From contig URGI01000001.1 of NCBI GenBank assembly GCA_900547315.1, positions 12,639 through 76,638 of the forward strand: a stretch of 64,000 bases of DNA, written 5' to 3'. The position numbers were made by a program, and so were the translations under genes. Below are positions 1 through 64,000 of the stretch, piece by piece. This stretch comes from an uncultured Eubacteriales bacterium. Its GTDB lineage: Bacteria; Bacillota; Clostridia; Oscillospirales; Oscillospiraceae. How positions within the stretch are numbered: the stretch's first letter is position 1; the number at the start of each line of letters is the position of its first letter. Below the pieces are notes generated by a model, which searched no databases, was not told the DNA's origin, and saw only the letters and a program-made list of their open reading frames with translations.

Positions 1-384
1 CTGGAGGCACAGGGCGTGGATGTCAATATGAATGTAAACGTGCCGCGCATACCCAAGGTGAGCAACATATATATGGTGAGCGCACTCGGGAATCTGCTGG
101 ATAACGAGGCCGAGGCCGCTCTCAAATGCGAAAAGCCGTGGATAAAGCTGAACGCCTATTCCTCGAAGGGCTATCTCATCATAGAGGTCACGAATCCGAC
201 CCTGCCGAACGCGTCCAAGCCGCGCCGGATTCCGGAGCTGCCGCGTGGAGTCGGCTCGCATATTCTGACCGAGATCGCGGAAACCTACGAGGGGCAGTAT
301 ACCTGCTGCGAGGAGAACGGCGTTTTCCACGCCACGCTCACTCTGAAGGAGGACAACTGCGATGCTTCGCATAGCGATATGTGA
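1..384 (+). CDS. Sensor histidine kinase, C-terminal GHKL ATPase fragment (LytS/AgrC-type); 5' end lies outside the window
   Basis: The reading frame is open from base 1 (LEAQGVDVNMNV...). It carries the GHKL signature (G-box) GVGSHILTEIAETYEG and is followed immediately by a LytTR response regulator. Stop at 382-384. Confidence 0.6.
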   Translation: MEAQGVDVNMNVNVPRIPKVSNIYMVSALGNLLDNEAEAALKCEKPWIKLNAYSSKGYLIIEVTNPTLPNASKPRRIPELPRGVGSHILTEIAETYEGQYTCCEENGVFHATLTLKEDNCDASHSDM

Positions 385-1084
385 CGATGAACGCATACAC
401 CGCCGGCACACGGCGGAGCTGATAGACAGCGCGCTCGCCGCGCGCAGCGCGGATATCAGCTGCTTTGACAGCTCCGAAGCGCTGCTCCAGGCGGTGGTTT
501 CCGGCTACGCGCCGGACATCGCGGTGCTGGATATTCAGATGGGCGAGATGGACGGGATCAGTCTCGCAAAGAGGCTCAATGCACTCACTCCGTCCTGCCG
601 CATAATTTTTGTCACGTCGTACCTCGCATTTGCGACCGAAGTCTACAGCACGGAGCACGTCTATTTCATCCTGAAAAGCCAGATCGACGAGCGCATCGGA
701 AGCGCACTGGAGAAGGCCGTGTCGGCGATCGACGCGGATCGCGGCAGCGGCGCGATGCTGCCGGTCAAGGTTCGCGGCGGCACGGAGCTGATACCGGTGA
801 AGGACGTCAAATACGTGGAGCGGCTGGGCCGCAAGACGCATGTCGTCGCCGCGGGCTCGGAGCTGTGGAGCGCGCATGCTCCGGCGGAGCTGCTGAGCGG
901 GCATGAGGAGCGGTTTATCCGATGTCATCAGAGCATATGGGTCAATCCGCAGTGGGTCTCCGCCATGAAGAGCGACGAATTCCTGCTCAAGGACGGGGCG
1001 AGCCTGCCAATAAGCCGCGGCTACAAGCAGTCCGCGCGGGACGCGTTCTTCGCATCGCTCCGCCGTCCGGAGGACGCACTATAA
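362..1084 (+). CDS. LytTR-family two-component response regulator (REC + LytTR DNA-binding domain)
   Basis: N-terminal REC motifs (ICDDE, phospho-acceptor region DIAVLDIQM) and a C-terminal LytTR-like region. GGAGGA RBS lies 9 nt upstream of the ATG at 362. The start overlaps the kinase stop. Confidence 0.85.
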   Translation: MLRIAICDDERIHRRHTAELIDSALAARSADISCFDSSEALLQAVVSGYAPDIAVLDIQMGEMDGISLAKRLNALTPSCRIIFVTSYLAFATEVYSTEHVYFILKSQIDERIGSALEKAVSAIDADRGSGAMLPVKVRGGTELIPVKDVKYVERLGRKTHVVAAGSELWSAHAPAELLSGHEERFIRCHQSIWVNPQWVSAMKSDEFLLKDGASLPISRGYKQSARDAFFASLRRPEDAL

Positions 1085-1104
1085 TAAAGCAGCGCGGCAA
1101 AGTG

Positions 1105-1133
1105 TTGACAAGTCCGGCGGCGCACCGTATAAT
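1105..1133 (+). promoter_or_regulatory. Consensus sigma-A-type promoter upstream of serC: TTGACA, 17-nt spacer, TATAAT
   Basis: Exact TTGACA at 1105-1110 and TATAAT at 1128-1133 with a 17-nt spacer, read directly from the sequence. Confidence 0.45.
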
Positions 1134-1150
1134 TGAACGAAGAAGAATTC

Positions 1151-1189
1151 ACGGCAGGAAGATGAATCTTCCTGCCGTTGGTTTATAAA
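1151..1189 (+). promoter_or_regulatory. 5' leader hairpin (12-bp perfect stem ACGGCAGGAAGA/TCTTCCTGCCGT, loop TGAA) followed by UGGUUUAUAAA; possible attenuator or pause element ahead of serC
   Basis: Perfect inverted repeat at 1151-1162 and 1167-1178. It lies between the predicted -10 and the serC RBS (AGGAGGG at about 1196). Confidence 0.35.
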
Positions 1190-1209
1190 CTGCCAACAGG
1201 AGGGATATT

Positions 1210-2298
1210 GTGAACCGTGTTTTGAATTTTTCCGCGGGGCCGTCGATGCTGCCGCTTGAGGTGCTTGAGGAGGCTCAGCGCGATCTGGTAGATTATAAGG
1301 GCTGCGGCAGCAGCGTCATGGAGATGAGCCACCGCTCCAAGTATTTCGCGCCGATAATCGCGGACGCGGAGGCCTCGCTGCGCCGCATCATGAACATAAG
1401 CGACGATTACCATGTGCTCTTTCTGCAGGGCGGCGCGTCGCTCCAGTTCTCGATGATACCGATGAACCTCGCAAAGCGCGGGGAAAAGGCGGCATATGTC
1501 GTCACGGGGCAGTTCGCGGGCAAAGCGCTTGACGAGGGCGCGCGCTGGTGCGATGCTGTGTGTCTTGCAAGCGGCAAGGAAAACGGCTTCGCGGAAATTC
1601 CGCACATAAGCGCCGCCGATGTGCCGCAGGACGCGCGGTTTCTGCACATAACCGTCAACAATACCATCTACGGCACCATGTGGAGCGAGCTGCCCGAAAC
1701 GGGAAGCGTCCCCCTCGTGGGCGACCTGTCGTCCGTTGCACTGGGGCGCGAATATGATATAAACCGCTTCGGCCTCGCGTATATGGGCGCGCAGAAGAAT
1801 ATGGGCATCGCAGGTCTCACCGTCGTCATAATCCGCAAGGAGCTTGTGACGAGCGAGCTTGACGAGGTCGTCCCCTCCATGCTGCGCTATGATCTGATGG
1901 CGAAAAACGGCTCTATGTACAATACCCCGCCCGCCTTTGCGATATATATGGCCGGACTCATGTTCAACTGGGTCGAGGCGCAGGGCGGCGTCGCGGAGAT
2001 GGAGCGCCGTAATAAAGAGAAAGCCGCGCTGCTGTATTCCGTGCTGGACGAGTCGAGCATGTTTGCCCCGCGCGCCGAGAAGGACAGCCGTTCGATAACC
2101 AACGTCACCTTTACACTGCCCACGCCTGAGCTGACCGCGGATTTCGTGCGCATGGCCGAGGGGCGCGGGATGATAAACGTCAAGGGACACCGGCTCACCG
2201 GAGGCTGCCGCGCCTCGATATATAACGGCATGCCGATGACGGGCGTGGAGAAGCTCGCCGAGTGCATGAGAGACTTTGAGAGGGGACTGCGCGAATGA
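1210..2298 (+). CDS. serC: Phosphoserine aminotransferase (3-phosphoserine/phosphohydroxythreonine transaminase)
   Basis: Full-length similarity pattern to SerC (NFSAGPSMLP, PLP-lysine region, C-terminal GCRASIYNGMP). GTG start at 1210 with an AGGAGGG RBS. The stop overlaps the next ATG (ATGA). Confidence 0.9.
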   Translation: MNRVLNFSAGPSMLPLEVLEEAQRDLVDYKGCGSSVMEMSHRSKYFAPIIADAEASLRRIMNISDDYHVLFLQGGASLQFSMIPMNLAKRGEKAAYVVTGQFAGKALDEGARWCDAVCLASGKENGFAEIPHISAADVPQDARFLHITVNNTIYGTMWSELPETGSVPLVGDLSSVALGREYDINRFGLAYMGAQKNMGIAGLTVVIIRKELVTSELDEVVPSMLRYDLMAKNGSMYNTPPAFAIYMAGLMFNWVEAQGGVAEMERRNKEKAALLYSVLDESSMFAPRAEKDSRSITNVTFTLPTPELTADFVRMAEGRGMINVKGHRLTGGCRASIYNGMPMTGVEKLAECMRDFERGLRE

Positions 2299-3458
2299 AG
2301 GATCTGAACAAGCTGTTCGCGCCGATCGGGCTGCGCGTTCCGGAAATCCTGCTCCCCGCGCGAGACATTGAGCGCTTCGCGGTTATCGCCTGCGATCAGC
2401 ATACGGCGGAACCGGAATATTGGGAGGAGACGGAGCGGATCGTCGGCGATGCGCCGTCCGCGCTGCATCTGATGCTGCCGGAGGCGTGGCTCGGCCGCGA
2501 GAATGCGGGCGCGGATGTGCCAGCGAATATGCGCCGGTACCTTGCCGACGGGAGCCTGCGCAGCATAGGCGAGGGCTTCGTCTATGTGTGCCGCCGGACT
2601 TCGGAGGGCATACGCCATGGGCTGCTTGCCGCCGTCGATCTTGAGCAGTATGATTTCAGCCCCACGGCGGATACGCTCATGCGCGCGACCGAGGCCACCG
2701 TGCGTGAGCGGCTGCCCGCGCGCATTGCGCTGCGGCGCGAAGCCGTGCTGGAAATGCCGCATGTGCTCGTGCTGACGGACGACCGCGAGAATTCCGTGAC
2801 GGCGCTGCTGGAGCGCGAGCTTGGCAGCCTGCCGAAGCTGTATGATTTCGACCTGATGCAGGGCGGCGGACATATCGAGGGCTATCATGTTCGGGATGAG
2901 CGCGTGTGCGCGGCGATAGCCGATGCACTCGGCGCGCTGAACGAGAAGCGCGGCAACGCGCCGCTGTACGCCGTCGGCGACGGGAACCATTCGCTGGCCG
3001 CGGCGCGCGAGTGCTGGTATGCCCAGCGCGAAAGCATTCCGGAGACCGAGCGCGAGGGGCATCCGCTGCGCTATGCGCTGGTGGAGCTGGTCAGCATCTA
3101 TGACGATGGACTGAGCTTCCACCCGATACACCGGCTGCTGTGCAATGTCGATCCGGAGCAGGTGCAGCGCGAGCTGGGCTTCGATGCGGCGAACCCGCCG
3201 TCGCTTCAGGAATTGCAGCCCAAGCTCGACGAGTGGCTGGCGCGGCATCCGGAGGCGCAGCTGGACTACATACACGGTGCCGAGGAGTGCCGGAAGCTTG
3301 GGGACAGGCCGGATAGGCTGAGCATAGTGTTCGGCAGCTTCGACCGCGGCGACTTTTTCGCTACGATACAGCGCGACGGGATATTTGTCCGCAAGAGCTT
3401 CTCCATCGGTAGTGCGGACGAAAAGCGGTATTATCTTGAATGCCGCAGGATAAGATAA
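2295..3458 (+). CDS. DUF1015 family protein (conserved serC partner of unknown function)
   Basis: 387-aa protein of the length and character of DUF1015 proteins, which are frequently encoded next to serC/serA in Firmicutes. Translationally coupled to serC through the ATGA overlap. Confidence 0.7.
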   Translation: MKDLNKLFAPIGLRVPEILLPARDIERFAVIACDQHTAEPEYWEETERIVGDAPSALHLMLPEAWLGRENAGADVPANMRRYLADGSLRSIGEGFVYVCRRTSEGIRHGLLAAVDLEQYDFSPTADTLMRATEATVRERLPARIALRREAVLEMPHVLVLTDDRENSVTALLERELGSLPKLYDFDLMQGGGHIEGYHVRDERVCAAIADALGALNEKRGNAPLYAVGDGNHSLAAARECWYAQRESIPETEREGHPLRYALVELVSIYDDGLSFHPIHRLLCNVDPEQVQRELGFDAANPPSLQELQPKLDEWLARHPEAQLDYIHGAEECRKLGDRPDRLSIVFGSFDRGDFFATIQRDGIFVRKSFSIGSADEKRYYLECRRIR

Positions 3459-3487
3459 AGACGCGGCGCTGAAACTGAATAGACGAA

Positions 3488-3522
3488 GGGCGGCTGTTTC
3501 AGACAGCCGCCTTTCGTTATCG
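3488..3522 (+). terminator. Intrinsic terminator after the DUF1015 gene (GGCGGCTG/CAGCCGCC stem plus T-rich tail)
   Basis: 8-bp GC stem at 3489-3496 and 3504-3511, followed by TTTCGTTATCGTGTGTTTT. Confidence 0.6.
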
Positions 3523-3548
3523 TGTGTTTTCCAGGTCACAATTCCATC

Positions 3549-3577
3549 TTGAAATAATAGCCATATTTTATTATAAT
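3549..3577 (+). promoter_or_regulatory. Sigma-A-like promoter for the orphan gene: TTGAAA, 17 nt, TATAAT
   Basis: TTGAAA at 3549-3554 and TATAAT at 3572-3577. It sits about 40 nt upstream of the RBS/ATG at 3619. Confidence 0.4.
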
Positions 3578-3618
3578 CAAGTCAGATCGACCTGATAAAA
3601 CACGTAAGGAGTGCTGAT

Positions 3619-4902
3619 ATGGGGGCATGGAGCGTCAGCGTAACCGGAAATGATATGGCGCTCGACCTGAAGATGGATTACTCATGCGCCTTCTATCGCT
3701 GGGGAGAAAGCGCCGCAGACAAGATAGACGAATACATCAGAACCAGATTCGACGAGACCGATCCGGAGGAATGGTGCAACTATGTCTATTCCCTCGCGGA
3801 CTATATGTGGAAAAAGGGCATTCTCACGGACGAGATAAGAGATCGGGCGATACAGCTGATCGACAGCGATTTCGGCCTTGAGATATGGGCGGAGTCAGGG
3901 GAGAAGATACTGAACCAGCGGAAGAAAGCGCTTGCGGATTTCCGCGCGATGCTTCTCTCGCCGATGGGGCCGAAGAAGAAAATCAAGCCCGACGTATACA
4001 CGGACACCATTTTCAACGAAGGGGATATAGTGGCGATACAGCTGAAAACCGCCAATAAATCCATCGCCAAGCACGCCCGCGAATATACGGACATGACGGA
4101 CGAAGAGTTCCATAGCTACGACGGGAAATATGTCCTGCTGCAAAAGATATCTGACAAATCGTCATGGCAATGCGCCATGGTGCCTGAAATACATGACTGG
4201 TGGGCAAACTTCCGGCTGCTCAACGGCATTTACGAAGAGATACCGGACAGCGTCGATACTGACCGGCTCACTGACGCGACCTTTATCGGTTGTCGGGAGC
4301 CGGTGTTCACCTGTGAGAGCAGCATGTTTTACTTCAGGAAAAGGCACTACAAGGTGATAGGCAATCAACGCCCGCAAATGGAGAGATACCAGTATTTGCA
4401 GAAAAGTGAAGGCAGGCAGATTTTCCTCGGAATAAGCACGGAGTGGCACGATCCGGACTCCTTCTTTGTGGCGGCGATGGATCTGGAGAAAACTGTCCGC
4501 CTGTGGGACGGTTCGGTCAGCCGGCTGATGGAGATCGCGCATGACGCGAACCGCTGTGGCGCGTTCAATTACCGTTTGTCGAAAGAAGAAAATGACAGGA
4601 ATCGGGAGCAGGAGGAGCTTCTGATAGACCAGAAGCTGCGGGAAGCGGCGGACGATCCCAAAACGAAAATTTATATGCTGCACTGGGGTCGTGACTGCGC
4701 TTTTGCTTCCGTCAAAGATGGCCGGATAGACAATGTCTATGTCCTGGGAGTTTATCAGAGAAGCGGCGCGGCGACCTGCCTTCTGACCGAAATATCAAAG
4801 GCGGCGGGGTCGGGCGCATATATGATCATTCCCGATGTCAGGCGTAAAAAGGAGCTCGAAAAGCTCTGCGGATACGCGGATATTGAGATAAGGTACTGCT
4901 GA
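3619..4902 (+). CDS. Hypothetical 427-aa protein. N-terminus resembles DUF4259 (MGAW...ND.ALD). The C-terminal region carries a GNAT-like R/Q-x-x-G-x-A motif.
   Basis: Clean ORF with an AAGGAGTG RBS. It is AT-richer than its neighbours and is flanked by its own promoter and by terminators on both sides. The domain calls come from motif memory, not from a search. Confidence 0.5.
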   Translation: MGAWSVSVTGNDMALDLKMDYSCAFYRWGESAADKIDEYIRTRFDETDPEEWCNYVYSLADYMWKKGILTDEIRDRAIQLIDSDFGLEIWAESGEKILNQRKKALADFRAMLLSPMGPKKKIKPDVYTDTIFNEGDIVAIQLKTANKSIAKHAREYTDMTDEEFHSYDGKYVLLQKISDKSSWQCAMVPEIHDWWANFRLLNGIYEEIPDSVDTDRLTDATFIGCREPVFTCESSMFYFRKRHYKVIGNQRPQMERYQYLQKSEGRQIFLGISTEWHDPDSFFVAAMDLEKTVRLWDGSVSRLMEIAHDANRCGAFNYRLSKEENDRNREQEELLIDQKLREAADDPKTKIYMLHWGRDCAFASVKDGRIDNVYVLGVYQRSGAATCLLTEISKAAGSGAYMIIPDVRRKKELEKLCGYADIEIRYC

Positions 4903-4912
4903 CACATAATAA

Positions 4913-4948
4913 AACGAGCGGCTCCATAGCGGAGCCGCTTGTTTCTTA
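4913..4948. terminator. Bidirectional intrinsic terminator between the orphan gene (+) and the transketolase operon (-)
   Basis: Stem AGCGGCTCC/GGAGCCGCT with loop ATAGC, flanked by an A-run upstream and a T-run downstream. Confidence 0.6.
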
Positions 4949-4972
4949 TATATCGGGATGCCGATCCGAGCC

Positions 4973-5896
4973 TTACAGGAGCGCTTTGACCTTGGCGGCG
5001 ATGTTTTCCGCGGTCAGGCCGTATTCCACGAACAGCGCGTCGGGCTTACCGGACTGGCCGAAGCGATCTTCTACGCCGACGCGGTCGAAGCCGGCGCCGG
5101 CATGACCGGCCAGAACCTCTGCGACTGCGGAGCCGAGGCCGCCTGTGACGAAGTGTTCCTCGGCGGTGACGATGGCCTTCACCTTGCCGTTGTAGGCGAG
5201 GATGGTCTCTTTGTCGATGGGCTTGATGGTGTGGAAATTCACGACCGCTGCGCTGATGCCCTCGGCCTCAAGCAGCTCCGCCGCCTTGATGGCGCGGGTC
5301 ACCATGAGTCCGGTGGCGAAGATCGCGGCATCACTGCCGTCGCGGATGACGTTGGCCTTGCCGGGGATGAACGGCGTATCCGCGTCGGTCACGGCGTCGG
5401 TATTCGGGCGGGACAGGCGCAGATATACGGGGCCGTCTATCTCCACGGCCGCCGCGACGGCCTTTTTGGCTTCCTCGGCGTCACAGGGGACGAACACGGT
5501 CATGCCGGGGATGCCGCGCATGAGGCTTATATCCTCAAGCGCCTGATGGGAGCCGCCGTCCTCGCCGACGCTGAGCCCCGCGTGGGTGAACGCGAGCTTG
5601 ACGTTTGCCTTGGCATAGGCGACGCTGTTGCGTATCTGCTCATATGCGCGGCCTGCGCCGAATATGGCGAAGGTGCTGGCGAAGGGGATATAGCCGGAGA
5701 AGGCAAAGCCCGCCGCCGCGTCTATCATGTTCGCTTCGGCGATGCCGAAATCATAAAACCTGTCGGGGAAAGCCTTTTTGAAGGTGCTGGTCTTTGTGGA
5801 GCCGGAGAGATCCGCGTCCATAACGACTATGCGCTCGTTGATTTTGCCAAGCTCAGCAAGAGCTTCGCCGTATGCTTCTCTTGTGGATTTAGCCAT
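4973..5896 (-). CDS. Transketolase, C-terminal subunit (split transketolase, pyrimidine-binding plus C-terminal domains)
   Basis: 307-aa protein with typical split-Tkt C-subunit sequence (FGIAEANMIDAAAGFA..., GEDGGSHQ). Confidence 0.9.
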   Translation of the reverse strand: MAKSTREAYGEALAELGKINERIVVMDADLSGSTKTSTFKKAFPDRFYDFGIAEANMIDAAAGFAFSGYIPFASTFAIFGAGRAYEQIRNSVAYAKANVKLAFTHAGLSVGEDGGSHQALEDISLMRGIPGMTVFVPCDAEEAKKAVAAAVEIDGPVYLRLSRPNTDAVTDADTPFIPGKANVIRDGSDAAIFATGLMVTRAIKAAELLEAEGISAAVVNFHTIKPIDKETILAYNGKVKAIVTAEEHFVTGGLGSAVAEVLAGHAGAGFDRVGVEDRFGQSGKPDALFVEYGLTAENIAAKVKALL

Positions 5897-6701
5897 TTAA
5901 CGCAGCCTCCAATTCTTTCATGGCCGCCTCGTAGTCGGCGGTCTTTATAGTGGTGCCGTGCCAGCCGGGGTTGTTCTCCATGAAGGAAACGCCCTTGCCT
6001 TTGACGGTCTCGCAGCAGATGAACTTCGGCTTGCCAGTGGTGTGCGGCAGGCGGAGCGCCGCGGTGACGGCGTCGATATTGTGCCCGTCCACGGTGACAG
6101 TGTCAAAGCCGAAGGCGGCAAACTTCGCGCAGATGTTGCCGAGGGACATGACGTCGTCGTTCCTGCCGTCTATCTGCAGGCCGTTATGGTCGAGAATAAC
6201 GGTGAGGTTATCGAGCTTATAATGGGCGGCGGCCATTGCGGCCTCCCATATCTGACCCTCCTGGCACTCGCCGTCGCCGACCATGGTGTACACCTGATAG
6301 CGCTTGCCGCCGTGCTTTGCGGCCATAGCCATGCCTACAGCGATGGACATGCCCTGACCGAGGGAGCCGGTGCAGGCGTCAACGCCGGGGGTCTTGTTCT
6401 TGTCGGGGTGCCCCTGCAGGTGGCTTCCGAGCTGGCGCAGAGTCATAAGCTCCTCCTTCGGGAAGAAGCCCTTGTCCGCCAGCACCGCGTAGAGCGCGGG
6501 GCAGCAATGACCCTTGCTCAGGACGAAACGGTCACGATCCGGCATCTGCGGATCGGCGGGGTCAACGTTCATCACGTTATAATACAGCGCGACCAGCTCG
6601 TCGATGCAGGACAGGGAGCCGCCCGGATGACCGGACTGCGCCTTGTACAGCTCTTCGATAATATCAATTCTGAGCTGAGCCGCTTTCTTCTGAAGCGTCA
6701 T
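5889..6701 (-). CDS. Transketolase, N-terminal subunit (TPP-binding)
   Basis: 270-aa protein with the TPP motif GDGECQEG...HNG. It overlaps the downstream C-subunit gene by 8 nt. Confidence 0.9.
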   Translation of the reverse strand: MTLQKKAAQLRIDIIEELYKAQSGHPGGSLSCIDELVALYYNVMNVDPADPQMPDRDRFVLSKGHCCPALYAVLADKGFFPKEELMTLRQLGSHLQGHPDKNKTPGVDACTGSLGQGMSIAVGMAMAAKHGGKRYQVYTMVGDGECQEGQIWEAAMAAAHYKLDNLTVILDHNGLQIDGRNDDVMSLGNICAKFAAFGFDTVTVDGHNIDAVTAALRLPHTTGKPKFICCETVKGKGVSFMENNPGWHGTTIKTADYEAAMKELEAALNG

Positions 6702-6858
6702 TCTTTATTCCTCCATTCAGGTTTGTAGCCAATCGAGCGGGAATTCCGTCCCGCAAAACGACGTCTATAAGTATACATTACCGCGAATAGAATTTCAATA
6801 CATAAAAGTTCTTGAAAAATGTCAATAAATGCTGTTTAATATCAACGGAGTGATTTGA

Positions 6859-7710
6859 TTGAAATACAAAATTATTGCATTTGACCTTGACGGTACGCTT
6901 CTGAACGACGTCAAGGAGATACCTGAGGAGAATCTGCGCATGCTGCACCGCGCGGCGGAGTGCGGCGTACAGCTCGTGCCGGCGACTGGGCGGATATATC
7001 CCGGCCTGCCGGAGCAGCTGCGCGCGCTGCCGTTCGTGCGCTACTGCATATGCGTGAACGGTGCGCAGGTGTACGACGCATGGGAGAAAAAAGTGATCTG
7101 CCGCGCGGAGATACCGGCGGCGCGGGCGATAGAACTGGCGGAATTCATGGACGGCCTGCCCGTGATCTATGACTGCTATCAGGACGACTGGGGCTGGATG
7201 AGCGGCAGCATGTACGCGAAGATCGACGAATATATAAGTGACCCCGGCGTCGCACTGCTGACGAAAAAGACCCGCACGGCGGTGGACGATCTGAAAGCGA
7301 CGCTGCGCGAGCGCGGAACGCCGGTGCAGAAAATGCAGATGCATTTCAGCAATCCGGCGCAGCGGCTGCACTGGCTGGCTGAGCTGCCCGCGCTGTGGCC
7401 GGACATATCCGTGACCTCGTCGATAAGCAGCAACATAGAGCTGAACAGCCTCGACGCAAACAAGGGCGCGGCGCTGAAGCAGCTGTGCGGCCTGCTCGGC
7501 GTCGGTATAGAGGAGACGCTCGCCTTCGGCGACGGGTCGAACGACCTGACGATGCTCTCCGCGGCGGGAACCGGAGCCGCCATGCTCAACGCCTCGGATA
7601 ACGTCAAGGCCGCGGCGGACATCGTGACGGAGGCGGACAACAACTGCGCCGGTGTTGCGCAGACTGTATACAGGCTCATGCCGGAGATAGGGGGAGCATG
7701 CGATGAATGA
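6859..7710 (+). CDS. Cof-type HAD-IIB family hydrolase (sugar-phosphatase-like)
   Basis: N-terminal DLDGTLL motif and C-terminal GDGSND motif. TTG start with a GGAGTG RBS. Confidence 0.8.
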   Translation: MKYKIIAFDLDGTLLNDVKEIPEENLRMLHRAAECGVQLVPATGRIYPGLPEQLRALPFVRYCICVNGAQVYDAWEKKVICRAEIPAARAIELAEFMDGLPVIYDCYQDDWGWMSGSMYAKIDEYISDPGVALLTKKTRTAVDDLKATLRERGTPVQKMQMHFSNPAQRLHWLAELPALWPDISVTSSISSNIELNSLDANKGAALKQLCGLLGVGIEETLAFGDGSNDLTMLSAAGTGAAMLNASDNVKAAADIVTEADNNCAGVAQTVYRLMPEIGGACDE

Positions 7711-8386
7711 AGCGATCGCGGTGCGCGTGGTGATAAGCGCGCTGATAGGATATCTGCTCGGCTGCATAAGCCCGTCGTTCCTCATCGGGAAGCGGCGCGG
7801 ATACGACGTGCGCGAGACCGGGTCGAAGAATGCCGGCGCGTCAAACACGATAATCATGGCGGGGAAGTTTGCCGGAGTGCTGGTCGCGGTGCTGGATATT
7901 CTGAAGGCTGCGGCCTCATGGTGGATAGCGGCCGCGCTGTTTCCGGAGCTTGAATTTGCCGGACAGATCGCAGGAGCGGCCTGCGTGCTGGGGCATATGT
8001 TCCCCGTGTTCCTGGGCTTCAGGGGCGGAAAGGGCTTCGCCTGCCTCGGCGGGCTGGCGCTTGCCTGCGGCCCCGCGACGTTTTTGCTGATGGTACTGCT
8101 CGCGGCAATTATCGGCTTTGCGAGCAGCTATATCTGCATCGCGGCGGTGTCGATGTCGGTCGTTTTCCCGCTGTATTATGCGCTGACCACCGGCTCGTGG
8201 CTGGGTGCGCTGATATTGCTGCTGCCGTCTCCGTTCATGTTCTATAAGCATAGGGAAAATTTCCAAAGGATCGCGGCGGGGCAGGAGTTGAAGCTCAGCT
8301 TCCTGTGGAAAAATGAGAGCGAGATGAACCGCACCGGCCATATAGCCGCCGTCGAAAACGAAGCCGACGACGAGCTGCAGGCGTAA
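7703..8386 (+). CDS. plsY: Glycerol-3-phosphate acyltransferase PlsY (acyl-phosphate dependent)
   Basis: 227-aa polytopic protein with the PlsY hallmark GSKNAGASN and the GHMFPVFLGFRGGKG motif. Overlaps the HAD gene by 8 nt. Confidence 0.9.
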   Translation: MNEAIAVRVVISALIGYLLGCISPSFLIGKRRGYDVRETGSKNAGASNTIIMAGKFAGVLVAVLDILKAAASWWIAAALFPELEFAGQIAGAACVLGHMFPVFLGFRGGKGFACLGGLALACGPATFLLMVLLAAIIGFASSYICIAAVSMSVVFPLYYALTTGSWLGALILLLPSPFMFYKHRENFQRIAAGQELKLSFLWKNESEMNRTGHIAAVENEADDELQA

Positions 8387-8411
8387 AAATTCGCAGTTTG
8401 CTGGCAGAATA

Positions 8412-8450
8412 AATAAAAAATTCCGTGGATCATTCCACGGAATTTTTTTA
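8412..8450. terminator. Bidirectional intrinsic terminator between plsY (+) and the membrane-protein gene (-)
   Basis: Stem AATTCCGTGGA/TCCACGGAATT with loop TCAT, flanked by A-rich and T-rich runs. Confidence 0.65.
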
Positions 8451-9281
8451 TCTGAGCCGGTCGAAGCCATCGTCCACAGGGGACTGGACTTTCTGCGGCT
8501 TTTTGCCCATGTTCTGAATAATGACCCAGGTGTAGTACATGAACATCAGCGCGGTGGAGATAAAGATGAGCTGCATACCGAAATAGCGCTCATCCGCGAT
8601 GCACATCACGCACAGCATCGCGCCGATCATTGAGAAGAACAGACTGTGCCACGGTTTGGGCTGGCCGAATACGTATCCGGCGTTATAGAAGAAGCCGATC
8701 ATTGCGACCGAGACCGCGATGATCTCCACAGCGTAAGCCCAGACGACGCTGTTGATATCGTTGGCCTTGTAGCAGACAACGAGCCAGAGCGCGTACATCA
8801 GCACCGGCAGCATGGACAACAGGCACAGCAGGGAGATCTTGGCCTGCGGGTCGCTCACCTTTTTCATGAGCAGCGGGAATGCGACTCCAGAGAGGAGCGC
8901 CAGCCCCGCGAGGATGAGCAGAAATACGACCTCTTCGTCGGTCTCGCAGCTCATGGCCAGGACGAGCGCGCCGAGACACATCATCCCGCCGATGACCCAG
9001 CGGAGAATGGAGAAGAGCCGTCCGGTGTTGGCCAGCGCCTCATGCGGCGCGGCGGGCGGGACGAACTGCTGTGCTTTCATACGCTTGATGAAGCGATAGA
9101 ACACTGCGGCCGCCGCGAGGACTATCAGCACCACCGCGACATTCAGCGAGCTGGAGCCGCAAAGCCCGTTGTCATCGAACGCGATCTGAAGCTGGAGCCA
9201 GCGGATGAAAACACCGAAAGCGCTTGCGCCCAGCACGTAGCAGTCGAGCTTCAGGGCAAGCTGTTTCATTTCGTTGCGCAT
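8448..9281 (-). CDS. Hypothetical polytopic membrane protein
   Basis: 277-aa hydrophobic ORF with multiple predicted TM helices. No recognisable catalytic motif. Confidence 0.5.
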   Translation of the reverse strand: MRNEMKQLALKLDCYVLGASAFGVFIRWLQLQIAFDDNGLCGSSSLNVAVVLIVLAAAAVFYRFIKRMKAQQFVPPAAPHEALANTGRLFSILRWVIGGMMCLGALVLAMSCETDEEVVFLLILAGLALLSGVAFPLLMKKVSDPQAKISLLCLLSMLPVLMYALWLVVCYKANDINSVVWAYAVEIIAVSVAMIGFFYNAGYVFGQPKPWHSLFFSMIGAMLCVMCIADERYFGMQLIFISTALMFMYYTWVIIQNMGKKPQKVQSPVDDGFDRLR

Positions 9282-9377
9282 AAAGAATTACCTGCTTTTA
9301 TATTATTTTATATAGGGATTTATATAAGGGATTTTATACTCATTCTGCCATTCCGTCAAGCGGAAGATGAGGAGGAC

Positions 9378-10355
9378 ATGATGAAGCGAACGATTTTGCT
9401 GTCATATATCGCGCTGGTGATCGCTGTTGTGCTGTCGGCTGCGGCAGGGCGCGGCGCGGAGAGCGCACCGGAGGAGACTGCACCGCCCGTGGAAAGTGCT
9501 GCACCGGAGACAACGCCGCAGCCCCCGTCCGCGCCGGAGCGGATAAGCCTGCTGACAGAGGACGGCATACTGGAAATGGACATGCAGGAGTATCTGGTCG
9601 GCGTTGTCGCGGCGGAGATGCCGGCGGCTTTTCCTAGTGAAGCGCTGAAGGCGCAGGCGGTGGCTGCGCGGACATACGCGATGAACTGCGCCGCAGGCAA
9701 AAAGCATGGCGATGCGCAGGTGTGCGCCGATTATAAATGCTGTCAGGCGTGGCAGGACGACGCCGCGCTGCGCGAAAAATGGGGCGTGGACTACGACATG
9801 TATATAGAAAAAATACGCGCCGCGGTCGCGGCGACGGAGGGGCAGTATCTGAGCTATGATGGGGAGGCGGTGTTCGCGGCGTTCCACTCATCGTCCGCCG
9901 GAGCGACCGAGGCCAGCGGCAGCATATGGAGTGAGCGGCCGTATCTCATAAGCGTCAGCAGTCCGGAAACGGAGGAAGACGTGCCTAACTTTGTCAGCCG
10001 CGTTGACTGCACGGAGCTTGACTTCCGCGACACGCTTCTCTCCGCGCACCCCGAAGCGGACTTCACCGGCGATGCGTCGGGCTGGGTGGGCGAGATCTCA
10101 CGCGACGAGAGCGGACGCGTGGCAAGCGTCGTTCTGGGCGGCGTCAGCGTATCTGGAACGGAGCTCAGGAGCCTGTTCGCGCTCCGCTCCACGGCATTCG
10201 AGCTTGAATATGACGGCGGCTTTCATTTCACCGTCACGGGCTACGGCCACGGCGTTGGAATGAGCCAGTACGGCGCGAAGGTCATGGCCGAGGATGGCGA
10301 TGACTATCGGGCGATACTGGCTCATTATTATACGGGATGCGAGCTTACAGGCTGA
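9378..10355 (+). CDS. spoIID: SpoIID/LytB family protein (stage II sporulation protein D-like lytic transglycosylase)
   Basis: GAGGAGGA RBS then ATGATG at 9378. Signal/TM segment at the N-terminus. SpoIID motifs AQAVAARTYA and GHGVGMSQYGA are present. The longer 569-aa ORF in the track is an upstream antisense extension. Confidence 0.8.
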   Translation: MMKRTILLSYIALVIAVVLSAAAGRGAESAPEETAPPVESAAPETTPQPPSAPERISLLTEDGILEMDMQEYLVGVVAAEMPAAFPSEALKAQAVAARTYAMNCAAGKKHGDAQVCADYKCCQAWQDDAALREKWGVDYDMYIEKIRAAVAATEGQYLSYDGEAVFAAFHSSSAGATEASGSIWSERPYLISVSSPETEEDVPNFVSRVDCTELDFRDTLLSAHPEADFTGDASGWVGEISRDESGRVASVVLGGVSVSGTELRSLFALRSTAFELEYDGGFHFTVTGYGHGVGMSQYGAKVMAEDGDDYRAILAHYYTGCELTG

Positions 10356-10833
10356 ACTTCTTCTCGTAGGTACAGAAGCAGTAGCGTATGCCGTCCTCCT
10401 CCTCCCATGGCTCCTGCGAAACGCATTCCCATTCGGGGTTGCGGTCGAGGTTCGGGAAGAAGCTGTCCGACTGCGGCTCGGTGTCTATTTTGGTGACGTA
10501 TACGCGCTCAAGATAGTTGAAAAACTGCATGTAAACGCTCGCGCCGCCTATGACGAAGCACTGTTCAAAGTCTTCCGCCGCGTCCAGCGCTTCGCCGGTG
10601 CTGTGCACGACCAGCGCGCCGTCCACGTTGATGCCCTGGCGGGAGACGACGATGTTGAAGCGGTTTGCCAGGGGCTTGCCGCCCGGAAAATCGGCAAGCG
10701 TTTTGCGGCCGACTATGACGGCGGAGCCGTCGGTAAGGCTGCGGAAATGGCGCCTGTCGGCCTTGAGGACGACGGGCTGCGTGCCGCCGTCGCCGATGCC
10801 CCAATCGGAATATACTGCAACTATTGCATCCAT
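10345..10833 (-). CDS. folA: Dihydrofolate reductase
   Basis: 162-aa protein with DHFR motifs (IGxxGxxPW-like region, VIVGRKT, FVIGGASVY). It lies immediately downstream of thyA, the classic thyA-folA operon arrangement. Confidence 0.9.
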   Translation of the reverse strand: MDAIVAVYSDWGIGDGGTQPVVLKADRRHFRSLTDGSAVIVGRKTLADFPGGKPLANRFNIVVSRQGINVDGALVVHSTGEALDAAEDFEQCFVIGGASVYMQFFNYLERVYVTKIDTEPQSDSFFPNLDRNPEWECVSQEPWEEEDGIRYCFCTYEKKFSL

Positions 10834-10849
10834 AATTTTACCTCTGTCC

Positions 10850-11680
10850 TCACAGTGCTACGGGTATTTTTTCGTCAAAAGGCGTAAACTCGTAATTTTC
10901 CATGCGGAAACTGTCGCGCGTGAACTTGTAGAAATCATCAACGCTCGGATCGACGATGAATTTCGGCGCCGGCTTCGGCTCGTTCCGGATTATCCGCTCT
11001 ATCATCGGCACATGCCGGTCGTATATATGTGCGTCGGCGATGACGTGCACAAACTCGCCCGGCTCAAAGCCGGACACCTGCGCCAGCATTATCGTCAGCA
11101 CGGCGTACTGCACAACGTTCCAGTTGTTCGCGGCGAGCATGTCCTGCGAGCGCTGGTTGAGTATGGCGTTGAGCTTGTTTCCGGTGACGTTGAAGGTCAT
11201 GGAATACGCGCAGGGGTAGAGCGCCATTTCCGACAGGTCGGCAAAATTATAAATGTTCGTCATGATGCGGCGCGAGGCCGGATTGTGCTTGAGGTCCCAC
11301 AGCACCTTATCGACCTGATCCATGTCGCCCTCGGGGTAATGGTGCTTTACGCCCAGCTGATAGCCGTAGGCCTTGCCGATGGAGCCGTTCTCGTCCGCCC
11401 ACGCGTCCCAGACGCGGGTACGCAGATCGTGCACGTTGTTGCTTTTGGCCTGCCATATCCACAGCAGCTCGTCGATGGCGGACTTCCAATATGTGCGCCG
11501 TATGGTGAGTATCGGAAATTCGCTGGACAGATCGTAGCGGTTTACAATGCCAAATTTCTTGACCGTGTGGGCGCTCGCACCGTCCTCCCAGTGCGGGCGG
11601 ACTTCGCGGTCGGTGTCCCAGACGCCGTTGTCAAGAATGTCCCGGCAGTTCTGGATGAATATCTCGTCTGCTCTGCTCAT
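10850..11680 (-). CDS. thyA: Thymidylate synthase (ThyA)
   Basis: Active-site region ALYPCAYSMTFNV. The start is chosen at MSRADEIF (ATG at 11680) because the longer track ORF adds 13 unsupported residues. Confidence 0.9.
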   Translation of the reverse strand: MSRADEIFIQNCRDILDNGVWDTDREVRPHWEDGASAHTVKKFGIVNRYDLSSEFPILTIRRTYWKSAIDELLWIWQAKSNNVHDLRTRVWDAWADENGSIGKAYGYQLGVKHHYPEGDMDQVDKVLWDLKHNPASRRIMTNIYNFADLSEMALYPCAYSMTFNVTGNKLNAILNQRSQDMLAANNWNVVQYAVLTIMLAQVSGFEPGEFVHVIADAHIYDRHVPMIERIIRNEPKPAPKFIVDPSVDDFYKFTRDSFRMENYEFTPFDEKIPVAL

Positions 11681-11792
11681 ATCGCACCGCCTTAAAAAAA
11701 CTAAGCTTAATAATAACACATTTGCCGCCGCATGTCCACAGGAACCGCTTCACGTCCATCCGAATACCATGGAGCGAGGAGGTGGTTTATTT

Positions 11793-12653
11793 GTGAAATT
11801 TGCTGTAATTGGAGGAGATCTGCGCTCTGCGCTGCTCTGCTCGATGCTTGCGGGCGACGGACACAGGGTGTACAGCTTCGCGCTTGAGAAGGCGGAGCTG
11901 CCGCCGGAGGTGCCGAAGGCCGGGTGCATCCAAGGCTGCACATACGGCGCGGACTGCGTAATTCTGCCGTGCCCTGCGGAGAAGGGCGGCTTCCTGTACG
12001 CCCCGTTTGCCGCCGAGACCCACCGGATGACCGAGGTGTGCGGCGCGCTCTGGCCGGGGCAGATACTCTGCGCGGGGAAGCTGAGCGACGCCGCCGCGGC
12101 ATGCGCGATGGAGGCAGGGGCGCAGGTGGAGGACATCATGCTGCGGCAGGATTTCGCCGTGGGCAACGCGGCGATAACCGCCGAGGGGGCGCTCGGCCTG
12201 CTCATCTCCGGCAGCGATAAAACGCTCTGGCGGCGAAAAGCCCTCGTCCTCGGCTGGGGGCGCATAGGCTCCATCCTTGCTCAGCGGCTGCGCGCGATGG
12301 GAGCGGATGTATACGCCGCGGCCAGAAAGAGCCGTGATCGCGCAATGGCGCGCGCGATGGGCTGCCATGGGCTTGGCTTTGACGAGCTTGAGGGGCGGGT
12401 CGCGGACTTCGACTACATAATCAATACGATACCGGCGCGCGTCCTCAGCGACGCCGCGCTCTGCTGTGTCCGCGATGACGCGCTGCTGCTGGAGCTTGCC
12501 TCGCAGCCTGGCGGCTTCGACCGGAATCTGGCCGAGAACATCGGGATAAGGACGATCTGCGCGCCGGGGCTGCCCGGAAAGTGTGCGCCCTACGGTGCGG
12601 CGGAGCTGATGCGCGAGGCAATATATGACGTTTTGAACGAGCAGGGGGAGTAG
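11793..12653 (+). CDS. dpaA: Dipicolinate synthase subunit A (SpoVFA/DpaA)
   Basis: GTG start after a GGAGGTGG RBS. Rossmann motif VIGGD at the N-terminus and the DpaA-characteristic C-terminus ...ICAPGLPGK. Confidence 0.8.
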   Translation: MKFAVIGGDLRSALLCSMLAGDGHRVYSFALEKAELPPEVPKAGCIQGCTYGADCVILPCPAEKGGFLYAPFAAETHRMTEVCGALWPGQILCAGKLSDAAAACAMEAGAQVEDIMLRQDFAVGNAAITAEGALGLLISGSDKTLWRRKALVLGWGRIGSILAQRLRAMGADVYAAARKSRDRAMARAMGCHGLGFDELEGRVADFDYIINTIPARVLSDAALCCVRDDALLLELASQPGGFDRNLAENIGIRTICAPGLPGKCAPYGAAELMREAIYDVLNEQGE

Positions 12654-12655
12654 CA

Positions 12656-13237
12656 ATGGGTGAGAAGAAAATTGTCGGTCTGGCGCTGTGCGGGTCGTAT
12701 TGCAGCTATGACAAGGTGTTCGCCGCGGCGGGGGTGCTTGCGGAGAAATACGAGCTGATACCGATCATGAGCGGCACCGCCGCCGCGACGGACAGCCGCT
12801 TCGGCATGGCGGAAGAGAATATGCGCAGGCTCGCCGAGCTGACGGGGCATGCCGACGTGGTGACGACGATAGCCGCCGCCGAGCCGCTCGGCCCTGCAAG
12901 GCCGATGGATGCGCTGCTGATCGCGCCGTGCACCGGCAACACGCTTGCAAAGCTTGCTCACGGGATAACGGACAGCGCCGTGACGATGGCGGCAAAGGCG
13001 CACCTTCGCAACGGGCGGCCGCTCGTGCTTGCGATATCGACGAACGACGGGCTTTCCGGCTCGGCGGAAAACATCGCGCGGCTGCTGAACCGGAAGAACG
13101 TCTATTTCGTCCCATTCGGGCAGGACGATCCGGCGAAAAAGCCCTGCTCACTCCAGGCGGATTTCAGCCTGATGTACGCAAGTGTGGAGGCGGCGATGGC
13201 GGGAGCACAGCTTCAGCCAATTTTGACTGCAAAATAA
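12656..13237 (+). CDS. dpaB: Dipicolinate synthase subunit B (SpoVFB/DpaB, flavoprotein)
   Basis: 193-aa flavoprotein-like sequence (LALCGSYCSYDKV..., PCTGNTLAKLA). It starts 3 nt after the dpaA stop. Confidence 0.85.
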   Translation: MGEKKIVGLALCGSYCSYDKVFAAAGVLAEKYELIPIMSGTAAATDSRFGMAEENMRRLAELTGHADVVTTIAAAEPLGPARPMDALLIAPCTGNTLAKLAHGITDSAVTMAAKAHLRNGRPLVLAISTNDGLSGSAENIARLLNRKNVYFVPFGQDDPAKKPCSLQADFSLMYASVEAAMAGAQLQPILTAK

Positions 13238-13322
13238 TGGCTTTGTGGCATTGACAAGAAATTATCCGGCATGTTACAATTATAAGAGCGCGTTACCGAT
13301 ACGATAAAGCGGAGGAGAGAAA

Positions 13323-13880
13323 ATGAAGAAAAAGCTATGGATAATCGCTGTTGTGGCGATACTCATCGTCGCGGTGCTGGCGTCTCTGGCGGCCTGCGGC
13401 AATCTGTTTTCCAAGAACGATGAGCCCGAGGAGCTGGAGGATGAGCTGACGGCGGAGGAGCCGGAAGCCGAGGAGACCGAGGAACCGGAAGCGACCGCAC
13501 AGCCTGAGGAGCCGGAAGCCACGAAGACCCCGACGAGCACCGGCAGTGGCAGCAGACCCGGCGCAAGCACCGGCAATAAGCCCGGCAATTCCGGCAGAAC
13601 CACTCCCGCACCCACGCCCGGCGCAGAACCCGATCCCGCACCGAGCACCGAGCCAGAACCCGGCACGGAGCCGACCCCCGCGCCCAGTCCGGACACTGAG
13701 CCGAACCCCGGCTACGATCCGACTCCCGCGCCCGATCAGAATAACGGCACTGGCAGCGATCTGGGGGATGCCATAAAGGACATCATCGACGAGTCTCATA
13801 AGCCCGGCAACGGCGACCTTGGCGGCGCAATCGGTGACCTGATAGGCACGATCATCGGCGGCGGCAGCGAGAAGCCCTGA
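13323..13880 (+). CDS. Secreted lipoprotein, Pro/Glu/Thr-rich low-complexity (function unknown)
   Basis: Signal peptide with lipobox LAAC-G. The remainder is acidic EPEA/TEPEP repeats and then a Gly-rich tail. Confidence 0.6.
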   Translation: MKKKLWIIAVVAILIVAVLASLAACGNLFSKNDEPEELEDELTAEEPEAEETEEPEATAQPEEPEATKTPTSTGSGSRPGASTGNKPGNSGRTTPAPTPGAEPDPAPSTEPEPGTEPTPAPSPDTEPNPGYDPTPAPDQNNGTGSDLGDAIKDIIDESHKPGNGDLGGAIGDLIGTIIGGGSEKP

Positions 13881-13897
13881 GCACATAAAACAAGGTA

Positions 13898-13938
13898 AAA
13901 CGATCCCGCATCACTTCTGTGATGCGGGATTTTGCTAT
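13898..13938. terminator. Bidirectional intrinsic terminator between the lipoprotein gene (+) and pyrG (-)
   Basis: 12-bp stem ATCCCGCATCAC/GTGATGCGGGAT with loop TTCT, followed by a T-run. Confidence 0.6.
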
Positions 13939-13940
13939 GT

Positions 13941-15599
<1,659 letters not shown>

Positions 15600-15711
15600 C
15601 TAAAGGGGGCAACTGGCCCCATACATCAGCGAACGCTTTCATGCAAAAAATACCGGTATTCAAATTACTGTGATAGTATACAGCAGTTTTTTTGATTTGT
15701 CAATACCGAAA

Positions 15712-15750
15712 ATCGAAAAAATTTGGGCGGCCTGCAAGGCCGCCCAAATC
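15712..15750 (-). terminator. Intrinsic terminator downstream of the PFOR gene (minus strand)
   Basis: Stem TTTGGGCGGCC/GGCCGCCCAAA with loop TGCAA, followed by T6 on the minus strand. Confidence 0.6.
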
Positions 15751-15763
15751 GGGGTAACTGGGA

Positions 15764-19402
<3,639 letters not shown>

Positions 19403-19611
19403 TTCTATTTTCATCTCCATTAAAAATATTTGCCATTGCCTGTCTTTGTCCTGTACAGACATATTCAATATAACATTAAAACGACAAAATGTAAACAGAT
19501 CATCGGAGTAAAATTAGTGCAAAAATACACGTTTGAGCCGCCTGACTGACATATTTGTAGGAATGACCAAAAGATATCCGCATTTCGGACGCCGCGCGGA
19601 AGAAATTGTTC

Positions 19612-19640
19612 TTGTGTTTGCGGGAAATTTATATTATAAT
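19612..19640 (+). promoter_or_regulatory. Sigma-A-like promoter for the asp23-DAK2 operon: TTGTGT, 17 nt, TATAAT, with a 7-bp-stem hairpin (19646-19668) at the 5' end of the transcript
   Basis: TTGTGT at 19612-19617 and TATAAT at 19635-19640, then ATCGGCC...GGCCGAT. Confidence 0.35.
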
Positions 19641-19698
19641 CATACATCGGCCATGATTTCCGGCCGATAAATAACAAACGGGAAGGAACTCGTATCTT

Positions 19699-20049
19699 AT
19701 GGTGAATATAACTAACGACATCGGAACCATCAGCATCACCAGCGAGGTCTTTACGAATCTTGCCGGAGACGCCGCGACAAGCTGCTTTGGCGTCAAGGGA
19801 ATGGTGGCGTGCAGCAAGGAAGGCGGCCCATGGCAGCTCCTGCGCCGTGAGTCCATGTCGAAGGGCATCGTGGTGCACTTTGACGATGAGGGCGGCGTTT
19901 CGCTGGAGCTTCACATAGGAGTCGACCGCGGGGTCAACTTCAGCGCGGTCTCCCGCAGCATCATGAACGAAGTGAGCTACAAGCTCGCCAAGTCCACCGG
20001 CATACCCGTAAAGAGCGTGGATGTTTATATAGATACAATTATCGGGTAA
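19699..20049 (+). CDS. Asp23/Gls24 family envelope stress protein
   Basis: 116-aa protein with Asp23-family character. It is in the typical position just upstream of a DAK2-domain gene. Confidence 0.8.
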   Translation: MVNITNDIGTISITSEVFTNLAGDAATSCFGVKGMVACSKEGGPWQLLRRESMSKGIVVHFDDEGGVSLELHIGVDRGVNFSAVSRSIMNEVSYKLAKSTGIPVKSVDVYIDTIIG

Positions 20050-20075
20050 GCCAGCTTGCCCCGGAGGTGTTTCAC

Positions 20076-21764
20076 TTGAGAGAATATATTGACGCTGCGG
20101 CGTTCAAGGAAATGATGCTCTGCGCGGACGCCGCGCTCAGCGACAATATTCAGATAATCAACGATCTTAACGTTTTCCCCGTCCCCGACGGCGATACCGG
20201 CACCAACATGAGCCTTACCATGAACAGCGCCGCCGCCGAGCTAAGGAAAAAGAGCTTCGACGCAATCGACGCCGCGGCCTCCTGCGTCGCATCCGCGCTG
20301 CTGCGCGGCGCGCGCGGCAACTCCGGCGTTATCCTGTCGCTGCTGTTCCGCGGTATATCCCGCCGCCTCAAGGGCATCGAGACCGCGGGCGCGGCGGAAT
20401 TCGCCGGCGCGCTGTCCGACGGTGTCGACGCGGCATACAAGGCCGTTATGAAGCCCGCGGAGGGCACCATACTCACCGTCTCCCGCCTTGCCGCTGCCGC
20501 AGCCGTAGAGGCCGCGAATGCGGGCGCAAGCCTTGAAAGCGCGCTTGAGTGCGCGATCAGAGCGGGCGAAGAGGCGCTGGAGGACACCGTGAATCTCAAC
20601 CCCGTGCTGAAGAAGGCCGGAGTTGTGGACGCGGGCGGCATGGGCTTTATGACGATACTCAAGGCGATGCTCGCCTCCCTGCGCGGCGAGGTCACGGCTC
20701 CCGTGAGCGCCGCGAAGCCGAAGGCTCCGGTCGAGGAGAAGACTGCGTTCGAGGTGTTCGACACCGAGGACATCACCTTCGCGTTCGACACGGTGTACAT
20801 CGTCCGCAAGAACGACCCCGACGTCGATCTCGACCCGCTGCGCGCCTACCTCAACAGCATAGGCGACTCGCTGGTCATCGGCGAGGACGACGAGTCCTTC
20901 AAGGTTCACGTCCATACGAACATCCCCGGCGACGCGCTCAACGAGTCGCAGAAGTACGGTGCGCTGGAGCTTGCGAAGATAGAGAACATGCGCACCCAGC
21001 ACGACGATATACTCGCCGGTAAGAAGGCGCAGACTACGGACGATCTGGAGCAGATCGAAGCCGAGCTTGAAGCCGCCGAGCACGAGGAGAAGATCGCCGC
21101 GCCGGAGAAGGAATACGGCGTCGTCGCGGTCTGCGCGGGCGCGGGCATGGAAGCACTGTTTCAGGAGCTGGGAGCCGACGCGATAGTGACCGGCGGCCAG
21201 ACCATGAACCCCTCCACGAACGACATTCTCAAGGAGATAAACCGCACTCCGGCCTCGACCGTATTCGTGTTCCCCAACAACAAGAACATCATCATGGCGG
21301 CGGAGCAGTGCGTGCCGCTGACGGAGAAAAAGGTCGTCGTCATGCCGACCAAGACCGTGCCGCAGGGCATCTCCGCGCTGCTGAACTTCAACCCCGAAAA
21401 CAGCGAGGAGCAGCTTGAGGCGGATATGAAGGAGGCCATCTCCCACGTCCACACCGCTATGGTGACTTATGCTGCACGCGACTCCGATTTTGACGGCCAC
21501 ATCATCCATGCGGGCGAATACCTCGCGCTGATGGACGGCGCGCTGCTCGGCAGCTATACGAACATCAAGACCCTGTTCAAGGAGCTGAGCTGGGCGTTTG
21601 ACGAGATCGCGCCCGAGTTCATCACCGTGTACTACGGCGAGGACGTGCAGGAGGACGATGCGCAGGAGGCGGCCAAGACCATTATCGACTGCTTCCCCGA
21701 CGCGGAGGTAAGCGTAGTTTCCGGCGGCCAGCCCGTGTACTACTACATGATCTCCGTTGAATAA
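20076..21764 (+). CDS. DAK2 domain-containing protein (YloV-like, DhaL fusion)
   Basis: N-terminal DhaL/DAK2 region (PDGDTGTNM) with a long C-terminal extension. TTG start 8 nt after a GGAGG RBS. Confidence 0.8.
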   Translation: MREYIDAAAFKEMMLCADAALSDNIQIINDLNVFPVPDGDTGTNMSLTMNSAAAELRKKSFDAIDAAASCVASALLRGARGNSGVILSLLFRGISRRLKGIETAGAAEFAGALSDGVDAAYKAVMKPAEGTILTVSRLAAAAAVEAANAGASLESALECAIRAGEEALEDTVNLNPVLKKAGVVDAGGMGFMTILKAMLASLRGEVTAPVSAAKPKAPVEEKTAFEVFDTEDITFAFDTVYIVRKNDPDVDLDPLRAYLNSIGDSLVIGEDDESFKVHVHTNIPGDALNESQKYGALELAKIENMRTQHDDILAGKKAQTTDDLEQIEAELEAAEHEEKIAAPEKEYGVVAVCAGAGMEALFQELGADAIVTGGQTMNPSTNDILKEINRTPASTVFVFPNNKNIIMAAEQCVPLTEKKVVVMPTKTVPQGISALLNFNPENSEEQLEADMKEAISHVHTAMVTYAARDSDFDGHIIHAGEYLALMDGALLGSYTNIKTLFKELSWAFDEIAPEFITVYYGEDVQEDDAQEAAKTIIDCFPDAEVSVVSGGQPVYYYMISVE

Positions 21765-21779
21765 ATATTAATATTGATA

Positions 21780-21817
21780 TAAAAAGGTTCCTGACGCACT
21801 GTCGGGAACCTTTTTTG
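21780..21817. terminator. Bidirectional intrinsic terminator between the DAK2 gene (+) and the SleB-like gene (-)
   Basis: Stem GGTTCCTGAC/GTCGGGAACC flanked by A5 and T6 runs. Confidence 0.6.
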
Positions 21818-22408
21818 TCACCAATATAATTCCGGATGCATGCTGGAGCAGAAGTATGTATAGCCAAGCTCGCTGTCGAAGTACGCGGAATAGACCCCGC
21901 CGCCCTGAACAAAGTTTGCCTGAAACACGACCCACGGCTCCATCAGGCGCTCGCCCTCGAGCAGCCGCCGCGCGGCGTTGACGCACTCCTCCGTCGGCAT
22001 GAGCACGTACGCAAATTCAAAGGTATCGACCTCCTGATACTGCCCCGGCTCGTACACGACGTCATGGATGCTGTCCGGAAACTCCGGTGATGCGACGCGG
22101 TTGAGCACGACCTCGCCTACGCACATGCGCCAGTCGTCGCTGAGCTGCGGGCTGCCCGCCTCGGCGCAGATTATCTTCGCCAGCAGAAACAGCTCGTCAA
22201 AATCCAGCTTCGTCTCTCCGGTAAGCTCGATGTCGATCTGCTCGTTGCGGCATATCGCGGCGGCGCGTCCGGCCTCAATGTCGCCGACCTCCGCCGCGTG
22301 CAGCATGATGGAGAGGTAGTCCACCTTCGGGTCGTAATCTGCGTGCCCGGGCGGACTGAGGGCGAGCATGAGCGCCAGTGCCAGCAGTGCTGAGATAAGC
22401 TTTTTCAT
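21818..22408 (-). CDS. Secreted cell-wall hydrolase, SleB/CwlJ-like (Hydrolase_2 domain)
   Basis: Start at MKKLISALLALALMLALS (signal peptide) with an AGGAGG RBS. C-terminal Hydrolase_2-like region (VVLNRVASPEFPD...). Confidence 0.65.
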   Translation of the reverse strand: MKKLISALLALALMLALSPPGHADYDPKVDYLSIMLHAAEVGDIEAGRAAAICRNEQIDIELTGETKLDFDELFLLAKIICAEAGSPQLSDDWRMCVGEVVLNRVASPEFPDSIHDVVYEPGQYQEVDTFEFAYVLMPTEECVNAARRLLEGERLMEPWVVFQANFVQGGGVYSAYFDSELGYTYFCSSMHPELYW

Positions 22409-22537
22409 TTCGTTTCCTCCTATACTGTGCGTACAGTATAGCGGCAGACAGCCGGGAAACTTGTCGCAACCGGACTTTACGGGAAATAAAAATTTTCCGG
22501 AGCGCGGCGGGAAAAGAAAAAGCCGCATAAAGTGTGA

Positions 22538-22580
22538 AAATCCGCCTGATTTCGAGCTTTCAGCCCAAAATCAGGCGGAT
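22538..22580 (-). terminator. Intrinsic terminator downstream of the VanZ-like gene (minus strand)
   Basis: 13-bp stem ATCCGCCTGATTT/AAATCAGGCGGAT with a 15-nt loop. Confidence 0.5.
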
Positions 22581-22599
22581 CGTATTCTCTACCCGCTTA

Positions 22600-23952
22600 T
22601 CAGAACGCGGGGAGGAGTATAGTTGCGACGCCGCCGTTTATGACGGCTTCGATGGAGTACATCGGCCGGTAGAAGTTCTTGGAGTCACCTGCGTAGACGA
22701 TATTGACCGTGCGGCACTGCACCTCGTCTATCTCACTGGAGATCATTACGCCGCCAGTGCAGATGAATTCGCCGCGGCGTATGAGCCGGGCCACGCCGTC
22801 GGCGCTGAGGGTGTATTCCTCGCCGAGCGGGAGCATGGTGTACAGCTCATAATCGAGGTATTCGAGACGGCCGTCGTGTACACTGAAATTGACGCTGCCG
22901 TTATAGATCTCATCGCCGCTGTGCAGAAAATCGGCGGTGAGGCGGTATTCGTCGTCGTCGGCGATCTCGCGCGTGAGACCGGCGGGCAGCGGGCGGCCGA
23001 TGCTGTCAAGCAGCTTGTACACAAGCTCAAACGGATCGGAACCGCTGCTCTCGCCGCCGCTGTACAGCGTGAAGTTGAAGGTCGCGTCGTTATAGCACCA
23101 CAGCAGCGCCTGCGCGTCGGTCGAGCGGTAGAGCAGCACGGAGTCGTACGCGCTCTTATAGCTGCGGTCGCGGGTGAAGCCGAGCGCGGAGAACACGTCG
23201 TCCGCGGCGGCGTCCGTGCTGCCGGACGGAGCGGCGAGCGAATAGAGCTCAAGCTTTGATGGCAACATGTCCGCAATCATCGAGCAGTCCACGGCGGCGC
23301 GCTTCACTTCGTAGGGGCTGCCGGTCTCGCAGGGGAGGTAGCCGTATGGCCGTGCGGAATAGGAGATGAGCAGCGCCGCAGTCAGCGCCACGGGGACGGC
23401 GGTCTCGACGTAATGCCAGACGTTCCGCCTGCCGCCGCAGCGGGACGGGAATATCATCGCGCACAGCCCGCAGCCGAACAGCGCGCCGAGCATGCCGAGG
23501 ATCGGGCGGTCAATGTCGAACGCCCCGTAGCCGAAGAGCAGATGAAGCCCCTCGAGCGCCAGCGCGTATACAAGAGAGAAGAGCGGGATAAAATATTGCA
23601 GCGGCCTGCGGCGGATGACCAGCATCAGCAGGAAGCCGAAGGGCACGAACAGGCCGGAGGTCAGCACTATGAGCTGCGACAGGCTCACTCCGGTGTCGGC
23701 TACGGCGGAATAGATGCTGCGCAGGGGGTAGAGGTTCACGTCGTTCTCCCCGCTGTGTCCGGTCGTGAAGAGTATCGTGCTGAGAGATATCAGATACCAC
23801 AGCGTCACGAACCACAGCGCCTGCCGCTTCGGGGAAACGCCGCTCCGCTTGCGCACGGCAAGGCAGGATATCAGAAAAATACCCGAACAGAGAACCAACG
23901 CCGAGAGGCAGAGACTCGCATATGTATATAGATATGTTCCGAAAGCAGACAT
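22600..23952 (-). CDS. VanZ-like membrane protein with a large C-terminal extracytoplasmic domain (function unknown)
   Basis: N-terminal 4-5 TM helices with VanZ-family character, then about 250 hydrophilic residues. Start at MSAFGTYLY (ATG at 23952, GGAGAAA RBS). Confidence 0.55.
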   Translation of the reverse strand: MSAFGTYLYTYASLCLSALVLCSGIFLISCLAVRKRSGVSPKRQALWFVTLWYLISLSTILFTTGHSGENDVNLYPLRSIYSAVADTGVSLSQLIVLTSGLFVPFGFLLMLVIRRRPLQYFIPLFSLVYALALEGLHLLFGYGAFDIDRPILGMLGALFGCGLCAMIFPSRCGGRRNVWHYVETAVPVALTAALLISYSARPYGYLPCETGSPYEVKRAAVDCSMIADMLPSKLELYSLAAPSGSTDAAADDVFSALGFTRDRSYKSAYDSVLLYRSTDAQALLWCYNDATFNFTLYSGGESSGSDPFELVYKLLDSIGRPLPAGLTREIADDDEYRLTADFLHSGDEIYNGSVNFSVHDGRLEYLDYELYTMLPLGEEYTLSADGVARLIRRGEFICTGGVMISSEIDEVQCRTVNIVYAGDSKNFYRPMYSIEAVINGGVATILLPAF

Positions 23953-24275
23953 AAGTTTCTCCAAATGCAGATGATGCCCTTGTTAACTGATAATATTATT
24001 GTACACCACTTTTTATCAAAATTGGTCGAATTTAAGCAATCTTTAGATTTGAAATGCAATTTTGGCGTAATGCACAAGTCAATGGCCGCGTATACTTATA
24101 TATACGGAAAAGCTGTGGAATTGTTGCAGCATCCGGTCGAAAAAGCAAAATCAGCATTTTCGACAAAAATCAGCGCGCGATTTTGTGCATGGTATTGAGC
24201 GCCGCTCATGTGATATACCAAAACGGGATATAATTAATATACCAGTTTGGTATGCTCATGTCAAGAGGTGGGCAT

Positions 24276-24482
24276 ATGAGATTAAAGGCGCTGAGAGAAA
24301 AACGGGGGATATCCCAGCTGAAGCTTGCAATGGACCTGGGGCTGAATCAGAACAGCATAAGCAGGTACGAATCCGGCGCGAGGGAGGCGGATTACAAGAC
24401 GCTGATCGCGCTGGCAGATTATTTTGACGTGTCGATAGACTATCTCCTTGAGCGGACGGACAAACCCAAAATGAACCGGTGA
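24276..24482 (+). CDS. XRE-family (Cro/C1-type HTH) transcriptional regulator
   Basis: 68-aa protein with the HTH region GISQLKLAMDLGLNQNSISRYESG and the C-terminal ...FDVSIDYLL typical of short XRE regulators. AGAGGTGGG RBS. Confidence 0.7.
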   Translation: MRLKALREKRGISQLKLAMDLGLNQNSISRYESGAREADYKTLIALADYFDVSIDYLLERTDKPKMNR

Positions 24483-24645
24483 GGGCTTTTCCGGACGGCA
24501 GAGAATTTTACTGAATAAAGGAATTCGGACAAGTCCTCGGCGGCGCGCCGTGGGCTTGTCCGATTAAGCAAGCAGAGCAAAAAAGTGTTGCGGGTTGAGG
24601 ATGTGTAGAGTTTGTATAATATAGCTTTTTCGCCCATATCGCTTT

Positions 24646-24672
24646 AACAGCATTATCCATTATAATGCTGTT
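24646..24672 (+). promoter_or_regulatory. Perfect 11-bp inverted repeat AACAGCATTAT-ccatt-ATAATGCTGTT overlapping a TATAAT box, upstream of the second XRE gene (candidate operator)
   Basis: Inverted repeat read directly at 24646-24656 and 24662-24672. Confidence 0.35.
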
Positions 24673-24729
24673 GGATGGTTCATGTCAACAACTTCATTAC
24701 ATAAACTAATGCAGAGAGGTGGAGTTGAC

Positions 24730-25071
24730 ATGCCGGAAAAGAAAGATCTGAATGTATTGATAGGGACGAATATCCGTCAGGCGCGGGAGGCCGCGGGCTT
24801 TACGCAGGAAAAGTTTTCGGAGATGATAGGCATCGGCCCGAAGAGCCTGTCGGCGATAGAGCGCGGCACGGTCGGCATATCGCTTGCGGCGCTGAAGCGG
24901 GTGTGCTCGACGCTGTCAGTATCTAGCGACTCGATAATTTTCGGGCACACCGAGGAGAACGACGTCTCGGCGCTGACGGCGCGGCTGGCGCTGCTGACCG
25001 AGGAGGAGTTCAGGCTATGCAGCGAGATAATCTGCAAGCTGCTTGAGGCGCTACAGCACGGAAAAGGCTGA
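24730..25071 (+). CDS. XRE-family HTH transcriptional regulator (second of a tandem pair)
   Basis: HTH region GFTQEKFSEMIGIGPKSLSAIERG. Start taken at MPEKKDLN (ATG at 24730, GAGAGGTGGAG RBS). The longer ORF from 24682 lacks an RBS. Confidence 0.65.
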   Translation: MPEKKDLNVLIGTNIRQAREAAGFTQEKFSEMIGIGPKSLSAIERGTVGISLAALKRVCSTLSVSSDSIIFGHTEENDVSALTARLALLTEEEFRLCSEIICKLLEALQHGKG

Positions 25072-25114
25072 AAAAACACCGGCGTGTTGAAAAGCAACAC
25101 GCCGGTGTTTTTAA
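25071..25114. terminator. Bidirectional intrinsic terminator between the XRE gene (+) and the M20 hydrolase gene (-)
   Basis: 14-bp stem ACACCGGCGTGTTG/CAACACGCCGGTGT with loop AAAAG, flanked by A- and T-runs. Confidence 0.6.
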
Positions 25115-25115
25115 G

Positions 25116-26288
25116 TTATAAATTGTCCTGCGCCGAAAATACCGACTGCGCGAGCAACGCCGCGCCGCATACCGGCGTGTCATGCGCGGCATGGAACATC
25201 GGGTTGTGCCATAGGTAGGGCTTCTCTCCGGGGACGCCGGAGCCGAGAAAATAGAAGAAGGAGGGGACGCCCTCGCTCAGCAGCGAGAAATCCTCCGACG
25301 CCATGTTCACGGAGGGAACCTTTACGTTTTCCACCCCGAATACCGCGGCGCCCGCGTCCGACGCGGCCTTCAGCAGCGACTCGCTGTTGAAAACTCCGCG
25401 CGTGATCGGTATCAGCTCAAGCTCACAGGCGCAGCCGAATTCCTCCGCGGTGCCGTGCGCCATAAGCTCAACACGCTTGAGGATGCGCTCGCGCACGTCC
25501 TCTTCAAGACTGCGGATGTTGCCGGTTATCTCGGCGTCGTCGATCGTGGTGGTGAACGGCGTACCGGACTGGATGGAGCACACGGTCAGCACGGCGGACT
25601 CAAGTGGGCCGACATTGCGGCTTATGATAGTCTCAAGCGACATGACGAGGCTGGCGATGGCCACCGTCGGGTCGACATTTTTCTGCGGCGTGCTCGTATG
25701 GCCGCTTTTGCCGATGAACTTAATGCGGAAGCCATCTTTGAACGACATGAGCGGCCCGGCCTTGACGCCGACGGTGCCGACAGGCAGCTCCGGCAGATTG
25801 TGCAGCCCGAAAACGGCGCTGGGCTTGTACTGCGAAAAGACGTTGTGCTCAAGCATGTACTTTGCGCCCTTGAGCTTTTCCTCCGCCGGCTGGAACACAA
25901 AGAGCACGTTCGCGCGAAGCTCGTCCCGGTGCGCGCTCAGCAGCATCGCCGCGCCGAGCAGCCCCGCCGTATGGGTGTCGTGCCCGCAGCCGTGCATGAC
26001 TCCGGGCGTGAGGGATTTGTCCGGCCGGTCATATTCCTCGTGCTGCACGATAGCGTCGATGTCCGCGCGCAGCGCGATGGTCGCGTCCCCGCGGCCGCGG
26101 AGCAGCCCCACGACGCCGGTCTCAAGACCAAGGTCAAGTATCTCAATGCCGAGCTTCTCAAGCTGGGCGCGGATGATGGCGCTGGTGCGCTTTTCCTCAA
26201 AGCTCAGCTCAGGATGGGCGTGAAGGTCGGCAGTAATCGAATAAATCTGTTCGGAATAGTGTTTTTTTGCCTCTTCAAGAAGGTTCAA
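25116..26288 (-). CDS. M20/M20D family amidohydrolase (aminoacylase/hippurate-hydrolase-like; a possible N-carbamoyl or N-acyl amino acid amidohydrolase)
   Basis: 390-aa protein with the M20D metal-binding motifs (MHGCGHDTH, ...FQPAEE...). TTG start at 26288 after an AAAGGAG RBS. Divergent from the LacI-family regulator gene. Confidence 0.8.
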   Translation of the reverse strand: MNLLEEAKKHYSEQIYSITADLHAHPELSFEEKRTSAIIRAQLEKLGIEILDLGLETGVVGLLRGRGDATIALRADIDAIVQHEEYDRPDKSLTPGVMHGCGHDTHTAGLLGAAMLLSAHRDELRANVLFVFQPAEEKLKGAKYMLEHNVFSQYKPSAVFGLHNLPELPVGTVGVKAGPLMSFKDGFRIKFIGKSGHTSTPQKNVDPTVAIASLVMSLETIISRNVGPLESAVLTVCSIQSGTPFTTTIDDAEITGNIRSLEEDVRERILKRVELMAHGTAEEFGCACELELIPITRGVFNSESLLKAASDAGAAVFGVENVKVPSVNMASEDFSLLSEGVPSFFYFLGSGVPGEKPYLWHNPMFHAAHDTPVCGAALLAQSVFSAQDNL

Positions 26289-26463
26289 AAGTCGTCACTC
26301 CTTTCCCCACAACTCTTTAAGTATAAAATTTGCCGTCGGAAAACACAAGAGAAAAAATAAAAATCGCGAAATGACCAAAAATCTATCGAAAATTCTGTAC
26401 ATAGTGTCAATTGCAAATAGACAAAAACATGTTTATTATATATCTTGAAAAAAGTCATAGGGA

Positions 26464-26478
26464 AGTTAAACGATTATC
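26464..26478 (+). promoter_or_regulatory. Candidate LacI-family operator, copy 1 (AGTTAAACGATTATC), about 40 nt upstream of the regulator gene
   Basis: One of three copies of a near-palindromic 14-16-mer centred on CG. Exact string read from the sequence. Confidence 0.4.
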
Positions 26479-26514
26479 CGGGAGCAAACATCCCGAAAAA
26501 CGCAGTAAACGCAG

Positions 26515-27570
26515 ATGAATGGTAGAAAAGTAAGCTATGCGACAATAAAAGATGTTGCAGAGCTGGCCGAAACGTCTGTGGCGACCGTATCGTATATTCT
26601 CAGCGGAAAGTCCGAAAAGAGCTTCCGACAGGATACGGTGGACAGAGTTATGGCGGCTGTCGAGGAGCTGAATTACAGCAAGAACGCAATCGCCTCCGGA
26701 CTGCGCGGCAATAAGCGCGGCATGATCTACATCATTATCCCTCAGTTTTCAAACATATACTACACGCGAGTGTGCGAAGCGATAGAAAATGTTCTGTTTG
26801 AAAACGGACTTGTCCCCGTGATATGCGACACGAGAGAAGACCCGGAGCGTGAAAAGCGCCTGCTTGAGCTTGCGATAAGCCAGCGCTGCGACGGGATAGT
26901 GCTTGGGCCTACGATCAGAGGCTGGGAGAATACGGCGGCGGTCAGAAGCCTGAATATCCCGCTTGTCGTGGTCGGGCGCGAGCTTGGCTCGCCCAATGAC
27001 CAGAAGTCCTACTATTATGTAGGGGACGACAGCTATCAGGCCGGCTACCTTGCCGGAAGCGTCCTCGCAAAGGGCGGACATGAATCCATCGGAGTTATCG
27101 ACTGGGGAAGCCAGATCGGCTCGGCAATTGACCGAAGCAACGGCTTCACGGCGGCGATAAAAAAGCATTGCCCCGGTGTGAAGCTCATGCATGCGTCAAG
27201 CATGATCGTTGATGTAGATACCGGATACCAGCTTACGAAGAGCATATTTGGCGATAAAATGCCCAATGCACTCTTTTACAGCTACCATGTACTGGCGCAG
27301 GGAGGCATAACCTACCTTCACGAGCATGGCCTGCGCATCCCTGAGGATGTGACGATCTCGATGGTCGGCACACCGTCGTGGGCGAAGCTGCTGGAATCGC
27401 CGTGCACGATGGTAAATCAAAATGAAGATTGGGTTGGATCAACGGCGGCGAAGATAATGCTCCGTCTTATAGACGGAGATACGTCGAGCCTGCTCATGTC
27501 GGAATACCGGCATGTGTGCCGCTGCCAGCTCGTTGAACACAGCGGCTTCAGAAAAGCCGCGTCAAATTAG
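26515..27570 (+). CDS. LacI-family transcriptional regulator (HTH plus periplasmic-binding-protein-like sugar/ligand domain)
   Basis: N-terminal HTH ATIKDVAELAETSVATVSYIL and a C-terminal PBP-like domain. Confidence 0.85.
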   Translation: MNGRKVSYATIKDVAELAETSVATVSYILSGKSEKSFRQDTVDRVMAAVEELNYSKNAIASGLRGNKRGMIYIIIPQFSNIYYTRVCEAIENVLFENGLVPVICDTREDPEREKRLLELAISQRCDGIVLGPTIRGWENTAAVRSLNIPLVVVGRELGSPNDQKSYYYVGDDSYQAGYLAGSVLAKGGHESIGVIDWGSQIGSAIDRSNGFTAAIKKHCPGVKLMHASSMIVDVDTGYQLTKSIFGDKMPNALFYSYHVLAQGGITYLHEHGLRIPEDVTISMVGTPSWAKLLESPCTMVNQNEDWVGSTAAKIMLRLIDGDTSSLLMSEYRHVCRCQLVEHSGFRKAASN

Positions 27571-27608
27571 CAACGTTTACCGAAACAAGCCATTTTGGTA
27601 AACGTTGC
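27570..27608 (+). promoter_or_regulatory. Perfect 12-bp inverted repeat GCAACGTTTACC-N15-GGTAAACGTTGC just after the regulator stop (terminator-like hairpin or extended operator)
   Basis: Arms at 27570-27581 and 27597-27608. There is no U-tract afterwards, so its role is ambiguous. Confidence 0.35.
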
Positions 27609-27619
27609 AAAATAGGACA

Positions 27620-27635
27620 GGTTAAACGATTAACC
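27620..27635 (+). promoter_or_regulatory. Candidate LacI-family operator, copy 2 (GGTTAAACGATTAACC). A perfect palindrome TAGTTAACTA lies at 27642-27651.
   Basis: Near-palindrome with the same core as copies 1 and 3. Confidence 0.4.
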
Positions 27636-27755
27636 TAGATTTAGTTAACTACTTCACCGGAAAGAACCGGTTTGTGCAATCTGAAAAAAGACCGTAGGGG
27701 AGAAAAGCCCCGGAAAAAGACATGATTTCTGAAAATTGTGTCTTAACTTTAGCAA

Positions 27756-27771
27756 AGTTAAACGATTAACT
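27756..27771 (+). promoter_or_regulatory. Candidate LacI-family operator, copy 3 (AGTTAAACGATTAACT), about 100 nt upstream of the carbamate kinase start
   Basis: 7 of 8 palindromic pairs around the central CG. Identical core to copy 2. Confidence 0.4.
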
Positions 27772-27873
27772 ATTTTTCACTCATTTCACCTTTTGTTTAA
27801 CCTGCACAGAAAAGTCAGCAAATTCAATTTATATATATCATGTTTGCTCAAAAAATGGAAGGACGGTAAGATT

Positions 27874-28812
27874 ATGAAAAAAGTTGTTATTGCTCTCGGT
27901 GGAAACGCTCTTCAGGCAAGAGGCGAGGCCGCGACCAGCGAAAACCAGCTTAAGAACGTCATGGTGACCGCAGAGCACATCGCCAAGATAATCGGCGAGG
28001 GCTACAAGGTCATCGTCAGCCACGGCAACGGCCCCCAGGTCGGCAGAATCCTGCTCCAGAACGAGGCCGGCAAGAGCGTGACTCCTCCGATGCCGATGGA
28101 TGTCTGCGGCGCAATGACTCAGGGCATGATCGGATATCACATCCAGCAGGGTCTCTCTCAGGTTCTCCGCGAGAACGGCATTGACAAGCCCGTCTGCACC
28201 CTCGTGACTCAGGTCGAGGTCGACAGCGCTGACCCCGCATTCCAGAATCCCACCAAGCCTGTCGGCGCTTTCTACACCGAGGAAGAGGCCATGCAGATAC
28301 AGGCCGAGAAGGGCTACGCGATGAAGAAGGACGCGAACCGCGGCTACCGCAGAGTCGTTCCCTCCCCCAAGCCCCAGAAGATCATCGAGATCGACACCAT
28401 AAAGACCCTCGTCGACGGCGATACCGTTGTTGTCGCAGCAGGCGGCGGCGGAATCCCCGTGTGCAAGAAGGACGGCAAGTACGTCGGTATCGAGGCTGTT
28501 ATAGACAAGGACTTCGCCTCCGAGGTTCTCGCAGAGCAGCTTGACGCGGACATCCTGATGATCCTCACTGAGGTCGAGAACGTCTGCCTCAACTTCGGCA
28601 AGCCCGACGAGAAGGTTCTGCGTGAAGTCACTGCAGATGAGATGGACAAGTACGCGGCAGAAGGCCACTTCGCTCCCGGCAGCATGCTCCCGAAGGTTCA
28701 GGCCGTCAGCAAGTTCGTACACTCCAAGCCCGGCAGAGTCGCAGTCATCACCTCTCTGGAGAACGCCGTCAACGGCATCACCGGTGTAAAGGGAACCATC
28801 ATCAAAGGCTAA
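27874..28812 (+). CDS. arcC: Carbamate kinase
   Basis: Start at MKKVVIALGGNAL (ATG at 27874, GGAAGGACGG RBS). Amino-acid-kinase fold motifs throughout (e.g. VVVAAGGGGIPV). 312 aa. Confidence 0.85.
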   Translation: MKKVVIALGGNALQARGEAATSENQLKNVMVTAEHIAKIIGEGYKVIVSHGNGPQVGRILLQNEAGKSVTPPMPMDVCGAMTQGMIGYHIQQGLSQVLRENGIDKPVCTLVTQVEVDSADPAFQNPTKPVGAFYTEEEAMQIQAEKGYAMKKDANRGYRRVVPSPKPQKIIEIDTIKTLVDGDTVVVAAGGGGIPVCKKDGKYVGIEAVIDKDFASEVLAEQLDADILMILTEVENVCLNFGKPDEKVLREVTADEMDKYAAEGHFAPGSMLPKVQAVSKFVHSKPGRVAVITSLENAVNGITGVKGTIIKG

Positions 28813-28846
28813 GCGTCATTCATTATATTAATTAGGAGTTATAAAA

Positions 28847-30004
28847 ATGCGTGAAGTTATTCCTGTAAAATGCTCCATCGTCCGCGGCGGCACCAGCAAG
28901 GGCATCTTCATTATGGAAAATGAACTGCCCCGTGATCCCGAACTGCGCGACAAGTATATTCTTGAGATATTCGGCAGCCCCGATGTCCGTCAGATAGACG
29001 GTCTCGGCGGTGCGGACGTCCTCACCAGCAAGCTTGCGATAATCGGCCCGTCCAGCAGAGAAGATGCGGACGTCGATTATACCTTCGGTCAGGTCAGCTT
29101 CGTCGAGCCAAAGATCGACTACAAGTCCAACTGCGGCAACATCTCCGCCGGCGTTGCACCCTTTGCGATAAACAACGGCATTGTCAAGGCTGTTGAGCCC
29201 TACACCACCGTCCGCATCCATCAGGTCAACACCGACACCATCATCAACGCCAAGGTCGAGGTTCGTGACGGCAAGGCCGCTGTTGACGGCGACTTCCATA
29301 TCGACGGTGTTCCCACTCCCGGCTCCACGATCGAGCTTGACTTCTCCGACAGCGTCGGCGGCATCACCGGCAAGCTCCTTCCGACCGATAACGTTGTTGA
29401 CACCATCGTGACCGACGACGGCAAGAGCTACGAGGTCTCCGTGGTCGACGCGGGCATCCCAACCGTGTTCATTGAGGCCAAGTCCCTCGACATGAGCGGC
29501 ATCGAGACTCCCCAGCAGATCGAGGGCAACGCGGCGCTTATGACCAAGATCGAAGAGATCCGCGGCCGCTGCGCGGTAAAGATGGGCTTCACCGACGATT
29601 ACAAGAACGCCGTTAAGGATTGCCCCTACGCTCCGTTCTTCGCCATCGTCTCTCCGAGCCAGAGCTACCACACCTTCGACGGCAAGGACGTCAAGGGTGA
29701 GGACATCGACATCGTCAGCCGCCTCGTCTTCATGCAGAAGATGCATAAGACCCACCCCGTGACCGGCACCGTGTGCATGTCCACCGCGGCCCGCATCCCC
29801 GGCAGCATCGTCAACCGCAATCTCTCCGAGCGCGGCAAGGCCGAGCACCGTATATGGATCGGCCACCCGGCAGGCGTTATCCCGGCGGTCTCCGTCCTCG
29901 ACAACGTTGACGGCGAGTACAAGCTCCGCACCGCTGCCATTCTCCGCACCGCACGCGTCATCATGGACGGCACCGTATACGTGCGCCGCTCCAGAGTAGA
30001 GTAA
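28847..30004 (+). CDS. PrpF/AcnD-accessory family isomerase (2-methylaconitate or 3-methylitaconate isomerase-like)
   Basis: 385-aa protein with N-terminal IPVKCSIVRGGTSKGIFI, the hallmark of the PrpF/Mii family. Confidence 0.8.
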   Translation: MREVIPVKCSIVRGGTSKGIFIMENELPRDPELRDKYILEIFGSPDVRQIDGLGGADVLTSKLAIIGPSSREDADVDYTFGQVSFVEPKIDYKSNCGNISAGVAPFAINNGIVKAVEPYTTVRIHQVNTDTIINAKVEVRDGKAAVDGDFHIDGVPTPGSTIELDFSDSVGGITGKLLPTDNVVDTIVTDDGKSYEVSVVDAGIPTVFIEAKSLDMSGIETPQQIEGNAALMTKIEEIRGRCAVKMGFTDDYKNAVKDCPYAPFFAIVSPSQSYHTFDGKDVKGEDIDIVSRLVFMQKMHKTHPVTGTVCMSTAARIPGSIVNRNLSERGKAEHRIWIGHPAGVIPAVSVLDNVDGEYKLRTAAILRTARVIMDGTVYVRRSRVE

Positions 30005-30059
30005 GGGCGTTCAGCCAAAAGCTTTCAAATAAAAAAACAAAAAATTTCAGGAGGAAACC

Positions 30060-31448
30060 ATGAGCAAGTATTTAGCAGAGCAGATTTCTGAAGTAGTTGT
30101 CAACACCCATTTTGAGGATCTGCCCCAGTATGCAGTTGACAAAGCAAAGATGCTGACCCTCGACGTTCTGGCCTCTATGGTCGGTACCCGCAAGGTCATC
30201 TCCAGCGAAATCGCCCGCGATGTAGCGGCAGAGCTCGGCGGCCCGGAAGAGGCTTCCATCGTCGGCTACGGCAAGAAGGTTGCAGCACCCAACGCTGCAT
30301 TCGCAAATGCTATCCAGTGCTATGGTCTTGACTTCGTTGATGACCATAATGAATCCAACGCTCACCCCTCTCCCGTTACCTACCCCGTCAGCTTCGCACT
30401 CGCCGAGCAGCTCAAGCGCTCCGGTAAGGAATTCATCGAAGCCTGCGTTCTCGGTAACGAGATCGTCTGCCGTATGGGCAGCGCCTACCTCGGCGACATG
30501 TACACCCAGGGCTTCCATCCCACCAGCACCTGCGGCACCATGGGCGGTGTTGTCTCCGCTGCAAAGCTGATGAAGCTCGACGAGCAGAAGGTCTCCTACG
30601 CTCAGGGCATCGCCGGCTCCGCCGTTGCGGGTCTGATGGCATGGAACACCCAGGGCTCCTTCACCAAGCGTTACCAGGCCGGCCGTCCCTCCATGGACGT
30701 CATCGTTGCCGCACGCATGGCCGAGAAGGGCTTCAACGGACCTACCGACATCTTCGAGAGCCAGGACGGTCTGCTCCACGCATACTCCTACCAAGATCGC
30801 TACGACACCAACTGGATCACCAAGGATCTGGGCAAAGAGTGGATATTCGCCACCTCCAGCATCAAGGTTTACCCCTGCTGCCGTTACTCCGGCGGTCACC
30901 TCGACGCCTGCCTTGAGATCGTCCACAAGTATCATCCCGATCCCGCCAAGATCGCAAAGATCCACGTTCGCTCCTCCCTCCAGACCATGCACCTGCTGGC
31001 CGAGCCGCGCAAGTGGCATCCGGAAAACATCGTTGACCTGCAGTTCTCCATGCCTTACCAGGCAGCTGTCGCGTTCCTCAACGGCAAGTTCACTCCGGAC
31101 GAGCTGAATGTCGAGTACATCAAGAATCCGCTCATCCAGAAGATGATCGCCAACACCACCGTCGTCTGCGACGATGAGTTCGAGCGCCGTTATCCTGAGC
31201 ACTACTCCAGCGCTGTTACCATCACCATGGAAGACGGCACCGAGTACACCGCAGTTGTCGACGATCCTAAGGGCGACTGGAGAAATCCCGTTACCTACGA
31301 AGATGTCGAGAACAAGTTCCGTTACCTCGCCAATACCGTTTACGCTGATCCCGAGCGCACCGAGAAGATCATTGCTTTCGTCAAGGATCTTGAGAAGCAG
31401 CCCGACATGAGCGTTCTCATGGAGCTTGTAAACGACGAGGCCAAATAA
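30060..31448 (+). CDS. MmgE/PrpD family protein (2-methylcitrate dehydratase / cis-aconitate decarboxylase superfamily)
   Basis: 462-aa protein with the MmgE/PrpD architecture (N-terminal helical domain, conserved C-terminal region). Confidence 0.85.
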   Translation: MSKYLAEQISEVVVNTHFEDLPQYAVDKAKMLTLDVLASMVGTRKVISSEIARDVAAELGGPEEASIVGYGKKVAAPNAAFANAIQCYGLDFVDDHNESNAHPSPVTYPVSFALAEQLKRSGKEFIEACVLGNEIVCRMGSAYLGDMYTQGFHPTSTCGTMGGVVSAAKLMKLDEQKVSYAQGIAGSAVAGLMAWNTQGSFTKRYQAGRPSMDVIVAARMAEKGFNGPTDIFESQDGLLHAYSYQDRYDTNWITKDLGKEWIFATSSIKVYPCCRYSGGHLDACLEIVHKYHPDPAKIAKIHVRSSLQTMHLLAEPRKWHPENIVDLQFSMPYQAAVAFLNGKFTPDELNVEYIKNPLIQKMIANTTVVCDDEFERRYPEHYSSAVTITMEDGTEYTAVVDDPKGDWRNPVTYEDVENKFRYLANTVYADPERTEKIIAFVKDLEKQPDMSVLMELVNDEAK

Positions 31449-31479
31449 TTAAGCTTCGCAAGTGAGAGGAGATAAACAT

Positions 31480-32055
31480 ATGGGCGAAAGAAATGCCGAC
31501 TCTCGCGGGAAGAAGATAGTTTTCGTATCCAACTGCCTGCTCAACGCCAACAACAAGGTTCAGGAGTTTGCACGCTACCCCGGAATGTTTTTCGAGATAC
31601 TCACCACGCTCAACAGGTATGGCATCGGCGTCGAGCAGATGCCATGCCCGGAGACGCTGTACGCCGGAAACCAGCGCTGGTGGCACTCCCGCAATCTTTA
31701 CGATAATGCGGGCTTCAGAAGATTCTGCCGCGAGCTTGCCGAGCGGACGGTCGACTACATCGAGAACTACGGCATAGTAGGCTATCAGGTGGTCGGTATT
31801 CTGGTCTGCGACGGGTCCCCGACCTGCGGCTACTCCATCTCCAGCTATTACGAAAACGGCGGCGGTCATCCTGCCGAGCCGGTACGCAGCTTTAAAGAGC
31901 GCCCCGGCATATATACGGAGGAATTGCTCAAGGCGGTCGAGGCGCGGGGCGTGAAGCTCCCGCCGATATACGGCCTGCCGGTGGACGACAGAGATCGCAC
32001 CAACGAGCAGATAATCGCCGATTTTGACAGTTTCATTAATTCCAATCTCACCTAA
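31480..32055 (+). CDS. DUF523 family protein (TudS-like: three conserved Cys, [4Fe-4S]-dependent 2-thiouracil desulfidase family)
   Basis: IVFVSNCLL..., MPCPET and GSPTCGY match the three Cys-containing motifs of DUF523/TudS. Start at the ATG at 31480 with a GAGAGGAG RBS. Confidence 0.6.
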   Translation: MGERNADSRGKKIVFVSNCLLNANNKVQEFARYPGMFFEILTTLNRYGIGVEQMPCPETLYAGNQRWWHSRNLYDNAGFRRFCRELAERTVDYIENYGIVGYQVVGILVCDGSPTCGYSISSYYENGGGHPAEPVRSFKERPGIYTEELLKAVEARGVKLPPIYGLPVDDRDRTNEQIIADFDSFINSNLT

Positions 32056-32170
32056 TTTATATCGCGCTCGCTCCGGCTCCCCCCTTGCCGGAGTGAGCGC
32101 ACCTCCCCCTGCTTCTGGCTCATAGTGAGCATAGATTTATTTAGAAAAACAGAGAAGGGTTGTATTTACT

Positions 32171-33433
32171 ATGGGAATGACATTTGCACAGAAAGCTCTG
32201 GCAAGAGCCGCAGGCAAAGATTATGTTGATATAGGCGAAATCGTCATGGCGAACGTCGACGTGGCCATGATGGACGATATACTCGGCCCCAGAATCGAGA
32301 TCGCAGCCGGTTTGAAAGAACTGGGCGTTGACGTCTGGGACAAGTCCAAGGTCGTTGTCATAAGCGACCACTACACTCCTCCCTGCGAGATAAAGCAGGC
32401 TGAGGCCGTCCGCTTCACGCGCGACTGGTCCGAGGAGCACGAGGTGTCCTACTACGAGTACGCAGGACCGTGTCATCAGGTTCTGGCCGAGCGCTGCTAT
32501 GACCAGCCCGGCACCCTCGTCGTCGGCACCGACTCCCACACCTGCATGGCAGGCGCTTTCGGCGCGTTCGGCACCGGCATCGGCTCTACCGAGATGCTCG
32601 GCGTCGTCGCCACCGGCCAGATCTGGCTCAAGGTTCCCGAAAGCTTCCGCATTGAATGGAAAAACAAGCTCCCCGCGGGCGTATTTGCCAAGGACATGGT
32701 TCTCTATGACTGCGGCAAGATCGGCCACTCCGGAGCCACATATAAAGCACTTGAGTACTGCGGCGATATGATAAGCGCCCTGTCAATGGACGAGCGCATG
32801 GCCATCTCCAACATGGCCGTTGAGATGGGCGCGAAGGCCGGCTACATCCCGGCCGACGAAAAGACCCTCGAATACATCAAGGCGCACGGCGAGCTCAAGA
32901 ACTACGCGATGCTCTATCCCGACGCGGACGCCGTCTACGAGCGCAACTACGTGAACGACGCGGCGGCGCTTGTACCGCAGGTCGCCTGCCCGCACCACGT
33001 CGACAATGTCCACCCCGTCACCGAGGTGGAGGGCACCAAGCTCACCCAGGTCTACATCGGCTCCTGCACCGGCGGCAGAATTTCCGACCTGCGCACCGCA
33101 GCAAAGGTGCTCAAGGACAGGAAAGCGGCTCCCGGAATGCGCTTCCTCGTCTCCCCGGCCTCCAGAGAGGTCTACAAGATGGCGCTTAACGAAGGCATAC
33201 TCGATATCCTCACCGACGCCGGCGCGGTCATCGTCGCCCCGTCCTGCGGACTCTGCCTCGGCGCGCACACCGGCATACTCGCAGCCGGCGAGAGCTGCAT
33301 CTCCACCAGCAACCGCAACTTTATCGGACGTATGGGCAGCAAGAATGCGAACGTCTACCTCGGCTCTGCGGCAACCGTCGCAGCTTCCGCGATAGAGGGA
33401 CGTATAGCCGATCCAAGAAAGTATTTTGAATAA
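32171..33433 (+). CDS. Aconitase-family hydro-lyase large subunit, short LeuC-type (3-isopropylmalate / citramalate / dimethylmaleate dehydratase-like)
   Basis: 420-aa short-form LeuC with Fe-S ligand motifs GSCTGGR and APSCGLCLG. It is sited in a catabolic operon, not with leuAB. Confidence 0.8.
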   Translation: MGMTFAQKALARAAGKDYVDIGEIVMANVDVAMMDDILGPRIEIAAGLKELGVDVWDKSKVVVISDHYTPPCEIKQAEAVRFTRDWSEEHEVSYYEYAGPCHQVLAERCYDQPGTLVVGTDSHTCMAGAFGAFGTGIGSTEMLGVVATGQIWLKVPESFRIEWKNKLPAGVFAKDMVLYDCGKIGHSGATYKALEYCGDMISALSMDERMAISNMAVEMGAKAGYIPADEKTLEYIKAHGELKNYAMLYPDADAVYERNYVNDAAALVPQVACPHHVDNVHPVTEVEGTKLTQVYIGSCTGGRISDLRTAAKVLKDRKAAPGMRFLVSPASREVYKMALNEGILDILTDAGAVIVAPSCGLCLGAHTGILAAGESCISTSNRNFIGRMGSKNANVYLGSAATVAASAIEGRIADPRKYFE

Positions 33434-33451
33434 TCGGGAGGGAGAATAAAA

Positions 33452-33946
33452 ATGGATTCTGTAATCACCGGAAAGGTATGGAAATTCGGAGATGACATCA
33501 ATACCGACATAATATCTCCCGCCGAATACATGGACGCCAGCTACGGGGTTATCGGTAAGCACGCGATGGAGCGCGCGTTCCCCGGCTTCGCGGATGCTAT
33601 TGCACGGGGTGATATAATCGTTGCAGGTAAAAACTTCGGCTCCGGCTCCAGCCGCGAGACAGCGCAGATCGCTCTCATTTACGCGGGCGTCGGCGCGGTC
33701 ATTGCGAAGGACTTCGCCCGTATCTTCTTCAGAAACTGCATTAACGTCGGCCTGCCCGTTGTCAACTTTGCGGACACCGACAAGCTCAATCAGGGCGATG
33801 AGATACGCGTCAACTTCCTCTCCGGCGTGATCGAGGATCTCACCACCGGCGAGACCTATCACGGCAGCCGTCTGCCTGAAAACGTGCTTGCAATCGTGCA
33901 GGACGGCGGACTGAAGGAGCACCTGAAGAAAAGCCTCAAAAAATAA
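33452..33946 (+). CDS. Aconitase-family hydro-lyase small subunit, short LeuD-type
   Basis: 164-aa protein with N-terminal KFGDDINTDIISP and a GSSRE region typical of the LeuD swivel domain. Confidence 0.8.
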   Translation: MDSVITGKVWKFGDDINTDIISPAEYMDASYGVIGKHAMERAFPGFADAIARGDIIVAGKNFGSGSSRETAQIALIYAGVGAVIAKDFARIFFRNCINVGLPVVNFADTDKLNQGDEIRVNFLSGVIEDLTTGETYHGSRLPENVLAIVQDGGLKEHLKKSLKK

Positions 33947-33982
33947 GTAAAAACTTATATATATTTTCACGGAGGTAAAACA

Positions 33983-35173
33983 ATGGCAACACTGAAGACA
34001 ACCTTTGCCGGAGTTTCCATGCCGAACCCGTTCATGCTCGCATCCGCGCCTCCCACGACCAACTGTGAGATGGTAGCCCGCAGCTTTGACGCCGGCTGGG
34101 GCGGCGCCGTGCTCAAGACCATGGCATATGATCTGAGAATGGCACGCAATGTAAACCCGCGCATAGCGGCCTATAAGGTTGGCAAGTCCATCCACGGCTT
34201 TACTAACTTCGAGCTCGGCAGCCCGAAGCCCATCTCCAAGTGGCTTGAGGACGCGCGCTGGCTGAAGGAACGCTTCCCCGAACACGCCGTGTTCGTCAGC
34301 CTTCTGCACACGGAAGGTCTCGTCGAGGAACAGTGGCGCGAAGTGACCAGAATGTTCAACGATGCCGGTATCGACGGCTTCGAGCTGAACTTCTCATGCT
34401 CCCACGGTATGGCGGAAGCGGGCGGCGGCGCTCAGGTCGGCGGCAACGAGGAGGCTATAAAGATGGTCACCAACTGGGTCAGATCCGAAACCAATCTCCC
34501 GGTTATGCCAAAGCTTCCCGCAATGGTTCCCAACATCGGCAGCAAGGCTCGCGCGGCTGAGGAAGCCGGCGCAGACGCCATAGCAACGATAAACACCCTC
34601 AATTCCATTCCCGGAATCGACATCTATAATTTCGTCCCGTATCCCACGGTCGACGGCAAGAGCGCATTTTCCGGCATGAGCGGCCGCGCGATAAAGCCCA
34701 TCGCTCTGCGCACCGTCGCTCAGGTCGCCAAGGCCGTCAACATCCCGGTCTCCGGTATCGGCGGCATATACACATGGCAGGATGCGGTAGAGTTCATCCT
34801 CGCGGGCGCGTCCTCTCTGCAGGTCTGTTCCGCGGTCATGGAGAACGGCTACAAGTGCGTCGAGGCGATGAACAAGGGTCTCCTTAAGTATATGGAGGAG
34901 ATGGGCTTTGAGACGATAAGCGACTTCGTCGGCAAGGCGCTGCCCAACATTACCGCGCACAACAATCTTTCTAGAACCTATAAGCTCCACGCCGAGTGCG
35001 ACGAGACCAAGTGCATCGGCTGCTCCCGCTGCGTGGCGGTCTGCAGCGACAGCGCTTACAGCGCAATCAGCATGGACGGCAAGCACGCTTCCGTTGACGC
35101 GGCGAAGTGCGACGGCTGCGGCCTGTGCACTCAGGTCTGCCCGGCCGGAGCGCTCAGCATGAAGGTCAGATAA
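33983..35173 (+). CDS. PreA-like dihydropyrimidine/dihydroorotate dehydrogenase-family flavoprotein with a C-terminal 2x[4Fe-4S] ferredoxin domain
   Basis: 396-aa protein: TIM-barrel DHOD/DHPD-like core plus C-terminal CIGCSRCVAVC...CDGCGLCTQVCP. No PreT-like partner is encoded nearby. Confidence 0.8.
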   Translation: MATLKTTFAGVSMPNPFMLASAPPTTNCEMVARSFDAGWGGAVLKTMAYDLRMARNVNPRIAAYKVGKSIHGFTNFELGSPKPISKWLEDARWLKERFPEHAVFVSLLHTEGLVEEQWREVTRMFNDAGIDGFELNFSCSHGMAEAGGGAQVGGNEEAIKMVTNWVRSETNLPVMPKLPAMVPNIGSKARAAEEAGADAIATINTLNSIPGIDIYNFVPYPTVDGKSAFSGMSGRAIKPIALRTVAQVAKAVNIPVSGIGGIYTWQDAVEFILAGASSLQVCSAVMENGYKCVEAMNKGLLKYMEEMGFETISDFVGKALPNITAHNNLSRTYKLHAECDETKCIGCSRCVAVCSDSAYSAISMDGKHASVDAAKCDGCGLCTQVCPAGALSMKVR

Positions 35174-35194
35174 ACAGCAGGGGAGGCTGAGACA

Positions 35195-36580
35195 GTGAAC
35201 GATATCAACATTATAAACGGTACGATTGTTCGCCCTGAGGGCTGCGAGAAGGCCGATATCGGCATTCGCGGCGGAAAGATAGTCTCAGTGAACAAGCCCG
35301 GCAGCCTGACCGAAGCGGCTGAAAAAACGATAGATGCAAGCGGCCTGTATGTGTTTCCGGGGATGATAGATACCCATGTGCACATCCGCGGCGGTATCCT
35401 CTCCCACCGTGAGAGCTTTGCCTCCGGCACTCAGGCTGCCGCATCCGGCGGCATCACTACGATCATGGAGATGCCGATAGCGAACCCGCCCGCCTCCACG
35501 CCGGAAGCCTTCGATGCGCGGCGCAAGGAAATAGGCGAGCAGGCATATGTCGACTTCTGCATGTACGGCGGCGCCGGAAGCGATAACCTCGACCAGATAG
35601 AGCTGCTGACGAGCCACGGCGCGGCGGCATATAAGACCTTCCTGATGCCTCCCGTGCCCGGCCGCGAGAAGGAATTTTACGGCCTTTGCAGCGAGACTAC
35701 AGAACAGCTCACGGAGGTCATGGAGCGCGTGGCCGCGGTCGGCGGCGTGCTCTGCTGCCACAGCGAGCTGAACGAATACGTTGCTCCCTATGCCGCAAAG
35801 CTTATGGCCGAAGGCCGCAACGGCGTAAAGGCATGGGGCGAGTCGAGACCGATCGAGGCTGAGACGGAAGCCGTAAAGCGCGTCATTGCCGCCGCCGAAA
35901 AGACCGGCTGCAAGGCAGTTATCTGCCATGTCAGCGCACCGGAGACGGTCGAGCTTATCCAGCAGGCGAAGAAGCGCGGCGTGGATATACACGGCGAGAC
36001 CTGCCCGCAGTACATCCTGTATAACTGCGAGAATGCGGAAGCCGCCGGTGTGTTTGCCCGCATGAAGCCGCCGCTCCGCACTCCGGAGACCATGGAGAAG
36101 CTCATGCAGTGCTACGCCGACGGGCTCCTTGAGATAACCGGCAGCGACCATGCGCCGTACACCTACGAGGAGAAGACCCGCAGCGGCGAAGATATATGGC
36201 ATTGCTTCGACGGACTTCCCGGCCTTGAGCTGAGCCTGCGCCTTCTGCTGAACGCGGCATCCGACGGCAGACTCACCTATGAGGAGATCGCCTGCAACAC
36301 GGCCGAGAACCCCGCTGCGCTGTTTGGTATCGACGGCGCGAAGGGCAGGATCGAAGCCGGACGCGACGCCGACCTTGTGCTCGTAGAGCGACTGGACAAG
36401 CCGGAGACGCTGCATAAAGAGCAGCTCGTCACGAAGAGCCGCGAGAGCGCGGTGCTCTACGACGGCACGCAGATGACCCACCGCATCAAAGAAACCCTCG
36501 TGAGAGGAATCACCGTCTTCAAAGACGGCACCATTACCGTAAGCCATGGCTTCGGCCAGCTTATTATACCAAAATCCTAA
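35195..36580 (+). CDS. Cyclic amidohydrolase of the dihydropyrimidinase/hydantoinase/allantoinase family
   Basis: 461-aa protein with the metal-ligand motif DTHVHIR, the carbamylated-Lys region AAYKTFLM and the C-terminal Asp region GSDHAP. GTG start after a GGGGAGG RBS. Confidence 0.8.
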   Translation: MNDINIINGTIVRPEGCEKADIGIRGGKIVSVNKPGSLTEAAEKTIDASGLYVFPGMIDTHVHIRGGILSHRESFASGTQAAASGGITTIMEMPIANPPASTPEAFDARRKEIGEQAYVDFCMYGGAGSDNLDQIELLTSHGAAAYKTFLMPPVPGREKEFYGLCSETTEQLTEVMERVAAVGGVLCCHSELNEYVAPYAAKLMAEGRNGVKAWGESRPIEAETEAVKRVIAAAEKTGCKAVICHVSAPETVELIQQAKKRGVDIHGETCPQYILYNCENAEAAGVFARMKPPLRTPETMEKLMQCYADGLLEITGSDHAPYTYEEKTRSGEDIWHCFDGLPGLELSLRLLLNAASDGRLTYEEIACNTAENPAALFGIDGAKGRIEAGRDADLVLVERLDKPETLHKEQLVTKSRESAVLYDGTQMTHRIKETLVRGITVFKDGTITVSHGFGQLIIPKS

Positions 36581-36603
36581 ATCAACAAAAAAGGAGAACT
36601 ACT

Positions 36604-37590
36604 ATGAGAACAGACATGCGCGGAAGAGATTTTGTTACCCTTCAGGACTTCACCGGTGAAGAGATCCAGACCATTCTGGACGTAGCTTTCCAGCTGAAGC
36701 GCGAGAACGCTATCGGTCAGGCTCACGAGCTGCTCAAGAACAAGACCCTCGGTATGCTCTTTGCACAGCCCTCCACCCGTACCCGCGTCTCCTTTGAGAC
36801 TGGTATGACTCAGCTTGGCGGCCACGCTCAGTATTACAGCGAGGACTCCATGCAGCGCAAGAATAAGGAAACTTGGGCCGACACCGGTCTGGTTCTTTCC
36901 CGTTACCTCAACGCTCTGATGGTTCGTCTGTACGACCTTGAGGAGTACGGCATGGCTCGTGACATCATGAACGAGATCCGCAAGAACACCACTATCCCCG
37001 TCATCAACGGCCTCGACGACAAAGAGCATCCCTGCCAGTGCATGGGCGACCTGATGGTCATTCAGGAGAAGCTCGGCGCAGGCTGGAAGAAGAAAAAGAT
37101 CGTTATGAGCTGGGCATACTCCGACCGCGTCAAGTCCCCCGGCGTTCCTCAGGCAATGCTGACCGCATGCAGCCTGCTCGGCGCAGACATCACCCTCGCT
37201 TACCCGAAGGGATACGAACTTGACGACCAGTACATGGAGTTCGCTCAGAACGCCGCAAAGTCCTCCGGCTCCGTCATCAGCGTTACCAACGACATCTACG
37301 AAGCCTGCACCGGCGCAGACGTCATCTACGCAAAGAGCTGGGGCAGCACCCACGGTATGCCCAAGGACGAGGATAAGGAGTACCGCAAGCAGTTCGCCAA
37401 GGATTGGTGCATCTCCGACAAGCACTTCGAGCTTGCAAATCCTGTTTCCTACTACATGCATCCGCTGCCCGCAGCACGCCACGAGGAAGTCACCGACGAA
37501 GTCATCGACGGACCGCACTCCATCGTTTACGATCAGGCCGAGAACCGTCTGCACGCTCAGAAGGCAGTCCTCGCTCTGCTCATGAAGTAA
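36604..37590 (+). CDS. Carbamoyltransferase of the ATC/OTC family with divergent second-substrate motifs (substrate unknown)
   Basis: Carbamoyl-phosphate motifs STRTR and HPCQ are present. The positions equivalent to OTC SMG and HCLP read SWG and HPLP. No arcA or arcD is in the window. Confidence 0.8.
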   Translation: MRTDMRGRDFVTLQDFTGEEIQTILDVAFQLKRENAIGQAHELLKNKTLGMLFAQPSTRTRVSFETGMTQLGGHAQYYSEDSMQRKNKETWADTGLVLSRYLNALMVRLYDLEEYGMARDIMNEIRKNTTIPVINGLDDKEHPCQCMGDLMVIQEKLGAGWKKKKIVMSWAYSDRVKSPGVPQAMLTACSLLGADITLAYPKGYELDDQYMEFAQNAAKSSGSVISVTNDIYEACTGADVIYAKSWGSTHGMPKDEDKEYRKQFAKDWCISDKHFELANPVSYYMHPLPAARHEEVTDEVIDGPHSIVYDQAENRLHAQKAVLALLMK

Positions 37591-37657
37591 GAATTTAATA
37601 AGAAGTAACATAAACAAAAGCAAGATCAGACGATTCCCACTCTGCGAATGAAATAAT

Positions 37658-37715
37658 CGGGGCAGGAGGAGAACCTGCCCCGTGTTGGAAAGCGATCCGC
37701 GGTCGCTTTTCTCCG
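37658..37715 (+). terminator. Tandem hairpins ending operon 1 (CGGGGCAGG/CCTGCCCCG, then AGCGATC/GGTCGCT plus TTTTCTCC)
   Basis: 9-bp GC stem at 37658-37682. A second 7-bp stem at 37691-37707 is followed by a U-rich tract. Confidence 0.5.
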
Positions 37716-37788
37716 CAGGCCGTATGCTCAGTCGCGAGGGTATGCGAGGCGGAAAACATAAAGCAACATTTAGAGGAGGAAAAAATTT

Positions 37789-37938
37789 ATGTTCGGATTA
37801 CCGTTCCCAACCTATCTTGGCTGGCTTCTCGGCCCCGGCGTCATGATCTTCACGTTCTTGACAAGCTTTATCCTTTATAAGAACTATCTTAAAAAGGAAG
37901 CTGCCGAGGAAGCAGAAAAGAACAGCAAAGATAAGTAA
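37789..37938 (+). CDS. Small single-TM peptide (49 aa) immediately upstream of the SSS symporter (possible symporter accessory subunit)
   Basis: GAGGAGGA RBS 8 nt before the ATG at 37789. Translation is MFGLPFPTYLGWLLGPGVMIFTFLTSFILYKNYLKKEAAEEAEKNSKDK. It is absent from the ORF track because it is under 60 aa. Confidence 0.4.
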   Translation: MFGLPFPTYLGWLLGPGVMIFTFLTSFILYKNYLKKEAAEEAEKNSKDK

Positions 37939-37992
37939 ATAGCATATACCAGCAGAAACCTATCATGGCATAAAGTGACAGGAGGAAACCAA

Positions 37993-39483
37993 ATGGATAG
38001 TAAAATCAAAATAATGGGTTATGCGGTCCATGGCTTGTACTTCGTTGGTATGCTGGCTATCGGTTATTTTTGCAACAAGAAGTATGCAAACAATGTTGAT
38101 GGCTTCTTTGCCGGCGGCAAGAACCTTGGCCCATGGGTCTTCGCACTTACCTACGGTTCAACTTATCTCAGCTCTTCGACGTTTGTCGGCAACACCGCCA
38201 CGGCTTACTCCGGCGGTCTTGCCTACCTTTTCATGCCCCTTGCGCAGATGCTCTTACTCCCCCTCGGACTTATCTTCTTCTCCCACATCCTGCGTAAGAT
38301 GAGTCAGTCATTGGATGTTGTCACTATCCCTGCATATCTTGAAAAACGTTTCAAGAGTCCCGCTGCCGGAATGATAACCTCCCTCATTATCGTCATTTTC
38401 TTCATTCCCTATCTCGTTGGCATAGTCAAGGCATCGGCGCTTTCGCTGGGTGCTCTTCTTGGCGTTGAGTACAAAATCGGTGTTCTCGTTATCGCGTTCA
38501 TCAGTTTTGTTTATCTCATGTTCGGCGGCTATATGGCTCGCTGCTACACTGACGTGGTTCAGGGTGTGATGATGGTCGTCGGTATGATGGCGGTTGTTAT
38601 TGCCGGCTTCTTCATTGTCGGCGGACCGAGCGCCATTACCGAAGGCGTGAAGGCAGCCGATCCCGCGCTCCTTGAGACCCCCGGTCCTAAGGGCTGGAGC
38701 GCACTGTTCCTCTATTCCACTGTTTTTGCAATAGCCCCGTGGGGACTTCCCACTCTCGTTCAGACCAACTTCACCATAGGCAACAGAAAGCATGTTTACA
38801 CCGCCGCTATCGTTCTGTCCATTTGGATATCCTGTGTCCTCTTCGGCTCCATGATAATCGGCAACATGGGCCGCGCCTTCTACGGCAACGCTCTTGTTGA
38901 TAATCCTGACTCCCTGTTCCCGACGCTGGTTATTGACTGGTTCCCGAACCTCTTCGGTGCTATAATTATCGTTGCGGTCATCTGCGCGGCAATGTCTACA
39001 ATTGACGGCACGCTGATGAACTCCGGCGCCGCTGTCGGCCTTGATATATACAAGCGTTTTATCAAGAAGGACGCGAGCGACAAGAAGGTCATTACGATCT
39101 CCAACATAGCAATGGGCGTTATCACGCTTGTCGTTATAATCTGGGCGTTTGATCCTCCCGCAATGGTGCTCACCCTCACAAGCTACGCGTTCTCTCTGGT
39201 CGCTGCCGGACTTATCGTTCCCACCTATGCGGGTCTTTACTGCAAGAAGCTCACCAGCGCAGGCTGCGTGGTTGGTATTCTTGCCGGTCTTGGCTTCTGC
39301 CTGCTGTGGTACATTACCGGTACGCCGCTTGGGATCCCTCCGTTCGTTGTCGGTATGGTCGCCTCCGCGATCGCTCTCTTCGGCGTCAGCAAGTTCACCA
39401 AGCCCCTGCCTCAGGAGTTTATTGACGATCTGTTCGCAAAGCTCAAGAACAACGCATACGTTACGGAAACTGTGGAAAAGTAA
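37993..39483 (+). CDS. Sodium:solute symporter (SSS) family transporter
   Basis: About 496-aa protein with 13-14 predicted TM helices and the SSS-family pattern. ATG at 37993 after an AGGAGGA RBS. Confidence 0.8.
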   Translation: MDSKIKIMGYAVHGLYFVGMLAIGYFCNKKYANNVDGFFAGGKNLGPWVFALTYGSTYLSSSTFVGNTATAYSGGLAYLFMPLAQMLLLPLGLIFFSHILRKMSQSLDVVTIPAYLEKRFKSPAAGMITSLIIVIFFIPYLVGIVKASALSLGALLGVEYKIGVLVIAFISFVYLMFGGYMARCYTDVVQGVMMVVGMMAVVIAGFFIVGGPSAITEGVKAADPALLETPGPKGWSALFLYSTVFAIAPWGLPTLVQTNFTIGNRKHVYTAAIVLSIWISCVLFGSMIIGNMGRAFYGNALVDNPDSLFPTLVIDWFPNLFGAIIIVAVICAAMSTIDGTLMNSGAAVGLDIYKRFIKKDASDKKVITISNIAMGVITLVVIIWAFDPPAMVLTLTSYAFSLVAAGLIVPTYAGLYCKKLTSAGCVVGILAGLGFCLLWYITGTPLGIPPFVVGMVASAIALFGVSKFTKPLPQEFIDDLFAKLKNNAYVTETVEK

Positions 39484-39607
39484 CACGCACGTTTCACTCC
39501 AAGATTCCCGTGTATCGAGGTTGGCCACCTCGATATGCGGGATGATAAAAAACGAGCATAAACTAAAAATTTAACGTAAGTTTTACACATCCAAAAAGGG
39601 AGATCTG

Positions 39608-41257
39608 ATGAAAAAATACAATCTTGACTTAAGCGGCTACAATGTGCCGCATGATATGCTGCCTACCAAACCGGAAGAGCGCAACTGGAACATTTACAGC
39701 TTCTTCGCTCTCTGGATCGGCATGGATATCGGTATCCCCACTTACATGCTCGCTTCTGGACTTATTGAGGGCGGCATGAACCTCAAGTGGGCCATGATTA
39801 CCATTTTGCTTGCGAATATAATCATTGCATTCCCCATCATGCTCAACGGCCATGCCGGTGCGAAGTATGGTATTCCTTCCACCGTTTATTGGCGCTCCGC
39901 GTTCGGCTTCAACGGCGCAAGCGTCGCTGCGGTTCTCCGCGGCATCGTGGCTGCCGGCTGGTGCGGCATCCAGTTCTGGATCGGCGGCAACGCGCTGAAC
40001 GTTGCGCTGTCCATCCTCATCCCCGCGTGGGGCAACTGGGCCTTGGGCAAATGGGTTTGCTTTGTAGTGTTCCTTCTGCTGAACCTCTATATACTTATCA
40101 ACGGACTTGGTGCGATAAAGAAGATGGAACATCTCTGCGCACCCATGCTCATCATCTGGCTGATCGTCATGCTCATCTGGGCGCGTACCACCGCGGGCAG
40201 CTGGGGACCGATGGTCAACGCCAAGATGACCTTCGCAACCACCGCGGAGTTCGTCGCTTTCTTCGTCGTCAGCCTCAACTCCAACATCAGCTACTGGTGC
40301 TCCATGCCCCTTACGGTCACTGACTTCACCAAGGCGGCAAAGGATCAGCGCAGTCAGGAAGTTGGCCAGCTGCTCGGCATACCCACCGGTATGTTCCTGC
40401 TCGCTCTCGTCGGCGCTCTGGTCAGCTCCTGCACCATCGTTATCTTCGGACATGTCATCACCGACCCCGTTGCTCTCACCAGCATGATCGGCCATCCTGC
40501 GCTGATCGTCGGCATGATGCTCTTCCTCATCATCGCAACTCTTACCACGAACGTCGCCGCAAACGCCCTTACCCCGGCGGTTGCAATCGTTCACCTCACC
40601 AACGGCAAGCTGAACTTCAAGTGGGCTGCTGTCGTTCTCTGCGCCATCGGCGTCGCAATTCGTCCTTGGGTGCTCATCAACGACATGGGTCTTTACATGA
40701 ACTTCTTCCTCAACGGCGGCGGCGCTCTGCTCGGCCCCGTTGTCGGGGTGACGATCTGCCACTACTTCTTCGTCTGCCGCACCGAGCTTGACGTTAGAAG
40801 CCTTTATGTTCCAGAAGGCGAGTCGATGTTCCTGAACATCAAGAAGTACAACAAGCCCACCTACATAATCATCTGGGCGATGTCGGCTATTATGCTTCTT
40901 ATCGCGCAGCTGGCTCCCGCATCCTGGCAGACCGCAACCTGCACTTTGGGCTGCTCCATGCGCTTCTCCATGAACGCCATGGCCATAATCTGCATTGCGC
41001 TGGGCTATCTGGTCTTCCGCAAGAGAGAAGGCGGCATCAACTCCCTGAGCTACCTCACCCTTGCGATAAGCTTTGTCATCATCTTCCTCGGCCTGTGGGT
41101 TCCCGTAGCGCACTGGCTGTATGACGCGTCCTTCATCGTCGGCACTCTGCTTGGCCTGGGCATCTACGTCCTGCTCATGCGCGTGTGCGACAAGGACTTC
41201 ATGGTCAAGAAAGCCGCCGAGCACAAGGCAGCCAAGGCTGAAGAGGCAAACGCCTGA
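39608..41257 (+). CDS. NCS1 family permease (nucleobase-cation symporter-1: cytosine/uracil/allantoin/hydantoin-type)
   Basis: 549-aa 12-TM protein with the NCS1 N-terminal pattern (ERNWNIYSFFALWIGMDIGIPTYMLASGLI). GGGAGAT RBS. Confidence 0.8.
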   Translation: MKKYNLDLSGYNVPHDMLPTKPEERNWNIYSFFALWIGMDIGIPTYMLASGLIEGGMNLKWAMITILLANIIIAFPIMLNGHAGAKYGIPSTVYWRSAFGFNGASVAAVLRGIVAAGWCGIQFWIGGNALNVALSILIPAWGNWALGKWVCFVVFLLLNLYILINGLGAIKKMEHLCAPMLIIWLIVMLIWARTTAGSWGPMVNAKMTFATTAEFVAFFVVSLNSNISYWCSMPLTVTDFTKAAKDQRSQEVGQLLGIPTGMFLLALVGALVSSCTIVIFGHVITDPVALTSMIGHPALIVGMMLFLIIATLTTNVAANALTPAVAIVHLTNGKLNFKWAAVVLCAIGVAIRPWVLINDMGLYMNFFLNGGGALLGPVVGVTICHYFFVCRTELDVRSLYVPEGESMFLNIKKYNKPTYIIIWAMSAIMLLIAQLAPASWQTATCTLGCSMRFSMNAMAIICIALGYLVFRKREGGINSLSYLTLAISFVIIFLGLWVPVAHWLYDASFIVGTLLGLGIYVLLMRVCDKDFMVKKAAEHKAAKAEEANA

Positions 41258-41280
41258 TCGACCTCAAACAGGAGCAAAAA

Positions 41281-42105
41281 ATGAGAAACGTAACTATCAG
41301 CGTCATCCAGCTTGAAAACAAGCTCTTTGATAAGAATGCGAACCTTCTCAAGGCCGACGGACTCATCCGTCAGGCCGCGGCAAAGGGCGCAAAAATGATA
41401 TGCCTGCCCGAACTTTTTGTCACGGGCTACAACCTCAACGCCTTCGGCGACAGGATATATGAGCTTGGCGAAGGGCTGACCGGCCCCACCATCACTCATA
41501 TGCGCGCTCTGGCAAAGGAGCTTGGCGTGTACATAATAGCGCCCATAGCCATGCAGATGCGCACGACCCGCCCGCTGGAGAACAACGCCGTCGTTATCGA
41601 CGACGAGGGCGAGGTCATCGGCACCTACAGCAAAAACCATCTCTTCGGCGACGAGCCGAAATACTTCACCGCCAACGGTGAATACCCGGTGTTTGACACC
41701 AAATACGGCAAGATCGGCATAATGATCTGCTGCGATAACAACTTCCCCGAACCCGCGCGCATCCTTGCGCTCGGCGGCGCGGAGCTGATATTCATGCCCG
41801 CGGCATGGCGCGTACAGGAAGCGGATCTGTGGAAGCTCCTCATCTCCTCGCACGCCTGCGAGAACAATGTGTTCATCGCCGCAGCCAATGTCTTCAGCCG
41901 TATGGACGATCTGTTCCTTTTCGGACACAGCAAGGTCGTCGATCCCAGAGGCAGAGTTCTGCGCGAATCCGAGACGGAGGGAGACGATGTGCTCGTTGAG
42001 ACCATCGATCTCGATTCCGTGTACGAGCATCGCGCCTGCATGCCCAGCCTCAAGGATCGCCACCCCGAAACCTACGATGCGTTCATCGAACCGGTGAACG
42101 TGTAA
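41281..42105 (+). CDS. Carbon-nitrogen hydrolase family amidase (nitrilase superfamily branch that includes N-carbamoyl-amino-acid amidohydrolases, beta-ureidopropionase and omega-amidase)
   Basis: Catalytic triad context: E in LPELF, K in YSKNHLF, C in MICCDNNFPE. Confidence 0.8.
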   Translation: MRNVTISVIQLENKLFDKNANLLKADGLIRQAAAKGAKMICLPELFVTGYNLNAFGDRIYELGEGLTGPTITHMRALAKELGVYIIAPIAMQMRTTRPLENNAVVIDDEGEVIGTYSKNHLFGDEPKYFTANGEYPVFDTKYGKIGIMICCDNNFPEPARILALGGAELIFMPAAWRVQEADLWKLLISSHACENNVFIAAANVFSRMDDLFLFGHSKVVDPRGRVLRESETEGDDVLVETIDLDSVYEHRACMPSLKDRHPETYDAFIEPVNV

Positions 42106-42192
42106 GCACAGCGAAAGCGGGCGGTGCGCAAATCATTTGCCGCGCCGCCTGCAAATTAAGCCTTTGGCTTTATTATAATGGAGGAAAATAAA

Positions 42193-43383
42193 ATGTCTGG
42201 ATTACTTGACGGCGTAGTCGTACTCGACCTTACGCGTGTTCTTGCAGGCCCCTACTGCGGAATGATAATGGCCGATATGGGCGCGACCGTAATTAAGCTC
42301 GAAAACCCGGCCGGCGGCGACGATACGCGCAAAATGGGCCCGTTTGTTAACGAAAACAGCGTTTATTATGCAAACTTCAACAGAAGCAAGCTCGGCTGCA
42401 CGCTCAATCTCAAGGCTCCCGAAGGAAAAGAGATTTTCAAAGAGCTTGTAAAGAAGGCCGACATTGTTATTGAGAACTACCGTCCCGGCACCATGGAAAA
42501 GCTCGGTCTCGGCTACGATGTTCTCAAGGAAATAAATCCCGCGATAATCTACGGCGCAGTCTCCGGCTTCGGCCACACCGGCCCGCTGAGCAGACGCGCA
42601 GGCTATGACATAGTCGGTCAGGCAATGGGCGGCCTTATGAGCACCACCGGCTGGCCCGACGGCGAGCCGACCCGTTCCGGCACCCCCATGGGCGACGTCC
42701 TCGGCGGCCTGAACCTCACCATCGGCGTCCTTGCCGCGCTGAATAACCGCCAGAAGACCGGCCTTGGCGAAAAGGTCGACGTCGCGCTGGTCGACTCCGT
42801 TGCGTCCGCGATGGAGAACATAACCATGATTTATCAGGCCACCGGCCGTATCCCCCAGCGCATAGGCAACCGCTATGAGTCTACATATCCGTACGACTCC
42901 TTCCCCGCGAAGGACGGCAACGTCATTATTGCTGCCGGCAATAACAAGCTCTTTGCTATCCTGTGCCAGGTCATGGGTCAGCCGGAGCTGGCTCAGGATC
43001 CGCGCTTCGTCGAGATAAAGGATCGCGTTGCAAACCATGCGCCCCTGCGCAGAATCGTCTCCGCGTGGAGCGAGAACTACACCATCGCCGAGATCGACCA
43101 GATGCTCAACTCCGCCGGCTGCCCCGCCAGCGCCGTCAACACCATCGACAGACTCGTTGTCGATCCGCAGATCTCCGGCGCGCGCAACATGTTCCCCGAA
43201 ATAGACCAGCCGGGCATCGGCAAGCTCCATATCACCGCCATTGCCCCCAAGCTCACCCGCACCGACTCCTATCCCAGAAAGGCCGCTCCGCTGCTCGGCG
43301 AGGACAACGCCAATGTCTACGGAGAGTATCTCGGCTTCGACGCGGGCAAGCTCGAACAGCTCAAGAACGACGGCGTCATCTGA
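42193..43383 (+). CDS. Family III CoA-transferase (CaiB/BaiF family; e.g. formyl-CoA, itaconate or citramalate CoA-transferase-like)
   Basis: N-terminal LDGVVVLDLTRVLAGPYCGMIMADMGATVIKLE is the family III signature. ATG at 42193 after a GGAGGA RBS. Confidence 0.85.
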   Translation: MSGLLDGVVVLDLTRVLAGPYCGMIMADMGATVIKLENPAGGDDTRKMGPFVNENSVYYANFNRSKLGCTLNLKAPEGKEIFKELVKKADIVIENYRPGTMEKLGLGYDVLKEINPAIIYGAVSGFGHTGPLSRRAGYDIVGQAMGGLMSTTGWPDGEPTRSGTPMGDVLGGLNLTIGVLAALNNRQKTGLGEKVDVALVDSVASAMENITMIYQATGRIPQRIGNRYESTYPYDSFPAKDGNVIIAAGNNKLFAILCQVMGQPELAQDPRFVEIKDRVANHAPLRRIVSAWSENYTIAEIDQMLNSAGCPASAVNTIDRLVVDPQISGARNMFPEIDQPGIGKLHITAIAPKLTRTDSYPRKAAPLLGEDNANVYGEYLGFDAGKLEQLKNDGVI

Positions 43384-43402
43384 TTTTCGGGAGGTAAGAA
43401 TA

Positions 43403-44314
43403 ATGTCTGAATATCCGAAAAGCGTACAGCTCGTCGAGGTCGGCCCAAGAGACGGCTTCCAGAGCGTGAAGGAATTCATCCCCACCGAGACAAAGAAAAA
43501 GGTCATCGACATGCTCGTCGCGGCCGGCTGCAAGAAGATACAGGCCACGTCCTTCGTAAACCCCAAGGCCATCCCCCAGATGGCGGATGCCGCGGAGATA
43601 GCCGAGTACGTGCTCAAGACCTATCCCGACGTTTCGTTCTATGCGCTCACCCCGAACGCCAGAGGTGTCCAGAACGCATGGGACGCCGGCTTCCGTGAGG
43701 TCAGCTATGTCATCTCCGTCTCCGCGGGGCACAACATGGCGAACGTCCGCCGCACCCCGGACGAGTCCTTTGCCGATCTCCGCGCGATCCGCGAGCGCTA
43801 TCCCGACATGAAGATCGTCCTTGACGCAGCAACCACCTTCGGCTGCCCGTTCGACGGCGTCGTCACGACGGAGCAGGTCGTCGCGTATCTTGAAAAGGCG
43901 CGCGAAGCCGGCATCACCGCCGTTGACCTCTGTGATACCATCGGCATCGCAAACCCGCTTCAGGTTGAGCGCCTTGCGGGCGTTGTGCTCGAAAAGTTCC
44001 CGGAGATAAGCTTCGGCATACATATTCACGACACCCGTAACATGGGCATCGTCAATACGCTCACCGCCATCCGCTCCGGCATCACCAGAGTGTCCACCAC
44101 CTGCGGCGGCATGGGCGGCTGCCCGTTCGCACCCGGCGCGTCCGGCAACACCTCCAGCGAGGATCTCGTGTTCATGCTCGACCAGATGGGCATCGACACC
44201 GGCGTCAGCTTCGAGAAGCTGCTGGAGACGGCGCGCTTCCTCAAGGAGAACGTCCCCGCAAATTACAGCGGCCACCAGATGAATATTGCCCCGAAGCAGT
44301 GCGTCATGGGCTGA
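43403..44314 (+). CDS. HMG-CoA lyase-like (DRE-TIM HMGL family) acyl-CoA lyase; candidate citramalyl-CoA / HMG-CoA-type lyase
   Basis: VEVGPRDGFQ, HIHDTRNMG and GGCPFA motifs. ATG at 43403 after a GGGAGG RBS. Confidence 0.8.
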   Translation: MSEYPKSVQLVEVGPRDGFQSVKEFIPTETKKKVIDMLVAAGCKKIQATSFVNPKAIPQMADAAEIAEYVLKTYPDVSFYALTPNARGVQNAWDAGFREVSYVISVSAGHNMANVRRTPDESFADLRAIRERYPDMKIVLDAATTFGCPFDGVVTTEQVVAYLEKAREAGITAVDLCDTIGIANPLQVERLAGVVLEKFPEISFGIHIHDTRNMGIVNTLTAIRSGITRVSTTCGGMGGCPFAPGASGNTSSEDLVFMLDQMGIDTGVSFEKLLETARFLKENVPANYSGHQMNIAPKQCVMG

Positions 44315-44335
44315 TCGCCCCGCCGCACTTTACGG

Positions 44336-44383
44336 AAAACAAATCCCGCGTACCGTTCGGTACGCGGGATTTGTCGGTTTATG
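44336..44383 (+). terminator. Intrinsic terminator ending operon 2 of the island
   Basis: 12-bp stem ATCCCGCGTACC/GGTACGCGGGAT with loop GTTC, then TTGTCGGTTTAT. Confidence 0.6.
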
Positions 44384-44524
44384 ACTGCCGACACGCCGAA
44401 AGCGCAGGAAAATCCAAGAATCGTGCGGATGGGGCGCACACGCGTATTGTGTTTTGACAAATAATGAGCTAAAATAAAATGCTAGGCGCAGTGACAGACG
44501 ATAGGCGATCTGACGAGCTTCTAC

Positions 44525-45328
44525 ATGATAACCGGCATTGTCTTGCTCCAGCTCATGCAGTTCTTCATGAACGTCGGCTCCGTCTCCGGCACCTTCGGCA
44601 CGATGAAGAAGATAGCCCAGATAATGGACACAGACTCCGAACCGGACGGCGGGGAGCCTGTCCCGGAAGTGTGCGCCGACATAGAGTTCGACAATGTCAG
44701 CTTCGCCTACGCCGGGGGACAGGACGTCATAAAGAATCTGTCCGTGAAGATACCCATGGGCAAGGTGACGGCCGTCATCGGCGGCAACGGCGCGGGCAAA
44801 TCGACGCTGTTCAAGCTGCTTCTTCATCTTTACGAGCCGAAGAGCGGCGAGATCCGCTTCGGCGGGGACGGCATCGGCAAATACTCCCTGACCGACTGGC
44901 GCGACAGGTTCGCCGTCGTCTCTCAGCGCAATCCGCTTATCGGCGGCACCGTGCGCGAGAACATCGCCTACGGTCTTGACCGCGAGGTCAGCGACGAGGA
45001 ACTGGCGGAGACCGCCCGCAGAGCCAACTTCTCCGGCGGTCAGGGGCAGTGCATCTCCATTGCGCGCGCCATGCTGAGAAACGCCGACTACCTGCTGCTC
45101 GACGAGGCGACGAGCAATCTCGACGTCGTAAGCGAGGCGGAAGTGACCGGCGCGATGGACGAGCTGATGCGGGATAAGACCACTATAATGATCGCCCATA
45201 ACTACGCGGCGACGCGAAACGCCGACTACATAATCGTTATGAAGGACGGTGCGGTCGAGGCCGCGGGAACGCCGGACGAGCTGCTGAAGACGAACGAGTA
45301 TTATAAAATGTTCGTCAAGACGCTCTGA
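44525..45328 (+). pseudogene. 3' remnant of an ABC exporter gene (end of TM6 plus nucleotide-binding domain only; no transmembrane domain, no RBS)
   Basis: Walker A GGNGAGKST, degenerate signature FSGGQGQCISIARAM, Walker B LLLDEATSNLD. The frame is closed by an in-frame TGA only 10 codons upstream of the first ATG. Confidence 0.55.
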
Positions 45329-45351
45329 ATATAAAAATAAGAGGATAAATA

Positions 45352-48237
45352 ATGCAGAAATTGTTGTCAAAACTCAGCGCCGCGCAGTCGGGGGAGATAT
45401 GCTCCGGCTTCAGGCTCATAAAGAAAGAATATGTCGCGGCGAAGTCCGCGGAGCTGTACACCCTGCGCCATGAGAAAACCGGCGCGGAGCTGCTGTATTT
45501 CGACCGCGCGGACGAGAACAAAACCTTCACCATCTGCTTCAAGACGCTTCCCGAGGATGACACAGGCGTGTTCCACATACTTGAGCATAGCGTCCTGAAC
45601 GGCTCGCGGCGTTTTCCGGTGAAGGAGCCGTTCGTCACGCTGCTGCAGGGCTCGATGCAGACCTATCTCAATGCCCTGACCTTCAGCGACAAGACGATGT
45701 ATCCCGTCTCCAGCCGCAACGAGCAGGATCTCTTTAACCTTATGTCCGTCTATCTCGACGCGGTGTTCTGCCCGCTGATACATGAGCGCCCTGAGATATT
45801 CATGCAGGAGGGCTGGCACTACGAGTTCGACGGCGAGACCGGCAAGCCGTACTATAACGGCGTCGTGTTCAGCGAGATGAAGGGCGCGTTTTCCGATGTG
45901 GACACGCTCATCGGAAACGAAATGCACCGCCTGCTCTACCCCAACACGAGTTACGGCTATGTCAGCGGCGGCGACCCCAAATACATAACCAGCCTGAGCT
46001 ACGAGAAGTTCACCGCCGCGCATAAGCGCTTCTACCACCCCTCGAACGCGCGCATATTCCTCGACGGGCATATGAACATCGACGCGGTGCTGGAGTATAT
46101 CGACGGGGAGTACCTGTCAAAGTACGAGTACCGCGCGCCGGACTTTGATTTTGCCATGCAGACGCCCGTGACCGCGGAAAAGACCATCAGCTACGAGGTG
46201 CGCGAGGGCGAAGAGGCGCTGGCGCATATGGCGTCGGCAAAGATACTCTGCACCCATAAGGATGTCGAAAAGCTGTACGCGGCGGAGATACTCGCCGATT
46301 ACCTGACCGGCTCCAACGAAGCGCCGCTCAAGCGCGCGTTTCTGGAGAGCGGCCTCGCGCAGGACGTGAGCATCGACGTGAACGATGGAATGTATCAGCC
46401 GAACATCGCCGTCGTCGTGCGCAACACTGCGCCGGAGAATTTCGCCGCGATAAAGGCGTTCATCCCCGAAACTGTGCGAGGGCTGCTGGCTGAAGGTCTG
46501 AACCGAGAAGCCCTGTCCGCGTCGCTTGAGCGCTCCGCGTTCACCAACCGCGAGATAACAGAGCCTTCCGGCCTGAACCTCGCCATCCGCGCGCTGGACG
46601 GCTGGCTCTATGGTGATGATCCGCTCACGCATATAGACAACGCATGGATATTTGACTCCCTGCGTGAGAAGCTGGACACCGATTATTTTACCGACCTGCT
46701 CGTCGAAATGCTCGGCAGCGCGGAGGACAAGTGCTATGTGTACGTCTTGCCGTCTGCGGAAAAGGGGCAGGAAGATGCGCGCGAGGAGGCGGAGCGCCTG
46801 GCCGCGGCTACCGCGGACTGGGACGACGCCAGATTCGCGCGGGCCAGAGCGGAATTCGAGAAAATGCAGCAGTGGCAGCAGAGCATGGACAGCGAGGAAG
46901 ACCTCGCCGCGCTGCCGCACCTGAACCTTGAGGACGTGCCCAAGGATGTAGTTCCGGCGAAAACGGAGCTGACGCGCGTTGACGGTGTGGAAGTGCTGCG
47001 GCTGGATTCCGACACCAACGGTATAGTCTATCTGAATCTGTACTTCGACGTGTCGGACTTCGACGCGGACGAGCTGCGCCTGCTCAATGTGCTGACCACA
47101 TTCTTCGGCGAGCTGCGCACCGAGCACTACTCCGCCGACCGGCTCCAGACGAAGATCAAGGCGACCCTGGGCGGGCTTGCGGCGCGCGTGGAGCTTATCC
47201 CGAAGCGCGGCGAGCTGCGCGAATGCAGGCCGTACCTGCTGGTCTTCGCCAGCATGCTGGAGGAAAACGTCCCCGCGGCGCTGGAGCTGCTGGAAGAGCT
47301 GTTCATAAACGGCCGCTACGACGAAACGGGCAGAATAAGCGAGACTGTTCTGCAGTCGGATTATTTCATAAAGCAATCGCTCATCGTCAACGGCCATGCC
47401 TACGCCGTCACCAAGTCGCTCTCGGCGTTTTCCGCGGAGGGCGCGATGAAGGAGCTGCTTGAGGGCGAGAGCTTTGTGCGCTGGTTCTCCGATTTTGCTG
47501 CGAACTTTGAGGCAAATTCCGGCGAATACGCCGCGCGCTTTGCCGCGCTCGCCGCGAAGGCCTTCGCGTCCAACCGTCTGTTCGCCGGCTTTGGCGGAAA
47601 GATGGACGCGCAGACGCTCGGCGGCCTCATACGCGCGCTGCCCGCAAACGAAAAGGGCGCGGCGGCGGAATACCCCGCCTATGACGGCGAGGACTGCGCG
47701 ATAGAGATCGCCTCCGACGTGGGCTACTCCGCACTGGGACATAACCTCTATGCGCTGGGCGGCAGCTTCAGCGGCGAGTATGCGGTGCTGGCCTCGCTCG
47801 TCAGCTATGGCTACCTCTGGAACATGATCCGCGTGCAGGGCGGCGCCTACGGCACGGGCATGAACGTGCGCTCCAACGGCGACGTTTTCTGCTATTCCTA
47901 CCGTGACCCGAATGTTGAAAATTCGCTCGCGGTCTACGGCGGCATACCCGATTTTCTGGCGGAATTCCTGAGCCAGGGGATGCCGATGGACGATATCATC
48001 ATCGGGACTGTCAACACCACGGAGCCGCTGCTCGACCCCGCGGGCGTGTGCGAGCTGGAATGCATCAGATATCTGAAAGGCACAACGGCGGCGGACATTT
48101 CGCGTATACGCAGGGAAATTCTCGGCACGACCGCAGAGAAGCTTCTGAAGCTGGCAGAGCCGCTGAGAGTCTATGCCGAAAACGGCAAGTTCTGCGCCGT
48201 CGGCAGCAAGAACGCGGTGGCGTTTCTGAACAAATAA
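45352..48237 (+). CDS. M16-family (insulinase/pitrilysin-like, M16C-type) zinc metallopeptidase, about 960 aa
   Basis: Inverted zinc motif HILEH near the N-terminus. The length and four-domain layout are typical of M16C/PreP-like peptidases. Confidence 0.75.
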   Translation: MQKLLSKLSAAQSGEICSGFRLIKKEYVAAKSAELYTLRHEKTGAELLYFDRADENKTFTICFKTLPEDDTGVFHILEHSVLNGSRRFPVKEPFVTLLQGSMQTYLNALTFSDKTMYPVSSRNEQDLFNLMSVYLDAVFCPLIHERPEIFMQEGWHYEFDGETGKPYYNGVVFSEMKGAFSDVDTLIGNEMHRLLYPNTSYGYVSGGDPKYITSLSYEKFTAAHKRFYHPSNARIFLDGHMNIDAVLEYIDGEYLSKYEYRAPDFDFAMQTPVTAEKTISYEVREGEEALAHMASAKILCTHKDVEKLYAAEILADYLTGSNEAPLKRAFLESGLAQDVSIDVNDGMYQPNIAVVVRNTAPENFAAIKAFIPETVRGLLAEGLNREALSASLERSAFTNREITEPSGLNLAIRALDGWLYGDDPLTHIDNAWIFDSLREKLDTDYFTDLLVEMLGSAEDKCYVYVLPSAEKGQEDAREEAERLAAATADWDDARFARARAEFEKMQQWQQSMDSEEDLAALPHLNLEDVPKDVVPAKTELTRVDGVEVLRLDSDTNGIVYLNLYFDVSDFDADELRLLNVLTTFFGELRTEHYSADRLQTKIKATLGGLAARVELIPKRGELRECRPYLLVFASMLEENVPAALELLEELFINGRYDETGRISETVLQSDYFIKQSLIVNGHAYAVTKSLSAFSAEGAMKELLEGESFVRWFSDFAANFEANSGEYAARFAALAAKAFASNRLFAGFGGKMDAQTLGGLIRALPANEKGAAAEYPAYDGEDCAIEIASDVGYSALGHNLYALGGSFSGEYAVLASLVSYGYLWNMIRVQGGAYGTGMNVRSNGDVFCYSYRDPNVENSLAVYGGIPDFLAEFLSQGMPMDDIIIGTVNTTEPLLDPAGVCELECIRYLKGTTAADISRIRREILGTTAEKLLKLAEPLRVYAENGKFCAVGSKNAVAFLNK

Positions 48238-48254
48238 ATCACTCCAAAAAGTTA

Positions 48255-48296
48255 GAAAAAATAACTCCGGAAGCATTGCTTCCGGAGTTGTTGCGT
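48255..48296. terminator. Bidirectional intrinsic terminator between the M16 peptidase (+) and the phosphoesterase gene (-)
   Basis: 12-bp stem AACTCCGGAAGC/GCTTCCGGAGTT with loop ATT. Confidence 0.55.
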
Positions 48297-48301
48297 TTCG
48301 G

Positions 48302-48775
48302 TTACAGCTCCTTTATCTCACAGGCTATCGCGCCGTTATCGAAGACGGTGACGACCGCCCATGTCAGCGTGCGGCCTTTTCCGGCCGTGCCGGGGTTGAG
48401 GAGCTGGACGCCGCCCGCCTCGCCGTAATACGCCTCGTGCGTATGGCCGAACATGGCGATCTTCGCCCCGGCCTCCTGCGCGGCGTACACGAGAGAATCG
48501 AGTCTGCCGTATTCAACGCCGTAGGTGTGCCCATGGCAGATGAAAGCCTTCACGGGGCCGAGCGGGACGATGTCAGTGTCGGGTGCGTCGGAGGAGATAT
48601 CGCAGTTGCCGCGCACGGAGTAGAGCGGTATCTCAGGGAATTTCTCGCGCAGGATCGCGGTGTCGCGGGAGTGGTCGCCGAGATGGATTATCAGGTCGGG
48701 GCGGCAGCGCGCCACGGCCTCGACCATAAGCGCGGTGTTGCTGTGAGTGTCGGAAAAAACGGCAGCTTTCATCAT
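48302..48775 (-). CDS. YfcE-like metallophosphoesterase (MPP superfamily phosphodiesterase)
   Basis: Start at MMKAAVFSDTHSN (AAGGAGA RBS). MPP motifs DTHS, GDH, GNCD and GHTH. The 293-aa track ORF includes an unsupported N-terminal extension. Confidence 0.75.
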   Translation of the reverse strand: MMKAAVFSDTHSNTALMVEAVARCRPDLIIHLGDHSRDTAILREKFPEIPLYSVRGNCDISSDAPDTDIVPLGPVKAFICHGHTYGVEYGRLDSLVYAAQEAGAKIAMFGHTHEAYYGEAGGVQLLNPGTAGKGRTLTWAVVTVFDNGAIACEIKEL

Positions 48776-48844
48776 GTATTCTCCTTTGTGATTATCATTG
48801 AGACGGCTCCTGAATATAATGTAGCGAACAGGAGCGTGATTTCC

Positions 48845-49084
48845 ATGAAAGATTTTGAACGCATAGGCAAAGAGCTTGAGCGGCGCGGCAAGACCGGCAG
48901 CATCAAGAGCATTGCGGAGTCCGAGGACGGACAGCGTATAAGCAGGATGATAGATACGGAGGCGGTCGAGCGCGCGGCGCGCAGCGGGGACGCGGCGGCG
49001 ATGAAAAATATCCTTGGGCAGGTGCTCGGCACCGCGGAGGGCAAGCGCCTCGCGGAGAGCATCCGCCGCATGATGCAGGATTAA
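48845..49084 (+). CDS. Hypothetical small protein (79 aa)
   Basis: ATG at 48845 with an AGGAGCG RBS about 10 nt upstream. Charged, helical-looking sequence with no recognisable family. Confidence 0.4.
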   Translation: MKDFERIGKELERRGKTGSIKSIAESEDGQRISRMIDTEAVERAARSGDAAAMKNILGQVLGTAEGKRLAESIRRMMQD

Positions 49085-49097
49085 AACGGAGGCCGCC

Positions 49098-49439
49098 ATG
49101 AGTGAATTTGAAGATAAGCTCAACAGTGTCCTCGGCGATCCGGCGCAGATGGAGAAGATAGCGAATCTGGCAAAGACGCTCATGGGCGGAGACGGCGGCG
49201 CTCAGGAACCCTCTCCGGAGCCGTTCGGCGGCCTTGACATCGACCCGAGTCTCATAAGCCGCATCGGCAAGCTTATGAATAACAGCGGCGATGACAACAA
49301 GCAGCGGCTTTTGCAGGCGATGGAGCCGTACCTGTCGGAAAAGCGGCGCGGCAAGATGGATAAGGCGCTGAAGATAGCGCGCCTTGCGCGCATCGCAAAG
49401 GCCGCGATGGGGGAGGAGGGCGGCGATGGCAAGCTATAA
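49098..49439 (+). CDS. Hypothetical small protein (113 aa)
   Basis: GGAGG RBS then ATG at 49098. Gly/charged-rich. Confidence 0.45.
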   Translation: MSEFEDKLNSVLGDPAQMEKIANLAKTLMGGDGGAQEPSPEPFGGLDIDPSLISRIGKLMNNSGDDNKQRLLQAMEPYLSEKRRGKMDKALKIARLARIAKAAMGEEGGDGKL

Positions 49440-49722
49440 CCGCTATCAGGGCAACACCGGCCGCGTCACGCGCGTAGACGAGCGCCGGGCGGAACGTCCG
49501 CCGGAGGAGCCGCCGCGGCAGTACCCCGCGCCGCGCCCGCCGGATGCACCGAAGCCGAGACAGCTGCCGCTGCTGGGCGGCTCGCTGGCAGATCTGCTGC
49601 CGAAGAGCTTCGGCGAGCTTGAGACGGAGGACATTATCCTCCTGCTCATCCTCTATCTCATGTACCGCGAGAGCGGCGACAGCGAGCTGCTGATCATAAT
49701 GGGCGCAATGTTCTTATTATAA
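49426..49722 (+). CDS. Hypothetical small protein with a C-terminal hydrophobic anchor (98 aa)
   Basis: ATG at 49426 overlaps the end of the previous gene in another frame. The C-terminus is IILLLILYLMY...LLIIMGAMFLL. Confidence 0.35.
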   Translation: MASYNRYQGNTGRVTRVDERRAERPPEEPPRQYPAPRPPDAPKPRQLPLLGGSLADLLPKSFGELETEDIILLLILYLMYRESGDSELLIIMGAMFLL

Positions 49723-49738
49723 TATTGCTATAACAACG

Positions 49739-49762
49739 CCGCCGTGTGAAAGCACGGCGGCA
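49739..49762. terminator. Hairpin between the convergent small-protein (+) and phosphotransferase (-) genes
   Basis: 9-bp stem GCCGCCGTG/CACGGCGGC with loop TGAAAG. Confidence 0.4.
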
Positions 49763-49767
49763 TAGTG

Positions 49768-50856
49768 TTATTTCTGCTCGGTTTTGCTGTCATCCCGGCG
49801 ATGATGCAGGTTCGGGTTGCGCCAGAAGACGTAGAACCAGACTACGAGCGCGATGATGAACGCGCAGATGGCGCACACTGTGCGCACGAGGGCACCGGGG
49901 CCTGCGAGCAGCACCGCGATAAGGCCAAGCACGGCGGACACGCCGTACAGCACCGCGACAGCCTGCTTCTGATTGAGGCCGAGCGCGAGGAGCCGGTGAT
50001 GGAAATGCCCCTTGTCGGCATGGAACGGGCTTTGCCCGTGGATTATCCGGCGGAAGAAGGCGAAGGTCGTATCCGCCAGCGGCACTGCGAGCGCCAGCAG
50101 CGGAACGAGGAAGGTTATCATGGCGTGCAGCTTGAACATGCCCAGTATCGACGCGGTCGACAGGACGAAACCGAGAAGCTGCGAGCCGACGTCGCCCATG
50201 AATATCTTGGCCGGGTTGAAGTTATACGGGATGAAGCCGAGGCACGCGCCGACAAGCGCGGCGAGAATCACCGCGACGTTCGGCTCCGCGACGAACAGCG
50301 CCACGACCAGCATTGTCAGCGAGCTTATCGTCGACACGCCGACGGCCAGCCCGTCCAGCCCGTCTATCAGATTGACGGCGTTCGTGCAGCCGACGATCCA
50401 CAGAAGGGTCAGCGGGATGGGGAGATAGCTTGCGAGAACGAAAGTGGCCTGCTCGGAAAACGGGTTCGGGTTCGATATCGCGTCGAAGACTATGCCGCAA
50501 CGGATCGCAACGACGGCGGCGACGATCTGCCCCGCGAGCTTGATCCACGCGTTGAGATTGACGATATCGTCTATTGCGCCCATGACGACGATTATCAGCG
50601 CGCCCAGCAGAATGCCGAGCACCGGCGTCGACACGTCGACAAATATGAGCAGCGACAGCACAAAGCCGATGAATATGGCAAGTCCGCCCATGCGGGGGAT
50701 CGGGTGGTTATGCACACGGCGCTCGTCCTTCGGGACGTCTATCGCGCCGACCTTTTCAGCAAAACGCTTGACCGGCGGCGTCATCAGGAACGACACAACC
50801 GCCGCGACGACTATGGCCATCAGCAGCTTGAGCCACAATGACATATCTGAAATCAT
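49768..50856 (-). CDS. Polyprenyl-phosphate N-acetylhexosamine-1-phosphate transferase (GT4 MraY/WecA/TagO family)
   Basis: Motifs MGAIDDIVNL and NAVNLIDGLDGLA in an 11-TM protein. GGGAGGA RBS. Confidence 0.8.
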   Translation of the reverse strand: MISDMSLWLKLLMAIVVAAVVSFLMTPPVKRFAEKVGAIDVPKDERRVHNHPIPRMGGLAIFIGFVLSLLIFVDVSTPVLGILLGALIIVVMGAIDDIVNLNAWIKLAGQIVAAVVAIRCGIVFDAISNPNPFSEQATFVLASYLPIPLTLLWIVGCTNAVNLIDGLDGLAVGVSTISSLTMLVVALFVAEPNVAVILAALVGACLGFIPYNFNPAKIFMGDVGSQLLGFVLSTASILGMFKLHAMITFLVPLLALAVPLADTTFAFFRRIIHGQSPFHADKGHFHHRLLALGLNQKQAVAVLYGVSAVLGLIAVLLAGPGALVRTVCAICAFIIALVVWFYVFWRNPNLHHRRDDSKTEQK

Positions 50857-50868
50857 GGATATCCTCCC

Positions 50869-51885
50869 TTAGAACGGCTTCTCCACGAGACCGACGCGCT
50901 TGTAAACCTTGCGCAGAGTTTTGCGGGCAACGGAGCTTGCCTTTATTGCGCCGTCCGTATACACCTGCTTGAGATATGCCTTGTCCGCGAGTATGCGTTC
51001 GGCCTCCTCACGTATGGGACGCAGTGTCTCGATGACGGCGTCGCCCACGGCGGGCTTGAACACGCCGTAGCCCTTACCGGCGAATTCGCTCTCGATCTCG
51101 TCGAAGCTCTTGCCGGTGACGGAGGCGTATATGTTCATCAGGTTTGCGACGCCGGGCTTGTTCTCCGGATCGTAGCGGACACAGCGCTCAGTGTCGGAGT
51201 CGGTGATGGCGCGTTTGAACTTGCGGGAGATCTCTTCGGGGCTGTCCATGAGGAACACACAGCCCGCGGGATCGGACTTGGACATCTTCGAGGTCGGGTT
51301 GCCAAGGCTCATGATGCGCGCACCGACCCTGGGAATATAAGGTTCGGGAACCTTGAAGGTCTCGCCGTAGAGGTTATTGAAGCGGTTGGCGATGTCGCGC
51401 GTGAGCTCGCAGTGCTGCTTCTGATCCTCGCCGACGGGGACGTAGTCGGCCTGATACAGCAGAATATCCGCTGCCATGAGGGACGGATAGGTGAAGAGGC
51501 CGCCGTTTATATTGTCGGCGTTCTTTGCGCATTTGTCTTTGAACTGGGTCATGCGGCTCAGCTCGCCGAACATGGTGTAGCAGTTGAGGATCCAGCCCAG
51601 CTCCGCGTGCTCATGCACGTGGCTCTGGAGGAAGAGCACGTTCTTCTCCGGATCAAGCCCGCAGGCGATATACTGCGCGAGCTGGGTGGTGGAGCGGCGG
51701 CGCAGCTCGGCCGGATTCTGGCGCACGGTGAGCGTGTGCAGGTCGGCCATGAAATAGAAGCAGTTAAACTCGTCAGGAAGAGCAGCCCAGTTCTTTACGG
51801 CGCCGAGGTAGTTGCCAAGGTGCAGGTTGCCGGAGGGCTGGATGCCCGAAAGCAAAGTCTTTTTGACGGCGGTGTCGTTATCCAT
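50869..51885 (-). CDS. trpS: Tryptophanyl-tRNA synthetase
   Basis: Class I HIGH-type motif (GNLHLGNYLGA) and KMSKS motif. 338 aa. Confidence 0.9.
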   Translation of the reverse strand: MDNDTAVKKTLLSGIQPSGNLHLGNYLGAVKNWAALPDEFNCFYFMADLHTLTVRQNPAELRRRSTTQLAQYIACGLDPEKNVLFLQSHVHEHAELGWILNCYTMFGELSRMTQFKDKCAKNADNINGGLFTYPSLMAADILLYQADYVPVGEDQKQHCELTRDIANRFNNLYGETFKVPEPYIPRVGARIMSLGNPTSKMSKSDPAGCVFLMDSPEEISRKFKRAITDSDTERCVRYDPENKPGVANLMNIYASVTGKSFDEIESEFAGKGYGVFKPAVGDAVIETLRPIREEAERILADKAYLKQVYTDGAIKASSVARKTLRKVYKRVGLVEKPF

Positions 51886-52004
51886 AGTTTTTCTCCAATC
51901 TCTGTATGGAAAAAATAATAGCTATAAAGCGTCTTTATATTGTATCAAATCAAGTTCGACTTGACAAGCGGTAAAATGTAAAATAATATATAGATTGATA
52001 TCAA

Positions 52005-52025
52005 GTCCGCAGCTGCGGGCTTTTT
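52005..52025 (+). promoter_or_regulatory. Short terminator-like hairpin (GTCCGC-AGCT-GCGGGC plus T5) abutting the gltX RBS
   Basis: 6-bp stem with a 4-nt loop, followed by TTTTT and then GGAGG. Confidence 0.35.
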
Positions 52026-52036
52026 GGAGGCTTATT

Positions 52037-53512
52037 ATGAAAGATATGAAATGGTTCGAGGACATGGAGGCTCGTATTCCTCACGGCGAGGTACGTACCC
52101 GTTTTGCCCCGTCGCCCACCGGATATATGCACGTTGGCAACCTGCGCACGGCGCTGTACACCTATCTGATAGCGCGCCACGCGGGCGGCAAGTTCATCCT
52201 GCGCATTGAAGACACCGATCAGGGCCGTCTCGTAGAGGGCGCAGTGGACGTTATATACAAGACCATGGCCGAGTGCCATCTGGAGCATGACGAAGGCCCC
52301 GACGTCGGCGGCCCCGTAGGCCCCTATGTGCAGACCGAGCGCCGCCCGCTGTACAAGGAATACGCCGACCTTCTCATCGAGAAGGGACATGCTTACCGCT
52401 GCTTCTGCGAGAAGACGGAGAGCGAGGAGGATTCCGGCGATTTCGACCGTGCGGACGATCCCTGCCGCGTGATGAGCCGCGAAGAGTCCGACCGCCGCGC
52501 AGCCGCGGGCGAGCCTTATGTTGTCCGTCAGCTCATCCCGCACGAGGGCACTACCACCTTCCATGACGAGATATTCGGCGACATCACCGTCGAGAACAAG
52601 ACTCTGGACGATCAGGTGCTCATAAAGCGCGACGGCCTGCCGACCTACAACTTCGCCAATGTTATCGACGACCATCTCATGGGCATCACCCATGTCGTGC
52701 GCGGCAGCGAGTATCTGTCCTCCGCGCCGAAATACAATCTGCTGTACCAGGGCTTCGGCTGGGACATCCCAAAGTATGTCCACTGCTCGCCCGTCATGCG
52801 CGACGCGCACAACAAGATGTCCAAGCGTCACGGCGACCCGTCCTATGAAGATCTCATCGCGCAGGGCTTCCTGACCGACGCGGTGCTCAACTATGTTACG
52901 CTGCTGGGCTGGAGCCCGCGCGGCGAGCAGGAGATATTCTCGCTTGACGAGCTGAAGAAGGTCTTTGAGCTCAGCGGCGTTTCCAAGTCCCCCGCGATAT
53001 TCGACATCGAGAAGCTGCGCTACTTCAACAGCGAGTACATCCGCGCCATGAGCGCCGAGGAGTTTGCGAAGGTGGCCGAGCCGTTCATCCGCAGGAGCGT
53101 GAAGAACGAGAAGTATGACGCCGCCGCTATCGCTGCTCTCCTCCAGCAGCGCACCGAGGTACTGACCGACATCCCCGAGAAGGTGGACTTCTTCGACGAG
53201 CTGCCCGAATACGGTGCGGAGCTGTTCGTACACAAGAAATCCAAGTCCGACGAGGCGTCCTCGAAGGCGGTGCTTGAGCAGATTATCCCCGTTTTCGAGT
53301 CCATCACCGACTGGAACGACGAGAACATCATGGCCGCGATGGTCGGCCTTGCGGAGCGCATGGAGGCCAAGAACGCGAAGGTCATGTGGCCGGTGCGCAT
53401 CGCGGCTGCGGGCAAGGCAGTCACGCCGGGCGGCGCGGTCGAGATATGCCGCATCCTCGGCAAGGACGAGACTCTGAGAAGAATTCACGTCGCGCTTGAG
53501 AAACTGGCATAA
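52037..53512 (+). CDS. gltX: Glutamyl-tRNA synthetase
   Basis: VRTRFAPSPTGYMHVGNLRTAL (HIGH region) and KMSKRHG. ATG at 52037 after a GGAGG RBS. Confidence 0.9.
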   Translation: MKDMKWFEDMEARIPHGEVRTRFAPSPTGYMHVGNLRTALYTYLIARHAGGKFILRIEDTDQGRLVEGAVDVIYKTMAECHLEHDEGPDVGGPVGPYVQTERRPLYKEYADLLIEKGHAYRCFCEKTESEEDSGDFDRADDPCRVMSREESDRRAAAGEPYVVRQLIPHEGTTTFHDEIFGDITVENKTLDDQVLIKRDGLPTYNFANVIDDHLMGITHVVRGSEYLSSAPKYNLLYQGFGWDIPKYVHCSPVMRDAHNKMSKRHGDPSYEDLIAQGFLTDAVLNYVTLLGWSPRGEQEIFSLDELKKVFELSGVSKSPAIFDIEKLRYFNSEYIRAMSAEEFAKVAEPFIRRSVKNEKYDAAAIAALLQQRTEVLTDIPEKVDFFDELPEYGAELFVHKKSKSDEASSKAVLEQIIPVFESITDWNDENIMAAMVGLAERMEAKNAKVMWPVRIAAAGKAVTPGGAVEICRILGKDETLRRIHVALEKLA

Positions 53513-53537
53513 ATTCCAGTTTTTACATTAGTAATTA

Positions 53538-53577
53538 TCCCCTTACGGAGAATAATAAATCCGTAAGGGGGTTTTTA
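53538..53577 (+). terminator. Intrinsic terminator after gltX whose 3' arm contains the RBS of the next gene
   Basis: Stem CCCCTTACGGA/TCCGTAAGGGGG followed by TTTTTAT and then the ATG at 53579. Confidence 0.55.
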
Positions 53578-53578
53578 T

Positions 53579-54853
53579 ATGTCCCAAAAAGCACGAAGAA
53601 TAATGGGTATATACGCCGCGGCGGCGATCGCGATGCTGGCGGTGTACTCCTGCGTCAGCCATGTGCGGCTGGAGAACTACCGGCTCATCGCGAAATACAG
53701 CTCGCAGCGCGCGTTTGAGGAGACGGCGGCCTCGGTGCAGGAGCTGAGTGAGGCGCTTGGCAAGGGCGTGTATGCAGTTGACGCCGGAATGTGCGCGCAG
53801 GTCTGCAGCGACATACAGGCGGCGGCGCAGTCCGCGGAGGCTGCGATGGCGACGCTGCCGTTCACGACGCAGGAGCTGAGCCGCACGGCGGGCTTCCTCG
53901 GCACGGCGGGGGACTACGCCATGTCGCTTTCGCGGCAGGACGGCGAGTTCACCGGCGAGCAGCGGGAGACACTGCGCAGCCTATCCGACAAGGCCTCGGA
54001 GTTCAGCGCGCTGCTTCAGGAGCTGCGCGGCAGCATCAACGACGGCGAGGTGATGATCGACCGGCAGGAGCGGCGGCTTCAGAACGTGGGCGAGGACGGC
54101 GGCGTCACGCTCAGCGCGCGGCTGACCGAGTACGAGGGCGACTTTGAAATGCCCGACCTGCCGGAATATGAGGGGCGCTACACCGCGAGCGAGACGGCGC
54201 GCAGCGGAGACATGAGCGACGAGGAGATGCTCTCCGCCGCGGCATCGGTCGCGGGCGTGGAGCCGGAAGAGCTGAAAAAGGAGTACGGCTACGAGGGCGA
54301 GAGCAGGCTCAGGTGTTACAGCGCAGGGACGAAATATATCCTCGTCAGCTCCGCCGGAGTCGAGAGCCTTACGGATTCCCGTCTCGTCGAGGAGGCGCAG
54401 ATAGACATCGAGCAGGCGCGGCAGCTTGCGGATGAGTTTCTGGCCGCAAACGGCTATGAAGATATCAAACTCAGCGCCGAGGGGGAGAACGGAGCCGTCG
54501 CGCGCTTTGAATATATATGTACCGACGGGGAGGCGGACTGCCTCGACAGCGGCCTGAGCGTGGCGATCGCGCTGGACACCGGCGAGGTCTATTCTTTCGA
54601 CGCTGAGGACTACTCCGACGCGAATCCGGAGGACGGCCGGTGGCAGATAAGCGAGGAGGACGCCCGCGCAAAGCTGCCGTCGGGGCTGGAGGCCGAGAGC
54701 TGCCGCAGGGTGGTCATCGACAGCATCGGCGGAAAGCCGGCCGCCTGCTACGAGCTGATCTGCATCGACGGCGAAAAACAGGTGAAAATCTATATAAACG
54801 CCGCCGACGGCCGGCAGCAGGAGATTCTTGTCAAAACTATACAAGACGTATAA
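53579..54853 (+). CDS. YpeB-like germination protein (N-terminal TM anchor plus PepSY-type repeats)
   Basis: Single N-terminal TM segment. The length and the tandem C-terminal beta-rich repeats resemble YpeB (SleB partner). This comes from pattern memory only. Confidence 0.5.
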   Translation: MSQKARRIMGIYAAAAIAMLAVYSCVSHVRLENYRLIAKYSSQRAFEETAASVQELSEALGKGVYAVDAGMCAQVCSDIQAAAQSAEAAMATLPFTTQELSRTAGFLGTAGDYAMSLSRQDGEFTGEQRETLRSLSDKASEFSALLQELRGSINDGEVMIDRQERRLQNVGEDGGVTLSARLTEYEGDFEMPDLPEYEGRYTASETARSGDMSDEEMLSAAASVAGVEPEELKKEYGYEGESRLRCYSAGTKYILVSSAGVESLTDSRLVEEAQIDIEQARQLADEFLAANGYEDIKLSAEGENGAVARFEYICTDGEADCLDSGLSVAIALDTGEVYSFDAEDYSDANPEDGRWQISEEDARAKLPSGLEAESCRRVVIDSIGGKPAACYELICIDGEKQVKIYINAADGRQQEILVKTIQDV

Positions 54854-54875
54854 GAGGTTTTTATAACATTGATCT

Positions 54876-54908
54876 AAAATCGGAGCGTAGCTGCTCCGAT
54901 TTTTTATT
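54876..54908 (+). terminator. Intrinsic terminator after the ypeB-like gene
   Basis: Stem CGGAGC/GCTCCG followed by T7. Confidence 0.55.
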
Positions 54909-55011
54909 CAGGGGGTATTGATATTATATTAACAACGTGCTTTAATATAGGATGAGTTATGGTTTTGACATGTGTGTAGGAATTTTGTCAGGCAAAACGC
55001 TCATATTTGCC

Positions 55012-55040
55012 TTGAAACCCATGCATTTTTAGGGTATTAT
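55012..55040 (+). promoter_or_regulatory. Candidate sigma-A promoter for the V-ATPase operon: TTGAAA, 17 nt, TATTAT
   Basis: Read directly from the sequence. The surrounding 200 nt are AT-rich with several further -35-like hexamers. Confidence 0.3.
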
Positions 55041-55130
55041 GACTGTGTTGTATGCATTGTTGTTCCATGTGTGCAAAATTCTGGAACGCATGTTATAAAC
55101 CAACAAAATTGACAAAGAGGAGGTGTGCCA

Positions 55131-55445
55131 ATGTCATTTGAAGCGATCGCGGGCATAGCCAAAGCCGAAGCCGACGCAAAGGAGCTGATAGCCGCGGCCG
55201 AGGTCAAGGCTCGTCAGATGTCCGCCGAGGCCGAAAACGAAGGCAAGGCCGCAGTTGAAGCTGCGCGTGCCAAGGCCGACAGCGAGCTGACCGAGCTGCG
55301 CAAGCAGGCGGACGCCAAAGCGATGACGGAGGCGGGAGAGCTTTCCGCGGAGACGGAAAATCGGAAGGCCGCACTGCGCGCCAGAGCCGAAGCCAGACTT
55401 GAGAAAGCCGCGGCTCTTGTTGTGGAAAGGATAGTGAACAGCTAA
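55131..55445 (+). CDS. V-type ATPase small peripheral-stalk subunit (G/H-like)
   Basis: About 104-aa Ala/Glu/Lys-rich coiled-coil protein at the head of the operon. ATG at 55131, 7 nt after GGAGG. Confidence 0.6.
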   Translation: MSFEAIAGIAKAEADAKELIAAAEVKARQMSAEAENEGKAAVEAARAKADSELTELRKQADAKAMTEAGELSAETENRKAALRARAEARLEKAAALVVERIVNS

Positions 55446-57431
55446 ATGGCCATTGTAAAAATGAAAAAGCTGCGGCTCATGGCTATCCGGTCAAACAAGG
55501 ACGCGCTGCTGAAGGAGCTGATCTGCAAAGGCTGCGTTGAGTTCTCCGAGATCGAGGGCGAGGTTCAGGATTCCGACTTCAAGGAGCTTCTGAAACGCGA
55601 GAGCAGCAGCCTTATGACATTCAAGTCCCAGCACATGGCATTAGTCAACGCCGTGGGTATTCTCGACAGGTATTCACCCGCAAAGAAACCCCTGCTCAGT
55701 GCACTGCCGGAGGTCGGCGAGGACGTTCTGCTGGATGACAGCGGCGTCGGCGCGGCACTGGCAGCAGCGGATGAGATATCCGCAAACGAGGATCGCATAA
55801 AAAGCATCGGCGCGGAGGTCGGCCGTCTGGAAAACACCATTGACGCGCTGAAGCCGTGGGCGTCGCTTGACATGCCCCTCGGAACAACCGAAACTCAGCG
55901 CTGCTCGGTAGTGCTGGGAACGGTCGCCGGCAGCACGGACTTCTCCGCGATGGAGAGCGCGCTTGCAGCGGTCACGGAGGAAGCAGAGCTGTTTCTGGTC
56001 GATGCGGACAAGATGCAGAAGTATCTGGTTCTGGTCTGCATGAAGGAGCAGCACGCCGCCGTTATGGACTGCATGCGCGGCTTCAGCTTTGCCGCGGCAC
56101 CCATCTCCGGTATGAACGGCACCGCGCGCGAATGTATCGCAGCCGCCGAGAAGGAACTGCATAAGCTTGCCGACGAGAAGGCAGGCTGCGCGCAGCACAT
56201 CGTTGAGCTTGCGGAGCACCGAGACGAGCTCAAGCTCGCAGCTGACGTGCTCGGCACGAAGATCGCCCGCGCCGAAGCCGAGGATAAGCTCTACGGCCTG
56301 ACAAACGTTCTGGTAATGCAGGGCTGGATGCCCGCGGAGCGCGAGGCCGAGCTTGCCGAAATATTCGAAAAGTACGACTGCGCATGGGAGACCGAGGATC
56401 CGTCCGAGGACGAGTACCCCACAGTCCCTGTGCAGCTCAAGAACAACAAATTCACAAATGCGCTCAACATGGTCACGAACATGTACAGCCTCCCGGCTTA
56501 CGGATCCGTTGACGCAAACCCCCTTATGGCGCCGTTCTTCATCCTGTTCTATGGACTGATGATGGCGGATATAGGCTACGGCCTCGTCATGATCGCCGCC
56601 GCGCTGGTCGCGATGGCGAAGATAAAGCCCCGCGAGGGCAGCCTGAGCTTCTGCCAGCTCCTGCTTTACTGCGGCATATCGACCCTGGCGATGGGCGCGC
56701 TGACCGGCGGCTTCTTCGGAGACGCGCCGTATCAGCTCGTACATATGTTTAACCCCTCAAGCACCTGGGAGGGTCTGCCGTACCTGTTCAGTCCGGTGAA
56801 CAACAGCACCATGGTCCTTTACGGCTCAATGGTTCTCGGTCTCATCCACCTGAACACAGGTATGGTGATCAGCTTCTGCATGAAGGTCCGCCGCGGCCGG
56901 CTTGTAGACGGTCTGTGGGAAGAGGTCCCGCTGTGGGTCATCCTCATCGGAGGCATCATGGCCGGCTTGAGTCTCCTCGGTGTTACCGATGCGCTGGCTA
57001 CTCCAAGTATCGTGGTAATGATAATAGGCGCTGCCGCTCTGTTGATCGGTTCCGCCCGCGGTGCAAAAGGCTTCGGCATAATCGGAGCCGCATTCGGCTG
57101 CATCTACAATACGCTTACCGGCTGGTTCGGCGATATTCTCTCATACTCGCGTATCATGGCGCTCATGCTCGCGGGCGGCGTCGTCGCGCAGGTGTTCAAC
57201 ACCATAGCAGCCATGCCCGCAAACGGCTCCGGTGTGAACGTGTTCACGGTGCTCGCCTTCATAGTCATCTTCCTTATAGGCCATTGCCTGAACTTCGGCC
57301 TGAATATTCTCGGCTGCTACGTGCACGACCTGCGTCTCCAGTGCCTTGAGTTCTTCGGCAAATTCTATGAAGACGGCGGCAAGCCCTTCAGCCCGCTGCG
57401 CATCAAGAGCAAATACGTCCGGGCTAAATAA
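55446..57431 (+). CDS. atpI: V-type ATPase subunit I (a-subunit, membrane)
   Basis: 661-aa protein with a cytoplasmic N-terminal half plus a C-terminal polytopic membrane domain. The start abuts the previous stop (TAAATG). Confidence 0.85.
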   Translation: MAIVKMKKLRLMAIRSNKDALLKELICKGCVEFSEIEGEVQDSDFKELLKRESSSLMTFKSQHMALVNAVGILDRYSPAKKPLLSALPEVGEDVLLDDSGVGAALAAADEISANEDRIKSIGAEVGRLENTIDALKPWASLDMPLGTTETQRCSVVLGTVAGSTDFSAMESALAAVTEEAELFLVDADKMQKYLVLVCMKEQHAAVMDCMRGFSFAAAPISGMNGTARECIAAAEKELHKLADEKAGCAQHIVELAEHRDELKLAADVLGTKIARAEAEDKLYGLTNVLVMQGWMPAEREAELAEIFEKYDCAWETEDPSEDEYPTVPVQLKNNKFTNALNMVTNMYSLPAYGSVDANPLMAPFFILFYGLMMADIGYGLVMIAAALVAMAKIKPREGSLSFCQLLLYCGISTLAMGALTGGFFGDAPYQLVHMFNPSSTWEGLPYLFSPVNNSTMVLYGSMVLGLIHLNTGMVISFCMKVRRGRLVDGLWEEVPLWVILIGGIMAGLSLLGVTDALATPSIVVMIIGAAALLIGSARGAKGFGIIGAAFGCIYNTLTGWFGDILSYSRIMALMLAGGVVAQVFNTIAAMPANGSGVNVFTVLAFIVIFLIGHCLNFGLNILGCYVHDLRLQCLEFFGKFYEDGGKPFSPLRIKSKYVRAK

Positions 57432-57468
57432 TCGTATCTTATTTAAACAAAACATATTTAAGATTTAG

Positions 57469-57951
<483 letters not shown>

Positions 57952-57975
57952 TAACACACCGAACAGGAGATATTT

Positions 57976-58563
57976 ATGAAAGGCACTGAAAAAATAATCG
58001 CGCATATCCGCTCTGACGCAGAGGAGCAGGCCAACGCGATACTGGCTGAGGCAGCCGAGCAGTGCGCAGCCATCAAGTCCGGCTGTGAAGAGCAGGCCAA
58101 GGACACCTACGCCGAGAGAATACGTGCCGGCGTAAAGGAGTGCGAGAGTCGGGCGGACAGCATGAAGCGCATGGCTCAGATGGAATCCAGAAAAGGCGTG
58201 CTCGCGCTCAAGCAGGAGCTGGTATCGGCGAGCTTTGACAAGGCCGTTGAAATGATTGTCGCGCTCCCCCGCGAGCAGTACGTATCCCTGCTGGCAAAGC
58301 TCGCCTCCGAAGCGGCCGTGACCGGCAGCGAGGAGATCGTCCTCAACGCACGCGACCGTGAAGCTATCGGTGCGGACGTTGTCAAGGCGGCCGACGCGCT
58401 CTTCAAGGGCGGCAGCTTCAGCCTGAGCGACGAGACCGGCAGCTTCGCAGGCGGCCTGATACTCCGCCGCGGCAGCGTTGCGGCAAACTGCACCGCAGAG
58501 CTGCTTGTTGAGCTTCAGCGCAGCGGCATGGCGTCAGAAATCGCCAAGGTCCTTTTCGATTGA
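57976..58563 (+). CDS. atpE: V-type ATPase subunit E
   Basis: 195-aa helical N-terminus followed by a globular C-terminus. Operon position is consistent. Confidence 0.8.
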   Translation: MKGTEKIIAHIRSDAEEQANAILAEAAEQCAAIKSGCEEQAKDTYAERIRAGVKECESRADSMKRMAQMESRKGVLALKQELVSASFDKAVEMIVALPREQYVSLLAKLASEAAVTGSEEIVLNARDREAIGADVVKAADALFKGGSFSLSDETGSFAGGLILRRGSVAANCTAELLVELQRSGMASEIAKVLFD

Positions 58564-58601
58564 TGCTGCGGCTGCACAATCCCATATAGGGAGGGAATAA
58601 A

Positions 58602-59594
58602 TTGTCAACAAAAAAAGAAGCGTACCTCTGCCTGTCCGCGATGGTCCGCGCCAAGGAGCCGAAGCTCCTCAACGCCGACAGAGCCAACCGTATGCTCGAG
58701 GCCGCGACCTATGAGGAGGCGGCAAAGCTGCTGACCGACTCTGGCTACGACGATATGTCCCAGATGACCACGAAGGGAATCGAGGCATATCTCACACAAC
58801 GCCGCGAGGACTGCTTTGCAGAGCTTGAAAAATCCGCTCCGGACAAGGCAATATTCGACGTATTCAAGCTCAAGTATGACTACCACAACGCCAAGGTAAT
58901 GATAAAGGCCAAGGCCACGGGGCAGGATGCGAAGCGGCTTATGAGCGCATCCGGCAGGTTCGATCCGGACACGCTTTTGAACATTTTCAGCGAGGATCTG
59001 CTCAGCCGGCTCCCTGAGACCTTCGGCACTGCCATTGCCGAGGCAGAGAGCAGCCTTGCCCGCACCGCAAACCCGCAGCTTGCCGATTTCATCCTCGACA
59101 AGGCGCTGTTCGCGGAGCTTCGGGCGACTGCGAAGCAGATCGGCTGCCCGTTCCTTGACGGCTATGTTGCCATCATGATAGACGCCGCCAATCTGAAAAC
59201 CGCCGTCCGCGCCCTGCGTATGGGCAAGGACACCGACTTCATGGCCGCGGCGCTCATCCCCAGCGGCAGCATCGACATATCACGTATATCCGCCGCAGGC
59301 GACAAGGACGGTATTGCCGCGCTCTATGCAAGCTCCAGGCTTGAAAAGGCCGCCGCACTCGGTGCGGAAGCCGTTTCCGGCGGAAGCATGACCGCCTTTG
59401 AGCTTGCATGCGACAACGCGGTGAACGCGTATCTCTGCTCGGCAAAGCTCGTCAGCTACGGCCCCGAGGCTCTTATAGCCTATCTTGCCGCCGTAGAGAG
59501 CGAGATTACCGCTGTCAGAATGATACTCACCGGCAAGCGCGAGGGCATCGCCCCGGAGCTGATACGAGAAAGGCTGCGTGATATGTATGCTTAA
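58602..59594 (+). CDS. atpC: V-type ATPase subunit C (V0 d-like)
   Basis: 330-aa protein. TTG start after a GGGAGGG RBS. Confidence 0.8.
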   Translation: MSTKKEAYLCLSAMVRAKEPKLLNADRANRMLEAATYEEAAKLLTDSGYDDMSQMTTKGIEAYLTQRREDCFAELEKSAPDKAIFDVFKLKYDYHNAKVMIKAKATGQDAKRLMSASGRFDPDTLLNIFSEDLLSRLPETFGTAIAEAESSLARTANPQLADFILDKALFAELRATAKQIGCPFLDGYVAIMIDAANLKTAVRALRMGKDTDFMAAALIPSGSIDISRISAAGDKDGIAALYASSRLEKAAALGAEAVSGGSMTAFELACDNAVNAYLCSAKLVSYGPEALIAYLAAVESEITAVRMILTGKREGIAPELIRERLRDMYA

Positions 59595-59907
59595 AATCGC
59601 TGTTATTGGCGGCAGAGACACCGTCATCGGCTTCCGTGCGCTCGGGCTGGAGACCTATCCCGCCGCGGACGCCGCCGAAGCCGGACATATCCTGCGCCGC
59701 CTCACCCGCGAAAACGATGATTATGCCATAATCTATATCGAAGAAAATCTCGCCGCGGAGCTTGAGCACGAGATAAGCAAGTTCAAGGATCGCCCCACTC
59801 CGGCCGTGATCCTCATCCCCGGCAGAGAAGGCTCGATGGGACTCGGCCAGTCGGCGCTCAAGGCCGCTGTCGAGCGTGCCGTCGGCACGAATATCCTGGG
59901 CGACTGA
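59587..59907 (+). CDS. atpF: V-type ATPase subunit F
   Basis: MLKIAVIGGRDTVIGFRALG, typical of subunit F. The ATG overlaps the subunit C stop by 8 nt. Confidence 0.8.
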   Translation: MLKIAVIGGRDTVIGFRALGLETYPAADAAEAGHILRRLTRENDDYAIIYIEENLAAELEHEISKFKDRPTPAVILIPGREGSMGLGQSALKAAVERAVGTNILGD

Positions 59908-59945
59908 CGCCCTGTCCTTCAACACTAACAAAGGAAGGTATGTAA

Positions 59946-61715
59946 ATGAGCGGAACTATAACAAAAGTTTCCGGACCGCTTGTTGTGGCCGAGAACCTTG
60001 CGGACGCCAACGTCTCCGACGTTGTCCGCGTCGGTTCTCAGCGCCTGATAGGCGAGATCCTTAACATGACCGGCGACAAGGCGTCAATTCAGGTTTATGA
60101 AGAGACCTCCGGCCTTGGCCCCGGCGCCGTCGTTGAAACTACCGGTATGCCGATGTCCGTTGAGCTTGGCCCCGGTATGCTCGACAATATCTATGACGGC
60201 ATCCAGCGCCCCCTGCCCGAGATGCGCGCCCTCTCCGGCGACTCCATCACCCGCGGCACCGACGTTCCCGCGCTCAACCGCGAGAAGAAGTGGGACTTCG
60301 TCCCCGTCGCAAAGCTGGGCGACAAGGTCATTGCGGGCGACGTGCTCGGCACCGTGCAGGAGACCAGCGCCATACTCCACAAGATAATGGTGCCCTACGG
60401 CGTGTCCGGCGAGGTCGTCAGCCTGAACGCAGGCGAGCACGTCGTCACAGACGTAGTCGCCGTTGTTCGTGATGCAAAGGGCGTTGACCACGAGCTGACC
60501 ATGATCCAGCGCTGGCCCGTCCGTATCGCCAGACCCTACACCAAGAAATACGTCCCCAGCCGCCCCATGAACAGCGGCCAGCGTATCATAGACACTCTGT
60601 TCCCAATCGCAAAGGGCGGTACCGCGGCAGTCCCTGGCCCCTTCGGTTCCGGCAAGACCGTTGTACAGCACCAGCTGGCGAAGTGGTCGGACGTCGATAT
60701 CGTTATCTACATAGGCTGCGGCGAGCGCGGCAACGAGATGACCGACGTTCTTATGGAGTTCCCCGAACTCAAGGACCCGCGCAACGGCGAGCCTCTGATG
60801 AAGCGCACCGTTCTCATCGCAAACACCTCTGATATGCCCGTCGCGGCACGTGAAGCCTCGATATACACCGGCATCACGATAGCCGAGTACTTCCGCGACA
60901 TGGGCTATGACGTCGCCGTCCTTGCAGACTCCACCTCCCGCTGGGCAGAGGCTTTGCGTGAGATGTCCGGCCGTCTGGAAGAGATGCCCGGTGAAGAGGG
61001 CTACCCCGCCTACCTCGCCTCCCGTCTGGCTCAGTTCTATGAGCGCGCGGGCGTTGTCGAGTGTCTGGGCGCCGACGACCGTCAGGGCTCCGTCACCGCA
61101 ATCGGCGCCGTTTCTCCTCCGGGCGGCGATATTTCCGAGCCTGTCTCTCAGGCGACGATGCGTATAGTCAAGGTGTTCTGGGCGCTTGACTCCAGCCTTG
61201 CCTATGCCCGCCACTTCCCGGCAATCAACTGGCTGACCTCCTACTCGCTGTATATGGACACTCTGGCTCCCTGGTACACCGAGCAGTTCGGCGAGGGCTA
61301 CATGGCCAACCGCACCAAGTCCATGCACATCCTTCAGGAGGAGAGCGAGCTGCAGGAGATCGTCCGTCTTGTCGGTCAGGACGCACTGTCCCCGGCGGAC
61401 AGGCTCACCATGGAGACCGCGAAGATGATCCGCGAAGACTTCCTCCAGCAGAACGCCTTCGTCGATGAGGACGCATATTCCTCCTACGCCAAGCAGTATC
61501 GGCTCCTTGACATCATCCTGCACTATGACGAGCTTTGCCGCGAGGCTCTGACCAAGGGCGCGGACATGAACGCACTCTTCGTCATCAGCGCGCGCGAGAA
61601 GATCGGCCGCGCAAAGATGGCGGACGCAGTCTCCTTTGCCGCAGACTACGACGAGATCGAAGCGCTGATGAATAAGGAGATCGATGAAGTCATTGCCGGA
61701 GGTGAGGACGCATGA
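59946..61715 (+). CDS. atpA: V-type ATPase catalytic subunit A
   Basis: 589-aa protein with Walker A GPFGSGKT and the non-homologous insert region characteristic of A subunits. Confidence 0.95.
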
Positions 61716-63085
61716 TTAAAGAGTATAAGACTATAAGAGAGATCGCAAGCCCGCTGATGGTCGTCGATCAGGTCGAAGGCGTCACTTATGATGAGCTGGC
61801 CGAGATCGAACTGCCCAACGGAGATGTCCGCCGCTGCAAGGTGCTTGAGGTCGAGGGCAACAAGGCTGTCGTCCAGCTGTTTGAGTCCGCGCAGGGCATC
61901 AACCTTGCGCAGTCCAAGGTTCGCTTCCTTGGCCATCCGCTGGAGCTGGCGGTTTCCGAGGATATGCTCGGCCGCGTCTTCAACGGCATGGGTCAGCCCA
62001 TCGACGGCGGCCCCGACATTCTTGCCGAGGCGCATCTGGACATCAACGGCCTGCCGATGAATCCGGCCGCCCGCGCCTATCCCGCAGAGTTTATACAGAC
62101 CGGCGTTTCCACCATTGACGGTCTTAACACTCTGGTTCGCGGCCAGAAGCTGCCGATATTCTCCGGCTCCGGCCTGCCCCACGCCGCGCTCGCCGCGCAG
62201 ATCGCGCGTCAGGCGAAGGTTCTGGGCGACAACGAGACCTTCGCGGTCGTGTTCGCCGCCGTCGGTATCACGTTTGAGGAGTCCGAGTACTTCATCAACG
62301 ACTTCCGCCGCACCGGCGCTATCGAGCGTACCGTCGTATTCTCAAACCTCGCGAATGACCCGGCAGTTGAGCGTATCGCAACTCCGCGTATGGCGCTGAC
62401 CGCTGCCGAGTACCTCGCCTTCGAGAAGGACATGCAGGTTCTCGTCATCATCACCGATATCACCAACTACGCTGAGGCTCTGCGTGAGGTCTCCGCGGCA
62501 AAGAAGGAAGTTCCCGGCCGCCGCGGCTACCCCGGCTACCTGTACACCGACCTTGCGACCATGTATGAGCGCGCAGGCCGCCGTCAGGGCAAGAAGGGCT
62601 CCATTACCATGATTCCCATCCTGACCATGCCTGAGGACGACAAGACTCACCCAATCCCCGACCTTACCGGCTACATCACCGAGGGTCAGATAATCCTCAG
62701 CCGTGAACTGCACCGCAAGGGCATAGTTCCTCCCGTGGACGTTCTGCCGTCCCTGAGCCGTCTGAAAGATAAGGGCATCGGCGTCGGCAAGACCCGTGAG
62801 GATCACTCCGGCACGATGAACCAGCTCTTCGCCGCGTACTCCCGCGGCAAGGATGCCAAGGAGCTTATGACCATCCTCGGCGAGGCCGCGCTGTCTGACG
62901 ACGACAAGCTGTTTGCAAAGTTTGCGGATGAGTTCGAGAAGGTCTATGTCAGCCAGGGCAATAACACCAACCGCAGCATTGAGGAGACGCTGAACATCGG
63001 CTGGGAGCTGCTGAGCATTCTCCCGCGCCGCGAGCTGAAGCGTATCAAGCCCGAAATGATCGACAAGTACATGCCCAAGAAGTGA
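61712..63085 (+). CDS. atpB: V-type ATPase subunit B
   Basis: 457-aa protein with an ATGA overlap with subunit A. Typical B-subunit sequence (no intact P-loop). Confidence 0.95.
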
Positions 63086-63117
63086 TGACCCAAAATTATT
63101 TACGGAGGTGATGCTTT

Positions 63118-63771
63118 TTGGCGAGTACCGCAATAACTCCGACCAGAATGGTGCTCAACCAGCTCAAGGGCCGTCTCAAGACTGCCCGAAGAGGCCATAA
63201 GCTGCTCAAGGACAAGCGCGATGAGCTGATGCGTCAATTCATGGACGTCGTGAAGCTCAATAAGCAGCTGCGTCTGAAGGTCGAGGAAGGGCTGACCGCC
63301 GCGTTCTCGTCCCTTCAGGTGGCAAGCGCCATCATGTCCCCGGAGATGCTCGAGCAGGCGCTGATGTATCCGCGCCAGAGCGTCGAGTTGGGGCTGGAGT
63401 TTAAGAACATAATGAGCGTCAACGTGCCGCGTTACAGCTTCCATACCAAGAATAACGACCCGTCCGAAATCTATCCCTACGGTTTCGCGCAGACCTCCGG
63501 CGAACTGGACGATGCGCTGGATAAGATGGCGAGGGTGTTTGAGGATATGCTGGAGCTGGCTCAGGTCGAGAAGACCATGCAGCTTCTCGCGGAGGAGATC
63601 GAAAAGACCCGCCGCCGCGTCAACGCGCTGGAGTACGTCATGATACCGGAGCTTGAGGGCAATATCAAGTATATTTCCATGAAGCTCGAGGAGAACGAGA
63701 ACTCCACGAAGGTTCGTTTGCTGAAGGTAAAGGAAATGGTTCTTCAGGACGCGCATAATTACAAGCAATAA
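63118..63771 (+). CDS. atpD: V-type ATPase subunit D
   Basis: 217-aa protein. TTG start 9 nt after GGAGG. N-terminal ...ITPTRMVLNQLKGRLKTARRGHKLLKDKRDEL is typical of subunit D. Confidence 0.85.
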   Translation: MASTAITPTRMVLNQLKGRLKTARRGHKLLKDKRDELMRQFMDVVKLNKQLRLKVEEGLTAAFSSLQVASAIMSPEMLEQALMYPRQSVELGLEFKNIMSVNVPRYSFHTKNNDPSEIYPYGFAQTSGELDDALDKMARVFEDMLELAQVEKTMQLLAEEIEKTRRRVNALEYVMIPELEGNIKYISMKLEENENSTKVRLLKVKEMVLQDAHNYKQ

Positions 63772-63784
63772 GCCAATAAAGCAG

Positions 63785-63819
63785 CCGCCCCGACGGGATC
63801 CCGTCGGGGCGGTTTTTTG
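63785..63819 (+). terminator. Strong intrinsic terminator after the V-ATPase operon
   Basis: 13-bp GC-rich stem CCGCCCCGACGGG/CCCGTCGGGGCGG followed by T6. Confidence 0.65.
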
Positions 63820-63849
63820 TGGTTTCGATGTATTTTGACAATGTGATGC

Positions 63850-63960
63850 GAAGTTTTTGCCGCCCCTCTTGTCGCCCCTTTTAGGTAGTGCAACGGCGGC
63901 GAAAATTTGCCTTGCTGTACCGCGGCACCCCTCCCTTGGCGCCCCTTTTAGGGGAGCTGT
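63850..63960 (+). repeat. Two imperfect GC-rich direct repeats ending in CGCCCCTTTTAGG (about 58 nt apart) at the window edge
   Basis: GCCGCCCCTCTTGTCGCCCCTTTTAGG versus GCGGCACCCCTCCCTTGGCGCCCCTTTTAGG. The window ends 40 nt later. Confidence 0.2.
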
Positions 63961-64000
63961 CAGCGAAGCTGACTGAGGGGTCGCCGGGGTGGAGAAAGCG

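Follow-up and report, generated by a model that had tools for sequence, protein, structure and literature searches.

TudS (DUF523, PF04463; PDB 6Z92/6Z96) is a small stand-alone protein that desulfurises thiouracil and is associated with pyrimidine recycling. Its [4Fe-4S] cluster is held by Cys10, Cys43 and Cys104, the catalytic residues are Glu45, Ser101 and Ser103, and 4-thio compounds are bound specifically whereas 2-thiouracil and 2-thiouridine are not (PMC10611767). A [4Fe-5S] species induced by the substrate has been seen in TudS. RudS, a fusion of TudS with DUF1722 that de-modifies s4U in tRNA, likewise uses a [4Fe-4S] cluster on three cysteines together with a Glu and a Ser (PMC11417400).

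Among described catabolic systems, reductive pyrimidine (Pyd / PreAT) catabolism combines a PreA-type reductase, a cyclic amidohydrolase, a decarbamoylating step and a nucleobase permease with an aminotransferase and a reductase. The reductive uric acid pathway employs the carbamoyltransferase YgeW and the carbamate kinase YqeA, and its UacX is a PydA homologue (PMC12507026). The lower part of nicotinate fermentation in E. barkeri relies on the 3-methylitaconate isomerase Mii, which acts on itaconate too (PMC4720413), and on the dimethylmaleate hydratase DmdAB.

Here, we analyse a TudS-like gene embedded in a catabolic island on a stretch of 64,000 nucleotides from an uncultured Eubacteriales bacterium (the window). 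An earlier note on this DNA had described the gene product as a DUF523 protein, and had suggested that the island degrades a sulfur-bearing pyrimidine, possibly derived from tRNA.

The window encodes a distant relative of TudS

The gene at positions 31480..32055 (+) encodes a protein of 191 amino acids and lies inside a longer open reading frame (31462..32055, +). Translation probably begins with the ATG at 31480, because GAGAGGAG is found 8 nt upstream and the N-termini of homologues align to the same methionine; the coordinates in the earlier note, 31480-32055, agree exactly with this start. A chance ORF was ruled out by the strong conservation of the family. A homologue search with the window protein found 233 sequences with E-values down to 1e-127, and an exhaustive profile search at E<=1e-3 recovered 1009 cluster representatives of the CD3072-type family, whose size is about 1000 clusters at 50% identity. 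This is a genuine gene, and its product is a distant relative of the thiouracil-desulfurising TudS. Some homologues bear a JGI name for a secreted protein; this was rejected for the window protein, whose N-terminus MGERNADSRGKK is not signal-peptide-like on inspection.

By score, the protein does not belong to Pfam DUF523 as had been claimed. The match to PF04463 (E 0.065, 13.7 bits) misses the gathering score of 34.7 and covers residues 101-151 alone. The protein falls instead into a separate family, NCBIfam NF045597 'TudS_rel_CD3072', with 133.6 bits against an equivalog cut-off of 130 and with residues 11-164 aligned to profile positions 2-142 of 148. Many homologues also carry a precomputed match to PF27735 (2-thiour_desulf_put), graded 'weak' where graded. 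Within the family, the window protein groups in a clade of its own that is tied to a PrpD-type gene context. The identity of the protein is not new, as public databases already label the CD3072 family 'TudS-related putative desulfidase' and NCBI names the homologues 'CD3072 family TudS-related putative desulfidase'; our search of the literature found nothing on this family.

Conserved residues and resemblance to TudS

All three cysteine motifs described earlier are found in the translation, namely SNCLL (C19, nt 31534-36), MPCPET (C56 and E58, nt 31645-53) and GSPTCGY (S113, T115 and C116, nt 31816-27). The putative [4Fe-4S] desulfidase accordingly presents C19, C56-P-E58, C83, C110 and S113-P-T115-C116, and in 28 aligned sequences C19, C56-P57-E58, C83, C110 and S113-P114-x-C116-G117 are invariant. 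In the larger set of 129 full-length representatives, R66 and S113 are each found in all 129, C56 in 127, E58 in 126, C19 in 123, C83 in 115 and C116 in 109. Position 115 is Thr or Ser, and C110 is specific to the CD3072 clade.

The motifs follow one another as in TudS: strand 1 leads to a Cys, strand 2 to Cys-Pro-Glu and strand 3 to Ser-Pro-Ser/Thr-Cys-Gly. C19, C56 and C116 correspond, at the level of motifs only, to TudS Cys10/43/104. The catalytic Glu45, Ser101 and Ser103 are matched by the invariant E58 and S113 and by Thr/Ser at position 115, and all three are spaced relative to the cysteines as they are in canonical DUF523. The window protein further resembles TudS in fold, in its small stand-alone form and in its association with pyrimidine recycling, and it shares the catalytic TudS domain logic with RudS. 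Unlike TudS, to which it is about 15% identical, it carries an insertion of about 45 residues between CPE and SPxC with R66 and C83, reads LLNxNxK in place of LLGxxxRYDG, lacks the GGLPTPRPP loop and possesses C110. Unlike RudS, it has neither DUF1722 nor a light-responsive operon, and its context is free-base uptake and catabolism rather than tRNA.

Support for homology with TudS is weak at the sequence level. Two weak colinear profile matches, from hhalign and a local hmmsearch, pair VSNCLL with VSaCLLG, CPE with CPE and SP[TS]CG with SPSCG; hhalign of the family against the canonical DUF523 alignment gave a probability of 9% over 41 columns and the local HMM search a few bits, and both are used as evidence of motif register only. 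The distant members P0373 and P0379 match PF04463 profile positions 1-132 with E-values of 1e-4 to 1e-5 and so bridge the CD3072 family and DUF523. TudS was not retrieved from PDB sequences by phmmer or profile hmmsearch with the window protein, alignment A1 or P0101 as queries, and Foldseek found no match. Nitrile-hydratase beta matches in the PDB search (E about 0.4-0.9) were dismissed as noise. With C83 as a fourth cysteine, conserved in 115 of the 129 representatives, and with C116 kept in only 109 of them, the cluster could be fully or differently ligated, which would not fit the free-iron chemistry of TudS.

Gene content of the island

As the earlier note had placed it, the TudS-like gene is flanked by a MmgE/PrpD-family gene (30060-31448) on one side and by LeuC/LeuD-like genes (32171-33946) on the other. 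At the left of the island, an M20-family amidohydrolase (25116..26288, -; TIGR01891, 303 bits against a cut-off of 153.75), possibly a hydrolytic decarbamoylase or deacylase, is divergent from the gene of a LacI-family regulator of the island (26515..27570, +). The regulator is kept in Oscillospiraceae versions of the island, and M20 homologues, 53-62% identical, are present in related islands too. There follows a carbamate kinase (27736..28812, +; TIGR00746 arcC, 438 bits against 358), the true start of which is probably downstream of 27736 because the family match begins at residue 48.

The PrpF-family isomerase (28847..30004, +) is nearest to E. barkeri 3-methylitaconate delta-isomerase (3g7k_A, E 6e-125, 420 bits) and falls under the NCBIfam cut-offs for PrpF and oxalomesaconate tautomerase. 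Similarly, the MmgE/PrpD-family protein (30060..31448, +) is not PrpD proper; the nearest solved structures are IDS epimerase and cis-aconitate decarboxylase, and its orthologues across phyla are 64-82% identical. Downstream of the TudS-like gene are the large subunit of a LeuC/HacA-type aconitase-family hydro-lyase (32171..33433, +; domain and family matches) and a LeuD/DmdB-family small subunit (33452..33946, +; TIGR02087, 180 bits against 109).

The pyrimidine-type genes come next. A PreA-type dihydropyrimidine dehydrogenase subunit (33983..35173, +), composed of a DHO_dh domain and a 2x[4Fe-4S] domain, exceeds its equivalog cut-off (NF006183, 448 bits against 335). The cyclic amidohydrolase (35195..36580, +), nearest to allantoinase, ErtD and dihydroorotase, stays under every equivalog cut-off, with 347.7 against 357.85 for its best model, allantoinase, and 261 against 393 bits for dihydropyrimidinase (TIGR02033). 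An OTCase/PTCase-like carbamoyltransferase (36604..37590, +) passes TIGR00658 marginally (281.6 bits against 280.85).

Family matches identify the remaining genes as a sodium:solute symporter (SSF; 37975..39483, +), an NCS1 nucleobase/allantoin-type permease (39608..41257, +), a carbon-nitrogen hydrolase of the amidase or N-carbamoyl amidase type (41281..42105, +) and a family III CoA-transferase of the dicarboxylate type (42178..43383, +). An HMG-CoA-lyase-type acyl-CoA lyase (43391..44314, start approximate, +; NF004283, 278.6 bits against 246) completes the series. The carbon-nitrogen hydrolase is not simply an alternative decarbamoylase, because it co-occurs with M20 or OTCase genes in related loci. 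Neither an aminotransferase III nor an Fe-ADH was found in the island of the window. An Rfam scan of the window and of four related loci detected no riboswitch, and promoter and terminator scans remained at background level.

The family travels with pyrimidine genes

About 140 loci were compared overall, some seeded with the TudS-like family and others with the PrpD-like protein. The family travels consistently with genes for pyrimidine uptake, salvage and breakdown in many anaerobes. It is accompanied by PreA-like and/or PrpD-like genes in 26/80 genome loci, from Oscillospiraceae, Negativicutes, Marispirochaeta, Tepidanaerobacteraceae and Synergistaceae, and the TudS-like gene is conversely present in 37/63 of the PrpD-like-seeded loci. 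The window-type context of PreA-like reductase, cyclic amidohydrolase and PrpD-like protein occurs in several phyla. Among cultured organisms with a family member, Sporomusa sp. KB1 possesses the PrpD-type cluster and Papillibacter cinnamivorans DSM 12816 the Pyd type, and the contexts are different ones in Anaerovorax odorimutans, Lentihominibacter faecis and Hominibacterium faecale.

Other contexts have no PrpD-type chemistry: canonical Pyd, CodA/NCS1, transporter-only (pyrimidine-type ABC or MFS) and purL. More specifically, L073 and L077 are Pyd-type clusters with aminotransferase III, Fe-ADH, amidohydrolase and PydA-like reductase, to which L073 adds an M20 amidase. At seven loci the family gene has as neighbours an NCS1 permease and a cytosine deaminase that scores 470 bits against a cut-off of 438, at L086 it sits within an NMT1-type ABC transporter operon, and several clusters include a uridine-phosphorylase-like gene. 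The family domain also occurs fused to MFS transporters. At L077, a canonical DUF523/TudS gene (E 2e-43) begins at the stop codon of the CD3072-family gene. Because the two stand side by side in one operon, they are not redundant.

In one lineage (L101, L103, L113 and L138) a complete PreA/amidohydrolase/M20/PrpD/ABC cluster has no TudS-like gene, so this gene is accessory and not a core step; at the sister locus L106 it has been added to the cluster along with an EamA transporter and a carbon-nitrogen hydrolase. Many PrpD-type clusters are also without PrpF and LeuCD. In the family-seeded loci the PrpD-like gene and the pair of aminotransferase III and Fe-ADH are mutually exclusive, and a diverged cluster (L136/L137) has both. 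A sulfonate pathway was considered for the variant with LarA, Ldh_2 and Fe-ADH and rejected; sulfolactate dehydrogenase and sulfoacetaldehyde reductase were nearest and far under their cut-offs.

A candidate desulfidase feeding the island

Our preferred explanation, which we hold at about even confidence, is that the CD3072-family protein is a remote TudS paralogue acting as a non-redox desulfidase that feeds thiolated pyrimidines into the island. We infer the presence of a cluster, the desulfidase reaction, its substrate and the succession of steps as follows. C19, C56 and C116 would hold a [4Fe-4S] cluster, and the thiocarbonyl sulfur of a pyrimidine base would bind to the free iron of this cluster; water activated by E58 and S113/T115 would then swap C=S for C=O, and sulfide would leave. 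As an accessory feeder, the enzyme would convert a thiolated base imported by the NCS1 or SSF transporter to the oxo-pyrimidine. This would be reduced by the PreA-like enzyme, its ring opened by the cyclic amidohydrolase, and the product decarbamoylated by the carbamoyltransferase, with ATP gained via carbamate kinase. The carbon skeleton would pass to the PrpD-like, Mii-like, LeuCD-like, CoA-transferase and lyase enzymes.

For the TudS-like gene, a role as a feeder that removes sulfur is plausible, and the earlier suggestion that the pathway substrate can carry sulfur survives in part. Pyrimidine genes consistently surround the family, and at L077 it stands in tandem with TudS; on the other hand, the gene is not core, being dispensable in L101/L103/L113/L138. 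Thiolated bases are minor nutrients, which also counts against the preferred explanation. Identical activities of the CD3072 protein and TudS are disfavoured by their tandem occurrence. Because TudS is 4-thio-specific and the two genes occur in tandem, the most attractive refinement is 2-thio specificity (2-thiouracil, 2-thiocytosine-derived bases or 5-substituted 2-thiouracils), and the protein is possibly a desulfidase specific for 2-thio bases.

The iron-sulfur cluster might instead serve as a Lewis acid in a sulfur-free non-redox reaction (dehydration, deamination, isomerisation or removal of another exocyclic group) on a pyrimidine or an intermediate. The failed Pfam TudS threshold would agree with such a role, as would the large insertion and the residues R66 (129/129) and C83 (115/129), which TudS lacks. 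The place beside canonical TudS in L077 implies a non-identical function, and the gene often forms a mobile sub-module with an EamA transporter and a carbon-nitrogen hydrolase. Yet the whole TudS catalytic constellation (three Cys, Glu, Ser-x-Ser/Thr) is retained over a very wide family, and Pyd and cytosine-salvage clusters have no missing standard step that would need such an enzyme; we consider this reading rather unlikely. We further considered a small Fe-S electron carrier or redox partner of the PreA-like reductase that would replace the absent PreT, since the contig of the window shows no PreT homologue within 10 kb and the five invariant cysteines of the CD3072 clade could provide every ligand that a cluster needs. 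This role is highly improbable and was rejected: PreT-like genes co-occur with the family in L003, L009-L013, L021, L105, L111 and others, and the family gene has no PreA-like gene with it where it accompanies cytosine deaminase or purL, belongs to an ABC operon or is fused to an MFS transporter. In addition, E58 and S113, which are catalytic residues and not ligands, are conserved like the cysteines.

The earlier note had proposed a more specific chain, which we judge to be quite improbable. In it, 5-carboxymethyl-2-thiouracil from turnover of (m)cm5s2U tRNA would be desulfurated to uracil-5-acetate, then reduced, opened at the ring and decarbamoylated to give 2-(aminomethyl)succinate; deamination to itaconate, isomerisation to citraconate, hydration to citramalate and a final cleavage would yield pyruvate plus acetyl-CoA. 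Nothing identifies this compound, or another base derived from tRNA, as the substrate, and a literature search on 5-carboxymethyluracil catabolism found nothing. The compound is scarce, yet the island is found in anaerobes of gut, sediment and digesters. The divergence of the island PreA-like protein and amidohydrolase, an orthologous group 37-39% and 29% identical to the canonical Pyd-cluster counterparts, does suggest a modified pyrimidine. The carbamoyltransferase is closer to OTCase/PTCase, with their R-CH2-NH2 amine substrates, than to ATCase. Uridine phosphorylase in sister clusters, the separate clade tied to the PrpD-type context and the lack of a dedicated enzyme for 2-thio bases in the TudS literature are in favour as well; the dispensability of the desulfidase-like gene in a closely related complete cluster is not.

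The lower half of this chain does match the enzyme families present. The families suit C5/C6 branched unsaturated dicarboxylates, with an Mii-like isomerase at 420 bits, a PrpD-like protein nearest to the itaconate-forming cis-aconitate decarboxylase, a LeuD/DmdB subunit, and a family III CoA-transferase next to an HMG-CoA-lyase type. The mutual exclusion of the PrpD-like gene with aminotransferase III and Fe-ADH in family-seeded loci is expected if the PrpD-like protein disposes of an amino acid. Against this, we know of no precedent for ammonia elimination or ammonia-lyase activity in the PrpD family, Mii natively acts on a C6 acid, and PrpF and LeuCD are absent from many PrpD-type clusters. 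The most far-reaching version, a long shot in our estimation, would make the CD3072 family the missing 2-thiopyrimidine desulfidase and its PrpD clade the branch for 5-substituted 2-thiouracils from the tRNA wobble position. With a new C-N lyase of the PrpD family, and with carbamoyl phosphate and itaconate/citraconate-type compounds as intermediates, the island would then be dedicated to an ATP-yielding catabolism of carboxyalkyl-uracils that ends in pyruvate and acetyl-CoA.

Comparison with known catabolic pathways

The island shares with Pyd / PreAT catabolism a PreA-type reductase above its equivalog cut-off, a cyclic amidohydrolase, a decarbamoylating step and a nucleobase permease. It differs in that the amidohydrolase is allantoinase/dihydroorotase-like and fails the dihydropyrimidinase cut-off, in that decarbamoylation would proceed via carbamoyltransferase and carbamate kinase, conserving ATP, and in that, among family-seeded loci, PrpD-like with or without Mii-like and LeuCD-like proteins replace aminotransferase and reductase. 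Like the reductive uric acid pathway, it combines a PydA-family reductase, cyclic amidohydrolases and a carbamoyltransferase/carbamate kinase pair, there acting on an N-heterocycle other than uracil. A uric-acid (YgeW-type) pathway was nevertheless rejected: the island has no SsnA, XdhD, YgeX or YgfK-type genes, and its carbamoyltransferase scores far under the YgeW models. The Mii match and the LeuD/DmdB small hydratase subunit recall lower nicotinate fermentation in E. barkeri. Unlike that pathway, the island is without mutase, enamidase and dimethylmalate lyase, its cleavage would use a CoA-transferase and an HMG-CoA-lyase-type enzyme, and its carbon skeleton would stem from a ureide and not a pyridine.

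In the literature searched, we found no account of a cluster arranged like this island. The module of PreA-like reductase, allantoinase-like amidohydrolase, decarbamoylase and PrpD-family protein, recurring across several anaerobic phyla, appears to be an undescribed context. If it degrades a modified pyrimidine, it would add a branch to the known anaerobic catabolism of N-heterocycles by gut bacteria, and a family of about 1000 clusters would gain its first function. The tandem with TudS, together with a TudS that has no 2-thio specificity, frames the question of which enzyme recycles 2-thiolated bases. The window extends this module with carbamate kinase, Mii-like isomerase, LeuCD, CoA-transferase and lyase.

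The TudS-like gene and its island

The TudS-like gene lies within an ORF at 31462..32055 (+), and translation almost certainly begins at the ATG at 31480, since a Shine-Dalgarno sequence (GAGAGGAG) stands 8 nt upstream and 27 homologues align from the methionine encoded there. The resulting 191-aa product carries all three cysteine motifs described in the earlier note, SNCLL (C19), MPCPET (C56, E58) and GSPTCGY (S113, T115, C116), and the gene sits where that note had placed it, with an MmgE/PrpD-family gene 31 nt before and LeuC/LeuD-like genes 115 nt after. The window holds no canonical DUF523 gene and no second member of either family. A chance ORF is ruled out by 233 homologues (E down to 1e-127); an exhaustive profile search at E≤1e-3 returned 1009 representatives (clustered at 50% identity), and 540 of these reach E≤1e-10.

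The surrounding island extends from ~25.1 to 44.3 kb, with housekeeping genes on both flanks. It begins with an M20 amidohydrolase (minus strand), a LacI regulator, a carbamate kinase (above cut-off) and a PrpF-family isomerase, whose closest solved relative is the 3-methylitaconate isomerase of E. barkeri (420 bits). These are followed by a PrpD-family protein (30060-31448), nearer to IDS epimerase and cis-aconitate decarboxylase than to PrpD, then by the TudS-like gene, LeuC-like and LeuD/DmdB-like genes, a PreA-type reductase (448 versus a cut-off of 335) and a cyclic amidohydrolase nearest to allantoinase, ErtD and dihydroorotase. The order closes with an OTCase/PTCase-like carbamoyltransferase, two transporters (SSF, then NCS1), a CN hydrolase and, last, a CoA-transferase of family III and a protein of the HMG-CoA-lyase type. 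From the PrpF-like to the carbamoyltransferase gene the gaps measure 18-115 nt, and terminator scans of this stretch gave no convincing internal terminator; no riboswitch was found in the window. The 384 nt that separate the carbamoyltransferase and SSF genes contain a GC-rich 9-bp hairpin (37658-37682), ~70 nt beyond the former, that may mark an operon boundary. Elsewhere in the window, ORFs of >1200 aa occur on both strands (15794-19423 (+) and 15764-19468 (-)), the plus-strand one having no Pfam or NCBIfam match.

Relation to TudS

The earlier note had described a TudS-like DUF523 protein. The Pfam threshold for that family (PF04463) was not reached (E 0.065, 13.7 bits versus 34.7, C-terminal third only), PDB sequence searches did not retrieve TudS, and Foldseek returned no match. 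The NCBIfam equivalog NF045597, 'CD3072 family TudS-related putative desulfidase', was narrowly passed (133.6, cut-off 130), and many homologues have a precomputed match to the newer Pfam model PF27735 ('2-thiour_desulf_put'). The family label already exists in NCBIfam and Pfam; our literature search found no paper on the CD3072 family or on a PrpD-type island, and no characterised member.

For comparison with the CD3072 family, canonical DUF523 proteins were collected with a consensus query and aligned. Profile-profile comparison was weak (probability 9%), placing VFVSNCLLN over ILVSaCLLG and MPCPE over PvCPE, and a local HMM search added a further colinear segment, SP[TS]CG over SPSCG. Two distant family members (P0373 and P0379) match PF04463 over profile positions 1-132, bridging the two families. 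In TudS, Cys10/43/104 are the cluster ligands and Glu45/Ser101/Ser103 the catalytic residues (PMC10611767), and the positions aligned with the canonical motifs correspond, at motif level, to these six. Together, the motif matches, the bridging members and this residue equivalence mark the protein as a distant paralogue of TudS in which the catalytic constellation is retained, so that the original assignment stands as distant kinship and not as PF04463 membership.

The family also departs from TudS. It has a ~45-residue insertion between the CPE and SPxC motifs and, read across the whole superfamily (representatives P0241-P0390, n=129), an invariant R66 (129/129) and a fourth cysteine, C83 (31726-31728), kept in 115 representatives, more than the 109 that keep C116. 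The latter, the presumed third ligand, is substituted in ~20 representatives, and C110 is limited to the CD3072 clade.

Genomic contexts of the family

With the TudS-like protein as seed and one genome taken per species, scanning gave 80 loci, which were compared by tblastn and ORF clustering; the window is 99% identical to the human-gut Clostridiales MAG UMGS1216. At 26 of the 80 loci, from Oscillospiraceae, Negativicutes (Sporomusa), Marispirochaeta, Tepidanaerobacteraceae and Synergistaceae, the gene accompanies PreA-like and/or PrpD-like orthologues and, in most cases, the amidohydrolase. The decarbamoylase that goes with them is OTCase plus carbamate kinase or an amidase of the M20 carbamoylase family. 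PrpF is joined by LeuCD mainly within the Oscillospiraceae subgroup. Additional genes in other versions are one resembling uridine phosphorylase, a Crp regulator, an NMT1-type ABC transporter, LarA and Ldh_2. In the Marispirochaeta locus (L005:5312-9828), the region directly upstream of the TudS-like, PreA, amidohydrolase, PrpD and M20 genes encodes a YjjI-like glycyl-radical enzyme and its activase, an esterase and a LarA homologue.

Two loci, L073 (Papillibacter cinnamivorans) and L077 (UMGS108), have the gene within a Pyd-type cluster of ABC transporter, amidohydrolase, PydA-like reductase, GABA/beta-alanine-type aminotransferase and Fe-ADH, with an M20 amidase in the former and a PrpD-like gene in neither. 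In L077 (3723-4837; an uncultured Ruminococcaceae MAG), inside the NMT1-ABC/Pyd cluster, the CD3072-family gene is followed with stop/start overlap by a canonical DUF523/TudS gene (E 2e-43), the sole such tandem among ~140 loci. In seven loci the TudS-like gene adjoins genes for an NCS1 permease and a cytosine deaminase that scores above its cut-off; in L086 it is the only other gene in an ABC transporter operon, a further lineage has it next to purL, and two distant members (P0352, P0378) are fused to MFS transporter domains. A neighbour-joining tree sets a clade of PrpD-type and LarA-type contexts, which holds the window protein, apart from a clade of Pyd, CodA and other contexts. What these contexts consistently share is a link to pyrimidine bases, be it their uptake, their salvage or their breakdown.

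The reverse metagenome scan, seeded with PrpD-like orthologues, gave 63 loci, 37 with the TudS-like gene; most others are fragments. One lineage (L101, L103, L113, L138) has the whole PreA/amidohydrolase/M20/PrpD/ABC/Crp/uridine-phosphorylase cluster without it, and in the sister locus L106 such a cluster is extended by the TudS-like gene together with an EamA transporter and a CN hydrolase, a trio that behaves as a sub-module. The clusters thus frequently carry the TudS-like gene, often along with a transporter of its own, yet can do without it. Across Oscillospiraceae, Negativicutes, Spirochaetota, Synergistaceae and Tepidanaerobacteraceae, the PrpD-like orthologues share 64-82% identity (alignment A3), which points to an enzyme under strong constraint that has probably spread horizontally. 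A diverged cluster (L136:1094-14487 and L137; PrpD-like 58-59% identical) has aminotransferase, CN hydrolase, distant DHOD/PreA-like, OTCase-like, LeuCD, PrpF and HMGL-like genes and no TudS-like gene, suggesting that the PrpD/OTCase/LeuCD/PrpF core predates its link to the TudS-like gene. Among the loci seeded with the TudS family (L001-L085), PrpD-like never occurs together with aminotransferase III plus Fe-ADH in clusters of TudS-like, PreA and amidohydrolase genes. This mutual exclusion, to which the diverged cluster, with both PrpD-like and aminotransferase, is the one exception, suggests that disposal of the amino acid derived from the ring falls to the PrpD-like enzyme as an alternative to that pair.

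Proposed function

Because the reductive uric-acid pathway shows PydA homologues and carbamoyltransferase/carbamate kinase reused for other heterocycles (PMC12507026), the island is best seen as a so far undescribed form of reductive N-heterocycle catabolism in which a TudS-like enzyme acts as feeder. The consistent pyrimidine contexts and the retained catalytic residues argue for a desulfidase: in the simplest mechanism, C=S would be exchanged hydrolytically for C=O at a putative [4Fe-4S] cluster, and thiolated bases would thereby enter the pyrimidine route present in the host. We give this an even chance. The ~45-residue insertion, C83 and non-redundancy with TudS would also suit a sulfur-free Lewis-acid reaction, which we consider rather unlikely. 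A redox-partner role is the least probable, as the gene co-occurs with PreT and is found in contexts without PreA.

The earlier note had proposed a detailed chain from 5-carboxymethyl-2-thiouracil through uracil-5-acetate, itaconate, citraconate and citramalate to pyruvate plus acetyl-CoA. None of the evidence names this substrate, the desulfidase-like step lies outside the core, and the chain needs a PrpD-family ammonia-lyase, of which we know none; as a whole we consider it improbable. Its lower half agrees with the enzyme families found in the island, and the island PreA-like and amidohydrolase proteins form an orthologous group apart from canonical Pyd clusters (37-39% and 29% identity, respectively), and thus point to a modified pyrimidine. 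The itaconate activity of Mii (3-methylitaconate isomerase) and CadA, a PrpD-family enzyme, likewise fit the lower half (PMC4720413).

Within the desulfidase reading, 2-thio specificity of the CD3072-family enzyme is an attractive, testable refinement, because published kinetics show specific binding of 4-thio compounds by TudS and none of 2-thiouracil or 2-thiouridine, native P. putida TudS fails to sustain growth on 2-thiouracil (PMC10611767), the L077 tandem pairs both families, and the CD3072-family gene is linked to cytosine deaminase.

Follow-up and report, generated by a model that had tools for sequence, protein, structure and literature searches.

Three Genes for Proposed Ring Reduction, Ring Opening, and Phosphorolytic Decarbamoylation in a Conserved Candidate Ureide Catabolic Cluster

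Introduction

Three consecutive genes (33983–37590) in a 64-kb stretch of gut Firmicute DNA, the window analyzed here, encode a PreA-like reductase, a cyclic amidohydrolase, and a carbamoyltransferase (TC). On what ring do these enzymes act, and what becomes of the carbamoyl group? An earlier note had proposed that a uracil-like ring is converted to an N-carbamoyl compound and then to an amine and carbamoyl phosphate, which would yield ATP through a carbamate kinase (CK) of the same operon. Our analysis confirms that the genes are real and of the types named, but supports the interpretation only in part: the module is indeed conserved, yet the three-gene account left out the five genes that separate CK from the reductase, as well as those 3′ of TC. 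We propose, and judge the chances to be about even, that the three proteins respectively reduce the ring, open it, and remove the carbamoyl group within a LacI-controlled catabolic cluster (27874–44314) acting on a carboxyl-substituted pyrimidine-2,4-dione (uracil-type ureide). Only tentatively do we suggest that the particular substrate may be 5-carboxymethyluracil, including its 2-thio and amide forms.

Results

The three genes lie 22–24 bp apart, and from CK, whose ATG is preceded by a ribosome-binding site, through TC the genes form a tightly spaced string with intergenic gaps of 14–116 bp. Putative LacI operator-like sites (GTTAAACGATTAAC) occur three times in 64 kb, against 0.1 expected by chance, and are found only 5′ of lacI and 5′ of CK (Table 1). 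Common strand, close spacing, and the operator pair support the assignment of the three genes to one operon with CK. The hairpin that follows TC is possibly a partial terminator or a processing site; because of this hairpin and the 385-bp gap in which it lies, co-transcription of the string with the SSF-to-lyase genes is only putative.

Table 1. Features of the cluster and its upstream region
Feature	Position	Strand	Basis or remark
Putative LacI-type operator-like site, GTTAAACGATTATC	26465..26478	+	Upstream of regulator gene; one of three sites in 64 kb
LacI-family transcriptional regulator	26515..27570	+	LacI HTH and Peripla_BP domains
Putative operator-like site, GTTAAACGATTAAC	27621..27634	+	First of pair upstream of CK
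Putative operator-like site, GTTAAACGATTAAC	27757..27770	+	Second of pair; ~100 bp ahead of CK start
Carbamate kinase (CK); carbamoyl phosphate + ADP to ATP	27874..28812	+	TIGR00746, 438 bits (cutoff 358)
PrpF-family isomerase, homologue of E. barkeri 3-methylitaconate delta-isomerase (Mii)	28847..30004	+	Matches to 3g7k and PrpF
MmgE/PrpD-family protein	30060..31448	+	Structure matches; role inferred
TudS-related (CD3072-family) [4Fe-4S] desulfidase-like protein	31462..32055	+	NF045597, 133.5 bits (cutoff 130); likely start 31480
Aconitase/LeuC-like hydro-lyase, large subunit	32171..33433	+	NF001614, 546 bits
LeuD/DmdB-like small subunit	33452..33946	+	Specificity loop YMDA
PreA/PydA-like FMN and 2×[4Fe-4S] reductase; proposed ring C5=C6 reduction	33983..35173	+	Domains, profile scores, residues
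Cyclic amidohydrolase; proposed ring opening	35195..36580	+	Profile and structure matches; DHOase-type HxHxR and GSDHAP motifs
TC, YAKSW/HPLP clade; proposed phosphorolysis of N-carbamoyl intermediate	36604..37590	+	Domains, motifs, tree, model
Hairpin, 9-bp, GC-rich	37658..37682	.	68 bp past TC stop
Small hydrophobic ORF, 49 codons, with ribosome-binding site	37789..37938	+	Sequence reading; immediately before SSF gene
Sodium:solute symporter (SSF)	37975..39483	+	Profile match; likely ATG 37994
NCS1 nucleobase/allantoin/hydantoin-type permease	39608..41257	+	Allantoin permease model 249 bits; TIGR00800 241 bits
Nitrilase-superfamily C-N hydrolase; amidase or hydrolytic decarbamoylase	41281..42105	+	Profile match
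Family III CoA-transferase	42178..43383	+	Profile match; kept after SSF in L005
HMG-CoA-lyase-family (DRE-TIM) lyase	43404..44314	+	NF004283, 278 bits (cutoff 246); kept in L005 and L014

The reductase combines a DHO_dh domain with a 2×[4Fe-4S] domain and scores 448 bits against the NCBIfam PreA model (cutoff 335). All seven residues that we take to contact uracil in pig DPD (N609, E611, N668, S670, C671, N736, and T737) are conserved. As had been remarked, no PreT-like gene lies in the 64-kb window, but this is true only of the present lineage: such a gene adjoins PreA in the closest relative, L005, and in L173, L168, L085, and L001, and its absence here is a lineage-specific loss.

The amidohydrolase keeps all metal ligands and scores below every NCBIfam cutoff, those of the dihydropyrimidinase models included. 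Calling it dihydropyrimidinase-like captured the enzyme class but not its closest kin, which are allantoinase, L-hydantoinase (1gkr), and DHOase, with dihydropyrimidinase behind these; an alpha-amino-acid product would thus fit at least as well as a beta one. Its orthologues share a DHOase-type Arg after HxH, together with GSDHAP (GSDHAPxxxxK). This Arg is probably carboxylate-binding and would suit a carboxylated substrate. No cyclic amidohydrolase was found within 10 kb on either side (less at contig ends) in L001, L085, L086, and L168, where PreA, PreT, and TC are present.

TC has OTCace_N and OTCace domains, and its predicted structure (pLDDT 92) adopts the OTC/AOTC/PTC fold. The motifs STRTR and HPCQ noted earlier are both present, as is HPLP, and the carbamoyl-phosphate binding motifs are invariant in the clade. 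OTCases have been defined by exactly the ornithine-binding residues D231, N167, and K53 (PMC4581275). In our alignment D231 is replaced by K244, a Lys invariant in the clade; N167 is lost where an insertion brings in R175 and K177, both invariant; and at the position of K53 the enzyme has Q (Q, N, or K across the clade). The SMG motif is lost as well. The D-x-x-x-S-M-G of OTC aligns with K244-S-W-G-S248-T249, and SWG (245–247), which had been read as a shifted SMG, is aligned with the VWA of OTC. The conclusion drawn from that reading nevertheless stands: since the published diagnostic residues are changed or lost, the pocket appears not to be one for ornithine. It is cationic, rich in invariant Arg and Lys, and points to a carboxylated substrate. 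A neighbor-joining tree places the TC clade apart from the SMG-type OTCs, with the PreA-linked members clustered together. HPLP, rightly singled out before, does mark the PreA-linked subclade: every one of the 52 homologues with roughly 63% identity or more carries it, whereas sister clades carry HCLP.

A PreA-like gene adjoins TC in all eight HPLP-subclade loci recovered, which span at least three phyla, and CK adjoins TC in four of the eight; in L168 and L086 CK was not found within 10 kb. TC, reductase, amidohydrolase, and CK are thereby supported as a conserved module, and the presence of a PreA-like gene beside every subclade TC favors a route in which the ring is opened reductively and the product is then decarbamoylated by phosphorolysis. 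That this step stands in place of a hydrolytic beta-ureidopropionase, as had been claimed, is doubtful because the cluster also encodes a C-N hydrolase, which could simply be a hydrolytic decarbamoylase and which in L173 has a homologue flanked immediately by TC and CK.

The carbon-handling genes travel with TC too. A PrpD gene is beside or near TC in seven of nine related loci, and Mii-, PrpD-, TudS-, LeuCD-, CoA-transferase, and HMG-CoA-lyase-like genes are co-conserved with it in other phyla. The gene set of L005 (Ca. Allofournierella merdavium) is identical, with PreT in addition. The order is Amh-TC-CK-PrpF-PrpD (Amh, amidohydrolase) in L004 (Thermoanaerobacteraceae) and PrpD-TC-AcnL-AcnS-PrpF-SucCD-HMGL in L014 (Anaerolineae); L173 and L174 carry AcnLS, a PrpB/Dml-like lyase, PreA, PreT, Amh, TC, CN-hydrolase, CK, PrpF, PrpD, and a Bmp-type ABC transporter. 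PreA, TC, and PrpD are linked also in L168, L086, and L087, and SSF comes after TC in L005, L004, and L087. This shuffling of gene order between phyla argues for one pathway. Its terminal step would fall to a CoA-transferase acting with an HMG-CoA-lyase-like enzyme or, alternatively, to an ICL-family lyase. Tct transporters in related loci are taken as pointing to a carboxylated substrate.

The Mii homologue matches 3g7k with 420 bits and 55% identity, versus 250 bits for PrpF, and conserves the Lys and Cys that are presumably catalytic in Mii. Among solved structures the PrpD-family protein comes nearest to IDS epimerase (110 bits), followed by IRG1/CAD (97 bits); its proposed role, elimination of NH3 from an amino-dicarboxylate or decarboxylation of it, is conjectural, and we know of no enzyme that catalyzes such an elimination. 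The TudS-like protein has three Cys motifs and a counterpart in L005, and the LeuD-like subunit is nearest to that of the MJ1277 IPM/citramalate isomerase. The cluster contains no nucleoside hydrolase or esterase.

Discussion

The pathway that we envisage is assembled, in each of its steps, from homology and synteny. NCS1 and SSF transporters would import the substrate; a thio form would become the oxo form through the TudS-like desulfidase, and a side-chain amide the acid through the C-N hydrolase. The PreA-like enzyme would then reduce C5=C6, drawing electrons from ferredoxin here but, in relatives, from PreT, and the amidohydrolase would open the ring to an N-carbamoyl amino-dicarboxylate. 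TC would move the carbamoyl group onto phosphate, from which CK would form ATP, CO2, and NH3. Removal of the amine by the PrpD-family protein would leave an itaconate-type C5 diacid, to be isomerized by the Mii homologue to a citraconate-type acid, hydrated by the LeuCD-like enzyme to a citramalate-type acid, and cleaved by CoA-transferase and lyase to pyruvate and acetyl-CoA.

The nucleobase character of the substrate is suggested by the NCS1 permease, the Bmp-type binding protein, the TudS-like desulfidase, and the conserved DPD uracil-binding residues. Our best guess for a single substrate using every gene of the cluster is 5-carboxymethyluracil, together with its 2-thio and amide forms, the bases that occur in the tRNA wobble nucleosides cm5U, ncm5U, and mcm5s2U. 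Its breakdown would pass through 2-(aminomethyl)succinate and then itaconate; a literature search found nothing on 5-carboxymethyluracil catabolism. Several features count against this scheme: the kinship of the amidohydrolase, the loci in which no amidohydrolase or no CK was found, the possible hydrolytic role of the C-N hydrolase, the lack of a nucleoside hydrolase or esterase in the cluster, and the occurrence next to TC, in some related loci, of alpha-type aminotransferases or of an Asp-oxidase-like flavoprotein.

Such genes (AspAT-family or NadB-like, in L086 and L168) favor the main rival, which we consider doubtful: that the ring is orotate, a 5-substituted orotate, or a DHO-like hydantoin. 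An orotate reductase, a catabolic dihydroorotase, and a TC acting as a reverse "ATCase" on an OTC scaffold would yield carbamoyl phosphate and aspartate or 3-methylaspartate, with a C5 diacid (mesaconate/citraconate) passing through Mii, LeuCD, and lyase. The DHOase-type motifs of the amidohydrolase would suit this chemistry, as would HPLP and the Lys/Arg of TC close to where ATCase has R229 and R167; housekeeping PyrC could serve loci without a dedicated amidohydrolase, and catabolic ATCase was listed as unproven in a 2015 review. However, the reductase matches pig DPD with 241 bits, far above the 94 bits of its match to DHOD, aspartate from plain orotate needs no PrpD, Mii, LeuCD, or lyase, and the close Mii homologue points to an exo-methylene (itaconate-type) intermediate that no aspartate derivative gives directly. 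Nor, to our knowledge, are 5-methylorotate and 5-carboxymethylorotate natural metabolites, or is a thio-orotate known as a substrate of the desulfidase.

Degradation of plain uracil or thymine by the reductive Pyd route, with a beta-alanine or beta-aminoisobutyrate carbamoyltransferase replacing beta-ureidopropionase and the other genes unrelated, is unlikely. The PreA score, the intact uracil contacts, and the conserved module are all compatible with it; the existence of a beta-alanine transcarbamylase has been predicted, though not demonstrated, and in L001 the module occurs with ACAD/ETF/ECH and acyl-CoA synthetase genes that could handle beta-alanyl-CoA. Yet beta-alanine and beta-aminoisobutyrate cannot feed the Mii, PrpD, LeuCD, and lyase genes, which are interleaved with the module in an order that varies by phylum, and neither a beta-alanine aminotransferase nor malonate-semialdehyde enzymes were found in the 64-kb window. 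The carboxylate-binding signature of an amidohydrolase that falls below the dihydropyrimidinase models, and the Arg- and Lys-rich TC pocket, also speak against it.

It is quite unlikely that two unrelated modules are adjacent by chance, one for a ureide (reductase, amidohydrolase, TC, and CK) and one for branched diacids (Mii, PrpD, LeuCD, CoA-transferase, and lyase) that handles itaconate/citraconate or nicotinate-like carbon. Each would be chemically self-sufficient, L001 and L085 carry the ureide genes without Mii or LeuCD, and hairpin and gap part TC from the downstream genes. But a single operator pair stands before a tight string in which CK precedes Mii and PrpD. In L014, moreover, PrpD and AcnL flank TC, and the sets are mixed also in L004 and in L173, where AcnS and PreA enclose the lyase and where PrpF and PrpD follow CK. 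Chance hardly explains such repeated interleaving in Bacillota and Chloroflexota.

A variant reductive purine (uric acid/xanthine) pathway with TC in the YgeW role is very unlikely. In its favor, the neighbors of sister-clade TCs (64% identity) include CK and a second TC along with PLP enzymes, a YgeY-family hydrolase, and a true dihydropyrimidinase; L014 and L085 have XDH-like genes near TC; and the published pathway likewise unites a stand-alone DHO_dh-type reductase, hydantoinase, TC, and CK. The TC of the window, however, falls in the separate HPLP subclade, XDH, SsnA, YgeY, and diaminopropionate ammonia-lyase were not found in the window, and the C3 unit left by purine degradation needs no Mii, LeuCD, or citramalyl-type lyase. 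That TC is an ordinary ornithine carbamoyltransferase and a mere neighbor is scarcely credible: it barely passes TIGR00658 (281.6, cutoff 280.85), its homologues bear that name in databases, and its nearest solved structure is P. furiosus OTC (44% identity), but the ornithine determinants are gone, no arc or arg genes lie near it (arginine deiminase and the Arg/Orn antiporter, as had been stated, are absent from the 64-kb window), and its synteny with PreA-like genes is strict.

Phosphorolytic decarbamoylation has a published precedent in YgeW with YqeA, as does a stand-alone reductase in UacX/PydAc (PMC12507026, PMC7332683); for a reductase lacking a PreT partner, the precedent is the ferredoxin-dependent PydAc (PMC7332683). 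If the proposed ureide pathway is correct, this conserved and so far uncharacterized cluster probably lets a gut Firmicute use an unusual carbamoyltransferase to turn the carbamoyl group that is set free into ATP, and burn the leftover carbon with itaconate/citramalate-type enzymes. Its terminal step, whether by CoA-transferase and HMG-CoA-lyase-like enzyme or by ICL-family lyase, would mirror the last steps of nicotinate fermentation in E. barkeri.

A Carbamoyltransferase Outside the Recognized Families

The OTC-fold carbamoyltransferase of the cluster shares 44% identity with the ornithine carbamoyltransferase (OTC) of P. furiosus, and its model (pLDDT 92) shows the OTC/AOTC/PTC-type fold in Foldseek comparisons. 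The carbamoyl-phosphate motifs STRTR (residues 57–61) and HPCQ (142–145) are invariant, or nearly so, among 111 full-length homologues. OTCs are defined by the contacts of D231/SMG, Asn167, and Lys53 with ornithine (PMC4581275). Where OTCs have the DxxxSMG loop (D231, S235, M236), the enzyme has K244-S-W-G-S248-T249; across the 111 homologues the D231 column holds an invariant lysine (K244), the methionine is replaced by Phe, Leu, Cys, or Thr, and the glycine is gone. The GDGNNV segment of OTC becomes SWAYSDRVKSPGVPQ, with P179 in the Asn167 column, and the family pattern that replaces GDGNN is W170-A-Y-S-x-R175-x-K177-S-x-G-V-P-Q. The column of OTC Lys53 (FxKxSxRT) is occupied by Gln at position 55, and by Asn, Gln, or Lys across the family.

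The earlier note had proposed a non-ornithine enzyme, and the alignment of 111 homologues bears this out, since D231, the Met and Gly of SMG, GDGNN, and Lys53 are all replaced. One strand of its argument fails: SWG was read as a shifted SMG, but it aligns with VWA of OTC, and the equation of the two is an error of register. Its remark on HPLP proves sound. The HCLP of OTC is absent, and HPLP, together with P179, is fixed in the enzyme and in 52 of 52 homologues of at least about 63% identity, marking a real subclade; the sister clades have HCLP and Ala.

The OTC profiles give scores close to their cutoffs (TIGR00658, 281.6 versus 280.85; NF001986, 298.9 versus 306), and it is because the OTC equivalog is passed by less than 1 bit that homologues are named "ornithine carbamoyltransferase" in databases. 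The RxQxER motif of the ATCase 240s loop is missing, ATCase models give 133–137 bits versus 237–263, and the likeness to ATCase is confined to HPLP and nearby cationic residues. Scores fall far short of the cutoffs for YgeW (115–124 versus 453–500), PTC (272 versus 500), and AOTC (242 versus 288). The Dap TCase motif is (T/S)RWQTTG plus HDLP (PMC4581275), and here the loop is KSWGS with HPLP. In a neighbor-joining tree the "YAKSW" family stands apart from the SMG-type OTCs. Judged by the defining features of each family, the enzyme is outside the OTC, ATC, PTC, AOTC, YgeW, and Dap-TCase groups.

When the enzyme is aligned with PyrB of E. coli, K244 adjoins R229 of ATCase, and R175/K177 lie a few residues from R167. 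We infer that the amine substrate is anionic, and probably a dicarboxylate.

The Reductase and Its Electron Supply

The PreA-like reductase consists of an FMN (DHO_dh) domain and a C-terminal 2x[4Fe-4S] ferredoxin domain with two CxxCxxCxxxC motifs. It belongs with PreA/PydA by its score on NF006183 (448 bits versus a cutoff of 335) and gives 241 bits against pig DPD versus 94 against DHOD B. Residues N609, E611, N668, S670, C671, N736, and T737 (pig DPD numbering) are all kept; we take these to be the pyrimidine contacts and catalytic cysteine of pig DPD. Ile613 of DPD is replaced by Gly in eight of the eight reductases linked to transferases of the HPLP group.

No PreT/PydA1 partner (FAD/NAD(P)H) is found within the 64-kb window. 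The earlier note had taken this to suggest a different electron donor or a stand-alone enzyme; the absence holds for the window, but the nearest relative (L005, from Ca. Allofournierella merdavium) has PreT, and the stand-alone form has a precedent in PydAc, which has been characterized as receiving electrons from ferredoxin (PMC7332683, Wang et al. 2020). The analogous UacX is also proposed to be ferredoxin-fed (PMC12507026). The PreT-like gene of L005 (Fer4_20 plus Pyr_redox_2) lies between those for PreA and the amidohydrolase, where the window has a 21-bp spacer, and PreT-like partners are likewise kept in L173, L168, L085, and L001. Either L005 has gained this gene or the lineage of the window has cleanly lost it. 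A gene for a large single-chain pyruvate:ferredoxin oxidoreductase (PFOR) in the window is consistent with ferredoxin-based metabolism, and its product is a plausible source of reduced ferredoxin for a reductase without PreT.

A second protein with DHO_dh and ferredoxin domains adjoins XDH-like molybdenum hydroxylase genes in L014 (Anaerolineae) and L085. It lacks the catalytic Cys and Asn motifs of DPD/DHOD and may be of the uncharacterized "dehydrogenase X" type that Barba and colleagues reportedly described in 2013.

An Amidohydrolase with Dihydroorotase-Type Motifs

The cyclic amidohydrolase retains the full metal-ligand set (HxH, carbamylated Lys, His, His, Asp) and scores below every curated cutoff: allantoinase, 348 versus 358; dihydroorotase (DHOase), 287 versus 452; TIGR02033, 261 versus 393. 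It is therefore not a dihydropyrimidinase or D-hydantoinase by score; an enzyme from the sister-clade locus L169 reaches 447 on TIGR02033. Among solved structures the nearest are L-hydantoinase 1gkr and the allantoinases, ahead of the D-hydantoinases and dihydropyrimidinases. HxH[IV]R and GSDHAP[YF]xxxxK occur in each of the five orthologues linked to the cluster and are missing from the L-hydantoinase, one allantoinase, and one true dihydropyrimidinase. These HxHxR and GSDHAP motifs are presumably the PROSITE dihydroorotase signatures, and the arginine presumably that which binds the distal carboxylate of the substrate in DHOase structures.

Organization of the Gene String

The ORF listing and profile searches of the 64-kb window place the three genes in an uninterrupted string on one strand, from 26515 to 44314, with intergenic gaps of 14–116 bp from carbamate kinase through the carbamoyltransferase. 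The window has three copies of a palindrome-like element, GTTAAACGATTAAC, one of them with a single mismatch, where 0.1 would be expected by chance. No genes other than lacI and that for carbamate kinase are preceded by it, and the LacI-family regulator probably has its operator in these copies. Close by is an inverted repeat, GCAACGTTTACC...GGTAAACGTTGC.

Features of the window and of related loci (coordinates refer to the window unless a locus is named)
Feature	Position	Strand	Remarks
ORFs of 427, 330, 256, and 381 aa	in 3619–6728 and 10550–11695	+	no Pfam match at E<=1e-6
Pyruvate:ferredoxin oxidoreductase	15764–19468	-	large, single-chain
M20D-family amidohydrolase	25116–26288	-	CpsA / N-acyl-amino-acid hydrolase type, 303 bits
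GTTAAACGATTAAC, first copy	26465–26478		5' of lacI
LacI-family regulator	26515–27570	+	
Inverted repeat	~27570–27610		
GTTAAACGATTAAC, other copies	27621–27634, 27757–27770		5' of carbamate kinase
Carbamate kinase	27874–28812	+	equivalog HMM TIGR00746, 438 bits versus cutoff 358
PrpF-family isomerase	28847–30004	+	
MmgE/PrpD-family protein	30060–31448	+	both Pfam domains
TudS-related CD3072-family desulfidase-like protein	31462–32055	+	NF045597
LeuC-like hydro-lyase subunit	32171–33433	+	
LeuD-like hydro-lyase subunit	33452–33946	+	
Three genes of the finding, together	33983–37590	+	
PreA-like reductase	33983–35173	+	
Cyclic amidohydrolase	35195–36580	+	
OTC-fold carbamoyltransferase	36604–37590	+	
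GC-rich hairpin, perfect 9 bp	37658–37682		68 bp past carbamoyltransferase stop; no clear T-tract on + strand
49-codon hydrophobic membrane ORF (MFGLPFPTYLGWLLGPGVMIFTFLTSFILYKNYLKK...)	37789–37938	+	strong RBS; directly 5' of SSF symporter
SSF symporter	37975–39483	+	
NCS1 permease	39608–41257	+	
Nitrilase-superfamily C-N hydrolase	41281–42105	+	
Family III CoA-transferase	42178–43383	+	
HMG-CoA-lyase-family protein	43404–44314	+	
PreT-like gene, L005	6650–7879		
Second DHO_dh/ferredoxin-domain protein, L014	7364–8518		
Second DHO_dh/ferredoxin-domain protein, L085	534–1700		
Sister-clade carbamoyltransferases, L169, L171, L172, L002, L006–L011	~10001–10990 in each		

The 385-bp gap 3' of the carbamoyltransferase holds a small ORF and a hairpin that may act in partial termination or in RNA processing. 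The product of the ORF is similar to the small membrane proteins that accompany some SSF transporters. An Rfam scan of the whole window gave no match, and no riboswitch was found in the 300-bp leader or in this gap.

The flanks carry the housekeeping genes of a spore-forming Firmicute (SpoIID, DpaA/B, PFOR, CTP synthase, aminoacyl-tRNA synthetases, V-type ATPase). No PreT, XDH, or class III aminotransferase occurs in the flanks within the 64-kb window, nor does an arginine deiminase or antiporter, as the earlier note had observed. The M20D-family amidohydrolase gene diverges from that of the LacI regulator; N-carbamoyl-L-amino-acid hydrolases occur among M20 enzymes. Four long ORFs farther upstream match no Pfam family at E<=1e-6.

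Conservation in Other Genomes

The closest genomic match to the window is L005, whose carbamoyltransferase is 88% identical and whose gene order is the same apart from the PreT-like gene. A PreA-like gene stands beside the carbamoyltransferase in every HPLP-subclade locus retrieved (L005, L004, L173/L174, L085, L168, L001, and L086). Carbamate kinase is adjacent in the window, L004 (Thermoanaerobacteraceae), L173, and L001, and is missing from the recovered flanks of L168 and L086. A PrpD-family gene accompanies the carbamoyltransferase in seven of nine loci, counting the more distant L087 and L014, and Mii-like (3-methylitaconate delta-isomerase-like) and LeuCD-like genes do so in the window, L005, L004, L173, and L014. 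With AcnL and AcnS denoting the LeuC- and LeuD-like subunits, the order is PrpD-TC-AcnL-AcnS-PrpF-SucCD-lyase in L014, AcnLS-Amh-TC-CK-PrpF-PrpD in L004, and AcnLS-lyase-PreA-PreT-Amh-TC-CN hydrolase-CK-PrpF-PrpD in L173, where TC, CK, and Amh stand for carbamoyltransferase, carbamate kinase, and amidohydrolase. Because the gene orders interleave differently in Bacillota and Chloroflexota, the arrangement argues for a single pathway served by all these genes.

The sister-clade "YAKSW/HCLP" carbamoyltransferases, 50–64% identical, come from Thermotogae, Bipolaricaulota, Caldisericota, and other phyla, and have as neighbors carbamate kinase and a second carbamoyltransferase, which is AOTC-like. 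Nearby are YgeY/M20 hydrolases, threonine-synthase-like and CysK-like PLP enzymes, and a true dihydropyrimidinase or a peptide ABC transporter. It is possible that these loci specify a doubly phosphorolytic diureido pathway. They contain neither PreA nor PrpD, and their enzymes differ from that of the window at P179/A and P287/C. Their context was set aside as a guide to the substrate of the window enzyme. A metagenome scan with the carbamoyltransferase alignment returned ordinary OTCs only, at most 45% identical, which matched the generic STRTR/MTQLGGHA patterns.

A Probable Branched-Diacid Module

The PrpF-family protein is 55% identical to Mii of E. barkeri over 380 columns, with 420 bits versus 250 against PrpF. 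It keeps the TSK and NCGN motifs, in which we take the catalytic Lys and Cys of Mii to sit, and is predicted to have Mii function. The PrpD-family protein scores only 21–47 bits on PrpD models. It retains D93, H103, H159, K207, K272, and Y318, presumably the active-site residues of CAD, but these do not discriminate function because IDS epimerase has them too.

The LeuD-like subunit is closest to that of the M. jannaschii isopropylmalate/citramalate isomerase. Its specificity loop (residues ~25–30) reads YMDA in the window and L005 and YMEL in L004, with Ser or Thr at this position in L014 and L168; isopropylmalate isomerase has YLVY and homoaconitase YLRT. The acidic residue suggests, though not decisively, that the substrate of the hydro-lyase bears a polar or cationic group, which does not fit simple citraconate. 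The TudS-like protein falls barely within the CD3072 family (133.5 versus 130 on NF045597) and has the three cluster-binding cysteines in its SNC, MPCPE, and CDGSPTC motifs. The terminal lyase belongs to the HMG-CoA-lyase family in the window, L005, and L014, where its partner is a CoA-transferase or a SucCD-like ligase, and to the PrpB/ICL family in L173.

Nicotinate fermentation uses Mii, DmdAB, and Dml, and Chloroflexus has an (R)-citramalate CoA-transferase and an (R)-citramalyl-CoA lyase. By analogy, we infer that the module would convert a methylenesuccinate-type acid to an alkylmaleate, then to a 2-alkylmalate, and finally to pyruvate and acetate or acetyl-CoA. Given this chemistry, the amine released by the carbamoyltransferase should be a dicarboxylate with a branched C5 (or C6) skeleton; β-alanine and β-aminoisobutyrate, from uracil and thymine, would not qualify.

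The earlier note had phosphorolysis acting in place of a hydrolytic β-ureidopropionase. The carbamoyltransferase and carbamate kinase are indeed conserved; outright replacement is less secure, since the cluster includes a C-N hydrolase. A homologue of the latter adjoins the carbamoyltransferase in L173, so hydrolytic and phosphorolytic C-N cleavage may coexist. The hydrolase could be either a side-chain amidase or an alternative decarbamoylase.

A Proposed Pathway

The most likely scheme, in which each step is conjectural, begins with 5-carboxymethyluracil; it would use every conserved gene and account for four accessory genes. A uracil bearing a 5-carboxymethyl group would be reduced by the reductase and opened by the amidohydrolase, and phosphorolysis by the carbamoyltransferase would then give 2-(aminomethyl)succinate and carbamoyl phosphate. 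β-Elimination of ammonia to form itaconate is tentatively assigned to the PrpD-family protein because its relatives abstract the α-proton of (amino)polycarboxylates. The Mii homologue would convert itaconate to citraconate, the LeuCD-like enzyme would convert this to (R)-citramalate, and the CoA-transferase and lyase would yield pyruvate and acetyl-CoA. The TudS-like desulfidase might act on 2-thio forms, the C-N hydrolase might convert a carbamoylmethyl amide to the acid, and the NCS1 permease might import the base, a role that a Bmp-type binding protein would fill in L173.

As a natural base, 5-carboxymethyluracil is documented from tRNA (cm5U, ncm5U, and mcm5s2U). A further reading, to which we give a rather low probability, is that the cluster serves solely to degrade, with conservation of ATP, the modified bases of tRNA wobble uridines, namely 5-carboxymethyluracil and its 2-thio and carbamoylmethyl forms. 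If true, it would provide the first carbamoyltransferase acting on a β-amino dicarboxylate, N-carbamoyl-2-(aminomethyl)succinate; a new activity, that of a PrpD-family ammonia-lyase forming itaconate; and an anaerobic route, so far undescribed, by which itaconate yields pyruvate and acetyl-CoA by way of citraconate and (R)-citramalate.

The main rival substrate is an orotate-like ring yielding a substituted aspartate. The DHOase-type motifs of the amidohydrolase are in its favor, as are AspAT- or NadB-like neighbors in L086 and L168 and the four loci (L001, L085, L086, and L168) that have PreA, PreT, and the carbamoyltransferase but no amidohydrolase in the flanks recovered, where a housekeeping PyrC could serve. 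Such a substrate would, however, leave the itaconate-type isomerase unaccounted for, and no natural 5-substituted orotate is known to us. Hydantoin-5-propionate/ergothioneine, biotin, pteridines, barbiturate, and plain orotate were rejected, since they give no branched C5 diacid or the reduction step is missing.

ATP formation by a carbamoyltransferase and carbamate kinase is established for arginine, agmatine, allantoin/oxalurate, and, since 2025, uric acid; from pyrimidine-type rings it has been predicted but, to our knowledge, never shown. The HPLP clade, conserved and routinely mis-annotated as "ornithine carbamoyltransferase", is a concrete, testable candidate for such a route, and its gene set would link cleavage of the ring with the breakdown of a branched diacid; the substrate of the cluster is offered as a hypothesis. 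A 2015 review of the family regarded catabolic aspartate and β-alanine transcarbamylases as still to be proven. Searches of the accessible literature, which covered 5-carboxymethyluracil catabolism, β-alanine/ureidopropionate transcarbamylase, PrpF with carbamate kinase, and methylitaconate with carbamoyltransferase, found no description of this combination of genes. If confirmed, the model would set right an annotation error that is widespread and extend a well-studied enzyme family to a new substrate; it might also show the fate of modified nucleobases or orotate-like compounds in gut and digester anaerobes.

Relation to Known Systems

The reductive uric-acid pathway (XdhD; YgfK or UacX; SsnA; HyuA; YgeW; YqeA; YgeY; YgeX) offers a close parallel (Li et al. 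2025, PMC12507026). In both, a DHO_dh-type Fe-S flavoenzyme, possibly stand-alone as in UacX, would reductively dearomatize the ring, a cyclic amidohydrolase would open it, and an OTC-superfamily carbamoyltransferase would split the ureido group by phosphorolysis for carbamate kinase to form ATP. The transferase of the window is not YgeW (124 bits versus 453–500), however, and XDH, SsnA, YgeY, and YgeX are lacking; the leftover carbon is diaminopropionate in the uric-acid pathway and would here be a branched C5 diacid on which Mii, LeuCD, and the lyase act.

The Pyd pathway (PMC7332683) shares a PreA/PydA-type reductase with conserved uracil contacts and, for the next step, a cyclic amidohydrolase, and PydAc has the same stand-alone architecture of FMN and ferredoxin domains without an FAD/NAD subunit. 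It ends in a hydrolytic ureidopropionase, PydC, and forms no ATP, whereas here the carbamoyltransferase and carbamate kinase are conserved. By model score the amidohydrolase of the window is not a dihydropyrimidinase and has DHOase-type carboxylate-binding motifs, and the downstream genes do not suit β-alanine.

The lower nicotinate fermentation pathway of E. barkeri comprises Mii, DmdAB, and Dml. The 55% identical Mii homologue, the LeuCD/DmdAB-type hydratase, and, in L173, the ICL/PrpB-family lyase recall this pathway, as would the course from a methylenesuccinate through alkylmaleate and alkylmalate to pyruvate and an acid. In contrast, the cluster lacks nicotinate dehydrogenase, enamidase, and the B12 mutase, its nitrogen ring would be a ureide giving carbamoyl phosphate, and the last step in the window would be CoA-dependent, as in Chloroflexus Sct/Ccl for (R)-citramalate.

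In the ADI and agmatine deiminase pathways, too, an OTC-branch carbamoyltransferase splits a ureido compound by phosphorolysis, and carbamate kinase forms ATP at the substrate level. The present cluster has no deiminase or antiporter, and its carbamoyltransferase has neither the DxxxSMG of OTC nor the 230s-loop motif and C-terminal extension of PTC (272 bits versus a cutoff of 500).

Orotate fermentation by C. oroticum proceeds through orotate reductase, dihydroorotase, and ureidosuccinase. There, as proposed here, reduction of a carboxylated uracil precedes ring opening by a DHOase-type enzyme, and the product is an N-carbamoyl amino-dicarboxylate. The ureidosuccinase step is hydrolytic and the reductase is a PyrD/PyrK-type DHOD, whereas the window cluster combines a DPD-type reductase with a carbamoyltransferase and carbamate kinase and adds the branched-diacid module.
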